Made by a program: the position numbers and the translations under genes. Positions 1 through 64,000 of a DNA stretch of 64,000 nt are shown piece after piece. The notes beneath the pieces are model-generated. The model had not been told where the DNA came from. It searched no databases and saw only the letters and a list, made by a program, of their open reading frames with translations. The stretch is from Pseudomonadota bacterium (GTDB lineage Bacteria; Pseudomonadota; Alphaproteobacteria; UBA11222): contig JBMOMX010000032.1 in NCBI GenBank assembly GCA_049323435.1, positions 18,555-82,554 on the forward strand. Direction: 5' to 3'. Numbering within the stretch: the first letter of the stretch is position 1; each line of letters begins with the position of its first letter.

Positions 1-52
1 TGTTTCGGGCAAACTGATTCCGATAAGAAATCACCATCGGAAAGGAAGCCAC

Positions 53-622
53 ATGAAACTGTCAAAACCCCGCATTCAGCCGCTGCCGGAAAGCCAGTGG
101 AGCGCAGAACAGAGGCCCGCATTTGAAGCCGCCAAAAAGGGCAAGAGCGCGATCAGCGACGCGGTCGTGTTCAATGTCATGGGCACGCTTGGCAACCATC
201 CTGAAGCCGCCAAAAAATTCAATGTCTGGGCGTTTCATGTCATGGGCGACAGTTCCACGCTGGGGGCGCGCGAACGCGAAATCCTGATCCTGCGCATCGG
301 CTGGCTGTGCCAGGCGGAATATGAATGGGCGCAGCACGCCGTCATCGGCCGTAAATGCGGCCTGTCGGATGCGGAAATCGCGCGCATCAAGGAAGGGCCG
401 GACGCCAAGGGCTGGAGCGAACTGGACAGCCTGCTGCTGCGCGCAACAGATGAGTTGCACAAGGACGCCTGCATCTCGGACGCGACCTGGAACGGCCTTG
501 CCAAACATTACAACACCCAGCAACTGATGGATGTGGTGTTCGCCGTGGGCCAGTATAATCTGGTGTCGATGGCGCTGAATTCGTTCGGCGTGCAGCTGGA
601 TGAGGGGCTGAAAGGTTTCTGA
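53..622 (+). CDS. carboxymuconolactone decarboxylase (CMD)/AhpD-like family protein, paralog 1
   Basis: 189-aa ORF. Most positions are shared with the two downstream paralogs (MKLSKPRI..PE..W, EREILILRIGWLC.EYEW.QH.V.GR, SDATWNGLAK, QYNLVSMALNSFGVQLDEG.KGF). Size and the conserved Cys/His block fit the CMD/AhpD-like fold; family name is from memory. Confidence 0.65.
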   Translation: MKLSKPRIQPLPESQWSAEQRPAFEAAKKGKSAISDAVVFNVMGTLGNHPEAAKKFNVWAFHVMGDSSTLGAREREILILRIGWLCQAEYEWAQHAVIGRKCGLSDAEIARIKEGPDAKGWSELDSLLLRATDELHKDACISDATWNGLAKHYNTQQLMDVVFAVGQYNLVSMALNSFGVQLDEGLKGF

Positions 623-709
623 TCGCGGCGCAAAAAAGTGCTTTTACAAGTGCTGTGAAACAGGGCAGACTGATCTCTTATAATAAATAATAAGGGGGAG
701 GACGCCGTC

Positions 710-1282
710 ATGAAACTATCGAAGCCGCGCATCAAGCCGTTGGATGAAAGCGAGTGGACGCCGGAACAGGCCAAGACTTTAGGACGTCTCAAGGGCGGCA
801 GCACCGAGTTCGGCGCGAAAATGCATGTCTATAATGTGCTGGGCACGCTGTCGCGCCATCCGGAGGCCAACAAGAAATTCGGCGTCTGGGCCAATCATAT
901 CATGGGGCCGACAAATACGCTGCCGCCGCGCGAGCGTGAAATTCTGATCCTGCGCATCGGCTGGCTGTGCGAGGCGGAGTATGAATGGGGCCAGCATGTG
1001 GTGTTTGGCCGCGCCGTTGGCCTGACGGATGAGGAAATCGCCCGCATCAAGCTTGGCCCCGACGCGCCCGGCTGGAGCGAACATGACGCGCTGCTGCTGC
1101 GCGCCACAGACGAGCTGCGCAAGGACGCCTGTATATCGGATGCGACCTGGAACGGGCTGGCCAAACGCTATAACACGCATCAGCTGATGGATGTGGTGTT
1201 CACCGTGGGCCAGTATAATCTGGTGTCGATGGCGCTGAATTCATTCGGTGTGCAACTGGATGAGGGCGTGAAAGGCTTTTAG
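710..1282 (+). CDS. CMD/AhpD-like family protein, paralog 2
   Basis: 190-aa ORF with a GGGGAGG RBS upstream; collinear and nearly identical in the conserved blocks to the 53..622 product. Confidence 0.65.
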   Translation: MKLSKPRIKPLDESEWTPEQAKTLGRLKGGSTEFGAKMHVYNVLGTLSRHPEANKKFGVWANHIMGPTNTLPPREREILILRIGWLCEAEYEWGQHVVFGRAVGLTDEEIARIKLGPDAPGWSEHDALLLRATDELRKDACISDATWNGLAKRYNTHQLMDVVFTVGQYNLVSMALNSFGVQLDEGVKGF

Positions 1283-1358
1283 TCAGGCCGCCATGCGTCA
1301 TCTCATTCTGCGAAAGGCAGAGGGAAAAAAATAAAAATAAATTGCAGGGAGAAAAACC

Positions 1359-2054
1359 ATGTTGCATCTGTTTTTCACGCGCCTTAGCGCGCTGGCCATA
1401 GCGGGCTTGCTGCTGCTGGGCAGCCCGGCCCCCGCGCAAAGCGCGGACACGGCCGCATCGCAGCACAGCCAGCCGGTGAAAATCCGCCTCTCCGCGCCGC
1501 GCATTCCCCCATTGGCGGAAAGCAAATGGACGGAGGAACAGGCCAAGGTGCTGGGCCCGCTCAAGCAGGGCGCCCCGATGTTTGGCACAGTGTTGAAGGC
1601 GCATAATGTGCTGGCCACACTGGCGCAGCATGAAGAAGCGCGCAAAAAATTTGATGTCTGGGCCAATCATGTAATGGGCGCGACCAACACACTGCCGCCG
1701 CGCGAGCGCGAAATTCTGATCCTGCGCATTGGCTGGCTCTGCCAGTCTGAATATGAATGGGGTCAGCATGTGGTCATTGGCCGGGCCGTTGGCCTGACGG
1801 ATGAGGAAATCGCGCGCATCAAGCTGGGGGCCGAAGCAAAGGGCTGGAGTGCACATGACGCGCTGCTGATCCGCGCCGCCGATGAACTGGACAAGGACGC
1901 GTTTGTATCCGACGCCACCTGGAACGGGCTAGCCAAAACCTATAATACGCAACAGATGATGGATGTGGTGTTCACCGTGGGCCAGTATAATCTGGTGTCG
2001 ATGGCGCTGAATTCATTCGGCGTTCAGCTGGACGAAGGTGTGAAGGGATTCTAG
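1359..2054 (+). CDS. CMD/AhpD-like family protein, paralog 3, with N-terminal signal peptide (predicted periplasmic)
   Basis: 231 aa; N-terminal MLHLFFTRLSALAIAGLLLLGSPAPAQSA is a typical Sec signal (hydrophobic core plus AxA). The remainder is collinear with paralogs 1 and 2 starting at LSAPRIPPLAESKW. Confidence 0.65.
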   Translation: MLHLFFTRLSALAIAGLLLLGSPAPAQSADTAASQHSQPVKIRLSAPRIPPLAESKWTEEQAKVLGPLKQGAPMFGTVLKAHNVLATLAQHEEARKKFDVWANHVMGATNTLPPREREILILRIGWLCQSEYEWGQHVVIGRAVGLTDEEIARIKLGAEAKGWSAHDALLIRAADELDKDAFVSDATWNGLAKTYNTQQMMDVVFTVGQYNLVSMALNSFGVQLDEGVKGF

Positions 2055-2056
2055 CC

Positions 2057-2851
2057 ATGCGTCTGCAAGGCAAGAAGGCCATCGTCATTGGCGCCGGGCA
2101 AACGCCGGGCGAAACCATCGGTAATGGCCGCGCCACCGCCATCCTGTTCGCACGCGAAGGGGCCGAGGTGATGTGTGTCGATAAACGCCTGCAATCGGCG
2201 CAGGATACGGTGGATATGATTATAAATGAAGGCGGCAAGGCCTTTGCCTATGAGGCCGACATCACCAGCGAGCCGGCCAATGTGGCGCTGGTGCAGGCGG
2301 CGCGCGCCAAAATGGGCCGCATCGACATTCTGCATAATAATGTCGGCATCGGCGCGGGCGATGCGCCGCCGCATAAATTATCCGAAGATGTTTATGACCG
2401 GATCATGCTGGTCAATTTAAAGGCCATGTGGCTGACCTGCAAACATGTGATCCCGGTAATGCGGGAACAGAAATCGGGATCGATCATCAATATTTCCTCG
2501 GCTGCGGCGGTGTCATCTGGCGGCATCACGGCCTATGAAATTTCCAAGGCGGGGGTGAACAAGCTGACCCAATCCATCGCCATGACCAACGCCAAATATG
2601 GCGTGCGTTGCAATGTCATCATGCCCGGCCTGATGGATACGCCGATGGCGATCGAAGGCAATGTGGCGGCGCGCGGCATTTCACGCGAAGAGGTGCGCGC
2701 CATGCGCGACCGTATCGTGCCCTTGCGCGGCAAGATGGGAACCGGATGGGATGTGGCCTATGGCGCACTCTATCTGGCGTCGGACGAGGCCAATTTCGTC
2801 ACCGGCGTGGCGCTGCCGATAGATGGCGGCCATGCGGCGAAGGTGGGATAA
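2057..2851 (+). CDS. SDR family oxidoreductase (FabG-like classical SDR)
   Basis: 264 aa; Rossmann motif AIVIGAGQTPGETIG near the N-terminus, NNVG, a catalytic S..Y...K arrangement (YEISKAG), and a C-terminal PIDGGHAAKVG typical of SDRs. Confidence 0.8.
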   Translation: MRLQGKKAIVIGAGQTPGETIGNGRATAILFAREGAEVMCVDKRLQSAQDTVDMIINEGGKAFAYEADITSEPANVALVQAARAKMGRIDILHNNVGIGAGDAPPHKLSEDVYDRIMLVNLKAMWLTCKHVIPVMREQKSGSIINISSAAAVSSGGITAYEISKAGVNKLTQSIAMTNAKYGVRCNVIMPGLMDTPMAIEGNVAARGISREEVRAMRDRIVPLRGKMGTGWDVAYGALYLASDEANFVTGVALPIDGGHAAKVG

Positions 2852-2865
2852 TGCATTGGGAACGT

Positions 2866-2998
2866 CATACGACCCCTCTAATTCGTCATCGCGAGCCGCG
2901 AAGCGGCGTGGCGATCCAGAAGTCAAAAACTCAAGCTTTTCCTTGTGGTTTCTGGATTGCTTCGCCCCCAAAAGAACTGGGGGCTCGCAATGACGGAG
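2866..2998. repeat. MITE/REP-like imperfect palindromic element with termini cgtcat(c/t)gcgagc
   Basis: Left arm cgtcatcgcgagccgcgaagcggcgtggcgatccagaa and right arm ttctggattgcttcgcccccaaaagaactgggggctcgcaatgacgg are imperfect reverse complements. It sits in the 326-bp gap between two SDR genes. The six-frame ORFs across it (2608..3006, 2681..2971) are repeat-encoded artefacts. Confidence 0.55.
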
Positions 2999-3177
2999 AA
3001 AGGTGATTTTTCTTTTTCTTTGGAATGGTGTGATCGGGTTTTTTCAATTTTGACGCATACGGATTCTTGCGGGCCTTCATTTTAGACAAATTGTACTGTT
3101 CTTTCATGGCCGACCACCTAGGTAGCACGCTATTCTTTATAGCAAAAACTGGATAACACATAACAGGGAGAAGTGGC

Positions 3178-4035
3178 ATGAAAGACGTAAAGGGCAAGGT
3201 GGCGTTCATCACGGGTGCGGCCAGCGGCATGGGGCTGGGCATGGCGCGGGCCTTCGGCGCGGCGGGCATGAAGGTGATGCTCAGCGATATTGAGGACAAG
3301 GCGTTACAGGAACAGGTTAATGATCTGAAAGCCAAAGGTTATGACGTGGCCGGCGTCCAGGTGGATGTCACCAAGGAAGAAGCGCTGCATAATGCCGCCA
3401 AAAAAACCATCGAGACTTTCGGCAAGGTGCATGTGCTGTGCAATAATGCGGGCGTAGGCGTAGGCGGCAAAAGCGAGACCTGCGACATGCGCAACTGGCG
3501 CTGGTGCGTGGATGTCAATATGTGGGGTGTCGTCTATGGCTTGCAGGCGTTCGTGCCGCTGATCAAATCACATGGCGAAGAGGGCCATGTGGTCAGCACC
3601 GCTTCGATGGCCGGGATGTACGGGGTGCGCAATCTTGGCCCCTATAATGCGGCCAAGTTCGCCGTGGTCGGCATTATGGAAACCATGATGGCGGAAAACA
3701 AGAACACCAATATGGGCGTCTCTGTGTTGTGCCCCGGTGCGGTCGCCACCAATATCGGCAATTCCACCCGCAACCGGCAGCAGGAATATGGCGGCGCTGC
3801 GGCCCCCAGCACCATGGACATCACCAATGAGGCATTGGCGCAAGGCCTGCATCCCGATGTGGTCGGCAAACAGGTGCTGGAGGCGATCCTGAAAAACCAG
3901 CCCTATATTTTCACCGATCCCAATATGCGCAAAATGATTGAATCGCGCTTTCGCAAGATCCTGTCCGGCTATGACTGGGCCGATAGTTGCGATGCGCTGG
4001 CGGGCGTCAAGCAGGGCAGTTTGCAGCGGTCTTAA
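3178..4035 (+). CDS. SDR family oxidoreductase, LigD/LigL-like subfamily, tandem paralog 1 of 4
   Basis: 285 aa; MKDVKGKVAFITGAASGMGLG, NNAG, GPYNAAKFAV (Y-x3-K), and a C-terminal extension (PYIFTDP...GYDWA) shared by all four paralogs. CAGGGAG RBS upstream. Confidence 0.85.
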   Translation: MKDVKGKVAFITGAASGMGLGMARAFGAAGMKVMLSDIEDKALQEQVNDLKAKGYDVAGVQVDVTKEEALHNAAKKTIETFGKVHVLCNNAGVGVGGKSETCDMRNWRWCVDVNMWGVVYGLQAFVPLIKSHGEEGHVVSTASMAGMYGVRNLGPYNAAKFAVVGIMETMMAENKNTNMGVSVLCPGAVATNIGNSTRNRQQEYGGAAAPSTMDITNEALAQGLHPDVVGKQVLEAILKNQPYIFTDPNMRKMIESRFRKILSGYDWADSCDALAGVKQGSLQRS

Positions 4036-4079
4036 CATAAGCTCCGTCAACGGAGCAATCAGCGGGAGAAAGACAAAAA

Positions 4080-4952
4080 ATGAAGGACGTAAAAGGTAAA
4101 GTGGCGTTCGTCACGGGCGCCGCCAGCGGCATGGGGCTTGGCATGGCGCGCGCCTTTGCCGAGGCGGGCATGAAAGTGATGCTGGCCGATATTGAGGCGG
4201 GGCCGTTGCAGCGCGAAACCGGCGCGCTGAAGGCCAAAGGCTATGATGTGGATTGCGTGCAGCTGGATGTCACTAAAATGGCGGATGTTCATGCGGCTGC
4301 GAAAAAAACCGTGGACCGCTTCGGCAAGGTGCATGTGCTCTGCAATAATGCCGGCATTGGCGTGTTCGGAAAAAGCGAAACCGCCAATATCAAAAACTGG
4401 CAATGGGTGGTGGATGTCAATCTGTGGGGCGTCGTCTACGGGTTGCAGGCCTTTGTGCCGCTGATCCTCTCACATGGCGAAGGCGGGCATATTGTCAGCA
4501 CATCCTCCATGGCGGGCATGGTGGGCTTGAGCGGCGCGGGGCCCTACAATGCCACCAAATTCGCGGTAGTCGGCATTATGGAAACCATGATGGCGGAAAA
4601 CCGCAAGAGCAATCTGGGCATCTCTGTGCTGTGCCCGGGCGCGGTGGCGACCAATATTTCCACCTCCACCCGCAACCGGCAGGATGAATATGGCGGTGCC
4701 GCGCCGCCTAGCTCCAAGGAACGCATTGCCGATGTGCTGGCGCAGGGCCTGCATCCCGATGTGGTGGGCAAACAGGTGCTGGAGGCGATTATCGACAACC
4801 AGCCCTATATTTTCACCGATCCCGCCATGCGCAAAATGATTGAATCGCGTCATAAACGCCTGATGGCGGGCTATGACTGGGCCGACAGATGCAAGGCGCT
4901 GTCCGGCCAGAAACAGGCAGGCGGTATCCCCGGCGGCATCTTGAAGGAATAG
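4080..4952 (+). CDS. SDR family oxidoreductase, LigD/LigL-like, tandem paralog 2
   Basis: 290 aa; collinear with 3178..4035 and most residues identical. Confidence 0.85.
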   Translation: MKDVKGKVAFVTGAASGMGLGMARAFAEAGMKVMLADIEAGPLQRETGALKAKGYDVDCVQLDVTKMADVHAAAKKTVDRFGKVHVLCNNAGIGVFGKSETANIKNWQWVVDVNLWGVVYGLQAFVPLILSHGEGGHIVSTSSMAGMVGLSGAGPYNATKFAVVGIMETMMAENRKSNLGISVLCPGAVATNISTSTRNRQDEYGGAAPPSSKERIADVLAQGLHPDVVGKQVLEAIIDNQPYIFTDPAMRKMIESRHKRLMAGYDWADRCKALSGQKQAGGIPGGILKE

Positions 4953-5077
4953 CGGCGCGCTTGACCTGCTGTCAGGATTAGGCAAAGCTGCGGCAACAAT
5001 AATTGCGGGGCGTGAGCAAAAGCCCCGCTTCACATCAGCACAGGGAGGCGTCTGTAACAACAGGCGGCGCAATCAGC

Positions 5078-5950
5078 ATGAAAGACGTAAAGGGAAAAAC
5101 AGCCTTCATCACTGGCGGCGCCAGCGGTATGGGGCTTGGCATGGCGCGCGCCTTTGCCGAGGCGGGCATGAAAGTCATGGTCGCCGATATTGAAGCCGAA
5201 GCGGCCAAACGCGCGGCGGCTGAATTGACCGGCAAGGGCCATGAAGCCGCCTGGGTGCAGGTGGATGTCACCAGTCTGGACGCCATGAAGGCGGCCGCGC
5301 AGAAAACTGTGGATACTTTCGGCAATGTGCATGTGCTCTGCAACAATGCCGGCATCGGCGTGTTCGGGCACAGCGAAACCTGTGACATGCGTAACTGGCA
5401 CTGGGTGGTGGATGTCAATCTTTGGGGCGTGGTGCATGGGCTACAGGCCTTTGTGCCGCTGATGCTCGCGCATGGCGAACCCTCCCATGTCTCCAGTACG
5501 GCATCAATGGCCGGCATGGCGGGACTGCGCGGCGCGGGGCCATACAATGCCACCAAATTCGCCGTGGTGGGCATCATGGAAACCTTCGCGGCCGAACATC
5601 GCAAGGATAATATCAGCGCCTCGGTGCTGTGCCCGGGTCTGGTCGCCACCAATATCGCCAGCTCCACCCGCAACCGGCAGGACAAATATGGCGGCGCGGC
5701 AAAAGCCAGCGACAAGGGCATTTCCGCTGCCGAGCTGGCCAAGGGGTTGAACCCCGACGCGGTCGGGCGCGAGGTGCTGGAGGCCATTCTGGAAGATCAG
5801 TTCTATATTTTCACCGATCCCAGCCTGCGGCACATTGTCGAAACCCGCAGCAAGCGTATCCTTCAGGGCTATGACTGGGCGGCAAACTGTAAATCGCTGA
5901 AAGGCGAAAAGCAGGCCGATGGGTTGCCCGGCGGCCTGTTGACGAAATAA
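5078..5950 (+). CDS. SDR family oxidoreductase, LigD/LigL-like, tandem paralog 3
   Basis: The track ORF 5003..5950 has an N-terminal extension. I place the start at the ATG at 5078 because MKDVKGKTAFITGG aligns with the starts of the other paralogs and an RBS-like cagggagg lies upstream. Confidence 0.8.
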   Translation: MKDVKGKTAFITGGASGMGLGMARAFAEAGMKVMVADIEAEAAKRAAAELTGKGHEAAWVQVDVTSLDAMKAAAQKTVDTFGNVHVLCNNAGIGVFGHSETCDMRNWHWVVDVNLWGVVHGLQAFVPLMLAHGEPSHVSSTASMAGMAGLRGAGPYNATKFAVVGIMETFAAEHRKDNISASVLCPGLVATNIASSTRNRQDKYGGAAKASDKGISAAELAKGLNPDAVGREVLEAILEDQFYIFTDPSLRHIVETRSKRILQGYDWAANCKSLKGEKQADGLPGGLLTK

Positions 5951-6006
5951 GCAATAATCACAATCCAGCAAGGGAGGCGTCTGCTTTGGCGGGCGGTAAA
6001 AACAGT

Positions 6007-6864
6007 ATGAAAGACGTAAAAGGCAAAGTGGCGTTTATTACCGGGGCGGCCAGCGGCATGGGCCTGGGCATGGCCCGGTCCTTCGCTGCGGCAGGCATGA
6101 AAGTGATGATCGGCGATATTGAACTGGCCCCCGCCCAGCGCGCCGTGGACGAGTTGAAAGCCAAGGGGCTGGAGGCCGCCTGTGTGCAGGTCGATGTCAC
6201 CAGTCTGGAATCGGTGCAGAACGCCGCCAAAAAAACCGTGGACACGTTCGGCAAGGTGCATGTGATCAGCAATAATGCCGGTATCGCGGTCGGCGGATAC
6301 AGTGAAACATGCAGTATCCGCAACTGGAACTGGGTGGTGGATGTCAATTTGTGGGGCGTTGTGTACGGCTTGCAGGCTTTTGTGCCGCTGATCCTGTCAC
6401 ATGGCGAAGGCGGGCATGTGATCAGCACCGCCTCGATGGCGGGCATGGTCGGGTTGCGCGGCGCGGGCCCCTATAACGCCACCAAATTTGCGGTTGTCGG
6501 CATCATGGAAACTTTCGCAGCCGACCATCGCAAGGATAATATCGGCGCATCCGTGCTGTGCCCCGGCGTGGTGGCCACCAATATCGGCAATTCAGGCCGC
6601 AACCGGCCCGATCAATATGGCGGCGCGGTTGCGCCCAACCCGCGCGACCGGACGGCGGAAATGCTGGCGCAGGGCCTTAATCCCGATATTGTCGGCGATC
6701 TGGTGCTGGAAGCCATGCAGGCCGATCAATTATATATCTTCACCGATCCAGGCCTGAAACATCTGATCGAAACCCGCTGCAAGCGTATCACCGACGCCTA
6801 TGACTGGGCCGCCAACAGCAAATCACTGAAAGGCGTGAAACAGTCAGGCCTGCTGCCGGGATAG
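6007..6864 (+). CDS. SDR family oxidoreductase, LigD/LigL-like, tandem paralog 4
   Basis: Track ORF 5986..6864; start placed at the ATG at 6007 (MKDVKGKVAFITGAASGMGLG). The upstream leader agggaggcgtctg is shared with paralog 3. Confidence 0.8.
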   Translation: MKDVKGKVAFITGAASGMGLGMARSFAAAGMKVMIGDIELAPAQRAVDELKAKGLEAACVQVDVTSLESVQNAAKKTVDTFGKVHVISNNAGIAVGGYSETCSIRNWNWVVDVNLWGVVYGLQAFVPLILSHGEGGHVISTASMAGMVGLRGAGPYNATKFAVVGIMETFAADHRKDNIGASVLCPGVVATNIGNSGRNRPDQYGGAVAPNPRDRTAEMLAQGLNPDIVGDLVLEAMQADQLYIFTDPGLKHLIETRCKRITDAYDWAANSKSLKGVKQSGLLPG

Positions 6865-6924
6865 GGTGTATCGGCGCCGGATTTTTTCTTCTGAGCGCCG
6901 TCTGCCTTTGCTCTGCGAGCTAAG

Positions 6925-7022
6925 GGCTGACCCCCACCCCGGCCCTCCCCCTTTCAGGGGGAGGGAGTCCTTGCGTCTGGCGTCCCCTCCCCTTGAAAAG
7001 GGGAGGGACAGGGAGGGGATCA
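6925..7022. repeat. REP-like nested-hairpin element, family A (ccctcccc...ggggaggg)
   Basis: gacccccaccccggccctccccctttcagggggagggag ... tcccctccccttgaaaaggggagggacagggaggggatc, with two short perfect hairpins inside a larger imperfect palindrome. A second copy lies at 18713..18848. Confidence 0.7.
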
Positions 7023-7112
7023 ACGGGTTAACGTAAAATCATCACGCTATAGTTAGAAAAAATCCGTCTAAAGAAATTCCGTCCAGGGATCATTACGTAA
7101 CAGGAGAAGAGC

Positions 7113-8003
7113 ATGAAAGTCGGCTTTATCGGCATCGGCAATATGGGCGGCCCGATGTGCCGCAATATTATCAAGGGCGGCCATGATGTGACCGTGTTCG
7201 ATCTGAACCCGGCGGCGGTCAAAACATGCACCGATCTGGGCGCAAAGGCGGCGGCCTCACCCAAAGAGGTGGCGTCTCTGGTGGATGTGGTGATGACCTC
7301 GCTGCCGATGCCAAAGGATGTGGAGGCGGTGGCGCTCGGGCCAAACGGCATCATCGAGGGCATTCGTCAGGGGACGATATATATTGATCTGTCCACCAAT
7401 TCGCCGACCATGATCCGTAAAATCGCCGCCGCGTTTGCACCAAAGGGCGTGGTCACGCTGGATGCGCCGGTGTCGGGCGGCGCGATCGGCGCGGAAAAAA
7501 AGACCATCGCCATTATGGTGGGCGGCGACAAGGCGGCCTATGACCGCTGCATGCCCGTCTTTGAAAGTTTCGGGCAGAATATTTCGTTCCTGGGCGCGCT
7601 CGGCAGCGGCGCCATCGCCAAGATAGTCAATAATATGCTGGCTTTCAGCAATATGGCGTCGGCCGCCGAAGGGCTGATGCTGGGCGCTGCGGCGGGGATT
7701 GATCCCGAAGCCCTGAATGAGGTTATCCGCAACAGTTCCGGCAACAGCATGGCCTATCGCGGCGTCGCGCACAAAACGCTGAACGGCGACTGGTCGGCGA
7801 CCTTCACCATTGATCTGGCCTATAAGGATCTGCATCTGGCGCTGGAGCTGGGCGATGAGCTGGGCATCCCGCTGCCGCAGGGCGCGCAGACGCATAATCT
7901 GATGCGCATGGCGCGCGGCATGGGCTTTGGAGGTGATGACGCCACCGCGATCATGCGTGTCTATGAAAAAACACTGGGACGGGAAATACGCAAAAAAAAA
8001 TAA
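7113..8003 (+). CDS. NAD(P)-dependent oxidoreductase, 3-hydroxyisobutyrate dehydrogenase (HIBADH)/2-hydroxy-3-oxopropionate reductase family
   Basis: 296 aa; N-terminal MKVGFIGIGNMGGPM dinucleotide-binding motif, and the length and architecture of the 6PGDH-NAD-binding beta-hydroxyacid dehydrogenase family. Confidence 0.85.
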   Translation: MKVGFIGIGNMGGPMCRNIIKGGHDVTVFDLNPAAVKTCTDLGAKAAASPKEVASLVDVVMTSLPMPKDVEAVALGPNGIIEGIRQGTIYIDLSTNSPTMIRKIAAAFAPKGVVTLDAPVSGGAIGAEKKTIAIMVGGDKAAYDRCMPVFESFGQNISFLGALGSGAIAKIVNNMLAFSNMASAAEGLMLGAAAGIDPEALNEVIRNSSGNSMAYRGVAHKTLNGDWSATFTIDLAYKDLHLALELGDELGIPLPQGAQTHNLMRMARGMGFGGDDATAIMRVYEKTLGREIRKKK

Positions 8004-8018
8004 TCGCGGGGCACACAG

Positions 8019-9353
8019 GTGAACACTGATAATGGGCCGGAGAAAACCGGCCTGATCCCTGCGGATTTGCCGGTGGTGTATCGCACCGGCTATGTCCGGT
8101 ATGTCGTCGGCATACTGACCGTCGTATATGTTTTCAATTTCATGGACAGGCAGATCCTGTCGATCCTGATGCAGCCGATCAAGCAGGAAATGCAGCTTAG
8201 CGACACCGAGCTGGGCTTTCTTGGCGGGGTCGCCTTTGCCATATTTTACGCGACCCTGGGCGTGCCGATTGCACGGCTGGCGGATCAATATTCGCGGGTT
8301 AATCTGATCACCATCTGTCTGGGCCTGTGGAGCTGTATGACCGCGCTGTCGGGCCTGGCGGCGAATTTCATGCAATTGCTGGCGGCGCGCATCGGGGTGG
8401 GCATTGGCGAGGCGGGCGGCGGCCCATCATCGCATTCGCTGATTTCGGATTATGTGCCGGCCCAAAACCGCTCCACGGCGCTGGGCGTGTTTGCGCTGGG
8501 CGTGCCGATCGGGCTGATGGTGGGTTTTCTGGCGGGCGGCTGGCTCGAAGAAAATTATGGCTGGCGGGTGGCGTTTATGGCGGCGGGCATTCCGGGTCTG
8601 ATTCTCGCCGTCATTCTGCGGCTGACGGTGCGTGAACCCAAACGCGGCCATTCGTCGGGCGAGACGGACATCATCCATGCAGATCAACCCTCGATGAAGC
8701 AGGTGGCCAACCATATGCGCGCCATCCGCACCTTCCGGCTGCTGGCCATTGCCGCCGCGATGCAGGCCTTTGCGGGCTATGGCCTGATCCAGTGGCTGCC
8801 CAGCTTCCTCACCCGCAACCATCAGATGAGCAGCACGGATATCGGCTTCTGGCTGGCGATGACGATTGGCGCGGGCGGCGCGATCGGCACGATGGGCGGC
8901 GGTTATTTCGCCGATCTGCTGTCGCGTAAAAATCTGGCCTGGCAATTATGGCTGCCGGGCATAGGCAGCCTGTTGGGCGCCTTTATCTCGTTCGGCATAA
9001 TGCTTTCACCCGGCATACCGGTGCTGCTGTTTTTTGTGTTTCTGCATTCGGTGGCGGTCAATGCCTATCTCGGCCCGTCTTTTGCGGTGACGCAAACTTT
9101 GTCGCCTGTGCGGATGCGCGCGCTGGCCAGCGCGCTGCTGCTGTTCGCGATCAATATTGTTGGCCTCGGGCTTGGGCCGCAAATGGTGGGCGCGCTAAGC
9201 GATCTGCTGCGCCCGGCTTTAGGCGATGAATCGCTGCGTTACGCCATACTGGCGGGGTGCATGACCTATTTTGTGGCGGCGCTGTTTTTCGCTTTGGCGG
9301 GGCGTGCGGCGCGCGTGGATTTTGCAACTGCGGCGCGGCTGGCGGGGGATTAA
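8019..9353 (+). CDS. MFS transporter, tandem paralog 1 of 3
   Basis: 444 aa and highly hydrophobic; MFS signature around PIARLADQYSR and GVGIGEAGGGP. Collinear with the next two ORFs. Confidence 0.85.
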   Translation: MNTDNGPEKTGLIPADLPVVYRTGYVRYVVGILTVVYVFNFMDRQILSILMQPIKQEMQLSDTELGFLGGVAFAIFYATLGVPIARLADQYSRVNLITICLGLWSCMTALSGLAANFMQLLAARIGVGIGEAGGGPSSHSLISDYVPAQNRSTALGVFALGVPIGLMVGFLAGGWLEENYGWRVAFMAAGIPGLILAVILRLTVREPKRGHSSGETDIIHADQPSMKQVANHMRAIRTFRLLAIAAAMQAFAGYGLIQWLPSFLTRNHQMSSTDIGFWLAMTIGAGGAIGTMGGGYFADLLSRKNLAWQLWLPGIGSLLGAFISFGIMLSPGIPVLLFFVFLHSVAVNAYLGPSFAVTQTLSPVRMRALASALLLFAINIVGLGLGPQMVGALSDLLRPALGDESLRYAILAGCMTYFVAALFFALAGRAARVDFATAARLAGD

Positions 9354-9368
9354 CGGGGGATTGGATCA

Positions 9369-10670
9369 TTGATCAGCAAGGCGCAGACTGAATCCGGCAA
9401 TCCGGTGGTATATAGCCGGGGCTATGTCAATTATGTCATTGGCGCGCTGGCGATGGTCTATCTCGTCAATCTGACCGACCGTCAAATCCTTGCCATTCTG
9501 ATGCAGCCGATCAAGGAGGAAATGCAGCTTTCCGACACCGAGCTGGGTTTTCTGGGCGGCATCGCCTTCGCAATTTTTTATTCGACCCTCGGTCTGCCGA
9601 TTGCGCGGCTGGCGGATAAATATTCCCGCGTCAAAATTCTGTCTGTCTGTCTGGCCTTATGGAGCGTCATGACGGCGCTGTGCGGTCTGTCGTCGAATTT
9701 CTGGCAGTTGCTGGCGGCCCGCATCGGCGTGGGCGTCGGCGAGGCCGGCGGCAGCCCGCCATCGCATTCGCTGATCGCCGATTATGTTCCGGTGGAAAAG
9801 CGCGCCACCGCCATCGGTCTGTTCGCCGTCGGCGTGCCGCTTGGCCTTTTGTCGGGCTATCTGCTGGGCGGCTGGCTGGAGGAATTATATGGATGGCGGG
9901 CGGCGTTCATGGCCATCGGGCTGCCGGGCCTGATTGTGTCCCTGATTGTGTGGCTGACCGTGGAAGAGCCGCCGCGCGGAAATTCGCAGGGCGGCGTGAA
10001 GGTGCAGGCGGAAACACCGCGCATCATGGCGGTGGTGCGGCATATGTCGGCCGTGCCATCCTTTCTGCATCTATCGCTGGCGACCGCCATGCAGGGCTTC
10101 GCCACTTATGGCATCTATCAGTGGATACCCAGTTTCATGTCGCGCAGCTATCAGATGCAAAGCGGCGAAATAGGCAGCTGGCTGGCGCTGGTGATTGGCG
10201 TGAGCGGCTTTTTCGGGACTATCCTGGGCGGCTATTTCGCGGATGCCCTGTCGCGCCGCGACATGCGCTGGCAGATGTGGCTGCCGGGCCTGTGCATGTT
10301 GCTGGCGCTGCCCGCATGCCTTGGCATGTATCTTTCTTTCGGGCTGTATCTGTCCATGTTCTTTCTCGCGCTGGTGGTTTTTCTCGTGAATGTATGGCTT
10401 GGACCCGGACTGGCCATCACCCAGACGCTGGCGCCGGTGCGGATGCGCGCCATGGCCAGCGCACTGCTGCTGTTTGTGCTGAATATTATCGGCCTTGGCA
10501 TGGGGCCGCAGGCGGTCGGCATCATGAGTGATCTTCTCGCGCCCGCCTATGGCCAGGAATCGCTGCGTTATGCCCTGCTGATTTCCAGTTCTTTTTACCT
10601 TTGGTCGGCGTATCATTTCTGGAAAGCAGCTGTAACCCTGAAACCGGACCTGAAACAGGCGATAGAATAA
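9369..10670 (+). CDS. MFS transporter, tandem paralog 2
   Basis: 433 aa; the same conserved blocks (DRQILAILMQPIKEEMQLSDTELGFLGG, ARLADKYSR, GVGEAGGSPPSHSLIADYVP). The apparent start codon is TTG at 9369. Confidence 0.8.
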   Translation: MISKAQTESGNPVVYSRGYVNYVIGALAMVYLVNLTDRQILAILMQPIKEEMQLSDTELGFLGGIAFAIFYSTLGLPIARLADKYSRVKILSVCLALWSVMTALCGLSSNFWQLLAARIGVGVGEAGGSPPSHSLIADYVPVEKRATAIGLFAVGVPLGLLSGYLLGGWLEELYGWRAAFMAIGLPGLIVSLIVWLTVEEPPRGNSQGGVKVQAETPRIMAVVRHMSAVPSFLHLSLATAMQGFATYGIYQWIPSFMSRSYQMQSGEIGSWLALVIGVSGFFGTILGGYFADALSRRDMRWQMWLPGLCMLLALPACLGMYLSFGLYLSMFFLALVVFLVNVWLGPGLAITQTLAPVRMRAMASALLLFVLNIIGLGMGPQAVGIMSDLLAPAYGQESLRYALLISSSFYLWSAYHFWKAAVTLKPDLKQAIE

Positions 10671-10692
10671 ATATAATAACAAGGGGGAAAAC

Positions 10693-12021
10693 ATGACCAG
10701 CCTTGACGAGGACGGCGCCGCAACGGCCGCGCTGGTGCCCGCACATGAACCGGCGGCGCATTTCAGCAAACCCTATATCAATTATGTCATCGGCATGCTG
10801 ACGGTGGTTTATGCGGTCAATCTTATCGACCGGCAAATTCTGTCGATCCTGATGCAGCCGATCAAGCAGGAGATGCAGCTTTCCGACACGGCGCTGGGAT
10901 TTTTATCCGGCATCGCCTTTGCGATGTTTTACGCCACGCTTGGCATACCGATTGCCCGGCTGGCGGATAAAAGTTCGCGGGTGAATATTATTTCCATCAG
11001 CCTGGCGCTATGGAGCTTTATGACGGCGCTGTGCGGCGCAGCACAGAATTTCTGGCAATTGCTGGCGGCGCGCATTCTGGTCGGCGTGGGCGAGGCGGGC
11101 AGCGGGCCTTCCTCACATTCGCTGATCGCCGATTATGTGCCGCTGGAGACACGCAGCTCCGCGCTGGCGATTTATTCGCTGGGCATTCCCATCGGCATTA
11201 TGATTGGTTTTTCGGTTGGCGGCTGGCTGGAGCAGTTATATGGCTGGCGTATTGCGTTCATGGCCGTGGGTGTACCCGGTCTTATACTGGCGGTCATTGT
11301 CCGTCTGACATTGCGCGAGCCGCCGCGCGGCCATGCAGATGGCGTGGCGCGGGCGGATAAAGCCGAACAGCCGCCGCTGCGCGAAGTCGCCAGCACCATG
11401 TGGAAACGCAAATCCTTCCGTCATCTGGTGACGGCGATCGGCATTCAGGCCATTTCGGGCTATGGCGTTCTGATCTGGGTGCCAAGCTTTCTGCATCGCA
11501 GCTATCATATGACCAGCGCCGAGGTTGGCACGGCCTTGGCGCTTATTCTTGGCATTGGCGGCATCATCGGCACGGCGGCGGGCGGCTATCTGGCCGACCA
11601 TCTGGCAAAGCGCACGGTGCGCTGGCAATTATGGATACCGGCGCTGGGGGGCCTGGTGGCGGTGCCGTTTAGTTTCGGGACTTATCTTTCCGGCACAGCC
11701 TTTGCCACACTGGCCTGGTTTGCGGTGCCGATCATTTTCGCCAATCTGTATCATGGCCCGGTATTCGCCATGGCGCAGGCGCTGGCGCCGCTTAGAATGC
11801 GCGCCATGGCCGCGGCGATCCTGTTATTCATGAGCAGCTTTGTCGGCATGGGCATCGGACCGCAACTTGCGGGCATTATCAGCGATTTGCTCGCACCCGC
11901 CTATGGCGCGGATTCGCTGCGCTATGCGCTGCTGTGTATTTCCATGGCGCATATATGGTCGGCGGCGCATTTCTGGCTGGCGTCAAAAACCTTGCAGGAG
12001 GACTTGGCGATTGCGCAATAA
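10693..12021 (+). CDS. MFS transporter, tandem paralog 3
   Basis: 442 aa; same blocks, with a GGGG RBS upstream. Confidence 0.85.
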   Translation: MTSLDEDGAATAALVPAHEPAAHFSKPYINYVIGMLTVVYAVNLIDRQILSILMQPIKQEMQLSDTALGFLSGIAFAMFYATLGIPIARLADKSSRVNIISISLALWSFMTALCGAAQNFWQLLAARILVGVGEAGSGPSSHSLIADYVPLETRSSALAIYSLGIPIGIMIGFSVGGWLEQLYGWRIAFMAVGVPGLILAVIVRLTLREPPRGHADGVARADKAEQPPLREVASTMWKRKSFRHLVTAIGIQAISGYGVLIWVPSFLHRSYHMTSAEVGTALALILGIGGIIGTAAGGYLADHLAKRTVRWQLWIPALGGLVAVPFSFGTYLSGTAFATLAWFAVPIIFANLYHGPVFAMAQALAPLRMRAMAAAILLFMSSFVGMGIGPQLAGIISDLLAPAYGADSLRYALLCISMAHIWSAAHFWLASKTLQEDLAIAQ

Positions 12022-12063
12022 TAGGGGCATAATAGCAGCCCATAACCGCAGGGAGAAGAAACC

Positions 12064-12354
12064 ATGAGCCTCGGAGTCATCGCAAAGATCAAGATACAGC
12101 CCGGCAAGAATGCCGAGTTTGAACAGATATTTTCTGAACTGGCGGCAGCCGTGCGCAAGAACGAGCCGGGCAATAATTTTTATGCCCTGCACAAATCCAA
12201 AACCGATCCGCAACTTTATGTGGTGCTGGAAAATTACAAGGATGCGGCGGCCTTTGCCGCACACCGCGAATATCCGCATTTCAAGGAAGGCGGCAAGAAA
12301 ATGGGCGCCTGCATGGCCGGCGCGCCCGAAGTCGAATTGCTCGACGGCGTTTAA
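12064..12354 (+). CDS. antibiotic biosynthesis monooxygenase (ABM) domain protein, putative quinol monooxygenase, paralog 1
   Basis: 96 aa; ABM-like ferredoxin-fold size, with conserved NEPG...YALHKSKTDPQ.YVVLENY...AH..SPHF. Confidence 0.65.
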   Translation: MSLGVIAKIKIQPGKNAEFEQIFSELAAAVRKNEPGNNFYALHKSKTDPQLYVVLENYKDAAAFAAHREYPHFKEGGKKMGACMAGAPEVELLDGV

Positions 12355-12384
12355 ACCTCATCTAACACCAGCAAGGAAGCAAAA

Positions 12385-12675
12385 ATGACGATAGGAATCG
12401 TAGCGAAACTGAAAGTGGCGCCAGGCAAGAATGCCGAGTTTGAGGAGATTTTCTCCGTACTGGCGCGCGCCACCCGCAAGGATGAGCCGGGCAATAATTT
12501 TTATGCCCTGCACAAATCCAAAACCGATCCGCAAACCTATGTGGTTCTGGAAAATTACAGGGACCAGGCAGCGGTCGATGCGCATATGAGCTCGCCGCAT
12601 TTTCAGGCCGGTTTCAAACAAATGGGCGCATGTCTTGCGGGCGCGCCGGAAATCGAATTTCTCGACGGCGTCTGA
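12385..12675 (+). CDS. ABM domain protein, paralog 2
   Basis: 96 aa; collinear with and near-identical to 12064..12354 in its conserved blocks. Confidence 0.65.
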   Translation: MTIGIVAKLKVAPGKNAEFEEIFSVLARATRKDEPGNNFYALHKSKTDPQTYVVLENYRDQAAVDAHMSSPHFQAGFKQMGACLAGAPEIEFLDGV

Positions 12676-12685
12676 TCAGCCTGTT

Positions 12686-12740
12686 GACCGGTGACAGTAT
12701 AGTTTTAATTTCCCGTAATTGATAAATACCGTCACCGGTC
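12686..12740. terminator. 15-bp inverted repeat (1 mismatch) with a ~25-nt AT-rich spacer between convergent genes; candidate bidirectional terminator or protein-binding site
   Basis: gaccggtgacagtat ... ataccgtcaccggtc, located between the ABM gene (+) and the ubiH-like gene (-). Confidence 0.35.
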
Positions 12741-12771
12741 AGTCTCAAAAATCCTGCCTGTATAATGTTTT

Positions 12772-14010
12772 TTACAATGGCAGGCCGGTCAGCAGGCGCG
12801 GCAGGCTGCCCACCTCGCCCGCTGCGTGGCGCATGGCCAGACGGCGCAGCGGGCCGATCTGTCCAGTCAGGCCTATGCCAATATCCCGGGCCAGCCGCAC
12901 CCAGGGCGTATCATTGGAAAACAGCCGGTTGAGTATATCCGTCACCGCAGCCAGGCTGACATTGTCAAAGCGCCGCCACGCCTGATAGCGCGCCAGCACG
13001 CTAGCGGCGCCGATATCCAGCCCCAGCCGGTGCGCATCCACCAGCACCTCTGCCAATGCAGCCACGTCACGCAATCCCAGATTCAGCCCCTGTCCGGCGA
13101 TCGGATGGATCGTATGGGCTGCATCTCCCGCCAGCACCAGACGCTGCGCAACATAGTCACGGGCATGATGGAAGGATAAAGGATAGACCCAGCGCGGCCC
13201 TTCAACATGAATATCACCCCACTGGCTGCCGAAGCGGGCGCGCAATTCGGTCTCAAAATCCGCCTGCGCCAGCGCCATCAGGGCCTTGGCGCGCGCGCCG
13301 GGTTCGGTCCAGACCAGCGAGGATCGCTGTCCTGTCATGGGCAGAATTGCAAACGGCCCGCCGGGCAGAAAATATTCATGCGCCAGACCGCCATGCGGAC
13401 GGGCATGGTGCACCGTGGCCACGATGCCCGACTGGCCATAATCCCATGCGACGGACCTTATCCCAGCCCCCGCACGCAACAGGGAATCCCGGCCATCTGC
13501 GGCAATACACAAGCGTCCATAAAGCAGGCTGCCATCGGACAAACGCACGGCAATCCCGCCCGCATCCGGCACAGCCGATACGGCCCTGCTTTCGCCGCGC
13601 ACGCGAATGGCGGGCACATCGCTTATGCCCGCATGCAGGACGCTTCGAAAAAACCGGTTTTCCAGAATATAGCCGAGCGGCCCGCCGGAAATATCCCCTA
13701 CCCCGTCAAGATGATCGAAATGCAGGCTGAGCGGCGAGGCGCCCCGGCCCAGACGGCCATCACTTACCATGATATCCAGAATGGGTTGCGCCCCGCTGAC
13801 CAGTTGCGGCCAAATCCCCAGCGCGCTCATCAGCCGTACCGAGGCGCGGCCAAGCGCCGAAACCCGCCCGTCAAAAGCCGTGTCCAGCACGGTTTGCACA
13901 GGGGTTGCATCCAGCACCAGCACTGACAGTCCCGCCCGGCCCGCCGCAAGGGCAAAGCTCAGGCCAACCATGCCGCCGCCAACCAGAATGATGTCTGCAT
14001 CAAATTGCAT
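12772..14010 (-). CDS. ubiH: FAD-dependent ubiquinone biosynthesis hydroxylase, UbiH/UbiF/VisC/COQ6 family
   Basis: 412 aa; N-terminal DIILVGGGMVGLSFALA (GxGxxG FAD fold) and the full-length architecture of the aromatic-ring hydroxylase family. Confidence 0.8.
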   Translation of the reverse strand: MQFDADIILVGGGMVGLSFALAAGRAGLSVLVLDATPVQTVLDTAFDGRVSALGRASVRLMSALGIWPQLVSGAQPILDIMVSDGRLGRGASPLSLHFDHLDGVGDISGGPLGYILENRFFRSVLHAGISDVPAIRVRGESRAVSAVPDAGGIAVRLSDGSLLYGRLCIAADGRDSLLRAGAGIRSVAWDYGQSGIVATVHHARPHGGLAHEYFLPGGPFAILPMTGQRSSLVWTEPGARAKALMALAQADFETELRARFGSQWGDIHVEGPRWVYPLSFHHARDYVAQRLVLAGDAAHTIHPIAGQGLNLGLRDVAALAEVLVDAHRLGLDIGAASVLARYQAWRRFDNVSLAAVTDILNRLFSNDTPWVRLARDIGIGLTGQIGPLRRLAMRHAAGEVGSLPRLLTGLPL

Positions 14011-14162
14011 TATAATTATCTTTGCCTATTTTTTATGCTCTGTGCACTAAAATTAGCCGCCTATGGGCGTCACCCTTTCGTGCCCTGCCTGCCGCCGGGT
14101 TAATTCCGCCCGAATCGCGCCTGAATCGCCAGCCCCGGATAAAGTGTGATGGCTATTACAAA

Positions 14163-14179
14163 TCGGCACGTTTCTTGAA
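14163..14179 (+). promoter_or_regulatory. putative sigma-54 (-24/-12) promoter upstream of glnK-amtB
   Basis: cGGCACGtttcTTGAa: GG-N10-GA against the consensus TGGCAC-N5-TTGC (one mismatch at -12), about 48 bp upstream of the glnK ATG. glnK-amtB operons are commonly NtrC/sigma-54 dependent. Confidence 0.35.
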
Positions 14180-14195
14180 TTTAAGCTGTCAGTAA

Positions 14196-14564
<369 letters not shown>

Positions 14565-14571
14565 GCGGCTT

Positions 14572-15939
14572 ATGGAGACTCATATGCACATGTTTATCAA
14601 ATTTTCCGTTCTGGCCCTGGTTCTGGCACTATCCGGACTTGGCCTGGTTGACACTGCCCTGGCGCAGGATGCGGCCGCCGCGGCGCCCACTGTCGATTCC
14701 GGCGATACCGCCTGGATGCTGACATCCACCGCGCTGGTGCTGCTGATGACCCTGCCGGGTCTGGCGCTGTTTTACGGCGGTATGGTGCGCAAGATGAATG
14801 TGCTGGCGACCGTTACCCAGAGCTTTGCCATCTGCTGTCTGGTGGCCGTGCTCTGGGTGCTGATTGGCTATAGTCTGGCCTTTGGCAATGGTACGCCCTT
14901 TATCGGCGATATGAGCCGTGTTCTGCTGAAGGGCATGGATATGAGCGCGCCATTCCTGCTAGGAGCGGGCATGGAGACCGGTTCGCTGCAATTCACCATA
15001 CCCGAAAATGTGTTCATGATGTTCCAGATGACCTTTGCGATCATTACGCCCGCACTGATCACCGGCGCCTTTGTGGACCGGATGAAATTTTCATCGCTGC
15101 TGGTTTTCACTGCGCTATGGCTGCTGATTGTCTATGCGCCCGTCGCACATTGGGTCTGGCATCCGATGGGCGTGCTGTTTGGGGCCGGTGTGCTGGATTT
15201 TGCGGGCGGCACCGTGGTGCATATCAATGCCGGTGTGGCGGGGCTGGTAGCCGCGATCATTCTGGGCAAGCGTGCCGGCTATGGTGCGGGCGGCGGGCAT
15301 AATTTCGCCCCGCATAATCTGGTGCTGAGCATAATCGGCGCATCGCTGCTGTGGGTGGGCTGGTTCGGGTTCAATGCCGGTTCCGCCGCCGCCGCCAATG
15401 GCCGCGCCGGCATGGCCATGACGGTCACCATGGTGGCCGCTGCTGCGGCCGGCCTGTCCTGGATGTTGACGGAATGGTCGTTGCGCGGCAAACCCAGTGC
15501 GCTGGGCCTGATTTCAGGCGCCATATCGGGGCTTGTCGCCATTACGCCTGCATCCGGCTATGTCGATGCCTCAGGGGCCATTATTATCGGCCTGGTAGCG
15601 GGTATCCTGTGCTATTGGGGCGCCACCTGGCTGAAACATGCGGGCGGCTATGACGACAGTCTGGACGTGTTCGGCGTGCATGGCATTGGCGGCATTGTCG
15701 GCGCGGTGCTGACCGGTGTCTTCGCCATAAAGGGGATCGGCGGCGTTTCGGGCCTGATCGAAGGGAATAGCGCGCAGGTCCTGACCCAGATCATGGGCAT
15801 CGCCTATACCGTCGTCTGGTGTGCGCTGGCCACGGCGGGCATCCTGTATCTGATCAAATTCACCATGGGTCTGCGGGTTGAGCCGGAGCAGGAACGCGAC
15901 GGGCTGGATCTGTCATTGCATGGCGAAACCGTTCTTTAG
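14572..15939 (+). CDS. amtB: ammonium transporter
   Basis: Track ORF 14458..15939 overlaps glnK in another frame. The first in-frame ATG after the glnK stop is at 14572 (alternatives at 14584 and 14590). Signal-peptide-like N-terminus, about 11 TM segments, and Amt signature regions (DFAGGTVVH, GWFGFNAGS). Confidence 0.9.
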   Translation: METHMHMFIKFSVLALVLALSGLGLVDTALAQDAAAAAPTVDSGDTAWMLTSTALVLLMTLPGLALFYGGMVRKMNVLATVTQSFAICCLVAVLWVLIGYSLAFGNGTPFIGDMSRVLLKGMDMSAPFLLGAGMETGSLQFTIPENVFMMFQMTFAIITPALITGAFVDRMKFSSLLVFTALWLLIVYAPVAHWVWHPMGVLFGAGVLDFAGGTVVHINAGVAGLVAAIILGKRAGYGAGGGHNFAPHNLVLSIIGASLLWVGWFGFNAGSAAAANGRAGMAMTVTMVAAAAAGLSWMLTEWSLRGKPSALGLISGAISGLVAITPASGYVDASGAIIIGLVAGILCYWGATWLKHAGGYDDSLDVFGVHGIGGIVGAVLTGVFAIKGIGGVSGLIEGNSAQVLTQIMGIAYTVVWCALATAGILYLIKFTMGLRVEPEQERDGLDLSLHGETVL

Positions 15940-15950
15940 ATCGGTATGAT

Positions 15951-16087
15951 TATAAGTTTGACTATGCAACACACTCTAACCTGTCACCCCGGATTTATTC
16001 CGGGGTGACAGGGCCACATAGAAAGGCCTGAGTTTGGTTCCCTGGACCCCGCAACAAGTGCGGGGTGACACTGTGGATGGGCTGATT
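15951..16087. repeat. MITE/REP-like element, family B (two hairpins: gtcaccccgg...ccggggtgac and accccgca...tgcggggt)
   Basis: The same termini occur in inverted orientation at 40366..40528; that copy carries an extra ~50-bp internal segment. Confidence 0.7.
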
Positions 16088-16207
16088 CAATCTAAAATCA
16101 TTCCACTTTAGATAAACGGATAAACTGCCCCGGCCCTGCCTGCGGAAAATGTTCCGCCATCCCCGTAAGTGTTATACACTTGGACCCTATTTTACGGGCG
16201 AGGACAG

Positions 16208-17287
16208 ATGGCGGATGGTACAAAATTTCCGGAGCAGCAGGCGCGGACCCGGCGTGAGCGCAAAAAAGTGGCGGCTGTAAAATCCGTCAATCTGGCCCTT
16301 CAGGGCGGCGGGGCGCATGGGGCCTTCACCTGGGGGGTGCTTGACCGGCTGTGCGAAGCGCCGCAGCTTTCCATTGAAGGGATCAGCGCCACCAGCGCCG
16401 GGGCCATGAACGCCGCCGTATTTGTTTCCGGACTTGCCAAAGGGGGGCGCGAGGGGGCGCGCGCAGCGCTTGAAAATTACTGGCGGCTGGTGTCCGAGGC
16501 GGGCGCGGCCAGCCCCTTGCAGCAGAATTTTTTTAATAATTTATTTGGCTTTGGCGCACCCGATCAATCACCGGCTTTCCTGGCCTTTGACCTGATGACG
16601 CGGATTTTGTCGCCCTATCAGTTCAACCCGCTTAATCTCAATCCGTTGCGGGGCATCTTGCAGCGCAGTGTCAATTTCGAGGCGCTTCGTGCCGGCAACT
16701 GTCCGGTGAAGCTGTTTTTATCCGCCACCAATGTGCGCACCGGCAAGGTGAAGATTTTTGAAAATCCGGAAATCACCCCGGACGCTGTGCTGGCGTCAAG
16801 CTGCCTGCCATTTCTGTTTCAGGCGATCGAGATCGGCGGCGAAGCCTATTGGGATGGCGGCTATATGGGTAATCCCGCGATTTTTCCGCTGATTTACGGC
16901 TGTAACAGCCATGATGTGGTGATTGTACATATCAACCCCATCGAACGGGCCAGGCTGCCGCGCACCGCCAGCGAAATCATGAACCGCATCAATGAAATCA
17001 GTTTTAATTCATCGCTGATGCGGGAAATGCGGGCGGTCAGTTTCGTCACCCAGCTGATTGATGACGGCAAGCTGGTTGACCCGAAATTTTCACGCATGCT
17101 GATCCATGCCATTGCAGCGGATGATCTGATGAGCAGCCTGGGTGTGGCCAGCAAACTGAGCACCGACTGGGCGTTTCTGACGCGCTTGCGCGATGCGGGC
17201 CGGGACTGCGCCGCAACCTGGCTGGAGCAGCATTTCGACGCTCTGGGATCGCGATCCACGGTCGATATTGACGAGGTCTATTTATAA
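16208..17287 (+). CDS. patatin-like phospholipase family protein
   Basis: Glycine-rich oxyanion loop LQGGGAHGAF, a nucleophile-elbow variant ATSAG, and the catalytic-dyad DGG motif (YWDGGYMGNP). Start moved to the ATG at 16208 (MADGTKF). Confidence 0.8.
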   Translation: MADGTKFPEQQARTRRERKKVAAVKSVNLALQGGGAHGAFTWGVLDRLCEAPQLSIEGISATSAGAMNAAVFVSGLAKGGREGARAALENYWRLVSEAGAASPLQQNFFNNLFGFGAPDQSPAFLAFDLMTRILSPYQFNPLNLNPLRGILQRSVNFEALRAGNCPVKLFLSATNVRTGKVKIFENPEITPDAVLASSCLPFLFQAIEIGGEAYWDGGYMGNPAIFPLIYGCNSHDVVIVHINPIERARLPRTASEIMNRINEISFNSSLMREMRAVSFVTQLIDDGKLVDPKFSRMLIHAIAADDLMSSLGVASKLSTDWAFLTRLRDAGRDCAATWLEQHFDALGSRSTVDIDEVYL

Positions 17288-17971
17288 GCGCGCGCCGAAG
17301 ATCGCGCTGCCAACACGCACATGCGTGGCGCCATGCTGGATGGCCGTTTCGAAATCCTCGCTCATGCCCATGCTGAGCTGGCCGAGCGCATTGCGCGCCG
17401 CAATTTGCGCCAGCAGATCAAAATGCGCCGCTGCATTCTGCCCGGCGGGCGGAATGCACATCAGCCCGGATATGTGCAAGCCATATTCCTGACGGCACCT
17501 GGCAATAAACCCGTCCGCCTCCTCGGGGGTCACGCCGGATTTCTGCGGCTCCAGACCGGTATTTACCTGAATGAACAGCGCCGGAGATCTGCCGCTGGCG
17601 GAAATTTCCTCGGCAAGGCGCCGCGCCAGTTTTTCCCTGTCCAGCACATGGATGGCGTCAAACAGCGCGACGGCCTCGCGCACTTTATTGGACTGTAACG
17701 GGCCGATCAGATGCAGCCGGGCTTCGGGATGTTGCGCGCGCAAGGCGGGCCATTTGGCGCTGGCTTCCTGCACCCGGTTTTCAGCAAAATCCTTCTGGCC
17801 CGCCGCCAGCGCAACCGCAATGGCGGCAGCTGAATGAAATTTGCTGACCGCAATCAGCGTAACCGTTTGCGGATCGCGCCCGGCCGCCTGTGCCGCGTGT
17901 ATAATCTGCGCGCGCACCAGCGCAAGATTTGCGCTAATATCCACTGCTGGGGAAGAAGGCGTCCGGGTCAT
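17282..17971 (-). CDS. yggS: YggS-family pyridoxal-phosphate-binding protein (PLP homeostasis)
   Basis: 229 aa; N-terminal ...VTLIAVSKFHSAAAIAVA...FAENRVQE and a C-terminal HVRVGSAIFG, typical of the alanine-racemase-fold YggS/PLPBP family. Confidence 0.8.
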   Translation of the reverse strand: MTRTPSSPAVDISANLALVRAQIIHAAQAAGRDPQTVTLIAVSKFHSAAAIAVALAAGQKDFAENRVQEASAKWPALRAQHPEARLHLIGPLQSNKVREAVALFDAIHVLDREKLARRLAEEISASGRSPALFIQVNTGLEPQKSGVTPEEADGFIARCRQEYGLHISGLMCIPPAGQNAAAHFDLLAQIAARNALGQLSMGMSEDFETAIQHGATHVRVGSAIFGARL

Positions 17972-18027
17972 GACAGGATTACTATTGCCTCGTTCCGGAT
18001 GACATTAGGAAATGGCCGCACAGATTT

Positions 18028-18645
18028 ATGAGATCAGCACGGACGCTAGCAGGCTTTGCCGCTCAACTCAATTGCGCCGCACGGCCTGAGGACACGCGGC
18101 CTGCACTGCCGCGCCTGTGGCTGCTAAGCGATGCGCAGCGCCTGCCGGATCCCGGCAGCGCCATCCAGCGTCTGCCTGCCGGTGCGGGATTTATCTTTCG
18201 CCATTATGAATATCATGGCCGCGAAAGCCTGGCGCGGCAACTGCTGCTTCTATGCCGCAAACGCCGGATAATTTTTCTGCTGGCGGGTGACTGGCGTATG
18301 GCGCTACGGGTGGGCGCTGACGGGGTGCATCTGCCGGAACAGCTCGGCCATCAGGCGCGCGCCATACGCAATGTCAGGCCCAATGCACTGGTAATGGTAG
18401 CAGCCCATTCGGCGCGCGCTATATCCCGCGCCTGTCAGCAGGGCGCAGACGCCATATTGCTGTCGCCGGTATTCGCGACCGCAAGCCATCCCGGCGCGGC
18501 GGCGCTGGGTGCGGTGCGGTTTGCAAAACTGCGCCACGGCGCGCACCTGCCGGTGATTGCGCTGGGCGGGATTAACCCGCACACGGCGCGGCGTCTGCGC
18601 GGAAGCGGCGCGGCCGGCATTGCCGCCATTGGCGGGCTGGCTTAG
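18028..18645 (+). CDS. thiE: thiamine-phosphate synthase-like (TMP-TENI family) protein
   Basis: 205 aa; LWLLSD...then LSPVFATASHPGA...LPVIALGGIN resembles the ThiE C-terminal phosphate-binding region. The start codon is uncertain. Confidence 0.5.
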   Translation: MRSARTLAGFAAQLNCAARPEDTRPALPRLWLLSDAQRLPDPGSAIQRLPAGAGFIFRHYEYHGRESLARQLLLLCRKRRIIFLLAGDWRMALRVGADGVHLPEQLGHQARAIRNVRPNALVMVAAHSARAISRACQQGADAILLSPVFATASHPGAAALGAVRFAKLRHGAHLPVIALGGINPHTARRLRGSGAAGIAAIGGLA

Positions 18646-18712
18646 CCTGGCTTGTGGCGCATATTTACTAAATCAATTTGTAACCCGGCTGGATCAGTCC
18701 CTTTGACATCTC

Positions 18713-18848
18713 GCTGACCCCCACCCCGGCCCTCCCCCTTTCAAGGGGAGGGAGTCTCCCAACGCAGCTTTTATATATTTATAAAAACCATTGTCAGCCC
18801 CAGAATTCCCTCCCCTTGCAAAGGGGAGGGCCAGGGAGGGGATCAGGT
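18713..18848. repeat. REP-like nested-hairpin element, family A, second copy with an AT-rich internal insert
   Basis: ctgacccccaccccggccctccccctttcaaggggagggagtc ... tccctccccttgcaaaggggagggccagggaggggatca; same arms as 6925..7022. Confidence 0.7.
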
Positions 18849-18918
18849 GGCAGTGCAAAACAGACCGGGTAAAGACAAAGCGCATGTCAGCCATTATCGA
18901 GGCTGACCACAAAATCGC

Positions 18919-20820
18919 CTAACCCGCCTTGCGGCTCATGGCGCGGAGTGAAAAATTCGCTTCAATATAGGTGATCAGTTGCGCCATACATTCCTCGATG
19001 GAATGTTTGGCGGTATCGAGCACCAGTTCCGCAGCCGCAGGTTCTTCATAGGGGGCGGAGACGCCCGTGAATTCCTTGATCTCACCGCTGCGGGCTTTTT
19101 TATACAGACCCTTGGGATCGCGGCTTTCGCAGGTTTGCACATCCGCCTTGACATAGACTTCGTGAAAACAGCCGGGAGCAGCGGCGCGCGCCCGGTCCCG
19201 GTCGGAGCGATAGGGCGAAATAAAGGCGGTGAGCGCAATCATGCCCGCACGCGCAAACAGCGCCGCCACCTCGCCGACGCGGCGGATATTCTCGGAACGG
19301 TCTTCCGGCGAAAAGCCCAGATTGGCGTTCAAGCCGAAACGGATATTGTCGCCATCCAGCACATAGACCGAATAGCCTTTTTCAAACAGACGGCGTTCCA
19401 GCTCCACCGACAATGTGGACTTGCCCGCGCCCGACAGGCCGGTAAACCAGATTACGCCGCCGCGATGCCCGTTCATGCGGGCACGTTCCTCATCGCTGAT
19501 GCCCTGTTCAACCCGGACAATATTAGTGGCGCGCTGGGTGATCAGCTGCCGCTGATCGGCATAGCCTTCCATGGAAATGATGCCGCCTCCGGCAATGTCA
19601 TAACCATCAACCAGCACAAAGCGCCCCGTAGCGGGTTTGTCATTGAATGCATCCAGAGCCAGCATGCGCCGCGCGCGCAATATGACTTCCGCCACCTGAT
19701 TGCGTTCGACAGATACAGGTTGTGACAAAGACAGATCGCCGGTATCGATCACCGATTCGATTTTTTGCACCTGCACCTGCACTTCGCTGGTGTTCAGTTT
19801 TAGCTTGTAACTTTTTCCGGTGATCAGCGGATCATGGCCAAGCCAGAAAAGACGTGCACGGAATACATCGGTTTCAATCGGCGCATTGCGGACATGGCTG
19901 ATTGTATCGCCGCGTTCCACAAAAATCTGTTCATCAAGGGTCAGTCCAACGGAATAACCCGCCAGCGCGCGCGAGGGAGAAGCCAGCGTGTCAGGCCAGA
20001 CCTCCAGGCTTTTGACCCTGGCGGTTTTATTGGAGGGTGAAAACAGAATTTCATCGCCCACCGTAACGCGTCCCGATTCGATGCGCCCGGCAATGATCCG
20101 CCGCTCGTCGAATTTATAGACATCCTGCACCGGCAGGCGCAGCGGCAGATCGCTGGAAAGCGGTTCCGATACGAAACAGTCAAGCGCTTCCACGACTGCC
20201 GGACCCGTATACCAGTCCATCGCAGCAGAACGCCGGGTCAGATTTTCACCTTCGCGCGCCGACACCGGCAGGATAAAGGTCGGCACTACTCCCAGATCAT
20301 TCAGATAGGAGCGGAATTCCTGCGCCACTTCCTCAAAGCGCTGCTGGCTATAGCCCACCAGATCCATTTTATTGATGGCCACCGCCACCTGGCGGATGCC
20401 CAGCAGATGCAGCAGATAGCCATGCCGGCGCGACTGTTCGCGCACGCCTTCCACCGCGTCAATGATCAGCAGCGCCGCATCGCTTTGCGCCGCGCCGGTG
20501 ATCATGTTTTTCAGAAACTCCTTATGCCCCGGCGCGTCGATGATCACATAATTGCGCTTCTCGGTATTGAACCAGATTTGAGACGTGTCGATGGTAATGC
20601 CCTGATCGCGTTCGGCCTGGAGCGCGTCCATAAGAAAGGCATATTCGAACGGCATGCCGCGCCTGTCGGACATGGCCCTGATTTCTTCCACCTTGCCCTG
20701 CGGCAGCGAATTGGTGTCATGCAGCAGCCGGCCCACCAGGGTTGATTTACCATGATCCACATGCCCGACAATTACGATACGCAATAGATCGCGCACTGCG
20801 GATTGAGAAAGTTGCGTCAT
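18919..20820 (-). CDS. cysNC: bifunctional sulfate adenylyltransferase subunit 1 / adenylylsulfate kinase (CysN-CysC fusion, NodQ-like)
   Basis: 633 aa. The N-terminus is a GTPase ([28 protein letters not shown]). The C-terminus is an APS kinase ([16 protein letters not shown]...YVLDGDNIR). Confidence 0.9.
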
Positions 20821-20832
20821 TTTGCCTGGTCC

Positions 20833-21639
20833 CTACAAATAGCCGTCAGCGCGCAGGCGCTCGAAACTGTCCTCAGCCTCATGATCCATGGCGCGGCCTG
20901 CGCGTTCGGATATATTCGTCGTCTGAAGTTCTGCTATGATTTCATCAATCGTGGCGGCCTGGCTATCGACCGGGAAGGTGATGTCTTCATCGCCAAGCGA
21001 GCGATAGCGTTTGCCGTTCTTTGTATAATACAGCCCTATTGTGGGTATATTTTCGCGCTTGGTATATTGCCATATATCCAGTTCGGTCCAGTGCAGCAGC
21101 GGATGGATGCGGATATGTGTGCCAGGCGGATAATCTGTTTTGTACTGATCCCAGAATTCGGGCGGCTGATCGCGAAAATCCCATTGGCCTTCCTGCCCAC
21201 GCGGGCTGAACACCCGCTCCTTTGCCCGCGTCGCCTGTTCATCGCGCCTGATACCGGCAATCAGACCGCTGAATTGTTCGCGGTCCTGTACTTTTTTCAG
21301 ACCGGCGGTCTTACGCGCCGCCGATCGCGCAGCGGCAGGCAGGCTGGGATCCATATCCTCCAGCGGCGGGCAGGTGTCGCGGATCAGGGTCAGATTCCAT
21401 TCTTTTACATAGCGGTCGCGGAATTCATACATTTCCTTGAATTTTTTGCCCGTATCAACATGAATGACCGGAAACGGCACATGGCCGAAAAACGCCTTTT
21501 TGGCCAGCCAGATCATGACATTCGAATCCTTGCCGAGCGACCACAACATGCCGATCTTATCGAGCCGGTTGAACGCCTCGCGCAGGATGAATACGCTTTT
21601 ATTTTCCAGTTGATCCAAGTGGTTCATTTTATTTTCCAC
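20833..21639 (-). CDS. cysD: sulfate adenylyltransferase subunit 2
   Basis: 268 aa; PAPS-reductase-fold ATP-PPase motif region SLGKDSNVMIWLA and the architecture of CysD/NodP. Confidence 0.9.
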   Translation of the reverse strand: MENKMNHLDQLENKSVFILREAFNRLDKIGMLWSLGKDSNVMIWLAKKAFFGHVPFPVIHVDTGKKFKEMYEFRDRYVKEWNLTLIRDTCPPLEDMDPSLPAAARSAARKTAGLKKVQDREQFSGLIAGIRRDEQATRAKERVFSPRGQEGQWDFRDQPPEFWDQYKTDYPPGTHIRIHPLLHWTELDIWQYTKRENIPTIGLYYTKNGKRYRSLGDEDITFPVDSQAATIDEIIAELQTTNISERAGRAMDHEAEDSFERLRADGYL

Positions 21640-21751
21640 CGATTTACAGGGGTACTTTTTATATTACGCTAAATATATGCAGTATTTTGGCCGGCCGGGC
21701 AATCAAAAACCGCAAATTTCCAATCCCCGGCCGGGTTAATCGCGCAACCGC

Positions 21752-22582
21752 TCAGGGCAGATAGTCAAAACGCGCCATTTGTTCGTGATGGGCTGCAACA
21801 ATCCGGTCTATCTGCTGGCGCGACAAATGGGTTCGCCATTGCTGTTTGCGGCCCGAGCGGAAAAATGCCTGGGAAAATTCGCTGCGTTCCTTGAAGCTGG
21901 TTTTACGTTCCTGCGTCTTAAGCACATCGAATGAAGAAAATTTTATGGCCCGCCGCAAGCGGTCATTTGGCGGTGTCAATCCCAGAAAATCCGCCAGCCT
22001 GCGGAAGCTTTTATTCGGCTTGTCGAGCATATCCTCATAACGCATCAGATGCAGGCCGGGATTTTCATGCCCGGTCCAGCTTTTGACATGGGTGGACCAG
22101 TCGGAATGAAATTCAGCCGCATGGGCCGCGCTGGTTTCGGTTGCGGAACTGGGATCGCCCAGCCGCTCGATTGCCGCATCCAGACTGACGCCAAAATGAT
22201 CCGCCATGGAAATCACCACATCGAGCGGATTGCGCACCACATAGATGGCGCCCGCCGTCACTTCCATATTGTGCAGCGGAATGCCGCAGCATTCACCCAG
22301 AAAATTATGGGTTTTGACAAACACCGAATCCGGAAAGGCCTGGGTGAAATCACGGTGCACGGCGGGGCGCAGCGCCATGATTTGCGCCATTTCCAACCCC
22401 TCAAGCGGGCGGCCGGCACGTCTGGCATACCAGGCACCGGCGGATTCGCCGATGCAGAAGCGGTCAAGTTCGTTGATAGAGGCCGGCTCGGGCGGGTTGC
22501 GCAGCAGATTGAACAAAAAAGCGCGCAGCCATGTATTACCTGACTTGGGATAGGAGGCGAGCCAAATGAGAGCGCCCATCAA
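21752..22582 (-). CDS. PAPS-dependent sulfotransferase family protein (NodH-like)
   Basis: 276 aa; 5'-PSB loop YPKSGNTWLR near the N-terminus and a 3'-PB-like region. First gene of the apparent sulfotransferase-cysD-cysNC operon on the minus strand. Confidence 0.75.
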   Translation of the reverse strand: MMGALIWLASYPKSGNTWLRAFLFNLLRNPPEPASINELDRFCIGESAGAWYARRAGRPLEGLEMAQIMALRPAVHRDFTQAFPDSVFVKTHNFLGECCGIPLHNMEVTAGAIYVVRNPLDVVISMADHFGVSLDAAIERLGDPSSATETSAAHAAEFHSDWSTHVKSWTGHENPGLHLMRYEDMLDKPNKSFRRLADFLGLTPPNDRLRRAIKFSSFDVLKTQERKTSFKERSEFSQAFFRSGRKQQWRTHLSRQQIDRIVAAHHEQMARFDYLP

Positions 22583-22619
22583 CCAAACCTGTCTGACTGA
22601 AACGGATCATTTCCGCCAC

Positions 22620-22650
22620 GAAAAAGGGCAGGCCATAGCCTGCCCTTTCA
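22620..22650 (-). terminator. Rho-independent terminator downstream of the porin gene
   Basis: agggcaggc-cata-gcctgccct hairpin; on the minus-strand transcript it is followed by a U-run (the A-run at 22620..22625 on the + strand). Confidence 0.5.
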
Positions 22651-22670
22651 TAATCTATTGCAAGACCGGA

Positions 22671-23882
22671 TTAGAAATCCAGCATCAGGGTAAGGGCCAG
22701 CGCCTTGTCTTCAATGCTGGCCGGGCTGATATTGCTGGCCGGTCCGGCAGCTTCGTCATCAGCAAAAGTCAGATCCGCGCTGATGGCCACTCCGGGTCCC
22801 AATTTATACTGGGCGCCGATATCAACCAGTTTAAGCTGATTGTCTCCAGGTGCGCCGCGTGTGCCATCCTGTTCGGAATTCATATAGGCAATGCCCGCCT
22901 GCCAGGGGCCGGTCGCATAGGTCACGCCGACATTCCAGGCTTCTTCGTTGCGGTCATCCCGGAACAGCGTGCCCGGACGGCCCGGAACCAGGCCGTCTGA
23001 ACCATAATAGCCCGCGCCCAGGGTCCAGCCCATGCTGGTGAAATTGGCGCCCAGGTGCCAGGCTTCCGGATCGTCGGAAATCGGCGAGGCAATGCCACGC
23101 CCTGCGGCAGTCAGGCCGAAGGATTCATGATCGCCCCAGGCATATCCCGCAGACAGTTTGATGCCGATATTCGAGAATTCGCCGACATAGCTGCCGCCCA
23201 GTTCGATAATATCTTCAACACCGCCATTGGCGTCGCTGCGCACGCCGAACGTGTTAACCCAGCCGGTTCCTGTTGCCGGATCCGAAGTGCCAAGACCGGC
23301 AGTGCCGGCAGTCGTGCCGCCGGCGACAAAGCCTGCACCAGCGCTGTCATTTGACGGGGTGTAGGACATGCCAAGCTGGAAGCCCGTCATGCGCGGGGTG
23401 AAATAGGTCACCTTGTTGGCGTCGCCCGACATTCTGATGCGGGTGGTGGTACGCGCGCTGAAACGCGAAATGTGCCAGAAAATCGGGGTGTCTACGCCAT
23501 GGGCGTCCGTCACATAGGGCGCGGTATAGGCCATTTTGAATGGCGCGCTGTCGGTGGAGCCGATTTCGCCGCGGCCCATGCCGCCTTCGAGATAGGCGAA
23601 CACTTCTTCATTGCCGAGCGCGGAACCGCCGATCTGTTCCTTGAATTCGATATTGGCGCCAACCGTTACGCCATTATCCAGCACGGTCGAGCCATTGACA
23701 TTAATTTCGACATCCTGCTTGACAGAGCTGTCGCCCGTGCCTGCCGCATCGTCATCATGCAGCACAAAAGCCGCATCGTAAAAGCCATTGATCTTCATAG
23801 AGATCGGGTCAGCGGCCAAAGCCCCGCCCATCATCAAGCCAGAGGCCACCAGTGCGGTAGTGCCATAAAGGAACGTTTTCAT
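22671..23882 (-). CDS. outer-membrane porin (alphaproteobacterial Porin_2-type)
   Basis: 403 aa; signal peptide MKTFLYGTTALVASGLMMGGALA, Gly/Thr/Ser/Ala-rich beta-barrel composition, and a C-terminal ...LTLMLDF aromatic terminus. Confidence 0.75.
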   Translation of the reverse strand: MKTFLYGTTALVASGLMMGGALAADPISMKINGFYDAAFVLHDDDAAGTGDSSVKQDVEINVNGSTVLDNGVTVGANIEFKEQIGGSALGNEEVFAYLEGGMGRGEIGSTDSAPFKMAYTAPYVTDAHGVDTPIFWHISRFSARTTTRIRMSGDANKVTYFTPRMTGFQLGMSYTPSNDSAGAGFVAGGTTAGTAGLGTSDPATGTGWVNTFGVRSDANGGVEDIIELGGSYVGEFSNIGIKLSAGYAWGDHESFGLTAAGRGIASPISDDPEAWHLGANFTSMGWTLGAGYYGSDGLVPGRPGTLFRDDRNEEAWNVGVTYATGPWQAGIAYMNSEQDGTRGAPGDNQLKLVDIGAQYKLGPGVAISADLTFADDEAAGPASNISPASIEDKALALTLMLDF

Positions 23883-24383
23883 ACTTTACCTCGTATTAAT
23901 TGGGTTAACCGCCGCACCCCGGAGCAGAACGACCGCCCCCAAAACCTGGAGCCATCCCTGCTGAAATCCGAAACCGTCAGAACCGCCAACATGCGGGGCA
24001 CCCGCTGCACCCGCCATTTCGCGGCCAATCTCGCAAACTGCACTGACTGGGTCAAGCGCTAACGCCTAAACATTTCCGGGCGCCCGCACAAATAGTTTAA
24101 CCTGTTGCTTGAACATCACATAAGCCCGGACATAGCCTTGTTTTTTGGCGGATTTCTTAGCAAACTGCCTGTTTATAAGGCATTATGAACAGATGTTTCC
24201 TTGCTCTATCACAGCGGCGCATGCCTGTGCCGCAAATCAGCGCCGGCATAATTACGCCACACTTTCATCGCAGTTAATTAGAAGCTAATGCTGTGCAAAG
24301 GTTGCCGCCTTTGCGGCTTGTCTTTATAAAGCGGCATCAGGATGGCAGCCTTTTTCACGCACAGCGTTGGAACCTGATTAATA

Positions 24384-24989
24384 ATGCTGTTGATTTGGTT
24401 AAATTCCGGTTCAGATAAGGGGAAGATCTTGTTACAGGCGGCGCAGAATTTACGGATTACCCGCTTCATTGTCCTGCTTTGCGGCGCAGCACTGCTGGCG
24501 GCGTGCGGCGGCGGCGATCCCGAATCACGTTATCCCGAAAAAGTCGGCAAAAACCGCTATGACCCGGCGCCATCAGGGGCCAGGCAGACTGAGGCGGATG
24601 GCCTGTTCGGACCGGGCGGCATTTTCGGCCTGGGCGGAGACAAGGAAAAAGATGGCGGCGGCGGCATCGGGGTTAACAGCTTTTTATGGCGGGCCAGTCT
24701 GGACACGATATCCTTTATGCCAATGTCCTCGGCGGATCCGTTTGGCGGCGTGCTGATTACCGATTGGTATATCAATCCGGCACATCCCAATGAACGCTTT
24801 AAAATGACGGTTTATATTCTGGACAAACGCCTGCGCGCTGACGGGGTTAAAGTTTCCGTGTTCCGCCAGGAAATGGGCCCGGGCGGGAACTGGGTCGATG
24901 CACCCAGCAATCCGGAGACAGGGGTCCGCGTGGAAAATGCCATCCTGACACGTGCCCGCCAGCTGCGTATTGATAGCGAGGCGGGTTAA
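24384..24989 (+). CDS. lipoprotein of unknown function (DUF3576-like, commonly upstream of leuS in alphaproteobacteria)
   Basis: Lipobox LLAAC after a hydrophobic core (RFIVLLCGAALLAACGGGD). The true start is probably the TTG or ATG around 24429..24450, not 24384. Confidence 0.5.
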   Translation: MLLIWLNSGSDKGKILLQAAQNLRITRFIVLLCGAALLAACGGGDPESRYPEKVGKNRYDPAPSGARQTEADGLFGPGGIFGLGGDKEKDGGGGIGVNSFLWRASLDTISFMPMSSADPFGGVLITDWYINPAHPNERFKMTVYILDKRLRADGVKVSVFRQEMGPGGNWVDAPSNPETGVRVENAILTRARQLRIDSEAG

Positions 24990-25025
24990 AGCTGCCTGAT
25001 CACCCCTGCGCGCCCGGAAATTTTT

Positions 25026-27617
25026 ATGTCACGATATAATCCCAAGCAATCTGAACAGAAATGGCAGGACCGCTGGCATAAGGCGCAGGCCTTTCGCGCG
25101 GTGCCTGATGCCCGTGAAAAATATTATGTGCTGGAAATGTTTCCCTATCCGTCCGGGCGGATTCACATGGGCCATGTCCGCAATTACACCATGGGCGATA
25201 TTGTCGCGCGCTACAAACGCGCCCGCGGATTTAATGTGCTTCACCCGATGGGCTGGGACGCATTTGGCATGCCTGCTGAAAATGCCGCGCGTGAACGCGG
25301 CGTGCATCCCGCCATCTGGACCTATGAAAATATCGCCACCATGCGCAGCCAGTTAAAGGCGCTTGGCCTGTCGATAGACTGGACGCGCGAACTGGCGACC
25401 TGCGATGCGCAATATTACGGCCATGAACAGCGGATGTTTCTGGATTTTCTGGAGGCAGGCCTGGTGACCCGGAAAGAATCCTCGGTCAACTGGGATCCGG
25501 TGGATGGCACCGTGCTGGCCAATGAGCAGGTCATTGACGGGCGCGGCTGGCGTTCCGGCGCGCTGGTGGAACAGCGCCTTCTTACCCAGTGGTTTTTTAA
25601 AATCACCGCCTATGCGGATGAATTACTGCTATCGCTGGACACGCTGGAGCGCTGGCCCGAAAAAGTACGCCTGATGCAGAGCAACTGGATCGGGCGTTCC
25701 GAAGGGATGCGGATACGCTTTGCGCTTACGGGGGCGCACGCCGCAAGCCTGCCGGGAGATGGCGTGCTGGAAGTATACACCACGCGCCATGATACGATTT
25801 TCGGCATGAGCTTCTGCGCCATTTCGGCGGATCATCCGATTGCGCTGGCGCTGGCGTCACGCGATCCGGCCATCGCTGCCTTCTGCAAGCAATGCCGTGA
25901 GGGCGGCGGCACGGCGGAAGTGCTGGAACGCGCGGAAAAGCTTGGATATGACACGCAATTAAAGGTACGCCATCCCTTTGTTGCGGGACGCGAGGTTCCG
26001 GTTTATATCGCCAATTTTGTGCTGATGGGATATGGAACGGGCGCTATTTTCGGCTGCCCGGCGCATGATCAGCGCGATCTGGATTTCGCCCGCAAATATG
26101 CCCTGGAAGTTCTGCCGGTTGTCGCCCCTGTTGGAGAGACAGACATCCTTATCATTAATGATGCGTATACGGACAATCAGAACGGGCGTATGGTTAATTC
26201 CGCCTTTCTGAATGGCATGGCCATCGCCGAGGCGAAATCCGAAGTTTCAAAACGCCTGAGCGCAATGGGCGCCGGCGAAGCGGCGGTAAGTTTCCGGCTG
26301 CGCGACTGGGGCGTTTCACGCCAGCGCTATTGGGGCTGTCCGATTCCGGTTATTCATTGCGCGGAGTGCGGTGTTGTGCCGGTGCCGCGCGATCAGCTGC
26401 CGGTCACCCTTCCGGAAGATGTCACATTCGACAGGCCGGGAAATCCGCTGGCGCACCATCCATCATGGAAACATGCGCCCTGCCCGAAATGCGCCAAGCC
26501 GGCGATTCGCGAAACAGATACCTTTGATACCTTTGTTGATTCGTCCTGGTATTTTGCACGCTTTTGCAGCCCGCATGCCGCCGTGCCGGTTGACCGCGCC
26601 GAAGCCGATTACTGGATGCCCGTCGATCAATATATTGGCGGTGTCGAACATGCCATTCTGCATCTGCTTTATTCGCGCTTTTATACCAGGGCCATGAAGC
26701 AGACCGGCTATGCAAGGGACAGCGAACCATTCAGCGGACTGTTTACCCAGGGCATGGTGACGCACGAAACCTATAAGGACCAGACCGGCGCCTGGCTGTT
26801 TCCCGAGCAAATTATCAAGCGCGATGGCGCCGCTGTGCACAAAGATACCGGCGCGCCGGTGCAGATCGGCAAGATCGAATCCATGTCCAAATCAAAGCGC
26901 AATGTGGTTGATCCCGAAAATATTATTGCGCATTACGGGGCCGACACGGCGCGCTGGTTTGTGGTTTCCGACACGCCGCCCGAACGGGACATTGAATGGA
27001 CCGAAGCAGGCGTTGAAGGCGCCTGGCGCTTTACCCAGCGCGTCTGGCGTCTGGTCAATGACGCCTTGACGCTGGTGCCGCCGCCCGGCGATGCGGTGCA
27101 AGGCGGGACTTTTGGCCCGCTCGGCCAGGCGCTGCGGCAGGCTTCGCATCAGGCAATTGCCGCCGTGACCGAGGATATTGAGCGGTTTCACTTTAACCGT
27201 GCTGTGGCGCGGATTTATGAATTATCCAATCATATCAACAGCTTTATGTCGCAGGGGACGGAGGAACCAGGGGCAGGCCTTGCATTGCGTGAGGCGCTGG
27301 AAAGCCTGATTCTGCTGTCGGCACCCATGATGCCGCATCTGGCTGAGGAATGCTGGGCCCAGCTTGGGCATACACAGATGGCGGTGGATCAGCCCTGGCC
27401 TGTCGCGGACCCGGAGCTTACCCGCACCGATACGGTTCTGGTCATTGTTCAGGTGAATGGCAAGCGGCGCGGTGAACTGAATGTTCCGCCGCAGACGCCT
27501 GCTGCCGAGCTTGAGGCCAGGGCATTGGCCCTGGAGGGGATCACCCGCCATCTGGAGGGGAAACCGGTGCGCAAGGTGATTATCGTGCCGGACCGGATTG
27601 TCAATGTCGTGGCATAG
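25026..27617 (+). CDS. leuS: leucine--tRNA ligase
   Basis: 863 aa; HMGH motif ([15 protein letters not shown]), KMSKS motif (SMSKSKRN), and an editing-domain insert. Confidence 0.95.
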
Positions 27618-28125
27618 GCGCGACATTCTGACAGTGATTGGCGTCGGCCTGTTGGGCGGCTGCGGCTTTCAACCACTTTACGGGCAGCGCGCGCAAAGCA
27701 ATTCGGCGCCGGCGCAATTTTCCCAAATCGCGCTGAACCCGATTGACGGGCGTGCCGGTCACCATCTGCAAAACTATCTGATTGACCGTTTTTCGGCGCG
27801 TGGGGGTAATATCAAAAAAGCCTACCGGCTGGATATAGCCCTGACGGAGCGCAAGGATGGGCTGGCCATTCGGGAAGATGAATCCGTCACACGATTCAAC
27901 TATAGATTGTTGGGCACGGTGCGGTTAACCCGCATACAGGATCAGAAGATCCTGTATGAAACCAGCCTGCGGGCGACCTCTGCATTCAACGTCGTTGATT
28001 CCGAGTTTGCCACATTAAGCGCCGAGCGGGACGCGGAGGAACGCGCCGCCCGCGATCTGAGCGGAGAAGTGGTGACCCGTCTGGCGTTATATTTTCAGCG
28101 CAGCGCAGCGCAACCCCCGGCATAG
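27598..28125 (+). CDS. lptE: LPS-assembly lipoprotein LptE
   Basis: 175 aa; lipobox LLGGCGF. It lies immediately downstream of leuS and upstream of holA, the conserved leuS-lptE-holA arrangement. Confidence 0.7.
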
Positions 28126-28133
28126 GGCCCTGC

Positions 28134-29549
28134 ATGATTGTCAAAGGCGCAAGTTTGGAACAATTATTGAAGCGCCCGGCCAGCGCCCTTCGCGCCGTGC
28201 TGTTTTATGGACCCAATGAGGGGCGTGTCCGGGAACATGCCCAGCGCGTGACCCAGGCGATTGTCGCGGATATACATGACCCGTTTCGCATTGCCAATCT
28301 GACCGGAGCCGCGCTTAAGGAAGATCCTGCACTTCTGGGTGATGAGGCGGCTGCGATTGCCATGACCGGCGGGCGCCGGGTAATACGCCTGAGCGGGGCC
28401 GGGGATGCCCTGCTTCCGGCATTTCTGAATTTTCTGCAAGACCCCAAAGGCGATTCGCTGATCGTCATGGAGGCGGGAGCACTGACCAAAACCTCCAAAT
28501 TGCGCAAAACTTTTGAGGACAGTCCGTTATGCGCAATCGCTGCCTGTTATGAAGACAGTGCAGCCGATCTGTCGGCAATGGTCACTGATCACTTGGCGCA
28601 GAACGGGCTGAGGATTACTTCAGATGCTAAGGACTATCTGCTGCAATGTTTGGGCGAAGACCGCATGGCCAGCCGACAGGAACTGGACAAGCTGGTTTTA
28701 TATAAGGGATTTTGGACACGCCAACGGAACAGTAGAGATATCAAAGATGTCATGGCAGGCGTCGGTAGCCAGGATACCGGCGATATCCCAGGTATCGGAG
28801 ATATACCTGACACAATAGATAGCCATGATGGCGCAGATATCCTGGCTATCGCGGATAGCAGAGGTATCACCGGTACCAATACTATCCTGGATTGCACGGA
28901 TATCCATGATGCCATAGCTATCGCAGATGTCTTAGAGACCCCTGACATCAGGGGTATAAAAGATACCGGCGGTATCATGGATGTCCATGACCGCTCTGAT
29001 AGCCATGATAGCTCTGATAGCCATGATGGCCATGATGGCTATGATGGCCATGATCTCCGGCATGGCATGGCGTCCAAGGATAATCTGGTGCGCTTGCAGG
29101 ATGTGCAGGCCTGTATTGGCGATGGTGCCGTTCACAGTCTCGATGAAATTTGTGACTGCCTGTGTCTGGGCGATCCTGAAGCGCTGGATGCGCATATTCA
29201 GCGCGCTTTTGCGGGCGGGGTTTCCCCTATCACTATCTTGCGTGCGCTCAGCACCCATCTGATGAAACTGCAACTGGTACTCGCGGCGCAGGCGAAGGGC
29301 AGTTCTGCCGATATGGCGCTGCGGGTGCTGCGGCCGCCTTTGCATTTCTCAAGAATCACGGCATTCCGCCGCATGCTGCCTATGTGGAATACGCAGTTGG
29401 CCGCACATGCGCTGGAACAGGTGCTGCGGACCGAGGCGGCCTGTAAAACCACCGGCGCACCGGATTTCAGCCTGTGCAGCCAGGCCCTGCTTCAGCTGGC
29501 GCATCTGCCGCGCCGCGCCCGGACGGCCCCCCCGGCCGGGCTGAGTTAA
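28134..29549 (+). CDS. holA: DNA polymerase III subunit delta, carrying a ~120-aa low-complexity D/H/I/G-rich insertion
   Basis: The N-terminal ~195 aa and the C-terminal ~150 aa align with HolA architecture (LRAVLFYGPNEG..., C-terminal helical domain). The protein is 471 aa against a typical length of about 340 aa. The excess is a repeat-encoded segment at roughly 28725..29085. Confidence 0.75.
   Translation: MIVKGASLEQLLKRPASALRAVLFYGPNEGRVREHAQRVTQAIVADIHDPFRIANLTGAALKEDPALLGDEAAAIAMTGGRRVIRLSGAGDALLPAFLNFLQDPKGDSLIVMEAGALTKTSKLRKTFEDSPLCAIAACYEDSAADLSAMVTDHLAQNGLRITSDAKDYLLQCLGEDRMASRQELDKLVLYKGFWTRQRNSRDIKDVMAGVGSQDTGDIPGIGDIPDTIDSHDGADILAIADSRGITGTNTILDCTDIHDAIAIADVLETPDIRGIKDTGGIMDVHDRSDSHDSSDSHDGHDGYDGHDLRHGMASKDNLVRLQDVQACIGDGAVHSLDEICDCLCLGDPEALDAHIQRAFAGGVSPITILRALSTHLMKLQLVLAAQAKGSSADMALRVLRPPLHFSRITAFRRMLPMWNTQLAAHALEQVLRTEAACKTTGAPDFSLCSQALLQLAHLPRRARTAPPAGLS
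28725..29085. repeat. degenerate in-frame coding minisatellite inside holA (gatatc / gatagccat / gatggccat units)
   Basis: AT-richer than the flanks. Repeated GATATC and (gat[ag]gc[ct]atgat) units encode ...DIPGIGDIPDTIDSHD...SDSHDSSDSHDGHDGYDGHD. All six frames stay open across it, the usual signature of a simple repeat. Confidence 0.7.
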
Positions 29550-30433
29550 AACTGGCCCTGAGCCGGATTGGTCAGCAATCGCTGATAGACATCCTCAAGC
29601 TGTTCCAACGATTTATATTCGATGGAAATGACACCTTCCAGAAAGCCCCGTGGCGAGATGGTCACCTTAAGCCCAAGCCCGTCCGCGATCTGTTTTTCCA
29701 GCGCCAGCAGATTGGGATCTTTTATCAGCGGGGGTTTTTTAGCGCCGGAGGGTTTGCGTCCTTTTGCCAGCGCCTCGGCATCGCGCACCGACAGCTTGCC
29801 TTTGACAATCTGTTGCGCCAGCGCTTCGGGATCAGACGCTGTGATCAGGGTGCGTGCATGTCCCGCGGAAAGGCGGTTATCTTCCAGCATCGCCTGGATG
29901 GATTCAGGCAGCGCCAGCAGCCGCAGCATATTGGCGACATGGCTGCGGCTTTTGCCCACCACGCGGCCGACATCCTCCTGCGAATGATCAAATTCATCTA
30001 TCAGCCGGGCATAGCCGCGTGCCTCATCCATCGGGTTCAGATCTGCCCTTTGAATATTTTCAATCAGCGCCAGTTCCAGGCTTTCGGCATCGGTCAGATC
30101 CTTGACCAGAATCGGCACCTCATGCAGACGCGCCAATTGTGCCGCCCGCCAGCGCCGTTCCCCGGCAACAATTTCATAATGCTCGGCCAGATCGGGTACC
30201 GGACGCACCAGAATAGGTTGCAAGACGCCCTTTTCCCGAATGGAATCGGTTAATTCCTTCAAAGCGGCATCGTCAAATTTTTTGCGCGGCTGAAAATGAT
30301 TGGGGCGCAGATTGCCCACCGGGATATGTTGCGGGGTCCGCGAAGGCATGACGCGCCCAAAAGGTGAGCGTTCCTCGCCCAGCAACGCGGACAGTCCACG
30401 CCCCAGCTTCTGTCTTCTGATTTCGTCACTCAT
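29546..30433 (-). CDS. parB: chromosome partitioning protein ParB
   Basis: 295 aa; ParB box GERRWRAA, an HTH region, and the N-terminal KLGRGLSALL. Confidence 0.9.
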   Translation of the reverse strand: MSDEIRRQKLGRGLSALLGEERSPFGRVMPSRTPQHIPVGNLRPNHFQPRKKFDDAALKELTDSIREKGVLQPILVRPVPDLAEHYEIVAGERRWRAAQLARLHEVPILVKDLTDAESLELALIENIQRADLNPMDEARGYARLIDEFDHSQEDVGRVVGKSRSHVANMLRLLALPESIQAMLEDNRLSAGHARTLITASDPEALAQQIVKGKLSVRDAEALAKGRKPSGAKKPPLIKDPNLLALEKQIADGLGLKVTISPRGFLEGVISIEYKSLEQLEDVYQRLLTNPAQGQF

Positions 30434-30461
30434 GATTTATTCCGCACCCTTGCCGCAGGGG

Positions 30462-31313
30462 TCAGGCGGCTTTTGCCTGGCGCTCCTGCCGGAGAATTTC
30501 TCCAGCAAGTTTTATATAGGCCCGGCTGCCTGCGCAATGCATATCATAGATCAGCACAGGCTTTCCGTAAGAGGGCGCTTCTGAAACCCGCACATTTCTG
30601 GGTATCACCGTGTCATAAACTTTTTTACCCAAAAATCCGCGCACATCCAGGGCCACCTGATCCGAAAGATTATTGCGGGAATCAAACATGGTCAGGACAA
30701 TGCCCTGAATTTCCAGCAGCGGATTCAAAGTGTCACGTACCATATCGACGGTGCGTAATAATTGGCTCAACCCTTCCAGCGCGAAAAACTCACATTGCAA
30801 CGGCACCAGAATCGAATCTGCCGCCGCCAGCGCATTGATCGTGAGCAAAGAAAGTGCGGGCGGGCAATCAATCAGAATATAGCTAAAGGGAAGCTGCCCT
30901 GCTTGCGCCGATTGTAACAGCATATCCCGCAGGCGAAAATTCCGCCGGGGCAGGTTTATCAATTCCAGCTCCGCACCGGAAAGATCGACCGAAGATGGCA
31001 GCACGCTGAGACCCGGAATGGAAGAAGCCTGCACCGCCTGCACCAGATCGGCCTCACCCATCAGCACTTCATAGATGGAACATTCCCGTGCCTGCTGGCT
31101 GACCCCCAAACCCGTGCTGGCATTACCTTGCGGGTCCAAATCAATCACCAGCACCCGCTCGCCAACCGCCGCCAATGCGGTGCCCAGATTAATTGCGGTT
31201 GTGGTTTTCCCCACCCCGCCTTTCTGATTGGCAACCGCAATCAGACGTGCGCCGCCAAGGTTTAATGTTTCACGTGAAACAGGCAAAGGTCGCGATACAG
31301 GAAAATCAGACAC
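30462..31313 (-). CDS. parA: chromosome partitioning ATPase ParA (Soj)
   Basis: Deviant Walker A KGGVGKTTTAINL. The annotated 5' end overlaps a parS site, so the true start may be downstream of 31313. Confidence 0.9.
   Translation of the reverse strand: MSDFPVSRPLPVSRETLNLGGARLIAVANQKGGVGKTTTAINLGTALAAVGERVLVIDLDPQGNASTGLGVSQQARECSIYEVLMGEADLVQAVQASSIPGLSVLPSSVDLSGAELELINLPRRNFRLRDMLLQSAQAGQLPFSYILIDCPPALSLLTINALAAADSILVPLQCEFFALEGLSQLLRTVDMVRDTLNPLLEIQGIVLTMFDSRNNLSDQVALDVRGFLGKKVYDTVIPRNVRVSEAPSYGKPVLIYDMHCAGSRAYIKLAGEILRQERQAKAA
31266..31281. promoter_or_regulatory. parS centromere site (perfect 16-bp palindrome TGTTTCACGTGAAACA)
   Basis: Exact match to the canonical parS palindrome, inside the annotated 5' end of the parA ORF. 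Confidence 0.8.
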
Positions 31314-31977
31314 GGGCTACCTCCGTGATTATCAGCACCTTGCCTGCCGAATGAGTTCGGCTTGGGTGCTGTATCACCGTCATTTTTCTATATTTTGCGG
31401 CCAATGTCAATTCATCATCTACATCTTGTCCTTTTAAAAGTAAATAAATCGTATCCGGCCCGGCAATCGGCGCAGTCAATTCCAGGATCCGATGCAGCGG
31501 GGCCAGCGCACGCGCCGTGATCAGCCGCGCCGGACCGCCCAATTGCGGCGGTTGTAGCTGCTCGATACGCTGCGCATGGACCTGTGCGGAAATTCCGGTG
31601 GCGCGAATCACTTCCTGCAAAAAAATTGCCTTGCGCTGATCGCTTTCGACCAGATGCAGGCTGGCGGCATTGCCCGTATCCTCCTGAAGCAGCGCAAGCA
31701 CCAGACCCGGAAATCCGGCGCCACTGCCAATGTCCAGCCAGGGTGCGCGCTGTTCAGGCAGAAGATGTAAAAGCTGGGCGCTGTCACGCAGGTGGCGCTG
31801 CCACAAATCCGGCAGCGTGCTGGCGCTGACCAGATTGATCCTGGGCTGCCATTTTTGCAGCAATGCGACAAAGTGATTTACCCGCGCCAGTGCCGCCGGG
31901 CCAATATTGAATTCCCGTTGAAATTCCACCGGCCCATAAGGGCCGCTGCTGGCATTATCGCAATTGCCGCCGTTCAC
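31306..31977 (-). CDS. rsmG: 16S rRNA (guanine527-N7)-methyltransferase RsmG (GidB)
   Basis: 223 aa; SAM-MTase motif [12 protein letters not shown]. Conserved position between mnmG and parA. Confidence 0.85.
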
Positions 31978-33860
31978 GCCGTTCTGACAGCGGGCTGCTT
32001 TTTCACATGCACCAGCAGCGTGGTCAGGGCCGCGGGCGTAATACCCTCAAGCCGCGCGGCCTGTCCCAAAGTCGCCGGGGCAGCTGCGCGCAGCTTCTGA
32101 CGCGCCTCTATCGACAGGCCGGAAATCTTGTCATAATCGAGATCGGCTGGCAAATGCAGCGCCTCGTCTTTTCGATAGGCAATGATATCGGCTTCCTGAC
32201 GCAGCAGATAGGTCGCATATTGCGCATCTGTTTGCACCTGCTCCGCAATATCGGGGGCAATTTCCGCCAGCTGCGGCCATATGACGCTCAACCGGCTAAT
32301 ATCAATATCGCGATAGGCCAACAGATCCCAGGCACTGCGGGTCAGGCCATCCTGATTGACCTGAAGCGCGTGATTCGCCGCCTGTGCCGATGTCAGGCGC
32401 AATGCCTGGGTCATTGCGCGGGCCTGGGTCAGCGCCTGCTGCTTGTACTCAAAATGTGCCGCCCGCTGCGACGAGACACAGCCCCAGGCCATTCCCAGAC
32501 CGGTCAAGCGCTGGTCCGCATTATCCGCCCGCAGGCTTAGCCGATATTCAGCGCGGGAGGTAAACATCCGATAGGGTTCACTGACCCCCTTGCTGGTCAG
32601 ATCGTCTATCATGACGCCAATATAGGCGGTGGCCCGGTCCAGCATCACCCCTGGCTGGCCACCGGCCAGACGGGCGGCATTGATACCAGCCATTAATCCT
32701 TGCGCGGCCGCCTCTTCATAGCCGGTGGTGCCATTGATCTGTCCGGCCAGAAACAGGCCGCCCACCGCAATGGTTTCCAGCGTAGGCCGCAATTCGCGCG
32801 GGTCCACGAAATCATATTCAATGGCATAGCCGGGACGGAAAAACACCGCGCGCTCCAGGCCGTTTATGGCGCGAACCATTTCCAGCTGCACCGATTCCGG
32901 CAGCGATGTGGAAATGCCGTTCGGGTAAATCCAGTCACTCTCCAGCCCCTCCGGCTCCAGAAAAATCTGATGACCCTCTTTGCCGGCGAAACGTACCACC
33001 TTATCCTCTATTGAGGGGCAATAGCGCGGCCCCGTGCCCGCAATCTGACCCGAATAGATCGGCGCACGGTGCAGATTGGCCCGGATGATCGCATGCATTG
33101 CCGGGCTGGTATGGGTAATATAGCAACTGACCTGAGGCGTGCGCGTCTCTCTGTTCATAAACGAAAACAGGCTTGGGGGCGAATCACCCTTCTGTTCTTC
33201 CAGTCCGTACCAGTCAATGGTTCTGCCATCCAGCCGCGGCGGGGTACCGGTCTTTAACCGGCCCATGCGCAATTTCAGCCCATAAAGCGTCTTCGCAAGC
33301 GCCACAGTCGGCGCCTCCCCAACCCGGCCGGCCGGCTGCGTAAACTCGCCCATATGGATAAGGCCGTTCAGAAAAGTTCCGGTGGTGAGTATCAGCGCCT
33401 TGCAGGCAATGTGCTGGCCTGATTCGGTGATCACCGCACGGATGCTGCTGTCAGCCATTTCTATATCCCCGGCCGGGGACGCGAAAATATCAAGGCCCGA
33501 TGTTTGCGCCAGCGCTGCCCGCATATGCTGCCGGTACAAAGCCCGGTCCGCCTGCGCGCGCGGTCCCTGTACGGCAGCGCCCTTGCGCCGGTTCAACAGG
33601 CGGAACTGGATGCCCGCTGCATCCGCAACCCGCCCCATCAGCCCGTCCAGCGCGTCAATTTCACGCACCAGATGCCCTTTGCCCAATCCGCCAATGGCCG
33701 GATTACAGGACATTTCCCCGAGCGTGGAAAAATTATGGGTCAGCAACAGCGTTTCCGCACCCATGCGCGCGGCTGCGGCTGCGGCTTCGCAACCGGCATG
33801 GCCGCCGCCAACCACCACCACATCATAGGTTTTTGCAGACAATTTTTCCAATTCAGGCAT
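31974..33860 (-). CDS. mnmG: tRNA uridine 5-carboxymethylaminomethyl modification enzyme MnmG (GidA)
   Basis: 628 aa; N-terminal FAD motif [16 protein letters not shown] and full-length MnmG architecture. Confidence 0.95.
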
Positions 33861-33983
33861 AGCGCACTCTATGCTGCTTTGCAGTCTTTGTCAAAAATTC
33901 ACCTAAATTATCAGATCGACCCTATTTTACAGATCTACCGGGATCGTCTCTGGCTATTCCATCTGATCCGAATAGGGTCTAGC

Positions 33984-33999
33984 TGTTTCACGTGAAACA
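33984..33999. promoter_or_regulatory. parS centromere site (perfect TGTTTCACGTGAAACA)
   Basis: Second exact copy, in the mnmG-mnmE intergenic region, abutting the mnmE stop codon. Confidence 0.8.
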
Positions 34000-35364
34000 T
34001 TATTTTCCGATGCAGAATTCCCCAAACAGCACATCCAGCATATCCTCGACACCGGCCCGGCCGGTAATCCGCCCCAGGGCCCGCATCGCCAGACGTACAT
34101 CCTCGGCAATCAGTTCTGCCGCTTTATCTTCCGATTGCAGCGCACGCAGCAAGCTTTGCTGACACTGGCTGAGTTCCCGCCTGTGCCGCTCCCGGGTCAG
34201 GCCGGGGGTCTCGCTGCCGCCCAGCCGGGCCGCCACCGCCTGCTGTAACCGCTGCAGCAGCCTGTCCACACCCGCGCCGGTGTGAAGGGATACAGGGATA
34301 TATTCACTTATTCCGGATTCGAAATCTTTTTCGGGATGCAGGTCGATCTTGTTGACCAGTGTCAGGGCAGATCCATCCTGCCAGACCTCGGTCGCCGCAT
34401 GTTTTTCAGGCCATGCGCCCGCATCATAGACCAGAAGTTTCAAATCGGCTGCCGCCGCCTGACGTCCGGCACGCGCAATGCCTTCGGCCTCGATATCATC
34501 CTCGGTAATGCGCAAACCGGCCGTATCCGCAATACTGACCAGATAACCGCCCAAATCCAGATTGACTTCTATCACATCGCGGGTGGTTCCCGCCTGGGGT
34601 GTCACAATGGCTACGTCCCTTTGGGCTAATGCATTGATTAAACTGGATTTTCCAACATTTGGCGCCCCCAGTATGGCGATCCGGAAGCCGCGCCGCAATA
34701 TTTCCCCGCGCTGGCCGTCGGCCAGATGCGCCGAAATATCCGTTGCTAATCCCTGTAACGCCGCTTGCAGTTGTTCATTCAAATCATCGGGCAGTTCTTC
34801 ATCGGAAAAATCTATCTGCGCTTCCAGAATCGCCAGCGCCTGCAACAGGCGGGCCCGCCATGATTCGTAGATTGCGCCCAGACCGCCCTCCATCTGGCGC
34901 AGCGCCTGACGCCGTTGCGCTTGTGTTTCCGCAGCCACCAGATCCGCCAGCCCTTCCACTTCGGTCAGGTCCAGCTTGCCATGATCAAAGGCCCGCCGGG
35001 TAAATTCTCCGGCCAAGGCCGGACGTGTGCCCGGCAGGCCGGAAAGGGTTCGCAGCATTTGCTCAATCACCGCGCGTCCGCCATGCAGATGAAATTCCGC
35101 AACAGATTCGCCGGTAAAACTATTTGGTGCAGGAAACCAAAGCAACAATCCCTGATCAATTGCATGACCATTTTCATCGTAAAAAGTGCGTTTTGACGCC
35201 ATACGTGCCTTGGGTAGCGGTCCTGCCAGCCTTGCTGCAATATCCCCCGCCAGCGGCCCGGAGAGACGCAGCACCGCTACTCCGGCGCGGCCCGGCGCCG
35301 TCGCCATGGCAAATATCGTATCGGGCTCAACCCCCATCCAGGCTGCCGCCTCAACCGGCGCCAC
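34000..35364 (-). CDS. mnmE: tRNA modification GTPase MnmE (TrmE)
   Basis: 454 aa; G-domain motifs (GAPNVGKSSL, DTAG) and the C-terminal ...FCIGK characteristic of MnmE. Confidence 0.9.
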   Translation of the reverse strand: MAPVEAAAWMGVEPDTIFAMATAPGRAGVAVLRLSGPLAGDIAARLAGPLPKARMASKRTFYDENGHAIDQGLLLWFPAPNSFTGESVAEFHLHGGRAVIEQMLRTLSGLPGTRPALAGEFTRRAFDHGKLDLTEVEGLADLVAAETQAQRRQALRQMEGGLGAIYESWRARLLQALAILEAQIDFSDEELPDDLNEQLQAALQGLATDISAHLADGQRGEILRRGFRIAILGAPNVGKSSLINALAQRDVAIVTPQAGTTRDVIEVNLDLGGYLVSIADTAGLRITEDDIEAEGIARAGRQAAAADLKLLVYDAGAWPEKHAATEVWQDGSALTLVNKIDLHPEKDFESGISEYIPVSLHTGAGVDRLLQRLQQAVAARLGGSETPGLTRERHRRELSQCQQSLLRALQSEDKAAELIAEDVRLAMRALGRITGRAGVEDMLDVLFGEFCIGK

Positions 35365-35593
35365 TGCCGGTTTTCAGCGCGCTGCGAAAAAGTTCCTGCC
35401 AGCGTTCCATCGGATTGCCGGTTCCGGCAAGAAACCCCTTGAACAGCGCTTCACCATCCATGGACGCCATGGATTTACGAAACTGCGCCTCCATCTCCTT
35501 GAGCATTCTATCCTGCATCGGAGCCACCTTCGGCAGGCCAAAAAAGGACCGCGCCTCATCCGGGGTGCATTCAACGTTAAAGGTGATTTTCAT
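35351..35593 (-). CDS. small hypothetical protein (about 80 aa)
   Basis: ORF upstream of mnmE; the ATG at MKITFNVE... is preferred over the longer track ORF. No recognisable motif. Confidence 0.3.
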   Translation of the reverse strand: MKITFNVECTPDEARSFFGLPKVAPMQDRMLKEMEAQFRKSMASMDGEALFKGFLAGTGNPMERWQELFRSALKTGSGAG

Positions 35594-35673
35594 AGGGCTT
35601 CCTCGCTTGCTGGAAATGTGCGGCACAGCTATGTTGCCCCTATATCCTATCATAGAATTTAAAGGACCGCGCC

Positions 35674-37707
35674 ATGGAGCGAAACTTTCTGGACCGCGAA
35701 ACCAGCCCCTATCTGTTGCAGCATAAGGACAATCCGGTGCACTGGTATGGCTGGGGCCCGGAAGCGTTTCAGGCCGCGCGCAAATATGGCAAGCCGGTGC
35801 TGCTGTCGATCGGCTATGCCGCCTGCCACTGGTGCCATGTGATGGCGCATGAAAGTTTCGAAGACCCGCAAACTGCCGCGCTTATGAATGAGCTGTTCGT
35901 CAATATCAAGGTGGATCGCGAGGAGCGTCCAGATATAGACGCCATCTATATGCATGCGCTGGCGCTGCTAGGCCAGCCCGGCGGCTGGCCGCTGACCATG
36001 TTCCTGACCTCGGATGGCGAGCCGTTCTGGGGCGGTACCTATTTTCCGCCCCATTCTGCGCATGGCCGCCCTGCCTTTCGCGATATCTTGCGTGAGGTGC
36101 ATCAAGTCTATATGTCCGAACCAGAAAAAATCGCCAATAACAGGGACGCGCTGAAACAGGCGCTGGAGCAGATGAGTCAGACAAATACAGAAGGCCACCT
36201 CACATTTGACCTGCTGGACCAGGCCGTGCGCGGCCTCGCCAGGCAGATCGACCCCGCGCATGGCGGCCTCAAAGGCGCACCCAAATTTCCCCAGCCGGCA
36301 ATATTTGAAATGCTGTGGCGCGGCTATTTGCGCAGCCATGATGATGGCCAATTAAAATTATTGAACGCCACGCTGGAAAATATCTGCCAGGGGGGCATTT
36401 TTGATCATCTCGGCGGCGGCCTTTCGCGTTACGCCACCGATGAGCGCTGGCTGGTCCCGCATTTCGAAAAAATGTTGTATGACAATGCGCAATTCATTGA
36501 TCTGCTCACAATGGTCTGGCCCGGCACGCATTCCACTTTATATGCCTGGCGCCTGTTTGAGACGGTAGCCTGGGTGCAGCGTGAAATGGTGCTTCCCGAA
36601 GGCGGTTTTGCCGCCTCGCTGGACGCCGACAGCGAAGGGGTTGAGGGCAAATATTATGTCTGGGACGAATCCGAGATCGACCGGCTGCTGGGTCTCGACG
36701 CCAAATTCTTCAAACAGCATTATGATGTCACGCCCGCCGGCAACTGGGAGGGAATGAATATTCTCAACCGGCTGAAAGATTTCGGGCTCGCCTCTGACCC
36801 CGATGAACGCCGCCTGGCGCTGCTGCGCGCAAAATTATTACCGGTGCGCGACAGCCGCATTCCGCCCGGGCGTGATGACAAGGTGCTGGCCGACTGGAAC
36901 GGCATGATGATCGCAGCGCTCGCCAATGCTGCCGCTGTATTTGACCGGCCAAGCTGGTTTGAAATGGCGGCCCGCGCATTTGAATTCGTTACCACAGCCA
37001 TGACCGGTCCGGATGGCCGCATCGCCCATTCCTGGTGTGCGGGAAAAATCACCGGCGCGGAGATATTGGATGACTATGCCCATATGGCGCGCGCCGCCCT
37101 CAGCCTATATGAGCTGAGCGGGATCACGGACTATCTGCAATGGGCGCAACGCTGGACCCAACAGGTCAATGAACGTTTCTGGGACAGCGAGAATGGCGGC
37201 TATTTCTATACTCCGAAGGACGCCAGGGATCTGATCGTGCGCACCCGCCAGGGCGCCGATAACGCCACCCCCAGCGGCAATGGCGTGATGGCAAATGTCC
37301 TGGCCCGGCTGGCCTATCTGACCGGCGACATGACGCACCGTCAGCGCGCCACGGCGGTTATCGCGGCATTTGGCGGTGAAGTGCGCAAAAACTATCTGTC
37401 ACTGGCCAGCCTGCTCAACAGTTTCGAATTTCTCGAACGCGGCGTGCAGATCGTCATTCTGGGCGATCGCGCCGACAAACATACCCAGAAACTGTTGCAG
37501 GCGGTCTATTCCCAGCCTGTCCCCGACCGCACCGTCATGGTCATCGCACCTGGAAGCGAACTGCCCAAAAATCACCCGGCACGCAACAAGACCCAGCGCG
37601 ACAACCGCGCGACCGCCTATGTCTGCCGCGGGCCCAGCTGCTCCCTGCCGCTGACCGATCCGGGCATGCTGGCCGACGCGATTGATCCGCGTTTGGTCAA
37701 AGTTTAA
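35674..37707 (+). CDS. thioredoxin-domain (DUF255) protein with a C-terminal six-hairpin (N-acylglucosamine 2-epimerase-like) domain
   Basis: 677 aa; an N-terminal thioredoxin-like region ([20 protein letters not shown]) followed by a long alpha-alpha toroid-like region. This matches the YyaL/SPATA20-like architecture. Confidence 0.75.
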
Positions 37708-37718
37708 AGGCCGGTCCT

Positions 37719-38597
37719 ATGACAGCTGATCCGCAAAAGGCTATCTTTGCCGAGGGCAGCCAGTTTTATCTGGCGCTTGAATATCGCTGCGCGCCCTCGC
37801 CGCAATTGAAAACCGCGATCCGGCAGGCGCGCGCGGCGGCGGCGGCATCGGGCGCGCATGCCGTGTTCGCCTTTGGTAATAATTTGCTAGCGGCGATCAC
37901 GGACACGCTTCCCGAGGCCTTCAGCGCATTTACGCCAATCCAGGGCGCATCCGGCCTGCACGCACCGGCCACCCAGCGCGATCTGCTGATCTGGATTCAC
38001 GGGGCGCGCATGGATGCAAATTTCGACGCCGCCCGCGCCATGCATAACGCGCTGAAAGACCATGCGGAACTGCTGCTCGAGGTTCCCGGTTTCAATTATC
38101 ACGATAACCGCGACATGACCGGCTTCATTGACGGCACCGCCAATCCGCGCGACGCCGAGGCGCACGAAGCCGCGCTGGTTCCGCCGGGCCGCAATCTGGC
38201 GGGCGGCGCCTATGTCATGAGTATGCAATATCTGCATGATCTGGACGCTTTCAACAGGCTGTCCATCCCCGAACAGGAAAAAATCATCGGCCGCACCAGG
38301 AATGACAGCACCGAGCTGCAACGCGCGGCAAAGCCCAATGACGCCCATATTGCCCGCGCCGAGATTACAGTGGATGGCGAGGAACAGAAAATCTACCGGC
38401 GTTCATTTCCGTTTGGCGGCGTGCGCCAGCACGGGCTTTACTTTCTTGCTTTCGCCTGTGAACAGCGCCGCTTCGAACTGATTTTAAAAAGCATGTATGG
38501 CATTTCCGGTGACGGCGTGCATGATCATTTGCTACACTTTACCCGCGCCGTGACGGGCTCTTTCTGGTTCGCCCCGCCGCTGGGCGCGCTGGATTAA
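37719..38597 (+). CDS. Dyp-type peroxidase, class B (YfeX-like, cytoplasmic)
   Basis: 292 aa; DyP GXXDG motif in TGFIDGTANPRD and no signal peptide. Confidence 0.8.
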   Translation: MTADPQKAIFAEGSQFYLALEYRCAPSPQLKTAIRQARAAAAASGAHAVFAFGNNLLAAITDTLPEAFSAFTPIQGASGLHAPATQRDLLIWIHGARMDANFDAARAMHNALKDHAELLLEVPGFNYHDNRDMTGFIDGTANPRDAEAHEAALVPPGRNLAGGAYVMSMQYLHDLDAFNRLSIPEQEKIIGRTRNDSTELQRAAKPNDAHIARAEITVDGEEQKIYRRSFPFGGVRQHGLYFLAFACEQRRFELILKSMYGISGDGVHDHLLHFTRAVTGSFWFAPPLGALD

Positions 38598-38641
38598 ATG
38601 CCGGGCTTGAAAAATACCGGCCTGAACTGAAGGAGAAAGCA

Positions 38642-39340
38642 ATGAACGGAACAGATATAAATATTCCGTGTAAAGACGGTTCCATGACCGGCTATCTTTC
38701 CATGCCGAAATCTGGCACCGGGCCGGGCGTGGTGGTGATGCAGGAAATTTTTGGCGTCAATCAGGTGATGCGTGAAATCACCGATATGTTCGCCGCCGAA
38801 GGCTTTGTGGCGCTGTGCCCGGATCTGTTCTGGCGCATCGAACCTGGCGTTAACATCACCGACAAGTCAAAGGCCGAATGGGACAAGGCCTTTTCGCTAT
38901 TTGGCAAATTCAACCGCGACACCGGCATACAGGATGTCGCTTCCACAATTGACGCCTTACGCAAGACCAAAGGCTGTACCGGCAAGGCCGGAACAGTGGG
39001 ATTTTGTCTGGGTGGTTTGCTAGCCTATCTTTCGGCTGCGCGAACCGACGCGGACGCCGCCGTTGGATTTTACGGCGTCAGCATTCCCGATTTTCTAGGC
39101 GAAGCGCCGAATATTAAAAAGCCTCTGATGCTGCACATCGCAGGAAAAGACGGCTTTGTGCCGCCCGCCGCACAGGACGCCATGCATAAGGGCCTTGATG
39201 AAAACAAATTCTGCACCCTGTATGATTATCCCGAACAGGATCATGCCTTTGCCCGCATGGGAGGCGAACATTATGATGCAGCCGCCGCAAAACTGGCAAT
39301 GTCGCGCACGATCGGCTTTTTCAAGACTCACCTGGCATGA
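38642..39340 (+). CDS. dienelactone hydrolase family protein
   Basis: 232 aa; alpha/beta-hydrolase with a Cys nucleophile in VGFCLGG, the DLH-type G-x-C-x-G motif. Confidence 0.8.
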   Translation: MNGTDINIPCKDGSMTGYLSMPKSGTGPGVVVMQEIFGVNQVMREITDMFAAEGFVALCPDLFWRIEPGVNITDKSKAEWDKAFSLFGKFNRDTGIQDVASTIDALRKTKGCTGKAGTVGFCLGGLLAYLSAARTDADAAVGFYGVSIPDFLGEAPNIKKPLMLHIAGKDGFVPPAAQDAMHKGLDENKFCTLYDYPEQDHAFARMGGEHYDAAAAKLAMSRTIGFFKTHLA

Positions 39341-39345
39341 AATCT

Positions 39346-40325
39346 TGCCGGATATTTTGAAAAAACTGATCCGCGGCCAGATCCTGGCCTGCATGCTCTG
39401 CTATGCGGGCACGGCGCTTGCGCAGAACCAGAACGATCCCTCTTTGCCTTCCGAGGATTCCGCCCGCTTCGTGATTTCCAATGTGGAATTCACGCTGCTG
39501 CATGAATTGATCCATGTGCTTATTGATGAAGCCGGCATTCCGGTTCTGGCCCGCGAGGAGGATCTGTCCGACTATCTGACGGCCATTACGCTTCTTAGTC
39601 ATAAAACCGGTTTTCCGGTTCTGCCGGCCGAAAAAAAACTGCCCTCCATCAATGAATGGCCCCCCGATACCGCCCAGCTGACCCCCGCAAGCGTCAGGCG
39701 CATGCAGGACATTATTGATGCCTGGCGGATAGAATGGACCATTTCCGAACAGGACAATATGGTGCTGCCCTGGGCCGATCCGCATGCGCTGGAAATTCAG
39801 CGGCTATATGATCTGGTCTGCCTGACCTATGGCCGCGACCCGAATCATCTGGAAGATTTCCGCATCGAAAATGAATTGCCCGCAGACAGGGCAGAATTAT
39901 GCGAAGAAGATTTCGCCAAGGCCGAAAAGGGGCTGGAATTCGTCAAGACCACACTGAAAAATATCGCCAGAACACCGCTAAGCGCGGCCGGCCATATGCC
40001 GCCCGATTTCGCCATTCAGATAAAATTCGAGGAGGCGGTCTCTCCAGCCCATAAACAATATAAATTATGGCTGCAAAATGCCTCGATCATCTATCCGCTG
40101 ATCGATGCCTTGAACCGGGATTATTATCTGCCCCGCCCGATTAAGATACGCTTTCGCATCTGCGGCCAGCCCAATGCCTATTGGGAGCCGAAGGACGCCG
40201 AGGTGAATGTCTGTTACGAACTTCTCGACCGCTTCGTGCATCTCGACCGGTTCCGCAAGGAATATGCGATTGACCGGCGCAAGAATATGCTGGGCAAGGC
40301 CAAGGCAGAGCGGGCCTTCAAATAG
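39346..40325 (+). CDS. secreted hypothetical protein with an HExxH zinc-metallopeptidase-like motif (DUF4344-like)
   Basis: Track ORF 39156..40325 overlaps the DLH gene. A TTG at about 39346 gives a plausible signal peptide (KKLIRGQILACMLCYAGTALA/Q). The motif is HELIH in FTLLHELIHVLIDE. Start and family are uncertain. Confidence 0.4.
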
Positions 40326-40365
40326 CGATATGCTATCTTCCAGATCCGTATGCATTTAGGTTAAA

Positions 40366-40528
40366 TCGCCCCCCCACACGCAGTGTCACCCCGCACTTGG
40401 TGCGGGGTCCAGGGGGCCAAACTCAGGCTCTACTTTGCAGCACCTTTGCCATGCCGTAGCCAGCCTTCTTGCGAAGGCTGGTGGACCCCGGAATAAATCC
40501 GGGGTGACAGGTTAGAGTGTGTTGCATG
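40366..40528. repeat. MITE/REP-like element, family B, inverted relative to the copy at 15951..16087
   Basis: Its reverse complement begins ccatgcaacacactctaacctgtcaccccggatttattccgggg and ends ggaccccgcaccaagtgcggggtgacactg, matching the termini of copy 1. Confidence 0.7.
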
Positions 40529-40551
40529 GTCTAACTTAAAATCAGACCAAT

Positions 40552-41829
40552 CTATGTATTCATCGAGGCGAAAAATTCGGCATTGCTTTTGGTAGCGCGC
40601 AATTTATCCAGCAGAAATTCCATTGCATCGACTGTGCCCATGGGGCTGAGTATGCGGCGCAGCACAAACATTTTCGCCAGATCGCTCTGTGAAGCCAGCA
40701 GTTCTTCTTTGCGCGTGCCCGAACGGGTGATGTCGATGGCAGGGAAAATGCGCTTGTCGGACACTTTGCGGTCCAGGATGATTTCGCTGTTGCCGGTGCC
40801 TTTGAACTCTTCGAAAATCACTTCGTCCATGCGCGATCCGGTGTCGATCAGCGCAGTAGCGATAATGGTCAGCGAACCGCCTTCCTCAATATTGCGCGCT
40901 GCGCCGAAAAACCGTTTTGGCCGTTGCAACGCATTGGCGTCCACGCCGCCTGTCAGCACCTTGCCCGATGATGGCACCACCGCATTATAGGCGCGGCCCA
41001 GACGGGTGATGCTATCCAGCAGAATAACCACATCCCGGCCATGCTCGACCAGGCGCTTGGCCTTTTCCAGCACCATTTCAGTGACCGCGACATGGCGGGT
41101 GGCCGGTTCATCAAAGGTGGAACTGACAACCTCCCCCTTGACCGAACGCTGCATATCGGTGACTTCCTCCGGCCGCTCGTCAATCAGCAGCACGATCAGA
41201 TAGCATTCAGGATGGTTGGCGGCGATGGCATGGGCGATATTTTGCAGAATCATCGTCTTGCCGGTGCGCGGCGGCGCGGTAATCAGTGCGCGCTGGCCCT
41301 TGCCCAGAGGGGCCGCCAGATCAATGACGCGCGTCGTCAAATCCTTGCTGCCCGGCCCCATTTCCATGATCAGCCGTTCATCGGGATAAAGCGGCGTCAG
41401 ATTGTCAAAATGCACCTTCTGGCGGGTACGCTCGGGATCTTCAAAATTGATGGTATTGACCTTCAGCAGGGCAAAATAGCGCTCGCCATCCTTGGGGCTG
41501 CGAATACGGCCCTCCACCGTGTCGCCGGTGCGCAGTGAAAAACGCCGCAGCTGATTCGGGCTGACATAAATATCATCCGGCCCCGGCAGATAATTGGCCT
41601 CAGGCGAACGCAGAAAGCCAAACCCATCCTGCAATACTTCCAGCACGCCGACGCCGGTAATTTCTATTTCCCGGTCCGCCAATTGCTTGAGAATGGCAAA
41701 CAGCATGTCCTGCTTGCGCAGGGTGCTGGCATTTTCAACTTCCAGCTCCTCGGCATAGGCCAGCAATTCGGTGGGTGATTTAGCTTTTAAGTCAGCTAGT
41801 TTGACTTCTTCGACTTCCGTCAGGTCCAT
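40552..41829 (-). CDS. rho: transcription termination factor Rho
   Basis: 425 aa; N-terminal RNA-binding region, Walker A (APPRTGKT), and Q-/R-loop regions. Confidence 0.95.
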
Positions 41830-42021
41830 GGAAAATGGTTCCGGTTATAAGAATATTGGGGCTGGCGGCACCGGCCAGAAGGATGGGAATCGCAAAAACG
41901 GAGCGGGGGGGCATGCATGATGCAGGGTGCATTTGCACGAATCCTGGCGCAGCGCGCTGCACTGCTGTGCAGGCTGTGTAACCCGATTTGCGCCACTTTG
42001 CAAGATCTGATCGAAACGCGC

Positions 42022-42480
42022 CTATATTTTCCCGAAGGGGCGGACAATTACCAGAATTACGATCCCGATCAGCAGCAGGAAAGGAATTTCATTGGCGATA
42101 CGGTAGTACAGGCCAGGCCGTTTACGGATATCCGCCGCAAACTCCCGGCGCCAGCGGCTGTAAAGCCCATGAATTGCTGAGAGCAGCAGCACCAGCAGCA
42201 GTTTCAGCCAAATCCACCAGTCATTCCAGTCAATCAGCCCCGGGGTTAGCAATAACAGCCCCCCCAGCAGGAATGTAACGATCATCGCCGGATTTATTAT
42301 CCCGCGCAGCAGCCGCCCTTCCATCAATTTGAATTTTTCCGACTGCACCGAACCCACCGGCGCATCCGTATGATAGACATAGAGCCGGGGCAGATACATC
42401 ATCCCCGCCATCCAGGCGATAACCGCAATCAGATGAAAACTTTTGATCCAGAGATAATATGCGCTCAAAAATTCGTACAT
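42022..42480 (-). CDS. hemJ: protoporphyrinogen IX oxidase HemJ (CopD-like small membrane protein)
   Basis: 152 aa with four TM segments (WIKSFHLIAVIAWMAGMMYLPRLYVYH). It is adjacent to hemH and hemE, as is typical for hemJ. Confidence 0.65.
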   Translation of the reverse strand: MYEFLSAYYLWIKSFHLIAVIAWMAGMMYLPRLYVYHTDAPVGSVQSEKFKLMEGRLLRGIINPAMIVTFLLGGLLLLTPGLIDWNDWWIWLKLLLVLLLSAIHGLYSRWRREFAADIRKRPGLYYRIANEIPFLLLIGIVILVIVRPFGKI

Positions 42481-42481
42481 T

Positions 42482-43516
42482 CTATTTATCTACCGGGCAG
42501 CTGGAAGCTGTGCTGGAACAGTATGAGGATACTGCCAGCGCATCCTCAACAAGCTGTGACAAACCCTGGATAAACTGTTTTTCTACCCCCAGGGCGGCAA
42601 TACGCAGATAATAAGGCACACCCGCTGCTTCCGCCAGATGTCTGTATTCCATATCCAGCTCCACCAGAGTTTCGGAATGTTCCGAGACAAAGGCAATTGG
42701 GACTAGAATAACCCCCTGTTTTGCCGCCCCTGCCGCCCGCAGCCTGTCCTCGGTCGATGGCCCCAGCCATTTCAGCGGGCCTACCCGGCTTTGATAACAA
42801 ATCTCCCAGTCCTGTGCTGACAGCCCAAGCCTGGCAGCAATCGCCCCGGCGGTACGCGCAACCTGTTCCGGATAGGGATCACCGGCATTGACAATTTGCT
42901 GCGGCAATCCATGGGCTGAAAACAGAAGCCTGGCTTTACCGATGCTGCCGGGCCCGATGAAGCTGGCGGCCTGAGCCTGGATCAGCGCTGCATGTGCGGC
43001 AATGAAATCCGGCTGTTCCGGATAACAGCAAATTGTATGCACCTCGGCCGTTAAACCGGCCTGCTTGGCTGTGGCGCGCCATTCCTGCAATGAAGAGCGG
43101 GTCGTGGTTGTCGAGAATTGCGGATAGAGCGGCAACAGTACCACATGATCGGGTGCAAAATCTGTTACCTGCTGCACAATTTCCGCCGCCCTGGGTGTCC
43201 AGTAACGCATCACCGTGAAACAGCGTATAGCGCTGAAACCGGTGTTTTTGAGAACATTCTCCAGCGCCTCAGCCTGTTGCAGCGTCTCGGGCAATATTGG
43301 TGAACCACCACCGATTTTTGCATAGATTTCCTGCGCCGTGCCTGTACGGCGCCAGGCAATAAACCGCGCCAGCAACCAGCGGATTATCCCCGGAGCACGG
43401 ATAATGTTAGGATCAGAAAACAGATTGATCAGAAATGGCCGTACCGCCGACAGCTGATCAGGGCCGCCCAGATTGAACAGTATGACGGCAATCCGGCTGG
43501 ATTTCATGCCTGCCAT
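42482..43516 (-). CDS. hemH: ferrochelatase
   Basis: 344 aa; N-terminal IAVILFNLGGPD motif and ferrochelatase architecture. Confidence 0.9.
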   Translation of the reverse strand: MAGMKSSRIAVILFNLGGPDQLSAVRPFLINLFSDPNIIRAPGIIRWLLARFIAWRRTGTAQEIYAKIGGGSPILPETLQQAEALENVLKNTGFSAIRCFTVMRYWTPRAAEIVQQVTDFAPDHVVLLPLYPQFSTTTTRSSLQEWRATAKQAGLTAEVHTICCYPEQPDFIAAHAALIQAQAASFIGPGSIGKARLLFSAHGLPQQIVNAGDPYPEQVARTAGAIAARLGLSAQDWEICYQSRVGPLKWLGPSTEDRLRAAGAAKQGVILVPIAFVSEHSETLVELDMEYRHLAEAAGVPYYLRIAALGVEKQFIQGLSQLVEDALAVSSYCSSTASSCPVDK

Positions 43517-44541
43517 TGTTTCACAAACTGTACCAGTTGCGCTACATTTTCAGGCGGCGTCTGCGGGACAATGCCATGTCCCAGATTAAAGATAAACCGT
43601 TGCGGTCCCATCATTGTCAAAATCCGTTCCGCTTCCTGCAACATAGTTTTACCGCCGCACACCACTAACAATGGATCAAGATTACCCTGTACCGTCAGTT
43701 TCGGTTGCAGCCTTTCCCTCGCAAATTGCAGTGGTAATGTGCTATCCATACTGATCGCATCTATGCCTGTATGCAGGGCATAATCCTCATATAATAAACC
43801 CGCGCCTTTTGGAAAACCGATAATCGGAATTTCCGGAAAGACAGCACGTATCCGCGTAATAATTTTCTTTGCCGGTTCGATACACCAGCGCTGAAATTCT
43901 CCCTCCCGCAGCGCGCCTGCCCAGCTATCGAAAATCTGTAATATCTCAGCCCCGGCTTTAACCTGCCCGATAAGATATTCTGCCGTCACGTCTATCAGAA
44001 TATCCATCAACATCGCAAAAGCTTGGCGGTCCTGATAAGCCCAAAGCCTTGCTGCTGCCTGATCCCGGCTGCCTTCACCTGCAACCATATAGCTGGCAAC
44101 AGTCCAGGGAGCACCGGCAAAACCGATCAGACACACATCCTCCGGCAGACGTTGGCGCAATAATTTCACCGTTTCATAAACCGGCATCAGATGTGCGGCT
44201 GCACCTTCCGGCTTCAGTAATGCCAGGTCCTGGCGTGACTGAATCAGAGGCGACAGAAGCGGCCCCAGCTTTTCTTCAAACCGCACCTGCTGCGACAAGG
44301 CATCGGGTATCACCAGAATATCAGAAAACAAAATTGCCGCGTCAAAACCAAACCGCCGGATCGGTTGTAAGGTCACTTCAGCCGCCAGTTCAGGCGAATA
44401 GCATAAATCCAGAAATGATCCGCCCTTCGCCCGCACCGCTCGATATTCTGGCAAATAGCGCCCGGCCTGGCGCATCAACCAGACAGGCGGACGCTGCAAT
44501 TTCTCGCCGCGCAAGGCGCGTAATAATAATTTTTGGCTCAT
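43504..44541 (-). CDS. hemE: uroporphyrinogen decarboxylase
   Basis: 345 aa; N-terminal PPVWLMRQAGRYLPEYR signature. Confidence 0.9.
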   Translation of the reverse strand: MSQKLLLRALRGEKLQRPPVWLMRQAGRYLPEYRAVRAKGGSFLDLCYSPELAAEVTLQPIRRFGFDAAILFSDILVIPDALSQQVRFEEKLGPLLSPLIQSRQDLALLKPEGAAAHLMPVYETVKLLRQRLPEDVCLIGFAGAPWTVASYMVAGEGSRDQAAARLWAYQDRQAFAMLMDILIDVTAEYLIGQVKAGAEILQIFDSWAGALREGEFQRWCIEPAKKIITRIRAVFPEIPIIGFPKGAGLLYEDYALHTGIDAISMDSTLPLQFARERLQPKLTVQGNLDPLLVVCGGKTMLQEAERILTMMGPQRFIFNLGHGIVPQTPPENVAQLVQFVKQWQA

Positions 44542-44877
44542 TTACTGGATAATTCCTGCTGATGTCAGCTCACCCCGGTTTTCCACACTCTCTTTTAATC
44601 TATTTATATTTATAAAAAAGGATGAAGTGGTAGTAGATGGCCTGAATAGAAGGGATAAAATTATATCCCGCTTTTGTTCGTTTTTCCGCTCCTGAAAGTA
44701 TCAGGCCTGCAGCCGGGATTCCGCTTATCACCCGTGATTCACAGACTGGGAATTTAGTTATTCCTGATCTATTATCCCCCATGTGAAAAGTCCGCAAAGT
44801 CAGGATGTTTTTCCGATGCGCCGCATTAGGCCTGTTTATTCACTGGATTCACCTGATTCACAGCCTATGCTGGTTCA
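44542..44877. other. putative chromosomal replication origin (oriC), hemE-type as in Caulobacter Cori
   Basis: A 336-bp divergent intergenic region between hemE (-) and the DUF299 gene (+). DnaA-box-like 9-mers: TTTTCCACA (one mismatch to TTATCCACA), TGATTCACA twice, TTATCCCCC, TTATCACCC, TTATTCACT. AT-rich tract ttttaatctatttatatttataaaaaag. Gene-strand orientation flips at this point. Confidence 0.6.
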
Positions 44878-45741
44878 ATGACTGAAATGACCGCACCTTC
44901 ATCGCCCCGGCTGGCTACCTATTTTCACCTGCATTTGGTTTCCGATGCGACCGGTGAAACCCTGAATTCCGTTACCCGGGCGGCTGTAGCGCAATTTGAC
45001 AGCGGTATTCCCATTGAACATACCTATGCGCTGGTACGCACTACCCGCCATCTTGACCGTGTTTTAAGCCAGATCGAGGATATGCCGGGAATTGTGATTT
45101 ATACGCTGGTAAATTACGATCTGCGCGACATGCTGGAACAACGCTGTGCGGAATTACAGCTACCCTGTCTTTCCGTGCTGGATCCCGTTGTGCAGATCAT
45201 CGGCACTTATCTTGGTTCGGAAATTTCGCACCGGCCTGGCGGACAGCATAGCCTGACGCCGGAATATTTTCAGCGCATTGAAGCGCTGCAATATACTATG
45301 GCGCATGATGATGGCCAATCGCTGCATGATCTGCATTCTGCGGATATCATTCTGCTCGGCGTAAGCCGCACCTCCAAAACGCCAACCTGCATCTATCTGG
45401 CCAATCGCGGATTAAAAGCTGCGAATATTCCTATAGTCCCGAATATTGCCTTGCCGGCCTCACTGCCTGATTTGAAAAAACCGCTGATCATCGGCCTGAC
45501 AACCAATCCCGACAGGTTGATTCAGGTGCGCCGCAACCGGCTTTTATCCCTGAACGAGAATGACGAGACCAGCTACACGGATCTGGATATAGTGATGGAG
45601 GAAGTGCGCTATGCAAGACGCCTTTTCGCCCAGTATGGCTGGCCGGTCATTGATGTGACCCGCCGCTCCATAGAGGAAACGGCTGCGGCCATTCTGAATC
45701 TGTTTTCCAGCCGCGCCAGCGGTAAGACCGGTGCATTATGA
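44878..45741 (+). CDS. PEP synthetase / pyruvate,phosphate dikinase regulatory protein (DUF299 kinase/pyrophosphorylase)
   Basis: 287 aa; YFHLHLVSDATGET N-terminus and a P-loop GVSRTSKT. This gene family flanks Cori in Caulobacter. Confidence 0.8.
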   Translation: MTEMTAPSSPRLATYFHLHLVSDATGETLNSVTRAAVAQFDSGIPIEHTYALVRTTRHLDRVLSQIEDMPGIVIYTLVNYDLRDMLEQRCAELQLPCLSVLDPVVQIIGTYLGSEISHRPGGQHSLTPEYFQRIEALQYTMAHDDGQSLHDLHSADIILLGVSRTSKTPTCIYLANRGLKAANIPIVPNIALPASLPDLKKPLIIGLTTNPDRLIQVRRNRLLSLNENDETSYTDLDIVMEEVRYARRLFAQYGWPVIDVTRRSIEETAAAILNLFSSRASGKTGAL

Positions 45742-46589
45742 GCATTCCTGTGCTGCGTGCCGGAATTGTCGGCTGGCCGGTCAGCCATTCACGTTCACCT
45801 CTTCTGCATGGTTATTGGCTACGCAAATATGCCATTTCCGGAACTTATGAGCGCATACCGATCGCGCCGGAGAATTTTGCCGTCAATTTCCGCGCCCTTG
45901 CCGGTCAGGGTTTTAGCGGCGTCAATGTCACCATACCGCACAAGCAAGCTGCCCTGGCATGTTGCGATGCGCTGGACGCCAATGCAAAAAGACTGGGTGC
46001 GGTGAATACAGTGCGGATCAAGGATGGGCAATTTTACGGTTCCAACACGGATGGTTTTGGATTTATGGAAAATCTGCGCCTGGGCGCGCCGGACTGGAAG
46101 CCGCAGGCCGGACCGGCAGTGATCATCGGGGCTGGCGGTGCCGCCCGTGCTGTTATTGCCGCGCTCTGCGATGCCGGGGTTCAACGCCTGTACCTGTTCA
46201 ACCGCACCCGTGCACGCGCGGACCGGCTGGCCGCTGATCTTGGCGGCCCGATCATCACAGCGGACTGGGCGGAATTACCCGGCACGCTGCCCGATTGCGC
46301 TTTGCTGGTGAATTGTTCAAGCCTCGGCATGGCGGGGCAACCGCCGCTGGAAATTTCACTGGAGAATCTCCATCCGCGCGCCACTGTCACCGATCTGGTC
46401 TATACGCCGTTGATCACAGCTTTGCTGCGCATGGCGGCGGCACGTGGAAACCCCGTCATTGACGGGCTTGGCATGCTGATACACCAGGCGCGGCCCGGTT
46501 TTGCCGCATGGTTTGGGCGCATGCCCGAGGCAGATGACACGCTGCGCAATCTGCTGCTGGCGGATATTGAAGGGGCAAAAGGACTATAG
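45738..46589 (+). CDS. aroE: shikimate dehydrogenase
   Basis: 283 aa; GWPVSHSRSPLLH...VTIPHK...NTDG motifs. The start overlaps the upstream stop (ATGA). Confidence 0.85.
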   Translation: MSIPVLRAGIVGWPVSHSRSPLLHGYWLRKYAISGTYERIPIAPENFAVNFRALAGQGFSGVNVTIPHKQAALACCDALDANAKRLGAVNTVRIKDGQFYGSNTDGFGFMENLRLGAPDWKPQAGPAVIIGAGGAARAVIAALCDAGVQRLYLFNRTRARADRLAADLGGPIITADWAELPGTLPDCALLVNCSSLGMAGQPPLEISLENLHPRATVTDLVYTPLITALLRMAAARGNPVIDGLGMLIHQARPGFAAWFGRMPEADDTLRNLLLADIEGAKGL

Positions 46590-46699
46590 TCCTAGAGCCC
46601 ATATATTAAATGCAGATAATATATGCATTAAAATCAATTGTTTATGCCCAAAAAATCAAATAGACATATTGCTGTTTATCTATTTTAGAAAGCTCCGCG

Positions 46700-48175
46700 A
46701 TGCAGCCTATTGGCACTCCAGAAATCAGGCAGCGAATTGAACGGGATAACCCGTGGTGGGCCAACGCCGATTTAGAAATTTTGGAAGCCAAATATCAGCG
46801 GCGTGTTTATTTCCCCTCATTCAAAGCATTAGCGCTGAACTTTGACGTGCGGCGCGCGGCGATTCTTCTTGGCCCCCGGCGCGTAGGCAAGACTGTAATT
46901 ATTAAGCAATTAATTCACGAAGCAATACAGGACGGTATCGATCCAAAACAAATTCTCTATGCAAGCATTGACGCTCCTATTTATTCTGGAATCTCTCTCG
47001 ACAAATTTATGGAATTCCTGCCAACCGCATCAAGAGACAAGCGCAGCGTGGTGGTTTTTGACGAAATCCAATATTTAAGGGACTGGGAAATCCACATGAA
47101 AGACCTGGTGGATAACTATCCGAGAACCAAGTTTATCGCATCTGGATCAGCCGCTGCCGCGCTTCGTTTAAAGAGTCGAGAGTCCGGAGCAGGGCGATTT
47201 TCCGAGTTCATGTTGCCGCCTCTTACATTCTATGAGTTCTTAAAATTTATTGGAGATGACGAAAAACTGATTTCAGAAAATGGTCCGGGTCAATATGAGG
47301 CAAAAGATATAGAAGCGCTTAATTCCAGATTTGTAGATTATCTGAATTTTGGGGGCTATCCAGAGGCCGTACTCAATGAAGAAGTCAGACGGAATGCAGA
47401 ACAATTTATCAGAAGCGACATCATTGACAAAGTATTGCTCAAAGATTTGCCAAGCCTTTACGGAATAAGTGATATCCAGGGCCTCAATAAATTATTTTCA
47501 TTCCTGGCGTATAACGCGGGCTCGGAAGCAAACCTCGAAAACATATCCAAAGAGTCCGGCCTGGCAAAGCCGACTATAAAAAAATATATCGAATATCTGG
47601 AAAACGCATTCCTGATCCTCAAGGTGTCGACAGTGGATGAAAACTGCCGGACTATGAAGCGAGAGCGCAATTTTAAGATTTACCTGAATAATCCATCAAT
47701 GAGAGCGGCGCTTTTTAAGCCTGTCGGAATTGAAGAGCAGGAAAAAATTGGTCACCTCGCGGAATCAGCTATTTTCTCGCAATGGCAACACGCGCCGGGA
47801 TTTCAGAGATTAAGATATGCGCGTTGGCGCAATGAGGGCGAGGTGGATATTGTATACCTTAGGCCTTCCGATGAAAAACCGTTGTGGATTGGCGAAATTC
47901 GATGGTCAGACAGAGTGAAAAATCAATTTGGCGAACAAACAAAGTCGCTATCAACATTGCTGAAAAATCATCCAACCATAAATGCGGCAATTCTTACATC
48001 GAAAACAGTCCATTCATTGAACCGCGAGCTTGAAGGCAGACACTTTGAGATTTGGCCAAGTTCACTTTATTGTTACAGCGTAGGAAGAAATATCACAGTA
48101 GCTCTTGACCAATTAGGGAGCGGGCGTTCCAGGAACCAGGCATATCAAATAAAGTATAAGGAAAATAAACCATGA
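46700..48175 (+). CDS. AAA+ ATPase of the AAA_14/DUF4143 (COG1373-like) family; likely horizontally acquired
   Basis: 491 aa; N-terminal NPWW motif, Walker A GPRRVGKT, Walker B VVFDEIQ. The gene and its upstream 110 bp are visibly AT-richer with different codon usage (AAA, ATT, TTA frequent). It sits between aroE and coaE, which are usually adjacent or separated only by maf. Confidence 0.7.
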
Positions 48176-48840
48176 TCATCGCCGGCCTGACAGGTTCAAT
48201 TGGCATGGGGAAATCGGAAACGGCGAAAATGTTCCGCGCTCTCGGCATTCCCGTCTATGATGCCGATGCCGCCGTGCACGCGATCTATGCGCCGGGCGGT
48301 TCGGCCGTGGCGCCGGTCGAGGCGGCCTTTCCCGGCGTGACCAATGCCAATGGTGTGGACCGCGACGCGCTGGCTAAACGGGTGCTGAACGATCCCGCTG
48401 CTTTGAAAAAACTGGAAGCTATCGTGCATCCGCTTGTCGGGCTGGAACAGCAGAAATTTCTCGAACAGGCGGCGGCTGAAAATCGTGAATTGATTGTGAT
48501 TGATGTGCCATTGCTGTATGAAACCGGGGGACAGAAGCGTGTGGACTGTGTGGTGCTGGTCAGCGCACCCTATGAATTGCAGCGCGAACGGGTTTTGGCG
48601 CGCCCCGGCATGAGCGAGGAAAAATTTCAGTCCATACTCGCCAAGCAGGTGCCGGACGCGCAAAAACGTCAGCTGGCTGATTATATTATCGATTCAAGCC
48701 AGGGCCTGGAATCGGCCATGGCGCAGGTCGCGGCACTGATCCCGCTGCTGAAAAAAGTGCCGGCCAGGGCCTGGGCTTCGCGCTTGCGCGAAACCGGAGA
48801 CACAGGGGCCATGCGCAAACAACAGACGGAAAAAGGATAA
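48172..48840 (+). CDS. coaE: dephospho-CoA kinase
   Basis: 222 aa; [17 protein letters not shown]-loop. Its start overlaps the ATPase stop (ATGA). Confidence 0.85.
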
Positions 48841-48843
48841 AAT

Positions 48844-49533
48844 TTGCGCGAAATCGTTCTGGATACGGAAACCACCGGGCTGGATCCGCGCACCGACCGC
48901 GTTATCGAAATCGGCTGTGTCGAGCTGTTCAATCATGTGCCCACAGGTATCACCTTCCATACCTATCTCAATCCCAAACGCGACATTGCCGCCGAAGCCT
49001 TCAATGTGCATGGCCTCAGCGCCGAATTTCTCAGCGACAAGCCGCTGTTTGGTGATATTGCCGTAGCGTTCAGCGAATTTATTGGGGATACCCAGCTGGT
49101 TATTCACAATGCGGCGTTTGATCTGGGTTTTCTGAACAGCGAGTTTGACCGGATCGGATTTGGCAAATTGCCGCCCGGTCGTGCGATAGATACGCTGCTG
49201 ATTGCGCGGCGCAAATTTCCGGGCGGGCAGAACAGTCTGGATGGCCTGTGCCGGCGGTTTGAAATTGATATTTCCGGGCGTGAGCTGCATGGCGCGCTGA
49301 AAGATTCGCATCTGCTGGCGGCGGTCTATCTGGAATTGATCGGCGGCGCACAAAGCGGGCTGGCGCTGGAAGGCGTGCCGGCGCAACTGGGCCGGGCTAT
49401 GGACCCTACCGGTTTGCGGGCGCCATCTTCCCCGCGTCCCGTGCCGCTGGCGCCGCGTTTGACGCAGGCCGAACGCGCCGCGCATGCGGAATTTGTGGCG
49501 GGCCTGGGCGGCGATCCGATCTGGAAACGGTGA
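48844..49533 (+). CDS. dnaQ: DNA polymerase III subunit epsilon (3'-5' exonuclease)
   Basis: 229 aa; Exo I motif VLDTETTGL, plus Exo II and Exo III (H..KDS.LLA) regions. TTG start. Confidence 0.85.
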   Translation: MREIVLDTETTGLDPRTDRVIEIGCVELFNHVPTGITFHTYLNPKRDIAAEAFNVHGLSAEFLSDKPLFGDIAVAFSEFIGDTQLVIHNAAFDLGFLNSEFDRIGFGKLPPGRAIDTLLIARRKFPGGQNSLDGLCRRFEIDISGRELHGALKDSHLLAAVYLELIGGAQSGLALEGVPAQLGRAMDPTGLRAPSSPRPVPLAPRLTQAERAAHAEFVAGLGGDPIWKR

Positions 49534-50028
49534 TTATTGCGATTTTGCCGCTTCGGCCTCGGCCTGTAACTGCATCATGCGCTGCCGGTAGAGCGTGGCA
49601 AAGTCGATATTATCCAGCATCAGCGGCGGATAACCGCCATCGCGGGTCATATCGGCGATAATGCGGCGCGCAAAGGGAAACAGCAGTCTGGGACATTCAA
49701 TCAGCAGCACCGGCTGCAAGGACTCGGCCGGGATATTAATGAGTTGAAACACCCCCCCATAGAGCAATTCGGCCAGAAAGACGGTGCTTTCCTCCTGTTT
49801 GGCGCTGACGGAGATTTTCAGTTCCACTTCGTAATTCGGCTCGGCCCCGCGGCGGACCTGAACATCTATGGCTACATTGATGCTGGGCGGTTTGGCGGAT
49901 TTGGTCAGGCTGCCGGGGGCGCCTGGATTTTCAAAAGACTGGTCCTTGATATATTGCGCGGCGATGGACAGGCGCGGCGCGTTCTCCGCGGATGGGTCTT
50001 GGGTGTCGGTGGCGTTATTATCCGTCAT
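49534..50028 (-). CDS. secB: protein-export chaperone SecB
   Basis: Start placed at the ATG giving MTDNNATD... (the track ORF begins at an upstream GVG-type alternative codon). The SecB core is LSIAAQYIKDQSFENP...VFLAELLYGGVFQL. Confidence 0.85.
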   Translation of the reverse strand: MTDNNATDTQDPSAENAPRLSIAAQYIKDQSFENPGAPGSLTKSAKPPSINVAIDVQVRRGAEPNYEVELKISVSAKQEESTVFLAELLYGGVFQLINIPAESLQPVLLIECPRLLFPFARRIIADMTRDGGYPPLMLDNIDFATLYRQRMMQLQAEAEAAKSQ

Positions 50029-50156
50029 ATCGGCCTGCTTTGATTTAACATGATTATATAGCGTGGGTAGCACGGATTATGATATGCGCCAAGGCCCGCT
50101 TTATGGATGTGGTGAAGCTTGCGCAGATACGCTAATATCATATTTGGCTGGCCAAA

Positions 50157-50912
50157 TTGGGCCATATAGCGGATTGCAGGATGAGTCAGGGTTTTCAATT
50201 TTTCGATCTGATCCTTTTGGGAATGATTGCGGCTTTTATTCTGCTGCGGTTGCGCAGTGTGCTGGGCACGCGCACGGGCCATGAAAAACCGCCCGAAGAT
50301 ATGCGTCCGGGCCGGACCGGGCCGCAGAAGGGATCGAATGAAGGCGCAAAGGAAGGCAAGGTTATACAATTGCCGCGCCGGACATCGGCCGATGGCAATG
50401 ATAAGGCGCTATCCCCGGCAGAGATCCGCCTGCGCCAGTCGCTGACCGAAATCACGCTGGCCGATCCGCATTTCGATGCCGATGATTTCTGTGATGGCGC
50501 GCGCCAGGCCTATGAAATGATCATTCTGGCATTCGCCCAGGGCAATCGCGATTTGCTGCGCGATTGTGTCGGCGAGGAAGTCTATGCCAATTTCAATGCA
50601 GCCATCACCGCACGCGAAGCCGCCGGACAGCGCATGGAAACCCGCCTTGCCGCCATTCAGGATGCGCGCATTACGCAGGCCAGCCTGCGCGGAAAAATGG
50701 CGGAGGTTACGGTAAAATTCACCGCGGATCTGATTTCCAGCGTGCAAAATGCTGAAGGCGAACTGGTGCAGGGCCATCCCACCTTGCCGCAACAGGTTTG
50801 CGAACTCTGGACCTTTGCCCGCGCTACGGATTCCAGCGATCCAAACTGGAGCCTGATTGCGACGGCGGCAGATACTGCAAATGACACCCCTGCCACCACC
50901 CCGAAAGATTAA
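50157..50912 (+). CDS. Tim44-like domain protein
   Basis: 251 aa; an N-terminal TM helix followed by a Tim44-like C-terminal domain. This is the conserved neighbour of secB in alphaproteobacteria. Confidence 0.65.
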   Translation: MGHIADCRMSQGFQFFDLILLGMIAAFILLRLRSVLGTRTGHEKPPEDMRPGRTGPQKGSNEGAKEGKVIQLPRRTSADGNDKALSPAEIRLRQSLTEITLADPHFDADDFCDGARQAYEMIILAFAQGNRDLLRDCVGEEVYANFNAAITAREAAGQRMETRLAAIQDARITQASLRGKMAEVTVKFTADLISSVQNAEGELVQGHPTLPQQVCELWTFARATDSSDPNWSLIATAADTANDTPATTPKD

Positions 50913-52152
50913 TCCGGTCCTGGCCCTGTCCGCAGCGCTGCTGGCCGGCATGCTGATCGGCCTGTTTGCCGGGCCTGATCTGCGCCGGATGGTTGCGGGC
51001 CTGACGGCACCGCGTCCTGACCGGCTGGTGCTGCGCCAGGTCAGCTATGACGCATTGCCGGGATGGCGCCAGGATTCGCTTCAGGGCTTTATGGCGGCGC
51101 TGAACCGTTCCTGCGGCATTTTTCTTGCGCAAAAACCGGACAGGCCGGTAGGCCCGGATGGGCGGATGGGCAGGGCCGCGGACTGGAAAGCGCCCTGTGC
51201 GGCGCTGGCGCAATGGATGGTGTTGCACGGCTCCGGCCCGGACCGGTCCGGCAATCGCGAACGCGATTTTATCATGCAGCATTTTCTACCGCTTCAGGCG
51301 CTGAATAATGAGCAGAACCAGGGCCGGTTTACCGGCTATTATGAACCTGAACTGCGCGGCAGCCTGGTCAGGCAGGGCCCCTATCAGGTGGCGCTACTGC
51401 GCGCACCGGAAAATCTGGTTGCGGTCAATCTGGGGGAGTTCAATCCGAAATGGCGCGGCCAGCGCATTGCCGGGCGGGTGCAGGATGGCAGGCTGCGCCC
51501 TTTGCAGCCGCGCGCTGAAATTGTTGCCGGCGCGCTCGATGCTGAAAAGCTTGAACTGCTCTATGTCGATGATCCGGTCGATGCGTTTTTTCTGCATATT
51601 CAGGGTTCGGGCCGGGTTCGGCTGCAGGATGGCCGGGTCATCCGTGTGGGTTATGCCGGGCAGAATGGTCATCCTTACGCGGCGATCGGCAAAAATCTGG
51701 TGAAATCCGGCGCGATCCGGCGCGAAGATGTTTCCATGCAGTCGATCCGCGCCTGGCTTGAGGCGAATCCGGATGAACGCGACGCGGTCATGAACGCCAA
51801 TCCGTCCTATATTTTCTTTCAGGAACTGGCAGTGCGTGACCCCGGTCAGGGCCCCCCCGGCGCGCAGAATGTGCCGCTGACGCCGGGCCGCAGTCTGGCG
51901 GTCGATCCTGATTTTCACGCATTGGGAACGCCGGTCTGGCTGGACAGTGCGACCCCCGATGGCGAAATTTTGCAGCGCCTGATGGTGGCGCAGGACACCG
52001 GCGGCGCCATTCGCGGTCCCGTGCGCGGCGATGTGTTCTGGGGCGCGGGCGCGAAGGCTGCGCAAACCGCCGGACACATGAACAGCGAAGGGCGTATGTA
52101 TATTCTCGTGCCGCGCGCGGTGGCGGCACGTGCGATTGATGGCACATCTTAA
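50881..52152 (+). CDS. mltA: membrane-bound lytic murein transglycosylase A
   Basis: Start placed at the ATG giving MTPLPPP... (signal/anchor LALSAALLAGMLIGLFA). The MltA and 3D domain regions are recognisable (YYEPELRGS..., ...DTGGAIRG). Confidence 0.75.
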   Translation: MTPLPPPRKINPVLALSAALLAGMLIGLFAGPDLRRMVAGLTAPRPDRLVLRQVSYDALPGWRQDSLQGFMAALNRSCGIFLAQKPDRPVGPDGRMGRAADWKAPCAALAQWMVLHGSGPDRSGNRERDFIMQHFLPLQALNNEQNQGRFTGYYEPELRGSLVRQGPYQVALLRAPENLVAVNLGEFNPKWRGQRIAGRVQDGRLRPLQPRAEIVAGALDAEKLELLYVDDPVDAFFLHIQGSGRVRLQDGRVIRVGYAGQNGHPYAAIGKNLVKSGAIRREDVSMQSIRAWLEANPDERDAVMNANPSYIFFQELAVRDPGQGPPGAQNVPLTPGRSLAVDPDFHALGTPVWLDSATPDGEILQRLMVAQDTGGAIRGPVRGDVFWGAGAKAAQTAGHMNSEGRMYILVPRAVAARAIDGTS

Positions 52153-52354
52153 AATAATGACCAACGCTATTTTAATAAAGTCTCGCTTATTAAAATAGTG
52201 ATCATTGTTATTTAAAATTATATGCCTTTACTAAAATAATGTCCTGGGCTATTTTAGTAGACGGTGAAGATACACGTTATAAGTGAATCAATCGCTATAT
52301 TCACTACCATGCATTGGATCTGGCTGGTCCGGTCGATACACTGAAAGCTGATCG

Positions 52355-53488
52355 ATGAAATTTGAGTCATTCAGCGCTGGCGAATGGAAAAAGCAATATC
52401 AGTATAAAAGCTTTTCTCCTGCATTGATAAATCATGAATGGGGCTGGGATGACCCGCGCATTAATGTTTTGCTTGAACAGGCAATGCGGGCGCTTGGTGA
52501 ATTGAACGCTTTTTCTTTTATTGTCCCAAATGTAGACATTTTTATACAAATGCATATCGCCAAAGAGGCACACACTTCAAATCGCATTGAAGGGACGAAA
52601 ACAGCCTTTGAAACGGAACTGATGCCGGAAGAAGCGATACCACCAGAAAATCGTGACGATTGGCATGAGGTGCAGAATTATATGGCCGCCATGAATATGG
52701 CGGTTCAGGAATTACAGCGCCTGCCGGTCTCAACCCGGTTATTGTGTCAAACACATGCAATTGTGATGCAGGGGGTCAGAGGTCAACATAAAACTCCCGG
52801 AGAACTACGCCGGGCGCAAAACTGGATCGGTGGTTCAGGGCCAATGGATGCAGCCTTTGTGCCGCCGCATCCAGATGAGGTATCCGGTCTGATGGGCGAT
52901 CTGGAAAAATTTCTGCATAATGAGGAAATAATGGTGCCCGATCTGGTGCGGGCCGCCATTGCGCATTATCAGTTCGAGACTATCCACCCCTTTAATGACG
53001 GTAATGGTCGGGTCGGGCGGCTGTTGATTACACTTTATCTCGTGAGCAAGGGGATTCTGCAAAAGCCCTCGCTTTATCTTTCGGATTTTTTTGAACGCAA
53101 CCGGTCTTCCTATATTGACGCTCTGATGCGGGTGCGCACTGCAAACGATATCGGACATTGGGTGCGATTTTTCCTTGCCGGGGTTTTGGAAATTTCAAAA
53201 AAAGGACGCGACACGTTCAAGGCTATTCAGGTGTTACGCGAAGAAGCGGAGAATCAATGTTTGAGCCTTGGAAGGCGGGCGCCAATGGCGAAGCGTGCGT
53301 TGACCTTGCTTTACCGCCGTGTTGTTGTATCGGCCAAAGATATAGAAATAGAGCTTGGCGTAACCAGCGCGACAGCAAACGCAATCATTCGCGATTTTAT
53401 AAAAATGCAGATATTACGCGAAACTACTGGAAAGAGCCGGCGCCGGTTATATGTGTTTGACCGGTATTTACAGCTGTTCATGGACTGA
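52355..53488 (+). CDS. Fic family protein, class II (intramolecular inhibitory helix); likely horizontally acquired
   Basis: 377 aa; Fic motif HPFNDGNGRVGR. An inhibitory S-x3-E-G motif (SNRIEG) lies N-terminal to it. There is a C-terminal winged-helix-like tail. The gene and its 200-bp upstream region are strongly AT-rich. Confidence 0.85.
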   Translation: MKFESFSAGEWKKQYQYKSFSPALINHEWGWDDPRINVLLEQAMRALGELNAFSFIVPNVDIFIQMHIAKEAHTSNRIEGTKTAFETELMPEEAIPPENRDDWHEVQNYMAAMNMAVQELQRLPVSTRLLCQTHAIVMQGVRGQHKTPGELRRAQNWIGGSGPMDAAFVPPHPDEVSGLMGDLEKFLHNEEIMVPDLVRAAIAHYQFETIHPFNDGNGRVGRLLITLYLVSKGILQKPSLYLSDFFERNRSSYIDALMRVRTANDIGHWVRFFLAGVLEISKKGRDTFKAIQVLREEAENQCLSLGRRAPMAKRALTLLYRRVVVSAKDIEIELGVTSATANAIIRDFIKMQILRETTGKSRRRLYVFDRYLQLFMD

Positions 53489-53496
53489 AATAAATA

Positions 53497-54246
53497 ATGA
53501 CTACCAGTCACACTGTCGCGCTGTTCGTAACCTGTCTGGTGGATTTGTTCCGCCCGTCGGCGGCGTTTGCGGCGGTGAAACTGTTACAGGATGCGGGATG
53601 CACAGTCAGCGTGCCGCAGGCGCAGACCTGTTGCGGCCAGCCTGCCTATAATTCCGGCGATAAAAAAAATGCCTCGGCATTGGCGGCGCAAACCATCCGT
53701 AGCCTGATGGATTATGACTATGTGGTGGTGCCGGGCGGCTCCTGCGCCGCGATGATCAAACATCATTATCCCGAACTGCTGGCGGGCGATGCGGCATTGG
53801 CGGGCGCGGCGCGTGCGCTTGCGGGAAAAACGCATGAGCTGACGCAGTTTCTGCATGAGGTCATGCACTATAAACCGGCCGTATCTGGCGGGGAAAAAAT
53901 CACTTATCTGGATAGCTGTTCCGGCCTGCGCGAGCTGACTATAAAGGACCAGCCGCGCGCCATGCTGGGATCGCGCATCGTGGAAAATCAGGATAGCGAA
54001 ACCTGTTGCGGTTTTGGCGGCACCTTCTGCGTCAAATATACGTCTGTTTCCACCGCGATGGCCGACAAGAAGCTGTACAGGCTCGCCGCCACTGGCGCGG
54101 TCCTGGTAGCGGGCGGCGATCTGGGCTGTCTGATGCATCTGGCCGGGCGCGCGGCGCGCCGCGATATGAAATTGCAGTTCCGGCATGTTGCGGAAATTCT
54201 GGCGGGCGATGACCAAACGCCCGCCATCGCGGCAGAGGAAAAATAA
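53497..54246 (+). CDS. lutA: lactate utilization protein A (CCG-domain Fe-S oxidoreductase)
   Basis: 249 aa; two cysteine-rich CCG-like regions (TCCGQP..., ETCCGFGG). Confidence 0.8.
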   Translation: MTTSHTVALFVTCLVDLFRPSAAFAAVKLLQDAGCTVSVPQAQTCCGQPAYNSGDKKNASALAAQTIRSLMDYDYVVVPGGSCAAMIKHHYPELLAGDAALAGAARALAGKTHELTQFLHEVMHYKPAVSGGEKITYLDSCSGLRELTIKDQPRAMLGSRIVENQDSETCCGFGGTFCVKYTSVSTAMADKKLYRLAATGAVLVAGGDLGCLMHLAGRAARRDMKLQFRHVAEILAGDDQTPAIAAEEK

Positions 54247-55670
54247 TGCAGCGCCATCCCGCCGCCTTTAACGCCAATGCCGCCGAGGCGCTGCTGGATG
54301 CGGATTTGCAGGCGGCGCTGGGCGCGGCCGAAGCGGGCTTTGGCGTCAAGCGCCGCAAGGCCATTCAGGGCCTGCCGGAGTTCGAGGCGCTCTGTGATCA
54401 GGCGGCGGCGATCAAGGACCATGTGCTGGATCATCTGGATGTGTATCTGCAACGTTTTGAGGCGCAGGTCTTCGCCGCCGGCGGCATGGTGCACTGGTGC
54501 GAGGATGCGCAGCAGGCGCGCGAGGTCATTCTGAAAATCTGCCGCTCGGTGAACGCCAAAACCGTGACCAAGGGTAAAAGCATGGTGGCCGAGGAAGTGG
54601 GACTCAACCCGTTTCTGGAGGCCCATAATATCCGCCCGATCGAAACCGATCTGGGCGAATATATTATTCAGTTGGCGGAAGAACCCCCCAGCCACATTAT
54701 CGGCCCGGCCCTGCACAAAACCAAGGATCAGGTGTCGGATCTGTTTCATGCGCATCATGCGCCGCTTGGCTTTACCGAGCGCCAATCTTCGGGCGAGGCG
54801 CTGGTCGGCGAGGCGCGCGCTATTTTGCGCCAGAAATATCTGGTGGCCGATGTGGGCGTAACGGGCGCGAATTTCCTGATCGCGGAAACCGGCAGCACCG
54901 TCATCGTCACCAATGAAGGCAATGGCGATATGACGCAGATTTTCCCGCGCGTGCATATTGTTATCGCCAGCATCGAAAAAATCGTCCCGACGCTGGAGGA
55001 TACGGCCACCTTGTTGCGCGTGCTGGCGCGTTCCGCTACCGGACAGGAAATGTCCGTATACACCACATTTTCGACGGGGCCAAAGCGGCGCGGCGATGCC
55101 GATGGCCCGGAACAGTTTCATGTGGTGTTGCTGGATAATGGGCGCAGCGCCATGCTGGGCGGCGCGCAACGCGATATGCTGCGCTGTATCCGCTGCGGCG
55201 CCTGCATGAATAATTGCCCGGTCTATATGGCGGCGGGCGGCCATGCCTATGGCGCGACCTATATGGGGCCGATGGGCGCCGTGCTGACCCCCAATCTTGA
55301 AGGCGTGAAACGCGCCCAGGCGCTGCCCTTCGCCTCAACCTTCTGCGGCAAATGCGAAACGGTCTGCCCGGTGCGCATTCCGCTTCCCAAACTGATGCGG
55401 GAATTGCGCAGCGCGGCGCATATGGCGCGGCTGACGCCTGCGCGCGAACGGCTATGGCTGGCGCTCTGGTCGTGGGTGGCGCAACGGCCCGAACTCTATC
55501 ATCGGCTTGGCGGCGCGGGGATGCGTATCCTCGCCATGCTGGCCCGTGGAAAGGGGCGCTTTGGCTGGCTGCCGCTGGCGGGCGGCTGGACAGGCACGCG
55601 CGATTTCCCAGCGCCCCAGGGCGAAAATTTCATGGCGCAATGGGCGCGGGGCGAAAAGGATACGCCATGA
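54246..55670 (+). CDS. lutB: lactate utilization protein B (4Fe-4S ferredoxin-type)
   Basis: 474 aa; two CxxCxxCxxxCP clusters (CIRCGACMNNCPV; CGKCETVCPV) and a DUF162 region. Confidence 0.85.
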   Translation: MQRHPAAFNANAAEALLDADLQAALGAAEAGFGVKRRKAIQGLPEFEALCDQAAAIKDHVLDHLDVYLQRFEAQVFAAGGMVHWCEDAQQAREVILKICRSVNAKTVTKGKSMVAEEVGLNPFLEAHNIRPIETDLGEYIIQLAEEPPSHIIGPALHKTKDQVSDLFHAHHAPLGFTERQSSGEALVGEARAILRQKYLVADVGVTGANFLIAETGSTVIVTNEGNGDMTQIFPRVHIVIASIEKIVPTLEDTATLLRVLARSATGQEMSVYTTFSTGPKRRGDADGPEQFHVVLLDNGRSAMLGGAQRDMLRCIRCGACMNNCPVYMAAGGHAYGATYMGPMGAVLTPNLEGVKRAQALPFASTFCGKCETVCPVRIPLPKLMRELRSAAHMARLTPARERLWLALWSWVAQRPELYHRLGGAGMRILAMLARGKGRFGWLPLAGGWTGTRDFPAPQGENFMAQWARGEKDTP

Positions 55671-56344
55671 GCCAGCAACGCATGGCCATAATGGATAAAA
55701 TTCGGGCCTCGCATCGGGCGCGCGGCATTGGCTCTTCGCAACAGGCGGTGGATGCGCGGCTGAATGCGCGGGCGCAAAATCTTGTTCCTGCGCGCGGGCG
55801 GCTGACTGGCGATGCGCTGCGCGCCCGGTTAGAACAGTTTGCCGTGAAATCCCAGGCCAGCATTGTCTCGGTGGCGGCCCCGCGCGACGTGCCGCAGGCC
55901 ATTGGCGCTTATCTGACGGCGCATCATCTGCCTGGCCCGGTGCGGCTTTGCGGCGACGGCTTTCTGGCCGCAATGCCCTGGGATCTGATTGCCAGATTTA
56001 ATCCCGCTACCGGCGCGGTGCAGGAAACAGATGGTGTTGGGGTTTCTGTGGCGCTGTGCGCTATTGGCGAAACCGGCACGCTGATGTTGATCTCCGGCCC
56101 CAATGCCGCCAGCGGGCTGAATTTTCTTCCGCCCGCGCATATTATTGTGCTGCGCGCGGGTGATATAGTGGGCGCGCTCGAAGATGGCTGGGCGCGCCTG
56201 CGCCAGGCAGGAAACGGCCAGATGCCGCGCACCGTCAATCTGATCACCGGCCCCTCGCGCACCGCCGACATTGCCCAGACCATGTATATGGGCGCGCATG
56301 GGCCAAAGCATCTACATGTGATTATTGTGGATAACCATGCCTAG
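55667..56344 (+). CDS. lutC: lactate utilization protein C
   Basis: Track ORF 55352..56344 is an N-terminal over-extension. The in-frame ATG at 55667 overlaps the lutB stop (ATGA) and gives about 226 aa with a LUD-domain-like architecture. Confidence 0.7.
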   Translation: MSQQRMAIMDKIRASHRARGIGSSQQAVDARLNARAQNLVPARGRLTGDALRARLEQFAVKSQASIVSVAAPRDVPQAIGAYLTAHHLPGPVRLCGDGFLAAMPWDLIARFNPATGAVQETDGVGVSVALCAIGETGTLMLISGPNAASGLNFLPPAHIIVLRAGDIVGALEDGWARLRQAGNGQMPRTVNLITGPSRTADIAQTMYMGAHGPKHLHVIIVDNHA

Positions 56345-56933
56345 GCCCCGTAAACCGCGTCCGCCTACGGGCGATGAAACCGATCTGTTCGCAAGCGCGG
56401 TGGCCGGCGCCAAACCCCTGCGCCAACGCCCCAGCGTCCCGGAAATTTTTTTCGCGCCGCGTAAAAAACCCGGTTTGATCCGGCCGATCACCCATCCCCC
56501 GATCGAGGATCGCCCTTCGCCCCCCATTCACGCGAAAAACCGCGCCGCCGTCAGCGGGATGGATGGCAAAAATGCGGAACGCCTGATCCGGGGCAGGCTG
56601 GAAATCGAGGGGCGGCTGGATCTGCACGGCCATCGCCTGGACACCGCGCAGCGCGAACTGGCGGATTTTATCCGCCGCAATCATTCTTACGGCAAACGCT
56701 GTGTGCTGGTGATCACCGGCAAGGGCCGATCACTGAAAAATGCGGCGCCTGAAGAACCTTCCATAGGCGGACGTTACAGCATCCCCGAACGCAAGGGCGT
56801 GCTGTTCGATCTGGTGCCCGAATGGCTCAGCGCCCCCGAGCTCACCCCCTATGTGGTGGCATTTTCGCCTGCCCAGCCCAAACATGGCGGCAGCGGCGCG
56901 CTCTATGTGTATCTGCGGCGGGAGCGGTCTTGA
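56325..56933 (+). CDS. Smr/MutS2-family domain protein
   Basis: C-terminal Smr domain (LDLHGHRLDTAQRELADFI...CVLVITGKG). This is the conserved neighbour of mltA in alphaproteobacteria. Confidence 0.75.
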   Translation: MWITMPRPRKPRPPTGDETDLFASAVAGAKPLRQRPSVPEIFFAPRKKPGLIRPITHPPIEDRPSPPIHAKNRAAVSGMDGKNAERLIRGRLEIEGRLDLHGHRLDTAQRELADFIRRNHSYGKRCVLVITGKGRSLKNAAPEEPSIGGRYSIPERKGVLFDLVPEWLSAPELTPYVVAFSPAQPKHGGSGALYVYLRRERS

Positions 56934-57012
56934 GCAATTCCTGCTTGGAGTGACGCAGATAATTCAATCCCCATCACGCAGACAAAGTTCAGTAGCAGGG
57001 AGAATTTTCGCG

Positions 57013-58203
57013 ATGGGGCACGGCGCTAAATTATCTGCGCTTATTCTGCTGGCAATGCTGACGGCGGCGCCAGCAATATCAAAGCAAATAACGGTTGCTG
57101 ACACGCAACAGCTGCATGCGGCGCTTCAGTCGCTCAGTCTGGGAGACAAGATTATTCTTGCGCCTGCACGATACCGGACACATTTACTGTTTACCGCGCG
57201 GCATTCCGGAACCCAGGCGCTGCCTGTCCGGCTGACGGCCAGAGATGGCGCGGGCAGCGCGATTATAGATGGCGCGGGCGCGGACATCACCGTCAAATTT
57301 GCTGGCGCGGCCTATATCCATCTTGAAGGGCTGGACATTACCGGCGGCGGTTATCATGGGGTGTTTTTCTCCGATGGCGCGCACCATATCAGGGTCGCAG
57401 GCAGCCGGATTTACGATAATTACGCCGCGCGGCCCCTGGACAGCCATGCCGAATTGAAAGGCACGGGGCCGGCGGATAACCGGCCGCATCATATTGCCAT
57501 CCTTGATAATGAGATATTTCATTCATCGCATCCGCCGGGCGGAAATTTTCAGGGCATAGATTGTAATTTCTGCGATGATTTTCTGATTTCCGGAAATTAT
57601 CTGCATGATATCCGTCAGCCCGTGTCAGAGCCCTATTCGCATTATGACCGGGGCAGCTGCATTCAGATGAAAAGCTCCAGCCGGAATGTTGTAATCGAGC
57701 GCAATAAAATTGCACATTGCCATATCGGCATTGTTTATGGCGGCGAAGGATTGGCCAGCCCGGAACATATTGGCGGCATGGTGCGCAACAATCTGATTTA
57801 TGCATCAGGTGAAATCGCCATTGCCGTAGTGAATGTCCATGATGGCAAAATACTGCATAACACCCTGTATGCAAATGCCGGGGCCATTCGCGTGGCGCGC
57901 GATCAGCGCAATCCGGAAAGCCGCAACATGGTACTGATCGCTAATAATATTCTGGATGGGCCGGTGCGCATATATTCGAACGGCGACAATGTGATGCAGC
58001 AGGCGAACCATGTGCTGACCCGGGAAGAAACTGCCTCACTGTTCATAAATGCGGCTGAATATGACTTCCGGCTTTTGCCAACCGCAACACAGATCATTGA
58101 CAAGGGCGCAATGTCCGGCGGGCAGGTTGCTGACGATTTCGCAGGCACGCTCCGGCCAAAAGGCGCCGCCGCCGATATTGGCGCCTATGAATATCAGCCA
58201 TGA
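57013..58203 (+). CDS. secreted right-handed parallel beta-helix repeat protein (pectate-lyase-fold; polysaccharide lyase or modifying enzyme candidate)
   Basis: Start placed at MGHGAKLSALILLAMLTAAPAISK (signal peptide). Repeated I/V-x-N and GG-x-H-I motifs typical of PbH1 repeats. C-terminal ...DFRLLP...DIGAYEY. Confidence 0.6.
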   Translation: MGHGAKLSALILLAMLTAAPAISKQITVADTQQLHAALQSLSLGDKIILAPARYRTHLLFTARHSGTQALPVRLTARDGAGSAIIDGAGADITVKFAGAAYIHLEGLDITGGGYHGVFFSDGAHHIRVAGSRIYDNYAARPLDSHAELKGTGPADNRPHHIAILDNEIFHSSHPPGGNFQGIDCNFCDDFLISGNYLHDIRQPVSEPYSHYDRGSCIQMKSSSRNVVIERNKIAHCHIGIVYGGEGLASPEHIGGMVRNNLIYASGEIAIAVVNVHDGKILHNTLYANAGAIRVARDQRNPESRNMVLIANNILDGPVRIYSNGDNVMQQANHVLTREETASLFINAAEYDFRLLPTATQIIDKGAMSGGQVADDFAGTLRPKGAAADIGAYEYQP

Positions 58204-58278
58204 TCTCTCTCTAACCGGCGAGACCGTTTTTGGTTCATATTGAATCGCCTCGCCCTCATTTGGCGGGGCGAAAAATTC

Positions 58279-59613
58279 CTACAAAATAAATTTCGACAGG
58301 TCGCGGTTCCGCGCCAGATCGCCAATGTGTTTTTCGACATAGGCCGCGTCGATGACGAGCCGCTCGCCCTCTCTGTCGGTGGCGGCGAAGCTGATCTCGT
58401 CAAGGATACGCTCCATCACGGTATGCAGACGCCGCGCGCCGATATTTTCGACATTGCTGTTGATCTCGACCGCGATATCGGCAATAGCGTCGATGCCGTC
58501 CTCGCTGAAGGACAGTTGCACCTGTTCGGTCGCCATCAGCGCGATATATTGCTTAATTAGGCTGGCTTCGGGTTCGGTCAGGATGCGGCGGATATCCTCG
58601 CGGCTGAGCGGTTTCAGTTCCACGCGAATGGGCAGGCGCCCCTGCAATTCCGGCAGCAGATCGGACGGTTTGGCGATGTGAAACGCGCCGGATGCGATGA
58701 ACAGAATATGGTCTGTGCGCACCGGGCCGTGCTTGGTGCTGACACTGGTGCCCTCGATCAGCGGCAGCAGATCGCGCTGCACGCCTTCGCGCGAAACATC
58801 CGCACCCTGACGTTCGGACCGGGCGCAGATCTTGTCGATCTCGTCCAGAAACACGATGCCGTTATTTTCCACCGCGCTGACAGCCTCGCGGACCAGCTGA
58901 TCCTGATCCAGCAGCTTGTCGCTTTCTTCCGCGATTAGCACCGCATAGGAATCCTTCACCAGCATGCGCTTTTCGGTGGTCTGTCCGCCGCCCATGGCCT
59001 TGCCCAGCATGTCGCCGATATTGATCATGCCAATATTGGCGCCGGGCATGCCGGGGATTTCAAAACTGGGAAATCCGCCGCCGCCGGCGCTGACGCGAAT
59101 GGCGATTTCCTTGTCATCCAGATCGCCCGCATGCAGCCGCTTGCGGAAACTTTCGCGGGTGGCGGCGCTGGCATTTTCACCCACCAGCCCGTCCAGCACC
59201 CGTTCCTCGGCGGCAAGATGGGCGCGGGCCTCAACTTCTTTGCGCCGGCGCGTGCGCACCAGGGTGATGGCGACCTCCACCAGATCGCGGATGATCTGTT
59301 CGACATCGCGCCCGACATAGCCAACCTCGGTGAATTTGGTGGCTTCGATCTTGATGAACGGGGCCTGCGCCAGTTTGGCCAGACGCCGTGAAATTTCGGT
59401 CTTGCCGACACCGGTCGGCCCGATCATCAGAATATTTTTCGGCAGCACTTCCTCGCGCAGTTCCGCTGGTAATTGCTGGCGGCGCCAGCGGTTGCGCAGC
59501 GCAATGGCGACGGCCCGCTTGGCGTCATTCTGGCCGACAATATAGCGGTCCAGTTCCGAGACGATCTCACGCGGCGTAAATGCCGATCCAGATTCAATGC
59601 CAAGCGCATCCAT
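58279..59613 (-). CDS. hslU: ATP-dependent protease ATPase subunit HslU
   Basis: Start at [28 protein letters not shown]. Walker [13 protein letters not shown]. The track ORF has a 60-codon over-extension. Confidence 0.95.
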
Positions 59614-59614
59614 A

Positions 59615-60187
59615 TTATTTACCGGCCAGTTTGGGGAGGGTTTCAAGGGTGATGCTGGAATTAGTGTAGATACAGATCTGTGCGGCAATCGCCATTGAAC
59701 GGCGCACAATTTCCTCGGCCGGCAGGTCCATATCCAGCAGCGCCAGCGCCGCCGCCTGGGCATAGGCCCCGCCGGAGCCAATGCCCACCACACCTCGTTC
59801 CGGTTCCAGAACGTCTCCGGTGCCGGTCAGCACCAGGCTGACATCCGCGTCGGCGACGATCATCATGGCTTCCAGACGGCGTAAATAGCGGTCCATGCGC
59901 CAATCCTTGGCCATTTCCACCGCGGCGCGGGTCAATTGGCCAGGAAATTGCTCCAATTTGCCTTCCAGACGCTCAAACAGGGTCATGGCATCGGCAGTGG
60001 CGCCCGCAAAACCCGCAATCACCCCGCCCGCGCCCAGCGGCCGCACCTTGCGGGCATTGGATTTGATGACAATATTGCCAAGGGTGACCTGGCCATCCCC
60101 GGCAATGGCGACCAGGCCGTTCTTGCGCACCGACAGGATGGTGGTGCCGTGCCAGCCGGTGGGGTCGGCCTGTCTGGGGTGGGTCAT
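59615..60187 (-). CDS. hslV: ATP-dependent protease subunit HslV
   Basis: 190 aa; N-terminal ...HGTTILSVR (catalytic Thr after processing). Immediately upstream of hslU. Confidence 0.9.
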
Positions 60188-60307
60188 GGAGAAAATAATC
60201 CGGTTTTGTTAATGCAGTGCTGACATAACCTTGCAAGCGGCATTGTACAATAGCCTGCAACACCTGCTAAAAGGACGCCGCACCCATCAAGCCGTCAGGA
60301 GACATAT

Positions 60308-60907
60308 ATGCGTACCGCCAGCGTTGCGCGCAAGACCAAGGAAACCCAGATCGCGGTGACCGTCAATCTGGACGGGACCGGGCGCTATAATGTGGCCACC
60401 GGCATCGGCTTTCTGGATCATATGCTGGAACAGCTTTCGCGCCATTCCCTGATCGATATGGAAGTGCAGGCCACGGGCGATCTGCATATTGATTTTCACC
60501 ACACCACGGAAGATACCGGCATCGCCATTGGCGAAGCGGTGGCAAAGGCGCTGGGCGCGCGGCTGGGCATCCGGCGCTATGGCGCGGCTGTCATTCCGAT
60601 GGATGAAACCTGCACCGAAGTATCGCTGGATCTGTCCAACCGGCCGTATCTGGTCTGGAAAGTGGCGTTCTCTAGGCCCAAATTGGGGGAAATGGATACG
60701 GAATTGTTTAAGGAATGGTTCCAGGCCTTTGCCTTTGCTGCAGGCGCGACGCTGCATGTGGAAAACCGCTATGGCGAGAATAATCACCATATTGTGGAAT
60801 CCTGTTACAAGGGTCTGGCGCGGGCATTGCGCGCGGCTGTCGAAATTGACCCGCGCAGCGACGCCACCGCCCCGTCCACCAAAGGCACTTTAAGCGGCAG
60901 CCTTTGA
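60308..60907 (+). CDS. hisB: imidazoleglycerol-phosphate dehydratase
   Basis: 199 aa; RKTKETQI...GIGFLDHML...DxHHxxED motifs. Confidence 0.9.
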
Positions 60908-61422
60908 TGCGGATCTATTCCATATTTGAGCCTGCAAGCGGCCCCGCCCGCCCGGACGATCCGCGCAGCGTGATTTTCCTGAAAGAGGGATTTAGCTGGC
61001 CCGCGCTGCTGGTCCCATTGCTGTGGCTGCTTTATCACCGCATGTGGATGCTGGCGGCTGCCTATATTGGCGTGTCACTGCTGGTGTCACTGCCCGGTTA
61101 CTGGCTGGGCCCGCAAGGTGTGGCCGCCGCCCTGATCGGGCTGGGTTCCGGACAGATTATGGCCTGCGAAGCGAATGGCTTGCGGCGCTGGCATCTGTCG
61201 CGCAACGGCTACCGCCAGGTGGCCACTATTGCTGCGCCGGATCTGCCGGAGGCCGAGCTGCGTTATTTTTCCGCACGCCCGGCCGCAGCGCCCGCACCTG
61301 CACCCGCAGCATCCATGCGTTTGATGCCAGGCGCAGAGCGCCGCCAGTCAGCGGGCGGTTGGGGTTTCATGCCTGTCCGCCCTGGCCCTGGTGCAGGCGG
61401 AGCGCCGGAAACACGCACATGA
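60904..61422 (+). CDS. DUF2628-like small membrane protein (conserved hisB-hisH spacer gene of alphaproteobacteria)
   Basis: 172 aa; two TM helices and a Pro/Ala-rich tail. Start and stop overlap the flanking his genes. Confidence 0.55.
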
Positions 61423-62066
61423 ATCTGGTTATTATCAATTATGGCTCCGGCAATCTGCGCTCGGTCGCCAAGGCCTTTGAGCGCGCCAGTTTGGACAGCG
61501 GCTGGCATGGCCGCATTCTGGTCAGTGATAAAGCGCGGGAAGTGCAGGACGCCGATTATATTGTATTGCCCGGCGTGGGCGCATATGGCGATTGTGCGCG
61601 CGGGCTTCAGTCTGTTGCTGGAATGCAGGACGCGCTAGGCCGCGCCGTGCAGGAAAAGCAGCGTCCGTTTCTGGGTATTTGCGTGGGCATGCAGCTTATG
61701 GCGGATCGCGGCCTGGAACATGGCCTGCATAAGGGGCTTGGCTGGATAGCGGGCGAAGCGCGCCTGCTGGCGCCCTCTGATCCGGGCCTGAAAATTCCGC
61801 ATATGGGCTGGAACAGTCTTATGCTACAGGCGCCAGGGCGCGCGCATCCAGCGCTGCAAGGCATGGATGCGGCGGAATGTTATTTTCTGCATTCCTACGA
61901 ATTTGTTGCGCGTCAAAGCGAGGATATTCTGGCGCTGAGTGATTATGGCGGGCCGGTTGTGGCGGTTGTAGGGCGCAAGAATATGCTGGGCGTGCAGTTT
62001 CACCCGGAAAAAAGTCAGGCGTCCGGGTTGCGTCTGCTGGCGAATTTCCTGCACTGGAAACCATAA
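61419..62066 (+). CDS. hisH: imidazole glycerol phosphate synthase, glutamine amidotransferase subunit
   Basis: Track ORF 61023..62066 is over-extended. The ATG at 61419 gives [16 protein letters not shown], a class I GATase with catalytic Cys (GICVGMQ) and HPE (QFHPEKS). Confidence 0.85.
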   Translation: MNLVIINYGSGNLRSVAKAFERASLDSGWHGRILVSDKAREVQDADYIVLPGVGAYGDCARGLQSVAGMQDALGRAVQEKQRPFLGICVGMQLMADRGLEHGLHKGLGWIAGEARLLAPSDPGLKIPHMGWNSLMLQAPGRAHPALQGMDAAECYFLHSYEFVARQSEDILALSDYGGPVVAVVGRKNMLGVQFHPEKSQASGLRLLANFLHWKP

Positions 62067-62194
62067 ATCATGACGCAATCAGCTCAAACCGTCCGGGCGC
62101 GCCTTGATGTCATTCCCCGGCCTGTGCGGTTAGTGTCATTGCGAGAATTAGATGTAATCGAATCTGATTGGCTCACATGCTGGGATAAAATCAA

Positions 62195-62758
62195 ATGACA
62201 GAAGACAGCGCCCGGGATGCTTTGAAAGCCACCCGCATCGAAGAGATCGAAAGCTTTGCCGGCAATGATCTGGCGGAACTGTGCGATCTGGCCACAGATG
62301 CAATTGTCGATGGGGACGGTTTTCTGTGGATAAAGCCGCCGCCGGTGCGGATTCTGGAAAATTACTGGAACGGGGTTTTGCTGGTGCCCGAGCGCACCTT
62401 GTTTCTGGCGCGGCTGGATGGCCGCATTGCCGGTACAGCGCAATTATTGCGCCCATCCGTCAATAATGAATCCGGGGCCTTTGCGGCGCAGATCACGACT
62501 TTCATCATAGCGCCCTGGGCGCGCCGGCATGGTCTGGGGCGGGAACTGATGCTGCAATTGCAGGAGGTGGCGAAAGCCCGGAACTACACCACGCTCGATC
62601 TTGATGTGCGCGCCGACCGCACCGCGGCGATACGCCTGTTCGAAGGTCTTGGTTTTGAACGATGGGGCGTCAAGCAGCGCTATGCGCGCATTCACGGGCG
62701 CTATCTCAGCGGTTATTATTACAGCAAATATCTGGATACGGACGGCGCTGCGGCATGA
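62195..62758 (+). CDS. GNAT family N-acetyltransferase
   Basis: 187 aa; acetyl-CoA-binding motif region [10 protein letters not shown]. Inserted between hisH and hisA; its stop overlaps the hisA start (ATGA). Confidence 0.7.
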
Positions 62759-63480
62759 TTTTATTTCCTGCGATAGATTTGAAGGATGGCGCCTGTGTGC
62801 GCCTGCTGCGCGGCGATATGCATGCCGTAACCAAATTCAATGACGATCCGGCCGCCCAGGCCCTGACATTCGAACGTCAGGGCTTTTCATGGCTGCATCT
62901 GGTCGATCTGAATGGCGCCTTTGCAGGAAGGCCGGTCAATGGCGCCAGCGTGTCGGCGATTTTGGCGGCGGTGAAAATCCCGGTGCAACTGGGTGGCGGC
63001 ATCCGCGATCTGGCAACCATTGAAGACTGGCTGGAACGCGGTATCCGCCGGGTCATTCTTGGCACCGCAGCCGTGCGCAATCCGGATCTGGTGCGCGCCG
63101 CCTGCCGCGCTTTTCCAGGCTGCATAGCTGTCGGCATTGATGCGCGCGGCGGCAAGGTTGCGGTTGAAGGCTGGGCCGAGGCCACGGAAATATCCGTACA
63201 CGAACTGGCGGCGCAATTTGAAGACGCCGGCGTAAGCGCGATCATCTATACCGATATTGACCGTGATGGCGCAATGCAGGGCGTCAATATTCCAGCCACG
63301 GTGGCGCTGGCGCGGGCGGTGAAAATTCCTGTTATCGCCAGCGGCGGCGTGTCCTCGCTGGATGATCTGCATGCCTTGAAGGCTGCCGCCTGCCCGGGCA
63401 TTGAAGGGGTTATCTCGGGGCGCGCGCTTTATGACGGGCGGCTGGATCCGGCCGCTGCGCTAAAGGTGCTGGCATGCTGA
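62755..63480 (+). CDS. hisA: 1-(5-phosphoribosyl)-5-[(5-phosphoribosylamino)methylideneamino]imidazole-4-carboxamide isomerase
   Basis: Start at [12 protein letters not shown] and (beta/alpha)8 HisA architecture. The track ORF 62662..63480 has an extension. Confidence 0.85.
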
Positions 63481-64000
63481 AAGTGCGCATCATTCCCTGT
63501 CTGGATGTCGATAAGGGCCGGGTGGTCAAGGGAATTTCCTTCGTCAATCTTGTGGATGCAGGCGATCCGGTGGAACAGGCGCGCCGCTATGACGCCGAGG
63601 GCGCGGATGAATTGTGCTTTCTCGATATTACCGCCTCGCATGAGGCGCGCGATACGCTCTATGACATTGTGGCGCAGACGGCCTCACAATGTTTCATGCC
63701 GCTGACGGTGGGCGGCGGTGTGCGCAAGGTGGAAGATGTGCGGTATCTGCTGCTGGCTGGCGCGGACAAGGTGGCGATCAATACAGCGGCGGTGTCGCGG
63801 CGCGAACTGGTCAGCGAGGCGGCGGAAAAATTCGGCAGTCAATGCATTGTTGTGGCCATCGACGCCAAGCAGGTCCGGCCCGGAAAATGGGAAATCTGGA
63901 CGCATGGCGGGCGCACGCCAACCGGCATTGACGCAATTGAATATGCGCGCGACGTGGTGCGGCTTGGCGCGGGCGAAATTCTGCTGACCTCGATGGACCG
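63474..64000 (+). CDS. hisF: imidazole glycerol phosphate synthase cyclase subunit (5' partial, runs off the window end)
   Basis: ATG at 63474 overlapping the hisA stop; the sequence translates to [20 protein letters not shown]... Not in the ORF track because there is no stop within the window. Confidence 0.8.

Follow-up and report, generated by a model that had tools for sequence, protein, structure and literature searches.

A conserved six-gene operon expanded by tandem gene duplication in uncultured marine Alphaproteobacteria

A 64,000-nucleotide stretch of DNA (hereafter the window) from an uncultured marine alphaproteobacterium contains a block in which a conserved six-gene operon has undergone lineage-specific expansion. 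In an ancestor of an uncultured marine Alphaproteobacteria group, single-gene duplications in situ raised four of these genes to 3, 4, 3 and 2 copies. All copies are intact, retain their catalytic residues and evolve under purifying selection; paralog-specific differences between them fall, among other places, in the SDR substrate-binding loops. Our best guess is that the operon serves the uptake and NAD-dependent oxidation of a hydroxy-carboxylate family. Most likely, the duplicated arrays widen the range of related organic acids that can be imported and oxidised.

Organization of the block

Positions 53–12675 hold 14 intact genes, all on the forward strand, in the layout and at the coordinates listed by the initial annotation. 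The tandem paralog families described there were also recovered by Pfam and BLASTP, as four arrays (CMD x3, SDR x4, MFS x3, ABM x2) and two single genes encoding a classical SDR and a HIBADH-like dehydrogenase (Table 1). Across the block, Pfam finds CMD three times, adh_short five times, NAD_binding_2 plus NAD_binding_11 once, MFS_1 three times and ABM twice. Paralogs share 67–78% (CMD), 66–74% (SDR2–SDR5), 55–60% (MFS) and 72% (ABM) amino acid identity, with BLASTP E-values of 1e-54 to 1e-175, far beyond chance; SDR1 is just 22–26% identical to SDR2–SDR5. Among the remaining ~47 ORFs of the window there are zero paralog pairs at E<=1e-10. As the initial annotation had noted, no regulator, ring-cleavage or other dioxygenase, or GST domain was found in the block by Pfam. 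NCBIfam matches of block proteins all fall under the curated cutoffs. Because this locus is present on 23 independent metagenome contigs, the arrangement is not an assembly artefact.

Table 1. Features of the block, with ortholog dN/dS and bootstrap of the orthologous group where available
Feature	Position	Strand	Description	dN/dS	Bootstrap
Leader before CMD1	1..52	+	3' half of conserved TTTGTGC-N14-GGGCAAA(CTGAT); 5' half cut off by window start		
CMD1	53..622	+	189 aa, cytoplasmic AhpD-fold, Pfam CMD (E 1.8e-6), without CxxC motif	0.10–0.22	99%
CMD2	710..1282	+	190 aa, cytoplasmic AhpD-fold, Pfam CMD	0.06–0.13	
CMD3	1359..2054	+	231 aa, AhpD-fold, Pfam CMD, signal-peptide-like N-terminus		
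SDR1 (SDRa)	2057..2851	+	264 aa, classical SDR, single copy, Pfam adh_short_C2 (E 4.5e-50)		
brnA antitoxin remnant	3030..3125	-	in 326-bp SDR1–SDR2 gap (2852–3177)		
SDR2	3178..4035	+	SDRb copy 1, 285 aa, Pfam adh_short	0.05–0.09	100%
SDR3	4080..4952	+	SDRb copy 2, 290 aa, Pfam match	0.03–0.12	
SDR4	5078..5950	+	SDRb copy 3, 290 aa; open frame reaches back to 5003	0.05–0.11	99%
SDR5	5986..6864	+	SDRb copy 4, 285–292 aa; conserved MKDVKGK start at 6007		
REP-like G+C-rich hairpin pair	6925..7020	.	in 248-bp SDR5–HIBADH gap		
HIBADH-like	7113..8003	+	296 aa, beta-hydroxyacid dehydrogenase, single copy, Pfam NAD_binding_2 + NAD_binding_11		
MFS1	8019..9353	+	444 aa, transporter, Pfam MFS_1		
MFS2	9369..10670	+	433 aa, transporter, Pfam MFS_1		
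MFS3	10693..12021	+	442 aa, transporter, Pfam MFS_1; copy nearest single-copy orthologs	0.11–0.12	
ABM1	12064..12354	+	96 aa, Pfam ABM (E 1.2e-21)	0.03–0.04	
ABM2	12385..12675	+	96 aa, Pfam ABM (E 7e-23), 72% identical to ABM1	0.05–0.16	

Conservation and duplication history

The single-copy arrangement CMD-SDRa-SDRb-HIBADH-MFS-ABM is conserved in two further Alphaproteobacteria MAGs. This order matches in loci L018 and L019/L092, locus L021 has CMD-SDRa-SDRb-HIBADH, and a Pseudomonadales MAG has part of the single-copy operon. The co-occurrence search thus bears out the earlier claim that the block is one module. The arrays are common to seven related species-level MAGs in which copy numbers vary; each paralog forms its own orthologous group, and individual copies have been lost in relatives with the array itself kept. 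Depending on the relative, the block adjoins either dnaJ or a rhomboid gene, indicating that the operon moves as a unit. It lies directly downstream of dnaK-dnaJ in the host lineage, a rhomboid gene stands in dnaJ's place in L013 and L017–L019, and dnaJ adjacency is not ancestral.

The initial annotation had asked whether the paralogs arose in situ, and phylogeny indicates tandem duplication within the lineage. In the trees, all neighbour-joining, the four SDRb orthologous groups receive 96–100% bootstrap, and their monophyly against single-copy outgroups 68%. SDR2 and SDR3 are sisters at 99% and SDR4 and SDR5 at 69%; since adjacent copies are sisters, duplication was serial and gene by gene. 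The groupings expected of block duplication (2+4, 3+5) appear in 0% of bootstraps. Deep nodes of the CMD tree reach only 42–59% bootstrap.

Ortholog dN/dS is 0.03–0.22 for every copy tested, indicating purifying selection. Paralogs differ from each other by dN 0.15–0.39 and dS 0.7–1.05 (NG86; dS near 1 is approaching saturation). This pattern of divergence fits specialisation, in line with the initial suggestion of a family of related substrates.

A full copy of the element preceding CMD1 lies at 2874–2901 of locus L001, and the element keeps its distance to the first CMD gene in relatives with different upstream genes, suggesting a promoter or operator. In L012, L015 and L016 this junction holds an intact brnT/brnA cassette, to which the brnA remnant is an 82% nucleotide match; the ORFs in these relatives match Pfam BrnT_toxin and BrnA_antitoxin. 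The REP-like paired element recurs at 18712–18845 (4 matches against 0.03 expected).

Features of the encoded proteins

CMD1 and CMD2 are 73% identical. The AF2 model of CMD2 (pLDDT 88.9) resembles AhpD-like "peroxidase-related" proteins in Foldseek (TM 0.67–0.80), and putative gamma-CMD structures compare to the predicted CMD fold at TM <0.4. No CMD protein of the block matches an NCBIfam model, including PcaC and AhpD. Both cysteines of the CxxC motif are replaced, their positions in CMD2 being taken by A89 and E92; the CxxCxxxH helix keeps its His. R7 and R82 are family-invariant, and the proteins also have Y91, E92 and H96; C87, the one family-typical Cys, is not invariant across the wider family. 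CMD3 stops 2 nt short of SDR1. Its N-terminus is extended by 41 residues whose n/h/c layout, read from sequence, is typical of a signal peptide (MLHLFFTRLSALAIAGLLLLGSPAPA|QS). The extension is common to the L015/L016 orthologs, P0030 and many other family members. CMD3 is probably exported; the initial annotation had already noted a signal peptide in one CMD protein. The family also has exported, lipoprotein and tandem-fused forms: about one third of its top 150 representatives are tandem fusions of two CMD-family domains, ~400 aa long.

CMD and SDRa form a widespread two-gene module, SDRa being the conserved partner of the CMD gene. SDRa orthologs (82% identical) adjoin CMD in gammaproteobacterial MAGs, distant SDRa loci have CMD immediately upstream in 29 of 58 cases, and the two genes overlap by 4 bp in at least 7 loci. 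At 11 loci the pair is preceded by a di-haem cytochrome c peroxidase gene. The CMD family itself is found in many other contexts, with SDRa present at just 11 of 80 CMD loci and thioredoxin plus MerR_2 adjoining CMD at 9–11 loci (Porticoccaceae).

SDR2–SDR5 fall in the SDR subfamily containing LigD, LigO and LigL, and SDR2 scores 254 bits against NCBIfam PRK06194 (cutoff 308). The tetrad N114, S143, Y156, K160 is invariant in all copies. Group-specific residues cluster at 148–153 (catalytic Ser to Tyr), 170–176 and 194–220, the last corresponding to the LigL substrate loop (residues 191–229; PMC4858972). SDR2–SDR5, SDR1 and the HIBADH-like protein have an Asp after beta-2, an NAD-type signature (PMC4858972). 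SDR5 is the copy nearest the single-copy orthologs (72%). For SDR4, gene calls on identical metagenome contigs make a start at 5078 more likely than one at 5003.

The nearest matches of the HIBADH-like protein are 2-(hydroxymethyl)glutarate dehydrogenase (3cky, the best in the PDB, E 3e-65) and tartronate-semialdehyde reductase, and it scores under every NCBIfam equivalog cutoff (TIGR01692, 230 vs 292 bits; ThreonDh, 204 vs 350). MFS1 best matches TIGR00893 and TIGR00895 (anion/aromatic-acid symporters), both under cutoff. ABM1 matches PDB 3bm7, of uncharacterised function, at E 5e-22; no YgiN-type structure in the PDB matches an ABM protein at E<1e-3.

Elsewhere, the same families occur with CoA-transferases, luciferase-like monooxygenases, amidohydrolases and the di-haem peroxidase, and no ring-cleavage genes were found in these contexts. 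A CoA-transferase III or AMP-ligase adjoins the module in other lineages.

A proposed pathway and its alternatives

We propose, at about even chances, that the expanded operon serves to take up and oxidise a set of related anionic compounds of the hydroxy-carboxylate type, whether isomers or homologues. Each chemical step is drawn from superfamily membership. Exported CMD3 would act on the substrate in the periplasm, and the three MFS paralogs are putative importers of its variants. The four NAD-type SDRb paralogs may then convert variant-specific secondary alcohols to ketones, and the ABM proteins could act on these keto products by cofactor-free isomerisation or oxygenation. Cytoplasmic CMD and its tightly linked SDRa might decarboxylate or isomerise a carboxylated intermediate, using a Cys-free Tyr/Glu/His/Arg site rather than thiol peroxidase chemistry. 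The single-copy SDRa and HIBADH-like enzyme would handle common downstream intermediates. With roles so assigned, the expanded genes would form a substrate-specific upper funnel and the two single genes a shared lower part.

We counted several observations as support for carboxylate uptake and oxidation: the symporter models that best match MFS, the relatives of the HIBADH-like protein, the NAD-type Asp, CMD residues R7/R82/Y91/E92/H96 and the CoA-transferase III/AMP-ligase neighbours. Counted against it are the many other contexts of CMD, some of them suggestive of a part in redox or stress responses (thioredoxin plus MerR_2; the di-haem peroxidase), the below-cutoff scores of all NCBIfam matches, and the block's encoding no regulator and no pathway-completing hydrolase, lyase, kinase or CoA enzyme.

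These same contexts would suit a defence against redox or electrophile stress, in which AhpD-fold, ABM (quinol-monooxygenase-like) and carbonyl-reducing SDR proteins detoxify peroxides, quinones or aldehydes and MFS proteins export the products. In fold, the CMD proteins come nearest to AhpD and "antioxidant defence" proteins, dnaK-dnaJ lies directly upstream in the host lineage, and a comparable SDR-dehydrogenase-CMD trio of M. tuberculosis, Rv0769–Rv0771, is aldehyde-stress responsive (PMC10470581). We nevertheless consider this unlikely: the CMD proteins have Ala and Glu in place of both CxxC cysteines and C87 varies in the wider family, the dehydrogenases carry the NAD-type Asp that typifies oxidation in catabolism, MFS proteins match symporter families best rather than DHA-type efflux pumps, ABM lacks a YgiN-type match, and the link to dnaJ is not ancestral. 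It is also quite improbable that the paralogs bring no broader substrate range, being hetero-oligomer subunits or kept for gene dosage. Tandem-fused CMD domains do mean that adjacent CMD paralogs can work as one unit, and heteromeric SDRs are known (BbsCD, PDB 7pcs). However, every SDRb copy has the full tetrad, leaving none as a pseudo-enzyme subunit; MFS transporters work as monomers; and single-copy losses with the array retained are unexpected for obligate hetero-oligomers. With 55–78% identity and dS of 0.7–1.05, the paralogs are not recent dosage amplifications.

The module, the duplications and the related substrates envisaged by the initial annotation find support, but its link to aromatic or lignin catabolism does not. 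LigD-like C-alpha dehydrogenases would there act on stereoisomeric beta-aryl ether dimers, with CMD and ABM downstream as in aromatic pathways. SDR2 and SDR5 do match LigO, LigD and LigL full-length (E 1e-41 to 1e-45, vs ~1e-33 for generic SDRs), the four stereospecific Lig paralogs, just 37–40% identical among each other (PMC4858972), offer a precedent, and one SDRb homolog (L096) has a Rieske oxygenase and FAA hydrolases as neighbours. The LigD-like label therefore stands at the level of subfamily; yet SDR5 is only 33–36% identical to LigD/LigO, and three uncharacterised structural-genomics SDRs (3ioy, 3tjr, 5ig2) outscore them. GST beta-etherase and ring-cleavage genes are absent from the block, the latter also from relatives' contexts, and NCBIfam and fold comparison show that the CMD proteins are not PcaC-type. 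We judge lignin or aromatic catabolism very improbable.

Comparison with known systems

The CMD proteins share PF02627 with PcaC, the gamma-carboxymuconolactone decarboxylase of the protocatechuate branch of the beta-ketoadipate pathway, weakly (28–36 bits), and neither is expected to use a cofactor or cysteine chemistry. They differ in matching no NCBIfam model, in fold (TM 0.31–0.39 to putative gamma-CMDs 2q0t and 2qeu) and in having no pcaB/pcaD/pcaG/pcaH neighbours. Their all-helical ~185-residue fold is that of the AhpD-like "uncharacterised peroxidase-related" proteins 2oyo, 2pfx, 2prr and 3c1l, and D. radiodurans 6k40, S. pneumoniae AhpD (6e8l) and Atu0492 (2gmy) belong to the same fold class. 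Identity to AhpD-like proteins is 14–20%, with Ala89 and Glu92 for the cysteines and, unlike them, an invariant set of R7, N42, R82, Y91, H96, W147 and Y169.

The HIBADH-like protein has the two-domain NAD_binding_2/NAD_binding_11 architecture of beta-hydroxyacid dehydrogenases (E 1e-58 to 3e-65 against solved members), namely 3cky, the tartronate semialdehyde reductase GarR (1vpd), HIBADH and the L-threonate dehydrogenase LtnD, although below every equivalog cutoff. By gene description, two dehydrogenases with a CMD-family protein recur in M. tuberculosis, where Rv0769-Rv0770-Rv0771 (dehydrogenase, dehydrogenase, "possible 4-CMD") are co-transcribed within the uncharacterised operon Rv0762c–Rv0771 (PMC10470581). 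Unlike the block, it also encodes P450s and an aldehyde dehydrogenase, and it lacks arrays of MFS or ABM genes.

LigD, LigL, LigN and LigO of Sphingobium sp. SYK-6 (PDB 4y98, 4yae, 4ya6) have GST etherase/lyase partners that SDRb lacks, and the SDRb genes stand in tandem and are closer to one another than to the Lig enzymes. The two sets share their SDR subfamily, a C-terminal extension and the NAD-type Asp. They are also alike in organisation, the Lig paralogs being several per genome, diverged mainly in the substrate loop, with stereoisomers split among them.

Gene content of the block

As the initial annotation had it, 14 consecutive ORFs between window positions 53 and 12675 all lie on the + strand, and ORF calls together with Pfam place them in the families claimed. 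Pfam likewise agrees that no regulator, dioxygenase or GST domain occurs among the 14 genes, and the CMD protein said to carry a signal peptide is CMD3, whose N-terminus is signal-peptide-like by eye, as are those of its orthologs. Array copies are 72–84% identical at the nucleotide level. At the amino-acid level, identity within arrays is 67–78% for CMD, 66–74% for SDR2-5 (SDRb), 55–60% for MFS and 72% for ABM; the single classical SDR, SDR1 (SDRa), shares just 22–26% with SDR2-5. At E<=1e-10 the ~47 remaining ORFs of the window all lack paralogs, so paralogy is limited to the block, far beyond chance. The same locus recurs, identical, on 23 metagenome contigs (ENA, JGI), which place dnaK-dnaJ directly upstream of the window start. 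Downstream of the block lie ubiH (− strand), glnB and amtB.

Features of the block, its surroundings and related loci (L-numbers denote loci in related genomes and contigs)
Feature	Location	Copies	Strand	Basis or remark
CMD family (CMD1-3)		3 genes	+	Pfam
SDR1 = SDRa, classical SDR		1 gene	+	Pfam
SDR2-5 = SDRb, second SDR type		4 genes	+	Pfam
HIBADH-like beta-hydroxyacid dehydrogenase, NAD_binding_2/NAD_binding_11		1 gene	+	Pfam
MFS_1 transporters (MFS1-3)		3 genes	+	Pfam
ABM proteins (ABM1-2)		2 genes	+	Pfam
TTTGTGC-N14-GGGCAAA element	window 1-13; L001 2874-2901; also L014, L015, L020, L098-L100			cut by window start; full in L001
SDR1-SDR2 junction	window 2852-3177			
brnT/brnA toxin-antitoxin, intact	L012 6278-7180; L015 12203-12865; L016 12123-12799		opposite	inside operon
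brnA remnant on the − strand, about 90 nt, with palindromic repeat	window about 3030-3125			
Paired G+C-rich hairpin	window 6925-7020 and 18712-18845	2		both intergenic
parB-parA-gidB-gidA-mnmE and hemH-hemE	window 29546-35364 and 42482-44541			

Expansion of a conserved operon

The block enlarges an operon that is conserved elsewhere in single-copy form. A CMD alignment run against one genome per GTDB species gave 582 relatives, and ORFs of the best 80 loci were compared with the 14 window proteins. The relatives come without exception from MAGs or metagenome contigs, none with a cultured host. The proposal that these genes belong together holds in other genomes: among those 80 loci, two Alphaproteobacteria MAGs (L018, L019) carry single-copy CMD-SDRa-SDRb-HIBADH-MFS-ABM in the same order. 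Seven nearer MAGs (L012-L017, L020; DnaJ 87–90% identical) carry arrays that differ in copy number, L014 for example being without CMD3, SDR2 and MFS1. On the same contig as L019, locus L092 has a GNAT gene separating SDRa from SDRb, and its ABM gene precedes an AMP-dependent ligase. In a Pseudomonadales MAG (L021) the order is CoA-transferase III-CMD-SDRa-SDRb-HIBADH, and genes for a luciferase-like monooxygenase and an alpha/beta hydrolase come next. The module adjoins dnaJ in some array-bearing MAGs and a rhomboid gene in others, so it moves as a unit. Literature searches for this gene combination returned nothing directly relevant.

Distance-based neighbour-joining trees (100 bootstraps) divide SDRb into four orthologous groups, each with 96–100% support, which join against the single-copy outgroups at 68%. 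SDR2 and SDR3 are sisters (99%), as are SDR4 and SDR5 (69%). Physically adjacent copies are thus closest relatives, which indicates that the array arose by serial single-gene tandem duplication and not by copying of blocks or the entire operon, and the suggestion that the paralogs arose in situ survives the phylogenetic check. Whole-operon or pairwise block duplication is rejected, with 0% bootstrap for SDR2+4 and SDR3+5. The trees indicate that these duplications date to the common ancestor of the array-bearing MAGs. CMD, MFS and ABM also form orthologous groups (89–100% support); deep nodes of the CMD tree are poorly supported. MFS3 and ABM1 are nearest to the single-copy forms, and the other copies evolve faster.

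Between species, dN/dS is 0.03–0.22 for every copy tested. Between paralogs, dN is 0.15–0.39 at a dS of 0.7–1.05, the latter near saturation. These values mean that protein change sped up after duplication and that constraint then set in.

SDR5 has homologs 80–87% identical in Porticoccaceae MAGs (P0127, P0133, P0149), in unrelated contexts, and is nearer to them than to the single-copy alphaproteobacterial orthologs (72%), a similarity suggestive of horizontal transfer between marine Alpha- and Gammaproteobacteria. SDRb homologs in Porticoccaceae and other MAGs have varied neighbours (Ldi in one, a Rieske oxygenase in another, an aldehyde dehydrogenase in a third), which give no clue to the substrate.

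Non-coding elements and genomic setting

A conserved imperfect inverted repeat, TTTGTGC-N14-GGGCAAA(CTGAT), lies about 50–80 bp upstream of the first CMD gene in several of these MAGs, whatever the upstream gene is. No copy of it occurs at the internal gaps of the block, and it may serve as operator or promoter for a regulator whose gene lies elsewhere.

Insertions recur at the SDR1-SDR2 junction, a hot spot for them. In three relatives the operon contains an intact toxin-antitoxin pair at this point, L018/L019 have a GNAT gene there, and in L013, L014 and L020 the gap measures about 30 bp. The two large gaps of the block (SDR1-SDR2, 326 bp; SDR5-HIBADH, 248 bp) contain no decayed extra gene copies and no GNAT remnant, and instead hold the brnA remnant and REP-like hairpins. 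The hairpin element consists of CCCTCCCC-N7-GGGGAGGG, present twice with common flanks GCTGACCCCCACCCCGG ... CAGGGAGGGGATCA, and from its sequence looks like a REP or MITE-type repeat. An Rfam scan of the locus and flanks found no riboswitch or known RNA (two matches were at chance level), and scans for sigma-70 promoters and terminators inside the block gave nothing decisive.

The minimum of the cumulative GC skew falls at about 44-46 kb, in a stretch whose G+C drops to 0.49–0.53. Together with the par, gid and hem genes this marks a typical alphaproteobacterial oriC neighbourhood, which puts the block roughly 30 kb from the likely origin.

A CMD family without the peroxidase cysteines

CMD homologs number 7429 at E<=1e-10, many of them 65–72% identical across Alphaproteobacteria, Binatia, Porticoccaceae and others, and a profile search gave 7310 clusters at 50% identity. 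The CMD proteins match the generic Pfam CMD model alone, at 28–36 bits. The sequence of CMD2 has no PDB match at E<0.01, and a profile search gave marginal AhpD matches at best. An AlphaFold (AF2) model (pLDDT 88.9) has the all-helical AhpD-like fold, with Foldseek TM scores of 0.67–0.80 at probability 1.00 to 2gmy, 2oyo, 2pfx, 3c1l, 6k40 and 6e8l; identity to these AhpD-like “peroxidase-related” proteins is 14–20%.

In AhpD, the catalytic Cys-x-x-Cys sits in a helix hairpin within a Glu/Cys/Cys/His proton relay (PMC3141380). A profile alignment with Atu0492 and S. pneumoniae AhpD shows Ala89 and Glu92 in place of the two Cys, and H96 retained. Across 34 diverse members R7, N42, R82, Y91, H96, W147 and Y169 are invariant, and E77, E92, W122 and D134 nearly so. 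Model and alignment point to an AhpD fold with a site that lacks Cys and is rich in acid-base and Arg residues.

A role as an AhpD-type alkylhydroperoxidase is rejected because both CxxC cysteines are replaced. PcaC is rejected as well: CMD1 and CMD3 match no NCBIfam family at E<=1e-5, and hence no PcaC/CMD equivalog; putative gamma-CMD structures fit the model poorly (TM <0.4); and no beta-ketoadipate pathway gene occurs in the block or among the recurrent neighbours of 80 + 80 related loci. Auto-annotation names the family “4-carboxymuconolactone decarboxylase” or “alkylhydroperoxidase”, both probably wrong.

Sequence predicts cytoplasmic, periplasmic, lipoprotein and tandem-fused forms of the family. 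Many members bear signal peptides or lipoprotein signals, and about a third of the top cluster representatives are tandem fusions of two CMD-family domains. In other lineages, three proteins of about 410–440 aa (P0241, P0242, P0244) fuse two diverged CMD domains behind an N-terminal signal peptide, and single-domain forms have lipoprotein signals (P0256, P0265); duplication, fusion and export thus recur in the family.

In the plasmid collection, CMD relatives are no nearer than 32–45% identity. Sphingobium sp. RAC03 plasmid pBSY17_1 (L178, 759026-773562) carries MFS-DUF1330-CMD in one direction, with further MFS and SDR genes nearby; its MFS is 34–36% identical to MFS1-3 and its CMD 40%. By sequence, this locus in a cultured sphingomonad is suggestive of a distant, genetically tractable analogue.

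The CMD-SDRa pair

SDRa is 82% identical between alphaproteobacterial and gammaproteobacterial loci, and a metagenome scan with it found relatives at 56–65% identity. A CMD-family gene lies directly upstream on the same strand in half of the SDRa loci with enough upstream sequence (29 of 58), with a 4-bp overlap in at least seven loci of that scan; in the window, 2 nt separate the end of CMD3 from SDR1. This frequent adjacency and overlap make CMD-SDRa a conserved two-gene core. The reverse association is weak, SDRa being present at 11 of the best 80 of 582 CMD loci. Other CMD loci have amidohydrolases, CoA-transferase III, other MFS, isochorismatase-like proteins or luciferase-like monooxygenases nearby, and some adjoin thioredoxin and MerR_2 genes. 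In 11 soil metagenome loci (L143, L161, L165 and eight more) a di-haem cytochrome c peroxidase gene (CCP_MauG) is directly upstream of CMD-SDRa, and about seven loci have a LysR regulator next, on the other strand.

We tentatively suggest, at rather less than even odds, that CMD is a new Cys-free catalytic class of the AhpD fold which, with a dedicated and often translationally coupled SDR, converts a common metabolite of the environment by a two-enzyme route not described so far. If so, the window array is a natural experiment on which pathway steps set substrate range.

Proposed function and its alternatives

The HIBADH-like protein has both NAD_binding_2 and NAD_binding_11 (E 5e-50 and 3e-31) and most resembles 2-(hydroxymethyl)glutarate dehydrogenase and tartronate-semialdehyde reductase, yet scores under cutoff for every curated equivalog, HIBADH, GarR, LtnD and YihU among them (bits/cutoff 249.6/397, 236.6/340.75, 230.5/291.6, 204.3/350 and 192.2/348). 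The MFS proteins satisfy Pfam MFS_1 alone; their best models are the anion:cation (ACS) and aromatic acid:H+ symporter families, under cutoff in both cases (TIGR00893, 140–143 vs 395 bits; TIGR00895, 118–125 vs 418 bits). ABM1 and ABM2 match Pfam PF03992 at 77 and 81 bits against a 23.1-bit gathering cutoff, and ABM1 is nearest to structure 3bm7, of unassigned function, and distantly related to the isomerase LsrG.

The data establish the module, its ancestry, its mode of duplication, its selection regime and the loss of the peroxidase cysteines. From sequence we infer that the module would import related anionic hydroxy-carboxylates, with NAD-dependent oxidation to follow. Substrate specificity would lie in the transporter, SDRb, ABM and CMD steps, which would account for their duplication; the shared intermediates would go to SDRa and the HIBADH-like enzyme, hence their single copies. 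One CMD would work in the periplasm. The invariant CMD arginines, the symporter-like MFS proteins, the NAD-type dehydrogenases, and the CoA-transferases or AMP-ligase beside the module in other lineages are each consistent with carboxylate substrates, and none of them pins down the substrate.

The paralogs could instead form hetero-oligomers or serve dosage. All SDRb copies, however, keep the catalytic Asn, Ser, Tyr and Lys and the cofactor motifs unchanged, and group-specific fixed positions cluster at 148–153 (between catalytic Ser143 and Tyr156), 170–176 and 194–220, the last corresponding to the substrate-binding loop of LigL (residues 191–229; PMC4858972). This pattern fits specialisation on related substrates and argues against recent dosage amplification and pseudo-enzyme subunits. 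A redox or electrophile stress module is a further rival, suggested by the AhpD fold and set against CMD proteins that have Ala and Glu for the peroxidase cysteines.

The remaining rival is a lignin-dimer pathway. Four of the SDRs had been called LigD-like, and at the level of subfamily they are: SDRb aligns with the Lig enzymes at E 1e-41 to 1e-45 over residues 1-265, C-terminal extension included, and keeps the NAD-type Asp37 equivalent (“SDIE”, “ADIE”, “GDIE”). As orthologs or closest kin they are not. The best NCBIfam model is PRK06194, with a score under cutoff; the best structures are the uncharacterised 3ioy, 3tjr and 5ig2, followed by LigO, LigD and LigL; and SDR5 shares 42% identity with 3ioy, against 36% with LigO and 33% with LigD. 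Among themselves the Lig enzymes are 37–40% identical (PMC4858972). Lig dehydrogenases, which act on GGE stereoisomers, also have GST beta-etherase/lyase partners, a domain that the block lacks. With CMD distinct from PcaC, SDRb from Lig orthologs and no beta-ketoadipate neighbours, the proposed link of the CMDs and SDRs to aromatic catabolism is not supported.

Comparison with known systems

Every component belongs to a known, ordinary enzyme superfamily, tandem paralogs are common, and the block has yet to show a new principle. Two features are unusual. Four of one operon's six genes are expanded in register, with copies persisting across species: an uncommonly clear example of an operon widening its scope through one-at-a-time gene duplication and specialisation, all copies under purifying selection, in which duplicated versus single genes predict the substrate-specific steps. 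The CMD-SDRa core, in turn, is widespread, uncharacterised and probably mis-annotated. The block draws attention to a large AhpD-fold family, strongly conserved and without the defining cysteines, and to its equally uncharacterised partner SDR. Uncultured lineages that abound in sea and soil (Binatia, Porticoccaceae, Alphaproteobacteria) carry both, and identifying the substrate would annotate thousands of genes.

Follow-up and report, generated by a model that had tools for sequence, protein, structure and literature searches.

Among the closest characterised or solved relatives of the genes described here are the C-alpha dehydrogenases LigD (4Y98), LigO (4YA6) and LigL (4YAE) of Sphingobium sp. 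SYK-6 and the LigO homologue Saro_0793 (3IOY) of N. aromaticivorans, which belong to the same SDR subfamily; LigN is a further C-alpha dehydrogenase of SYK-6. The roles of the catalytic and cofactor residues are taken from the LigL structures, in which Arg222 is a substrate contact essential for GGE turnover, the R222A variant being inactive (PMC4858972). Active members of the 'GGE-dehydrogenase clade' span 28-67% identity (PMC4651090), and in SYK-6 the genes ligD (SLG_08640), ligL (SLG_33660), ligO (SLG_35880) and ligN (SLG_35900) form no tandem array (PMC12997858). A second described system concerns translation initiation: in phage T4 genes 25 and 38 the Shine-Dalgarno (SD) sequence lies 27 and 22 nt from the AUG, and a hairpin leaves an effective 11 and 5 nt (PMC3014915).

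Here we describe four SDR genes, S1-S4, which lie in tandem and in the same orientation (+) in a window of 64 kb, the whole stretch of DNA that was analysed. The host is an uncultured alphaproteobacterium. The four genes are as follows:

3178-4035, + strand: S1, a 285-aa NAD-type classical SDR with an ordinary proximal SD, GGGAGAAG, at 3163-3170
4080-4952, + strand: S2, a 290-aa SDR paralogue
5078-5950, + strand: S3, a 290-aa SDR paralogue, real start ATG 5078
6007-6864, + strand: S4, a 285-aa SDR paralogue, real start ATG 6007

Two upstream starts were rejected in favour of these ATG codons, namely the TTG at 5003, which opens the longest ORF of S3, and the TTG at 5986, the choice of the gene callers for S4. 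All four proteins match Pfam adh_short (E 1e-47 to 1e-49), and among NCBIfam models PRK06194 fits them best, with 250-255 bits where its cut-off is 308. The sequence at the N-terminus is MKDVKGK(V/T)AF(I/V)TG(A/G)ASGMGLG, Y156-x3-K160, N114 and S143 are invariant, and the C-terminal motifs (P/F/L)YIFTDP and (G/A)YDWA are both found; the coordinates, common N-terminus, Y-x3-K pair and C-terminal extension given for these ORFs in a first-pass annotation were all confirmed. Across 48 family sequences N114, S143, Y156, K160, D37 and P186 are invariant.

The same annotation called the genes LigD/LigL-like, a description that holds at the level of the subfamily. Four of the six solved structures nearest to the window SDRs are LigD, LigO, LigL and Saro_0793, at 30-40% identity. 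Their E-values were 1e-37 to 1e-51 (1e-37 to 1e-49 for the Lig structures), and the best generic SDR in the search with S1 reached 5.5e-33. The best Foldseek matches (TM 0.75-0.83) were 5ig2, 3tjr, LigL, Saro_0793, LigD and LigO, with values of 0.75-0.79 for the Lig and Saro_0793 chains. These enzymes and the window SDRs have in common the classical fold, the TGxxxGxG motif, the N-S-Y-K tetrad (N114, S143, Y156 and K160 align with N115, S144, Y158 and K162 of LigL), an NAD-favouring Asp at the end of beta-2 (the invariant D37, which corresponds to D36 in LigL, D37 in LigD and D38 in LigO), a Pro before the lid (Pro186 in the window), a long flexible lid and a C-terminal helical extension.

Below the level of the subfamily, the relation to the Lig enzymes is loose. 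The window SDR family forms a separate clade with 100% support and no Lig enzyme inside, in trees built without LigN and the SG61-1L enzymes; in a small tree it grouped next to the Lig enzymes as their sister, with 53% support only, and this relation was gone after 128 cluster representatives were added, which left the backbone without support. More than 140 clusters (50% identity) of uncharacterised proteins outscore every Lig enzyme against the window family, and the Lig enzymes are 39-45% identical among themselves versus 30-40% to the window family. Two other structures, 3TJR (the Rv0851c orthologue of M. avium paratuberculosis) and 5IG2 (Burkholderia phymatum), are as near as the Lig enzymes or nearer: they are 36-39% identical to the window SDRs, are the top Foldseek matches (TM 0.80-0.83) and carry the same C-terminal extension. 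Since 3TJR, 5IG2 and PRK06194 have no known function, they add no functional information. The position aligned to LigL Arg222, in a lid whose alignment is uncertain, is A, D, E or T in the window family; the aligned residue is Ser in LigD, so that Arg222 does not mark the family as a whole. Neither a GST or beta-etherase (LigE/F/P) gene nor one for a lyase was found in the 64-kb window or among the annotated recurrent neighbour families in 81 related loci.

It is unlikely, on this evidence, that S1-S4 are a stereospecific set of the LigD/L/N/O type that oxidises the benzylic alcohol of beta-aryl-ether (GGE-type) lignin dimers. Their 30-40% identity does fall within the range of active members of the 'GGE-dehydrogenase clade', four conserved paralogues would suit four stereoisomers, and a more distant pair of the family adjoins an aromatic-type cluster of Rieske oxygenase, PdxA and FAA-hydrolase genes. 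These points and the common residues are set against the separate clade, the equally close or closer uncharacterised relatives, the replaced Arg222, the lack of partner enzymes in the window and among the annotated neighbours, and the hosts, which are aquatic uncultured MAGs and not sphingomonads. The first-pass argument that multiple paralogues are the hallmark of the beta-ether pathway is weak, the lig genes of SYK-6 not being in tandem.

The gene context is that of an island of 12.6 kb, conserved in about 10 MAG species with variable copy numbers and composed of old paralogue sets: 3 CMD, 1 other SDR, the 4 SDR, 1 beta-hydroxyacid dehydrogenase, 3 MFS and 2 ABM genes. Its further members in the window are:

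53-2054, + strand: three tandem CMD-family genes, 68-78% identical
2057-2851, + strand: an unrelated 264-aa SDR (adh_short_C2)
7113-8003, + strand: a beta-hydroxyacid dehydrogenase (HIBADH / tartronate-semialdehyde-reductase type)
8019-12021, + strand: three tandem MFS transporters, 55-60% identical to each other
12064-12675, + strand: two tandem ABM-domain proteins, 72% identical

The island starts directly after dnaJ in a near-identical contig (L003) and in L085, and in the window it ends just before a ubiH-like hydroxylase gene. The 264-aa SDR is the commonest neighbour of S-family members (25 of 81 loci). The best NCBIfam matches of the MFS transporters are the D-galactonate and aromatic-acid:H+ symporter subfamilies, and no PDB relative of the island CMD protein was found; the CMD, ABM, HIBADH-like and MFS neighbours are, like the SDRs, uncharacterised proteins.

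Pairwise comparison of S1-S4 gave 65-73% protein identity, with dS of about 0.7-1.05 and dN/dS of 0.18-0.29; the copies are not near-identical. Each paralogue forms its own clade (96-100% bootstrap), and its orthologues occur, with the order kept, in about 10 other uncultured MAG species. The full order S1-S2-S3-S4 with 1:1 orthologues (80-97%) is present in L007, L008, L009, L013 and L085, and partial arrays in L011, L014-L016 and L020. Identity is 82-94% for the S1 orthologues of L007-L013 and L085 and 83-97% for those of S2, and gammaproteobacterial MAGs contain S2-S4 and S1-S4 pairs. These comparisons establish S1-S4, at sequence level, as anciently duplicated paralogues that have each been retained. 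The title of the first-pass annotation spoke of recent tandem duplication; 'recent' was there an inference and not an observation, and the dS values together with orthologue clades across species and classes contradict it.

A late origin, by recent tandem duplication or recent gene conversion, would explain the similarity of the genes together with an identical element in the S3 and S4 leaders. The 64-kb window contains exactly two copies of the 13-mer AGGGAGGCGTCTG (5042-5054 and 5971-5983), where shuffling gives 0.04 expected matches and none of 100 shuffles reaches two, and in both leaders it starts exactly 36 nt before ATGAAAGACGTAAA. Copy number also differs between species, and one further identical stretch is found within the genes:

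4131-4177, + strand: 47-nt tract in S2, identical to 5129-5175 in S3 and not shared by S3 orthologues elsewhere, possibly a short gene-conversion tract

We give such a recent event almost no credence. Every pair has a dS of 0.71-1.05, with S3-S4 at 1.05, and the same four lineages recur in the other species; S3 and S4 have no long identical tracts (longest exact run 20 nt), and their leaders differ outside the SD and stem. The 13-mer, which comprises the SD and the 5' arm of a hairpin, is equally conserved in the orthologues of S3 and of S4, which points to constraint and not to recency.

With respect to function, sequence comparison establishes the uncharacterised S1-S4 clade as NAD+-type classical SDRs in which the C-terminus is extended by helices and the substrate lid is long and flexible. 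The AF2 model (pLDDT 88.8) has a low-confidence lid at 191-222. By analogy with SDR chemistry, each enzyme would use NAD+ to turn a secondary alcohol into a ketone, Tyr156 acting as the base, Ser143 holding the hydroxyl, Lys160 and Asn114 forming the proton relay and Asp37 keeping NADP out. The likely role of S1-S4 is to oxidise, with NAD+, several related substrates that are imported into the cell. Within orthologue groups 26 positions are fixed that differ between groups, subject to the uncertain alignment of the lid, and they are concentrated at 94-96, 148-153, 170-174 and 201-219. Because these residues cluster in pocket-forming segments, each of the four copies may be adapted to its own substrate within a related group, such as stereoisomers or congeners of organic acids that the cell imports. 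Functionally redundant isozymes retained for dosage would also have intact catalytic residues and similar lengths, as all four proteins do, yet purifying selection on four orthologue lineages across species and classes is unexpected for redundant copies, and the group-specific differences fall in pocket and lid segments; we therefore consider redundancy very improbable.

The following elements lie between the genes of the array and after its last gene:

4041-4056, + strand: S1-S2 intergenic hairpin GCUCCG-UCAA-CGGAGC (-10.6 kcal/mol, z -3.3)
5005-5028, + strand: GC-rich hairpin GCGGGGC...GCCCCGC past the S2 stop, without a T run
5042-5048, + strand: S3 distal SD AGGGAGG, 29 nt between SD and ATG
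5049-5066, + strand: S3 leader hairpin CGUCUG(U)-loop-(A)CAGGCG, then an 11-nt tail (5067-5077)
5971-5977, + strand: S4 distal SD AGGGAGG, 29 nt between SD and ATG
5978-5995, + strand: S4 leader hairpin CGUCUGC-UUUG-GCGGGCG, then an 11-nt tail (5996-6006)
6865-6888, + strand: terminator-like hairpin with T run, directly 3' of the S4 stop

The S1-S2 hairpin lies upstream of the proximal SD of S2 (GGGAGA, 4064-4069) and is conserved in S2 orthologues, and orthologous arrays keep the GC-rich hairpin behind both S2 and S3. The leaders of S3 and S4 have no proximal SD. They are identical at 24 of 36 positions by direct count, a similarity that spans the SD, both hairpin arms and the spacing and is thus not limited to the ribosome-binding site. 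Since the SD-hairpin-tail module is also found in S3/S4 orthologues and in more distant family members, the earlier proposal that the duplication unit included the leader stands. Both leaders are predicted to fold into a 7-bp stem with a tetraloop, although the fold of the S4 leader alone is barely more stable than that of shuffled sequences (z -0.75). Pairing within the hairpin is 100% across 17 distinct S3/S4 leaders, with two-sided changes at two pairs; strict column-wise covariation is modest (2 pairs).

In the wider family 42 of 117 leaders, about a third, from alpha- and gammaproteobacterial MAGs, have a distal SD only. Of 30 representatives, 25 have a hairpin that begins at most 2 nt from the SD and is followed by a tail of 8-12 nt, against 3.0 expected from shuffles, a test that overstates independence because the leaders are phylogenetically related. 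The stems are completely different between clades, and RNAalifold gave no single consensus across clades because they sit in different registers. The GGAG-to-ATG spacing is 27-38 nt as such and 9 or 12 nt once the hairpin is subtracted; ordinary leaders of the family have 5-9 nt. No conserved alternative start or uORF was found in the leaders, an in-frame alternative start being present in only 2 of 19.

In layout, the S3/S4 leader is similar to the split ribosome-binding site of T4 gene 25. By analogy with that gene, S3 and S4 may be translated from a split site, in which the 18-nt hairpin would loop out the RNA between AGGGAGG and ATG and leave an 11-nt spacer. A different function, as an mRNA processing or stability element or the site of a translational regulator that sets the relative output of the internal genes, is a lesser but real possibility. 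Every intergenic region of the array has a hairpin (4041-4056, 5005-5028, 5049-5066, 5978-5995), hairpin leaders precede internal genes while the gene that comes next to the upstream SDR has only a plain SD, and the effective spacing of 9-12 nt exceeds the family norm. On the other side, loop and stem sequences vary between clades, which argues against sequence-specific recognition by a protein, and the fixed position of the hairpin (0-2 nt after the SD, tail 8-12 nt) matches the prediction of a spacing function; moreover, the distal SD is not replaced by a proximal SD or an alternative start. Spacing and processing or regulatory functions are not mutually exclusive.

Taken together, we consider it probable that S1-S4 are ancient, retained NAD+ SDR paralogues, specialised for related substrates and located in a conserved island, of which S3 and S4 are translated via a split ribosome-binding site. 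A broader proposal is rather doubtful: the island may represent a catabolic module not described before, from uncultured Alpha- and Gammaproteobacteria of aquatic habitats, whose paralogue sets (4 LigD-related SDR, 3 CMD, 2-4 MFS, 2 ABM) would handle stereoisomeric or congeneric hydroxy compounds, possibly derived from lignin or DOM, without a beta-etherase, the internal genes using a split SD/hairpin initiation site inherited along with the gene family. If this were true, the arrangement of T4 gene 25 would have a cellular counterpart that spans a whole gene family.

The analysis sets right an annotation that is attractive but lacks support, 'lignin beta-ether dehydrogenases, recently duplicated'; 30-40% identity to LigD-type enzymes does not put a protein in the beta-ether pathway. 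S1-S4 are a clear case of four tandem paralogues retained over the long term in an island of multiplied functions. Such multiplied functions are typical of organisms processing mixtures of related compounds, so that the island can reasonably be chosen for substrate screening. More unusual than the array itself is the leader: if its SD-hairpin-tail works as in T4 gene 25, it would be a natural, repeatedly conserved bacterial split ribosome-binding site. The leader also accounts for the wrong starts assigned to these genes by gene callers.

In comparison with known systems, the locus differs from the Lig systems in that the Arg222 of LigL is not kept, no GST partner was found in the window or among the annotated neighbours, the hosts are others and so is the gene context, and S1-S4 stand in a four-gene tandem array, which the lig genes of SYK-6 do not. 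As in T4 genes 25 and 38, the SD of S3 and S4 is too far from the AUG (29 nt versus 27 and 22), the hairpin lies wholly between SD and AUG and leaves a comparable spacer (11 nt versus 11 and 5), and the structure is kept among relatives while its sequence varies. Unlike the phage genes, the module of the window is found in cellular catabolic genes and recurs, with unrelated stems, in roughly one in three leaders of a single gene family.

The array consists of four tandem SDR genes, each of which matches the Pfam family adh_short with E values of 1e-47 to 1e-49:

3178-4035, plus strand, S1, SDR gene (Pfam adh_short)
4080-4952, plus strand, S2, SDR gene (Pfam adh_short)
5078-5950, plus strand, S3, SDR gene (Pfam adh_short)
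6007-6864, plus strand, S4, SDR gene (Pfam adh_short)

The aligned proteins share the N-terminus MKDVKGK(V/T)AF(I/V)TG(A/G)ASGMGLG, the pair Y156-x3-K160 and the C-terminal motifs (P/F/L)YIFTDP and (G/A)YDWA. Alignment and Pfam thus agree with the first-pass annotation on the four SDR reading frames and their place, N-terminus, Y-x3-K pair and C-terminal extension. PRK06194 was the best NCBIfam model for all four, with a score under its cut-off. The array is a real, ordinary-looking and well-conserved set of old SDR paralogues.

The duplication had been described as recent, which is refuted by pairwise dS values of 0.71-1.05 (near saturation; dN/dS 0.18-0.29) and by the finding that each paralogue has its own orthologue clade elsewhere. 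Pairwise identity among S1-S4 is 65-73% for protein and 70-76% for nucleotides. Several metagenome assemblies carry near-identical copies of the window, and among genomes sampled at one per GTDB species 266 relatives were found, every one in uncultured metagenome-assembled genomes (MAGs). In a tblastn survey of related loci, the order S1-S2-S3-S4 was kept in L007, L008, L009, L013 and L085, whose genes are 80-97% identical to their own window counterpart; partial SDR arrays were found in L011, L014-L016 and L020, and S2-S4 or S1-S4 pairs in Porticoccaceae, Pseudomonadales and other gammaproteobacterial MAGs. S1, S2, S3 and S4 each formed a separate orthologue clade in a neighbour-joining (NJ) tree (bootstrap 96-100%). 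These clades and the conserved order across species show that the duplications predate the separation of the MAG species sampled.

The sole hint of later exchange among the copies is a 47-nt tract that is identical between S2 (4131-4177) and S3 (5129-5175), genes with an overall nucleotide identity of 73%. The S3 orthologues of other MAGs differ within this tract, and it suggests a short gene conversion from S2 to S3. The S1, S2 and S4 orthologues in MAGs labelled as Gammaproteobacteria (L012, L017, L021 and L024; Porticoccaceae, Pseudomonadales) have 82-86% protein identity to the alphaproteobacterial ones, a level that suggests transfer between the classes.

The genes had also been called LigD/LigL-like, after the C-alpha dehydrogenases of Sphingobium sp. 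SYK-6. By sequence, the best PDB matches of S1 were 3tjr (1.6e-50), 5ig2, 3ioy, LigO (4ya6, 1.6e-43), LigD (4y98, 2.6e-43) and LigL (4yae, 5.6e-41), and the seventh match fell to 5.5e-33; for S3 the order was 3ioy, LigO, LigD, 3tjr, 5ig2 and LigL. The entry 3ioy corresponds to Saro_0793, the homologue of LigO in N. aromaticivorans. The structures nearest to the AlphaFold model of S3 (pLDDT 88.8; the lid at 191-222 is of low confidence) were the same six, with TM scores of 0.75-0.83. The window SDRs are 33-38% identical to LigO, 33-36% to LigD, 30-32% to LigL, 38-40% to Saro_0793, 36% to 3tjr and 36-39% to 5ig2. Among themselves the Lig enzymes share 39-45% identity, whereas the window SDRs reach 30-38% to them; likewise, the matches of LigO to LigD, LigL and Saro_0793 score 199-231 bits, and those of S1 and S3 to LigO 152-172 bits. 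In an alignment of 48 family sequences, with features named from the LigL structures, the catalytic tetrad, the NAD-favouring Asp and the Pro before the lid are invariant, whereas Arg222, essential in LigL, is not conserved.

The window family formed a clade with 100% support in a small NJ tree, in which its sister relation to the Lig group had only 53% support. A search among 1.84 billion cluster representatives gave 1,683 clusters at E<=1e-30, of which the best 150 (189-445 bits) all ranked above every Lig enzyme, with LigD, LigO and Saro_0793 at 170-178 bits. When 128 representatives were added to the tree, the smallest clade holding both the window family and the Lig enzymes comprised 80 of the 144 sequences and had no support. 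What stands of the earlier label is that Lig enzymes are among the six nearest PDB structures; a specific affinity is not supported, given the separate clade, the unsupported sister relation and the 150 closer clusters. Sequence comparison places S1-S4 and the Lig enzymes in one large SDR subfamily and does not demonstrate that S1-S4 are Lig orthologues; their own clade is uncharacterised and is related to the lignin C-alpha dehydrogenases at the subfamily level. The four lig dehydrogenase genes of SYK-6, unlike S1-S4, do not form a tandem array. A literature search combining Porticoccaceae, SDR and lignin found nothing relevant. The cluster search also returned P0121-P0123, proteins of 541-574 aa with two SDR stretches each, both ~41-45% identical to S3, which are either natural tandem-SDR fusions or read-through gene calls.

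At twenty-six alignment positions the residue is fixed inside each orthologue group and varies from group to group. The clusters of such positions are at 94-96 (the site equivalent to LigL Asp95), at 148-153 just before the catalytic Tyr, at 170-174 and at 201-219 in the lid. Together with purifying selection and long retention, these group-specific positions support the view that S1-S4 may differ in substrate or stereo-preference.

The array lies within an island with the following gene order:

53-12675, three CMD genes, one unrelated SDR, S1-S4, one HIBADH-type dehydrogenase, three MFS and two ABM genes

In L003, a near-identical contig, and in the related locus L085, dnaJ directly precedes the island; in the window, a ubiH-type hydroxylase gene lies just beyond the island's end. 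Its paralogue sets (CMD, SDR, MFS and ABM) are all old, with identities of 68-78% for the three CMD, 55-60% for the three MFS and 72% for the two ABM copies, and copy number varies across MAG species (CMD 1-3, SDR 3-4, MFS 2-4, ABM 1-2). The third CMD-family protein (1359-2054) has a hydrophobic, signal-peptide-like N-terminal extension of ~40 residues that the first two copies lack, and may be a periplasmic version. The CMD protein had no match in PDB, and the ABM protein and the other island SDR matched only uncharacterised or generic PDB entries. The best NCBIfam matches of the MFS proteins were the D-galactonate and aromatic-acid:H+ symporter subfamilies. Recurrent neighbours in 81 related loci were the other island SDR (25 loci), enoyl-CoA hydratase (18), family III CoA-transferase (12), MFS (11), HIBADH (11), aldo-keto reductase (10) and CMD (9). 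One distant family pair adjoins a cluster of Rieske oxygenase, PdxA and FAA-hydrolase, and another a GMC oxidoreductase and a thiolase/DUF35 pair. No GST was found in the 64-kb window or among the annotated (commonest) neighbour clusters of the 81 loci. The gene context suggests that organic acids, possibly aromatic or alicyclic, are catabolised, and does not specifically indicate a beta-etherase route.

Within the 326-nt spacer before S1 (2852-3177) lie a palindromic element of 112 nt (2884-2995) and, on the minus strand, an ORF of 58 aa that is called in near-identical contigs. The corresponding spacer is ~27 nt in L008 and similarly short in L013 (read from the leader sequence), so that the window seems to contain an insertion. 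Downstream of S4 (6928-7022), two copies of a REP-like G/C-rich hairpin unit, CCCTCCCCTTGMAAAGGGGAGGGMCAGGGAGGGGATCA, make a palindrome with 38-nt arms; the unit recurs at ~18808-18848. A GC-rich hairpin without a T run, GCGGGGC...GCCCCGC (5005-5028), lies 3' of the S2 stop; it is also present 3' of S3 in other MAGs and has been lost from the short 56-nt S3-S4 spacer of the window. The remainder of the window consists of housekeeping DNA including parAB, gidAB (rsmG/mnmG) and mnmE. At 18919-23882 the minus strand encodes a CysN/CysC-type fusion, a PAPS_reduct-family protein, a sulfotransferase and a porin, which together resemble a sulfation module with no relation to the array. The set parB, parA, rsmG, mnmG and mnmE at 29546-41829, with rho further on, suggests a position near the chromosomal replication origin.

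The window has two copies of AGGGAGGCGTCTG, at 5042 and 5971, compared with 0.04 expected from shuffles, and both start 36 nt upstream of ATGAAAGACGTAAA; the repeat in the S3 and S4 leaders is therefore correctly observed and is not a chance match. In both leaders the only SD-like sequence is AGGGAGG, ending 29 nt before the ATG, and it is followed directly by a predicted 18-nt hairpin and then by an 11-nt A-rich tail:

5049-5066, plus strand, S3 leader hairpin, CGUCUG(U)-loop-(A)CAGGCG
5978-5995, plus strand, S4 leader hairpin, CGUCUGC-UUUG-GCGGGCG

Across 17 distinct leaders of S3/S4 orthologues, every one of the six stem pairs is intact (100% of cells), with wobble changes and, at two pairs, changes on both sides; sliding the partner column lowers pairing to 24-59%. 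Among 117 distinct family leaders, 50 have a normal proximal SD and 42 a distal SD only. A hairpin of at least 5 bp, starting at most 2 nt from the SD and followed by an 8-12-nt tail, was found in 25 of 30 representative distal leaders (3.0 expected from shuffles), with stems wholly unlike between clades (for example CCGGC/GCCGG, GGCGGGC/GCCUGCC, CGCUGGC/GCCAGCG). A strict pattern search recovered only S3 and S4 in the window, plus two chance matches; in the other loci 34 of 84 matches were family gene starts, and most others look like chance inside coding sequence.

Support for the structure rests on the within-clade pair count and the per-sequence shuffle test. RNAalifold gave no consensus structure for 20 leaders of different clades, because their stems sit in different registers, and the covariance model R1 recovered 39 leaders with divergent stems forced into insert columns, so that its pair counts add little to the within-clade count. 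An Rfam scan of 1-14000 at E<=1 had no match in the leaders; its sole matches were chance hits of miRNA models on the palindrome at 6931-7019, formed by the CCCTCCCCTTGMAAAGGGGAGGGMCAGGGAGGGGATCA units. Neither an alternative start nor a uORF proved to be conserved. The candidate starts TTG 5003 (S3) and TTG 5986 (S4) were rejected as not conserved, and the leader match at L008:7921 is the first CMD gene's ordinary SD and not an SDR leader that lacks the hairpin. Gene callers and the longest-ORF rule lengthen S4 to 292 aa (TTG 5986) and give S3 or its orthologue a length of 313-315 aa (window, L001, L002 and L085); in these wrong starts the distal SD appears to mislead gene callers.

GGAG and ATG are 5-9 nt apart in the family's ordinary leaders and 27-38 nt apart in those with a distal SD, where subtracting the hairpin leaves 9 or 12 nt. 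A role of the leader hairpin in mRNA processing or regulation is conceivable, though less likely. The proposal that the duplication unit included the leader holds, in the form of an SD-hairpin module kept in the S3/S4 orthologues and in the wider family. The identity of AGGGAGGCGTCTG in the two leaders does not reflect young copies: the sequence comprises the SD and the 5' arm of a hairpin under constraint. This leader, resembling a split ribosome-binding site, is the most unusual feature of the array and is inherited with the gene family. Its closest known counterpart is the split ribosome-binding sites of phage T4 genes 25 and 38, in which 27 nt are cut to 11 and 22 nt to 5, respectively (PMC3014915).

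What the first reader, a model, noticed from the sequence alone, without database searches (positions are those of the whole stretch)
18919..22582. nodH/nodPQ-like cassette: sulfotransferase-cysD-cysNC operon next to a porin gene
A PAPS-dependent sulfotransferase (YPKSGNTW 5'-PSB loop) is the first gene of an operon with cysD and a fused cysN-cysC. That makes a self-contained PAPS-synthesis plus sulfate-transfer module, the same logic as rhizobial nodH-nodPQ or the lpsS-type LPS sulfation modules. Outside rhizobia, such modules sulfate LPS, capsule or lipids. The substrate here is unknown. Adjacency to an outer-membrane porin and a lipoprotein hints at cell-envelope modification.
Basis: partly seen in the sequence, partly recalled or inferred. 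Interest (0 to 1): 0.55.

Follow-up and report, generated by a model that had tools for sequence, protein, structure and literature searches.

The report
Porin-linked sulfotransferase beside PAPS-synthesis genes
An alphaproteobacterial chromosome carries an intact, uncharacterised SULT-like sulfotransferase next to the genes that make its sulfate donor PAPS, a known kind of module, but across relatives the enzyme's constant partner is the outer-membrane porin gene just upstream, not the PAPS genes.

Summary
On the minus strand lie a Porin_4 porin (22671-23882), a strong terminator hairpin, a PF00685 sulfotransferase (21752-22579), cysD (20833-21627) and a fused cysN-cysC (18919-20820). All are intact and under purifying selection.

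The logic of PAPS supply beside a PAPS user holds, but there is no homology to nodH/nodPQ or to LpsS/Stf0. The enzyme is of the cytosolic-SULT/StaL/Teg12 type. NodH matches it only at 22% over 76 residues, and NodP and NodQ are 35-38% identical to CysD and CysNC.

A single operon is not established. A conserved promoter-like element lies in the 124-nt gap before cysD.

CysD is a 264-aa short form that is widespread in Alphaproteobacteria. Elsewhere it sits in polysaccharide, NRPS or sulfotransferase contexts, but in Niveispirillum it sits inside a classical cysG-cysI-cysH assimilation operon. So it need not be a dedicated copy.

In 82 related loci, the sulfotransferase's conserved partner is a porin directly upstream. 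The pair is separated by a terminator and is duplicated as a 2-kb unit in some genomes.

The acceptor remains unknown. I rate this a new variant of a known kind, of moderate interest.

The parts
22671..23882 (-). Outer-membrane porin (403 aa). It has a signal peptide MKTFLYGTTALVASGLMMGGALA and a C-terminal Phe. It lies directly upstream of the sulfotransferase on the same strand.
   Evidence: - Pfam Porin_4 E 9e-37.
- A same-strand porin lies directly upstream of 32 of 96 non-edge ST genes in related loci.
- The signal peptide and terminal F are conserved in the alignment of 32 ST-linked porins.
- dN/dS 0.14 against the 83% relative.
22621..22648 (-). Intrinsic-terminator hairpin after the porin gene: AAAGGGCAGGC-TATG-GCCTGCCCTTTTT. 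Only about 40 nt remain before the ST start codon.
   Evidence: - Spacer MFE -36.3 kcal/mol, z = -3.84, and 0 of 200 shuffles fold as well.
- An equivalent GC hairpin plus U tract is visible in most of the porin-ST spacers printed.
- The consensus scan did not list it. It is read directly.
21752..22579 (-). PAPS-dependent sulfotransferase (275 aa), cytosolic-SULT/StaL type, with no signal peptide.
- 5'-PSB loop YPKSGNTW (residues 10-17).
- KTH with His91.
- 3'-PB motif RNPLD(116-120)...S124.
- FFRSGRKQQW (residues 239-248).
   Evidence: - Pfam PF00685 107.9 bits.
- The motif residues are invariant in an 18-sequence alignment with 67% mean column identity.
- AF2 model pLDDT 86.8. Top Foldseek hits are SULT1A/2A, retinol dehydratase and Teg12, TM 0.63-0.67.
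- PDB sequence hits are Teg12, Teg14, StaL and SULTs.
- dN/dS 0.10.
21628..21751 (-). ST-cysD spacer (124 nt).
- An imperfect 45-nt palindrome at 21691-21735.
- An AT-rich block at 21641-21690 (..GCATATATTTAGCGTAATATAAA..CTGTAAA..) that is conserved with the 83% relative.
- A likely separate promoter and leader for cysD-cysNC.
   Evidence: - The fold is not better than shuffles, z = -1.2.
- Comparison with L092 shows a conserved TTTAGCGTRATATAA...CTGTAAA...GTGGRAAATAAAATG. L092 has TGATATAAT, a perfect extended -10.
- That this is a promoter is inferred, not shown.
20833..21627 (-). CysD, the small subunit of sulfate adenylyltransferase. This is a short 264-aa form that lacks about 32 residues present in canonical CysD.
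   Evidence: - PAPS_reduct E 1.3e-34.
- NF003587 349 bits against a cut-off of 195, but below the equivalog cut-offs NF009214 and TIGR02039.
- The alignment to 1ZUN_A skips chain residues 232-263.
- Homologues 73-96% identical are widespread in Alphaproteobacteria.
18919..20820 (-). CysN-CysC fusion (633 aa): the GTPase subunit of ATP sulfurylase plus APS kinase. Its start lies 12 nt after the cysD stop.
   Evidence: - GTP_EFTU E 1.4e-47 and APS_kinase E 2e-66.
- TIGR02034 is above its cut-off. NF004035 scores 634.8 against 715, just below.
- Motifs present: [47 protein letters not shown].

Best explanation
This is a sulfation locus made of two adjacent functional units.

(1) Porin and sulfotransferase. 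A porin gene ends in a strong terminator and is followed by a cytoplasmic PAPS-dependent O-sulfotransferase of the cytosolic-SULT/StaL type. The ST is probably transcribed at a low level by read-through of the porin terminator.

(2) cysD-cysNC. These two genes are translationally close and probably have their own promoter. They activate sulfate to APS (CysD plus the CysN GTPase) and phosphorylate it to PAPS (CysC domain). PAPS is the ST's obligatory donor.

The ST transfers the sulfuryl group of PAPS to a hydroxyl group, less likely an amine, of an unknown acceptor. His91 acts as base, and Lys12 and Ser124 hold the donor. The fold points to a small hydroxylated molecule or a peptide phenol, not a Nod-factor or LPS-type glycan.

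The ST belongs to a large uncharacterised family. In Alphaproteobacteria the conserved partner of that family is the porin, so the acceptor or product probably crosses the outer membrane through it.

The cysD-cysNC pair is the common alphaproteobacterial short type. It most likely also serves as the cell's general sulfate-activation system rather than being a nodPQ-like spare copy.

Shown: gene identities, catalytic motifs, fold, synteny and terminator geometry.
Inferred: read-through transcription, the cysD promoter, functional coupling to the porin, and the class of acceptor.
For: Enzymology
- Pfam and NCBIfam scores.
- Invariant catalytic motifs.
- AF2 model and Foldseek hits.
- PDB sequence hits to Teg12, StaL and SULTs.
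- Purifying selection on all four genes.
- Host-like GC3.

Porin link
- The same DUF3576|porin-ST|TENI-yggS order occurs in Parvibaculum lavamentivorans DS-1 without cysDNC.
- 32 of 96 ST genes have a same-strand porin directly upstream, and 16 more follow another ST in a tandem array.
- Porin-plus-ST is duplicated as a whole 2-kb block, three times in L077 and twice in L080. The copies are 65-88% identical at nucleotide level and lie next to integrases, outside the leuS-yggS region.
- In L077 and L080 only about 20 nt separate the terminator from the ST start. That leaves no room for a promoter.

PAPS link
- ST-cysD-cysNC-(TENI)-yggS occurs in three separate ST clades.
- It is kept in the 83% and 76% relatives.
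- The APS-kinase motifs are intact.

cysDNC as a general type
- Homologues 73-80% identical occur across Alphaproteobacteria in varied contexts.
- One context is a cysG-cysI-cysH-cysD-cysNC operon. Its CysH carries the CC...CXXC motif of APS reductases.
Against: - No acceptor, expression data or biochemistry exist. No paper on this family was found.
- Much of the porin-ST adjacency lies inside a deeply conserved ori-proximal synteny block (parB|holA-lptE-leuS-DUF3576|...|yggS). Part of it may therefore be inherited gene order rather than selected linkage.
- Some family members have no porin: Parvularculales L093, and many Gammaproteobacteria, where TonB-dependent receptors and TPR-sulfotransferases are the neighbours instead.
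- Rhizobiales bacterium NRL2 has cysD-cysNC at the same locus with a porin fragment but no ST. So cysDNC may be there for positional, not functional, reasons.
- The short cysDNC type is often found in accessory sulfation contexts: Skermanella and Roseomonas plasmids, and Kiloniellales polysaccharide clusters. This leaves room for a dedicated role.
- The promoter before cysD and the terminator read-through are sequence inferences only.
Confidence: 0.6

Rival explanations
1. This is a dedicated nodH/nodPQ-like cassette. cysD-cysNC is a second copy reserved for sulfation, and the ST sulfates an envelope glycan such as LPS, capsule or a glycolipid.
For: - The short cysD-cysNC type sits in polysaccharide clusters in Pelagibius and Kiloniellaceae.
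- It sits next to sugar-nucleotide epimerases and glmU/glmS in Parvibaculum and Tepidicaulis.
- It sits on Skermanella plasmids beside a sulfotransferase and glycosyltransferases.
- Envelope genes (porin, lptE, DUF3576 lipoprotein) flank the ST.
- The alphaproteobacterial CysH examined is the APS-reductase type. The kinase domain is therefore needed only for sulfation (plus established knowledge of the CC...CXXC motif).
Against: - The ST is not of the NodH or LpsS/Stf0 families.
- Its fold matches small-molecule SULTs and glycopeptide-phenol sulfotransferases.
- There are no glycosyltransferase, Wzx/Wzy or export genes anywhere in the 64-kb window.
- The same cysD type is assimilatory in Niveispirillum. 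There it is the canonical cysDN that sits with the polysaccharide sulfotransferase.
- The orthologous ST in Parvibaculum works without an adjacent cysDNC.
Confidence: 0.15
2. The adjacency is incidental. cysD-cysNC is simply the housekeeping assimilatory operon parked in a conserved ori-proximal region. The ST is functionally unrelated beyond using cellular PAPS, as any sulfotransferase does.
For: - An own promoter-like element and a 124-302-nt spacer precede cysD.
- NRL2 has cysD-cysNC at the same locus without the ST.
- Most ST family members have no cysDNC beside them.
- The whole region is strongly syntenic housekeeping DNA.
- In Niveispirillum this cysD type is part of an assimilatory operon.
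Against: - The order ST-cysD-cysNC persists between STs only 48% identical, in three ST clades.
- The short cysDNC recurs next to other sulfotransferases and sulfation-type clusters.
- A PAPS user beside a PAPS maker is an arrangement known to be functional elsewhere, for example BT_0411-0416 (PMC9417993).
Confidence: 0.2
3. The acceptor is a protein. The ST sulfates tyrosine or another hydroxyl on the neighbouring porin precursor, or on another exported peptide, in the cytoplasm before export. Each porin-ST pair would then be an enzyme-substrate pair.
For: - Porin and ST are duplicated and diverge together as units.
- The spacing and terminator architecture are conserved.
- The closest solved bacterial relatives by sequence (Teg12, Teg14, StaL) sulfate phenolic hydroxyls on peptides.
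- TPR-containing sulfotransferases and methyltransferases, whose TPR domains suggest macromolecular substrates, recur nearby.
- RaxST/RaxX is a precedent for cytoplasmic tyrosine sulfation before export (PMC4646787, listed).
Against: - The alignment of 32 ST-linked porins shows only generic beta-barrel positions and no acidic Tyr motif.
- Arrays of up to four STs follow a single porin.
- Some STs have no porin nearby.
- No case of a sulfated porin is known to me (own knowledge).
- Co-duplication is equally expected for any two adjacent genes.
Confidence: 0.04
4. The ST runs in reverse as a sulfur-scavenging device. Aryl or alkyl sulfate esters enter through the porin, and the ST transfers their sulfate to PAP to make PAPS. 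This feeds the same pool as CysDNC.
For: - Cytosolic aryl sulfotransferases catalyse the reverse reaction with aryl sulfates. This is used in PAPS regeneration systems (established knowledge; PMC10638397, listed, was not read).
- The locus links a porin with sulfate-activation genes.
Against: - The one alphaproteobacterial CysH examined is the APS-reductase type, so PAPS is not on the assimilation route.
- There is no inner-membrane transporter for sulfate esters at the locus.
- Bacteria normally use sulfatases for this purpose (own knowledge).
Confidence: 0.01

Closest known systems
Sinorhizobium meliloti NodH with NodP/NodQ (Nod-factor sulfation)
   Same: - The logic is the same: a PAPS-dependent sulfotransferase encoded within a few kb of a CysD-like and a CysN-CysC-like pair that supply PAPS.
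- Both are P-loop sulfotransferases of the same superfamily.
   Different: - NodH scores best with Pfam Sulfotransfer_3 (46.8 bits). Against this ST it gives 22% identity over 76 residues (E 0.006) and an hhalign probability of 13.7%.
- NodP1 is 34.7% and NodQ1 37.6% identical to CysD and CysNC. NodP is the long canonical form.
- The nod genes lie on a symbiosis megaplasmid. This locus is chromosomal and origin-proximal, with a porin partner.
- The ST hit none of the 161 Sinorhizobium plasmid records that carry nodP/cysD.
Bacteroides thetaiotaomicron BT_0416 cholesterol sulfotransferase with BT_0411-0415 PAPS genes
   Same: A sulfotransferase acting on a small lipophilic hydroxyl compound is encoded next to the genes that make PAPS. 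The cluster is conserved among relatives (PMC9417993).
   Different: - Different phylum.
- That cluster includes a putative sulfate importer (BT_0412) and no porin.
- The substrate there is known; here it is not.
- The sequence relationship was not tested here.
StaL, Teg12 and Teg14 glycopeptide sulfotransferases (Actinomycetota and soil eDNA)
   Same: - They are among the closest solved structures by sequence (Teg12 E 3.1e-13, Teg14 2.4e-12, StaL 1e-9) and by fold (Teg12 TM 0.57-0.69).
- The N-terminal W-ASYPK-GNTW PSB loop is shared.
   Different: - Only 22-24% identity.
- Those enzymes sit in antibiotic biosynthetic clusters and act on a heptapeptide aglycone.
- This ST sits in housekeeping DNA with a porin. 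No NRPS is nearby in the window.
Animal and plant cytosolic sulfotransferases (SULT1A1, SULT2A1, SULT1E1, SOT16/18)
   Same: - Same Pfam family (PF00685) and the same fold, TM about 0.63-0.67.
- The PSB loop, catalytic His and 3'-PB motif are shared.
   Different: - 16-22% identity.
- Bacterial, shorter (275 aa), and with a different genomic setting.
LpsS (S. meliloti LPS sulfotransferase) and Stf0 (mycobacterial trehalose sulfotransferase)
   Same: They are PAPS-dependent bacterial sulfotransferases acting on envelope molecules.
   Different: - LpsS is annotated as Stf0 family (PMC12445080).
- This ST gives no PF09037 hit at E <= 0.001.
- No Stf0 chain appears among the 49 PDB sequence hits at E <= 0.01.

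Membership tests
Pfam PF00685 Sulfotransfer_1 (cytosolic-SULT-type PAPS-dependent sulfotransferases) | Profile score above the curated cut-off over the whole domain | tested here: met
   107.9 bits against a cut-off of 22. Residues 6-272 match profile positions 4-254 of 255.
Pfam PF00685 Sulfotransfer_1 (cytosolic-SULT-type PAPS-dependent sulfotransferases) | 5'-phosphosulfate-binding loop (PKxGTTW-like) with the catalytic Lys | tested here: met
   YPKSGNTW at residues 10-17. Y10 through W17 are invariant in 18 homologues.
Pfam PF00685 Sulfotransfer_1 (cytosolic-SULT-type PAPS-dependent sulfotransferases) | Catalytic His after a beta strand, and the 3'-phosphate-binding motif (R-x-x-x-D...S) | tested here: met
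   K89, T90 and H91, and R116, N117, P118, L119, D120 and S124, are invariant or nearly invariant. The positions align with those of Teg12.
Pfam PF00685 Sulfotransfer_1 (cytosolic-SULT-type PAPS-dependent sulfotransferases) | SULT fold | tested here: met
   AF2 model pLDDT 86.8, pTM 0.86. The top 50 Foldseek PDB hits are SULTs, retinol dehydratase, Teg12 and plant SOTs, E about 1e-10, TM 0.56-0.67.
Pfam PF00685 Sulfotransfer_1 (cytosolic-SULT-type PAPS-dependent sulfotransferases) | PAPS-dependent sulfotransfer activity | not testable with these tools
   This needs an enzyme assay.
NodH / NodPQ Nod-factor sulfation system | The sulfotransferase is orthologous to NodH | tested here: not met
   Against NodH read from pSymA: BLASTP 22% over 76 aa (E 0.006), hhalign probability 13.7%. 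NodH's best Pfam family is Sulfotransfer_3. There were no ST hits on Sinorhizobium or Rhizobium plasmids.
NodH / NodPQ Nod-factor sulfation system | CysD/CysNC are specifically related to NodP/NodQ | tested here: not met
   34.7% and 37.6% identity. This is the same range as enteric and other canonical CysD, 34-39%. A 264-aa short form here against a long form there.
NodH / NodPQ Nod-factor sulfation system | Location among nodulation genes under nod-box/NodD control | tested here: not met
   The neighbours are leuS, lptE, parAB, gidAB, yggS and similar. No nod genes are in the window. The nod-box sequence itself was not searched for.
Stf0 / LpsS family (Pfam PF09037) | Match to the Stf0 profile or to the solved Stf0 structure | tested here: not met
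   No PF09037 hit at E <= 0.001. No Stf0 chain appears among the PDB sequence hits at E <= 0.01. LpsS is annotated as Stf0 family (PMC12445080).
Heterodimeric ATP sulfurylase CysD-CysN with fused APS kinase (CysNC) | CysD PP-loop domain, and the CysN GTPase G motifs | tested here: met
   PAPS_reduct E 1.3e-34. NF003587 is above its cut-off. [14 protein letters not shown] and NKMD are present. TIGR02034 scores 371 against 336.
Heterodimeric ATP sulfurylase CysD-CysN with fused APS kinase (CysNC) | Intact APS-kinase catalytic motifs in the C-terminal domain | tested here: met
   APS_kinase E 2e-66. TIGR00455 scores 252.9 against 138.7. [21 protein letters not shown] and KGLYKKAR are present.
Heterodimeric ATP sulfurylase CysD-CysN with fused APS kinase (CysNC) | Membership of the canonical (equivalog) CysD and bifunctional CysNC models | tested here: not met
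   - NF009214: 258.5 against 413.
- TIGR02039: 252.2 against 396.6.
- NF004035: 634.8 against 715.
- There is a 32-residue deletion relative to 1ZUN_A.

It is a distinct short subfamily and is still named CysD by NCBI.
Dedicated (non-assimilatory) PAPS-supply copy | A second cysDN for assimilation exists elsewhere in the same genome | not testable with these tools
   Only a 64-kb window is available. No paralogue and no cysH/I/J occur in it.

The most novel reading that the evidence does not exclude
The conserved unit is porin-terminator-sulfotransferase. It would be an undescribed outer-membrane-linked sulfo-conjugation system of Alphaproteobacteria, with TonB-dependent-receptor-linked counterparts in Lysobacterales. 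A dedicated channel and a low-level, co-transcribed SULT-like enzyme would act on the same molecule. That molecule could be a small phenolic or alcoholic compound taken up or released through the porin, which would be a bacterial analogue of phase-II conjugation or of a sulfated signal. In the boldest version it is the porin polypeptide itself. In some lineages PAPS synthesis genes were recruited alongside.
Probability: 0.15. Interest if true: 0.7.

Novelty: new variant of a known kind. Interest (0 to 1): 0.42.

Why it matters
- Sulfated bacterial metabolites are only now being recognised. Very few bacterial SULT-type enzymes have known substrates.
- This family is large: 1,043 clusters at 50% identity with E <= 1e-30.
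- It is strongly conserved, sits in core chromosomal DNA of many free-living Alphaproteobacteria, and has no assigned function.
- The recurrent pairing with an outer-membrane channel gives a concrete, testable handle on what it does.
- At least one carrier can be cultured, Parvibaculum lavamentivorans DS-1.
- The work also shows that the 264-aa short CysD type cannot be used on its own to tell assimilatory from sulfation-dedicated ATP sulfurylases.
- If the locus is just a PAPS supply beside a sulfotransferase of unknown substrate, it is an ordinary instance of a known design.

Tried and rejected
- Rfam scan of the whole window: no family reached gathering score, so there is no known riboswitch or leader in the spacers.
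- The consensus promoter/terminator scan gave nothing useful and missed the obvious porin terminator.
- Literature searches found no study of this family or of the pairing. Terms tried: sulfotransferase with porin and Alphaproteobacteria; with TonB receptor and TPR; bacterial sulfotransferase with cysDN; and Parvibaculum with sulfur genes. The Iyer and Aravind paper links other sulfotransferases to dioxygenases and TonB receptors but not to this unit.
- The porin has no sequence relative in the PDB at E <= 1.
- The alignment of 32 ST-linked porins shows only generic barrel positions and no candidate modification motif.
- The idea that the short CysD form marks a sulfation-dedicated clade was considered after the Skermanella, Roseomonas and Pelagibius contexts. 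It was rejected when the Niveispirillum copy proved to be inside cysG-cysI-cysH-cysD-cysNC.
- Recent horizontal transfer of the cassette was rejected. GC3 is 0.63-0.65, as in the neighbours.
- A pseudogene or decaying ST was rejected. dN/dS is 0.10 and the motifs are intact.
- The palindrome in the ST-cysD spacer is not a credible terminator. It has no U tract and z = -1.2.
- The last cysD context look-up (L102) showed only unannotated neighbours.

Full report
**Observation**

ORF listing and translation show four co-directional minus-strand genes:
- a 403-aa porin at 22671-23882;
- a 275-aa sulfotransferase (ST) at 21752-22579;
- a 264-aa CysD at 20833-21627;
- a 633-aa CysN-CysC fusion at 18919-20820.

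Pfam and NCBIfam assign them unambiguously:
- Porin_4, 9e-37.
- Sulfotransfer_1, 7.3e-31.
- PAPS_reduct, 1.3e-34, with the CysD subfamily model above its cut-off.
- GTP_EFTU, 1.4e-47, and APS_kinase, 2e-66, with the CysN model above its cut-off.

The gaps are 91 nt (porin to ST), 124 nt (ST to cysD) and 12 nt (cysD to cysNC). The same proteins in the same order occur on several independent metagenome contigs.

**Are the genes functional?**

- In an alignment of 18 homologues (57-83% identical to the window ST, 67% mean column identity), the PSB loop, the KTH histidine, the RNPLD...S 3'-phosphate motif and the C-terminal FFRxGxxxQW are invariant or nearly so.
- CysN has its G motifs. The CysC domain has its P-loop, DGD, LGFS, FISP and lid motifs.
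- Against the relative whose ST is 83% identical (L092), dN/dS is 0.10 for the ST, 0.05 for cysD, 0.11 for cysNC and 0.14 for the porin.
- GC3 matches the neighbours.
- So there is no sign of decay or recent transfer.

**What kind of sulfotransferase is it?**

- By sequence, the nearest solved structures are Teg12, Teg14 and StaL (the glycopeptide-phenol sulfotransferases) and the animal and plant cytosolic SULTs.
- An AlphaFold model (pLDDT 86.8) finds the same set by fold, TM 0.56-0.67.
- The ST starts directly with the PSB strand and has no signal peptide. It is therefore cytoplasmic.
- I read NodH from S. meliloti pSymA. It scores best with Sulfotransfer_3. It shares only a 76-residue, 22% identical stretch with this ST (E 0.006 for the single comparison; hhalign probability 13.7%).
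- The ST hits none of the many rhizobial plasmids that carry nodP-like genes.
- LpsS is annotated as a Stf0-family enzyme (PMC12445080). This ST matches neither the Stf0 profile nor any Stf0 chain in the PDB.
- The nodH/lpsS comparison therefore holds as an analogy of design only.

**What kind of CysD/CysNC is it?**

- CysD lacks about 32 residues present in the Pseudomonas syringae structure 1ZUN. It falls below the canonical equivalog cut-offs.
- It is 34-39% identical to NodP and to enteric CysD. It is 63-96% identical to a widespread alphaproteobacterial 264-aa form.
- I sampled where that form sits:

| Organism or group | Context of the short cysD-cysNC |
|---|---|
| Parvibaculum, Tepidicaulis | beside sugar-nucleotide epimerases; glmU-like (Tepidicaulis) and glmS genes nearby |
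| Pelagibius, a Kiloniellaceae MAG | inside polysaccharide clusters; the Kiloniellaceae one includes Wzy |
| Skermanella | on plasmids near another sulfotransferase |
| Roseomonas mucosa | directly after NRPS genes on a plasmid |
| Oceanibacterium, L102 | alone or among unknown genes |
| Rhizobiales bacterium NRL2 | at the same ori-proximal locus, after DUF3576 and a porin fragment, but with no ST |
| Niveispirillum cyanobacteriorum | inside cysE...cysG-cysI-cysH-cysD-cysNC |

- In Niveispirillum the CysH carries the CC...CXXC signature of APS reductases. The canonical cysDN of the same strain lies in a polysaccharide cluster with a sulfotransferase.
- The short type is therefore not diagnostic. 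It can be the assimilatory enzyme, the PAPS supplier, or both.
- Whether the window's organism has another copy cannot be decided from 64 kb. The rest of the window holds origin-proximal housekeeping genes and no cysH/I/J or glycan genes.

**Is it one operon?**

- cysD and cysNC are 12 nt apart.
- The ST-cysD spacer holds a 45-nt palindrome that is not significant against shuffles (z = -1.2).
- It also holds an AT-rich block conserved with L092. In L092 that block reads TGATATAAT, an extended -10. I infer a separate cysD promoter.
- Upstream, the porin gene ends in a 12-bp GC hairpin with a U tract (z = -3.8). About 40 nt remain before the ST start.
- So the ST is not clearly the first gene of anything. 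It probably depends on read-through from the porin.

**The wider picture**

I fetched 80 genomic loci with ST homologues (42-72% identical). I mapped the window's proteins onto them, together with HMMs of the ST and the porin.

- In Parvibaculales, Rhodospirillales, Kiloniellales, Sneathiella and other Alphaproteobacteria the order is parB|holA-lptE-leuS-DUF3576|porin-ST(1-4 copies)|(TENI)-yggS.
- P. lavamentivorans DS-1 has exactly this order and no cysDNC there.
- Of 96 ST genes not at a contig edge, 32 have a same-strand porin directly upstream, usually 80-200 nt away. Another 16 follow another ST in an array.
- Pairs also occur outside this block. In L077 there are three and in L080 two. 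The whole 2-kb porin-plus-ST unit is duplicated at 65-88% nucleotide identity, next to phage-type integrases.
- Most of the spacers printed carry a terminator hairpin. In L077 and L080 only about 20 nt follow it before the ST start, so read-through is the only plausible way to transcribe the ST there.
- In Gammaproteobacteria the neighbours are instead TonB-dependent receptors, TPR-sulfotransferases and methyltransferases.
- ST-cysD-cysNC occurs in three separate ST clades, always in the same order before TENI/yggS. It is kept in the window's closest relatives. This is either an old arrangement lost elsewhere or a repeated gain.

**Most likely mechanism**

- CysD and CysN make APS from sulfate and ATP, driven by GTP hydrolysis.
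- The CysC domain makes PAPS.
- The cytoplasmic ST transfers the sulfuryl group to a hydroxyl of an unknown acceptor.
- The fold and the nearest relatives favour a small hydroxylated molecule or a peptide phenol.
- The porin linkage suggests that the acceptor or the product passes the outer membrane through that channel.
- The porin is expressed strongly and the ST weakly, from the same promoter.
- I put 0.6 on this overall picture. The enzymology is nearly certain, the coupling to the porin is moderately supported, and the acceptor is open.

Rivals:
- Dedicated nodPQ-like copy for envelope-glycan sulfation: 0.15.
- Incidental adjacency of a housekeeping cysDNC: 0.2.
- Protein (porin) sulfation: 0.04.
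- Reverse-direction sulfate scavenging: 0.01.

**Comparison and novelty**

- A PAPS supply beside a sulfotransferase is a known design. Examples are nodPQ-nodH and Bacteroides BT_0411-0416 (PMC9417993).
- The ST is a clear member of PF00685. It belongs to a large subfamily with 1,043 50%-identity clusters at E <= 1e-30. I found no published function for it.
- The conserved, co-duplicating porin-terminator-ST unit is, as far as I could find, undescribed.
- I rate the finding a new variant of a known kind, interest 0.42.
- If the porin-ST unit proves to be a functional outer-membrane-linked sulfo-conjugation system (probability about 0.15), it would deserve about 0.7.

Noticed in passing
window 3178-6864, 7113-8003, 8019-12021 and 12772-14010: Four tandem paralogous short-chain dehydrogenases (285-315 aa each) are followed by a 3-hydroxyisobutyrate-dehydrogenase-like gene and three tandem MFS transporters. 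A FAD monooxygenase and two ABM-domain genes lie nearby. This looks like an amplified catabolic or transport cluster.
   Followed up: no
window 44541-44878: This is an AT-rich 337-bp intergenic region upstream of hemE. It lies near the minimum of cumulative GC skew, at about 46 kb. It has a DnaA-box-like TTTTCCACA and repeated GATTCACAG motifs. It is probably the chromosomal origin, as in other Alphaproteobacteria where oriC lies beside hemE. gidAB, parAB, mnmE and rho are nearby.
   Followed up: partly
window 46700-48175 and 52355-53488: There are two low-GC islets (0.49 and 0.50, against about 0.58 elsewhere). One holds an AAA_14/DUF4143 ATPase inserted between aroE and coaE. The other holds a Fic/DOC protein. 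They are probably small insertions into housekeeping DNA.
   Followed up: no
L005 13812-15722; L093 5282-7048; L037 756-5243; L055, L056, L060, L065, L066 and L073: TPR-Sulfotransfer_3 proteins of about 600 aa recur a few genes from the ST in Alphaproteobacteria, in the order yggS-YkuD-x-TPR-ST-response regulator. In Lysobacterales they occur in multi-copy arrays with TonB-dependent receptors and methyltransferases. L037 has a 904-aa TPR-methyltransferase directly before ST-cysD-cysNC. None of these is present in the window.
   Followed up: partly
L077 1-12050; L080 1200-12050: The porin-plus-ST 2-kb units are present three times in L077 and twice in L080, at 65-88% nucleotide identity. They have a constant spacer of about 80 nt and lie beside phage-type integrase genes. 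This suggests the pair can move or amplify as a block.
   Followed up: partly
L095 (Niveispirillum CP025613.1 900751-917542) and L096 (CP025615.1 75554-104444): One strain carries both CysD types with contexts opposite to what one might expect. The short form sits in cysG-cysI-cysH-cysD-cysNC. The canonical form sits in a plasmid polysaccharide cluster with a Sulfotransfer_1 gene.
   Followed up: yes
window 28134-29549: A 471-aa ORF sits between lptE and parB, where holA is expected. It has no Pfam match. Equally unannotated ORFs of 343-468 aa occupy the same place in all relatives.
   Followed up: no
window 21691-21735: A 45-nt imperfect palindrome (CCGGCCGGGGATTGGAAATTT...GATTGCCCGGCCGG) lies in the ST-cysD spacer. 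It has no U tract and is not significant against shuffles. Its role is unknown. The metagenome copy L001 differs in it by one base.
   Followed up: partly
L102 4048-9118: Three tandem ORFs of about 515 aa with no Pfam hits follow a short-type cysD-cysNC. An NTP-transferase gene comes after them.
   Followed up: no
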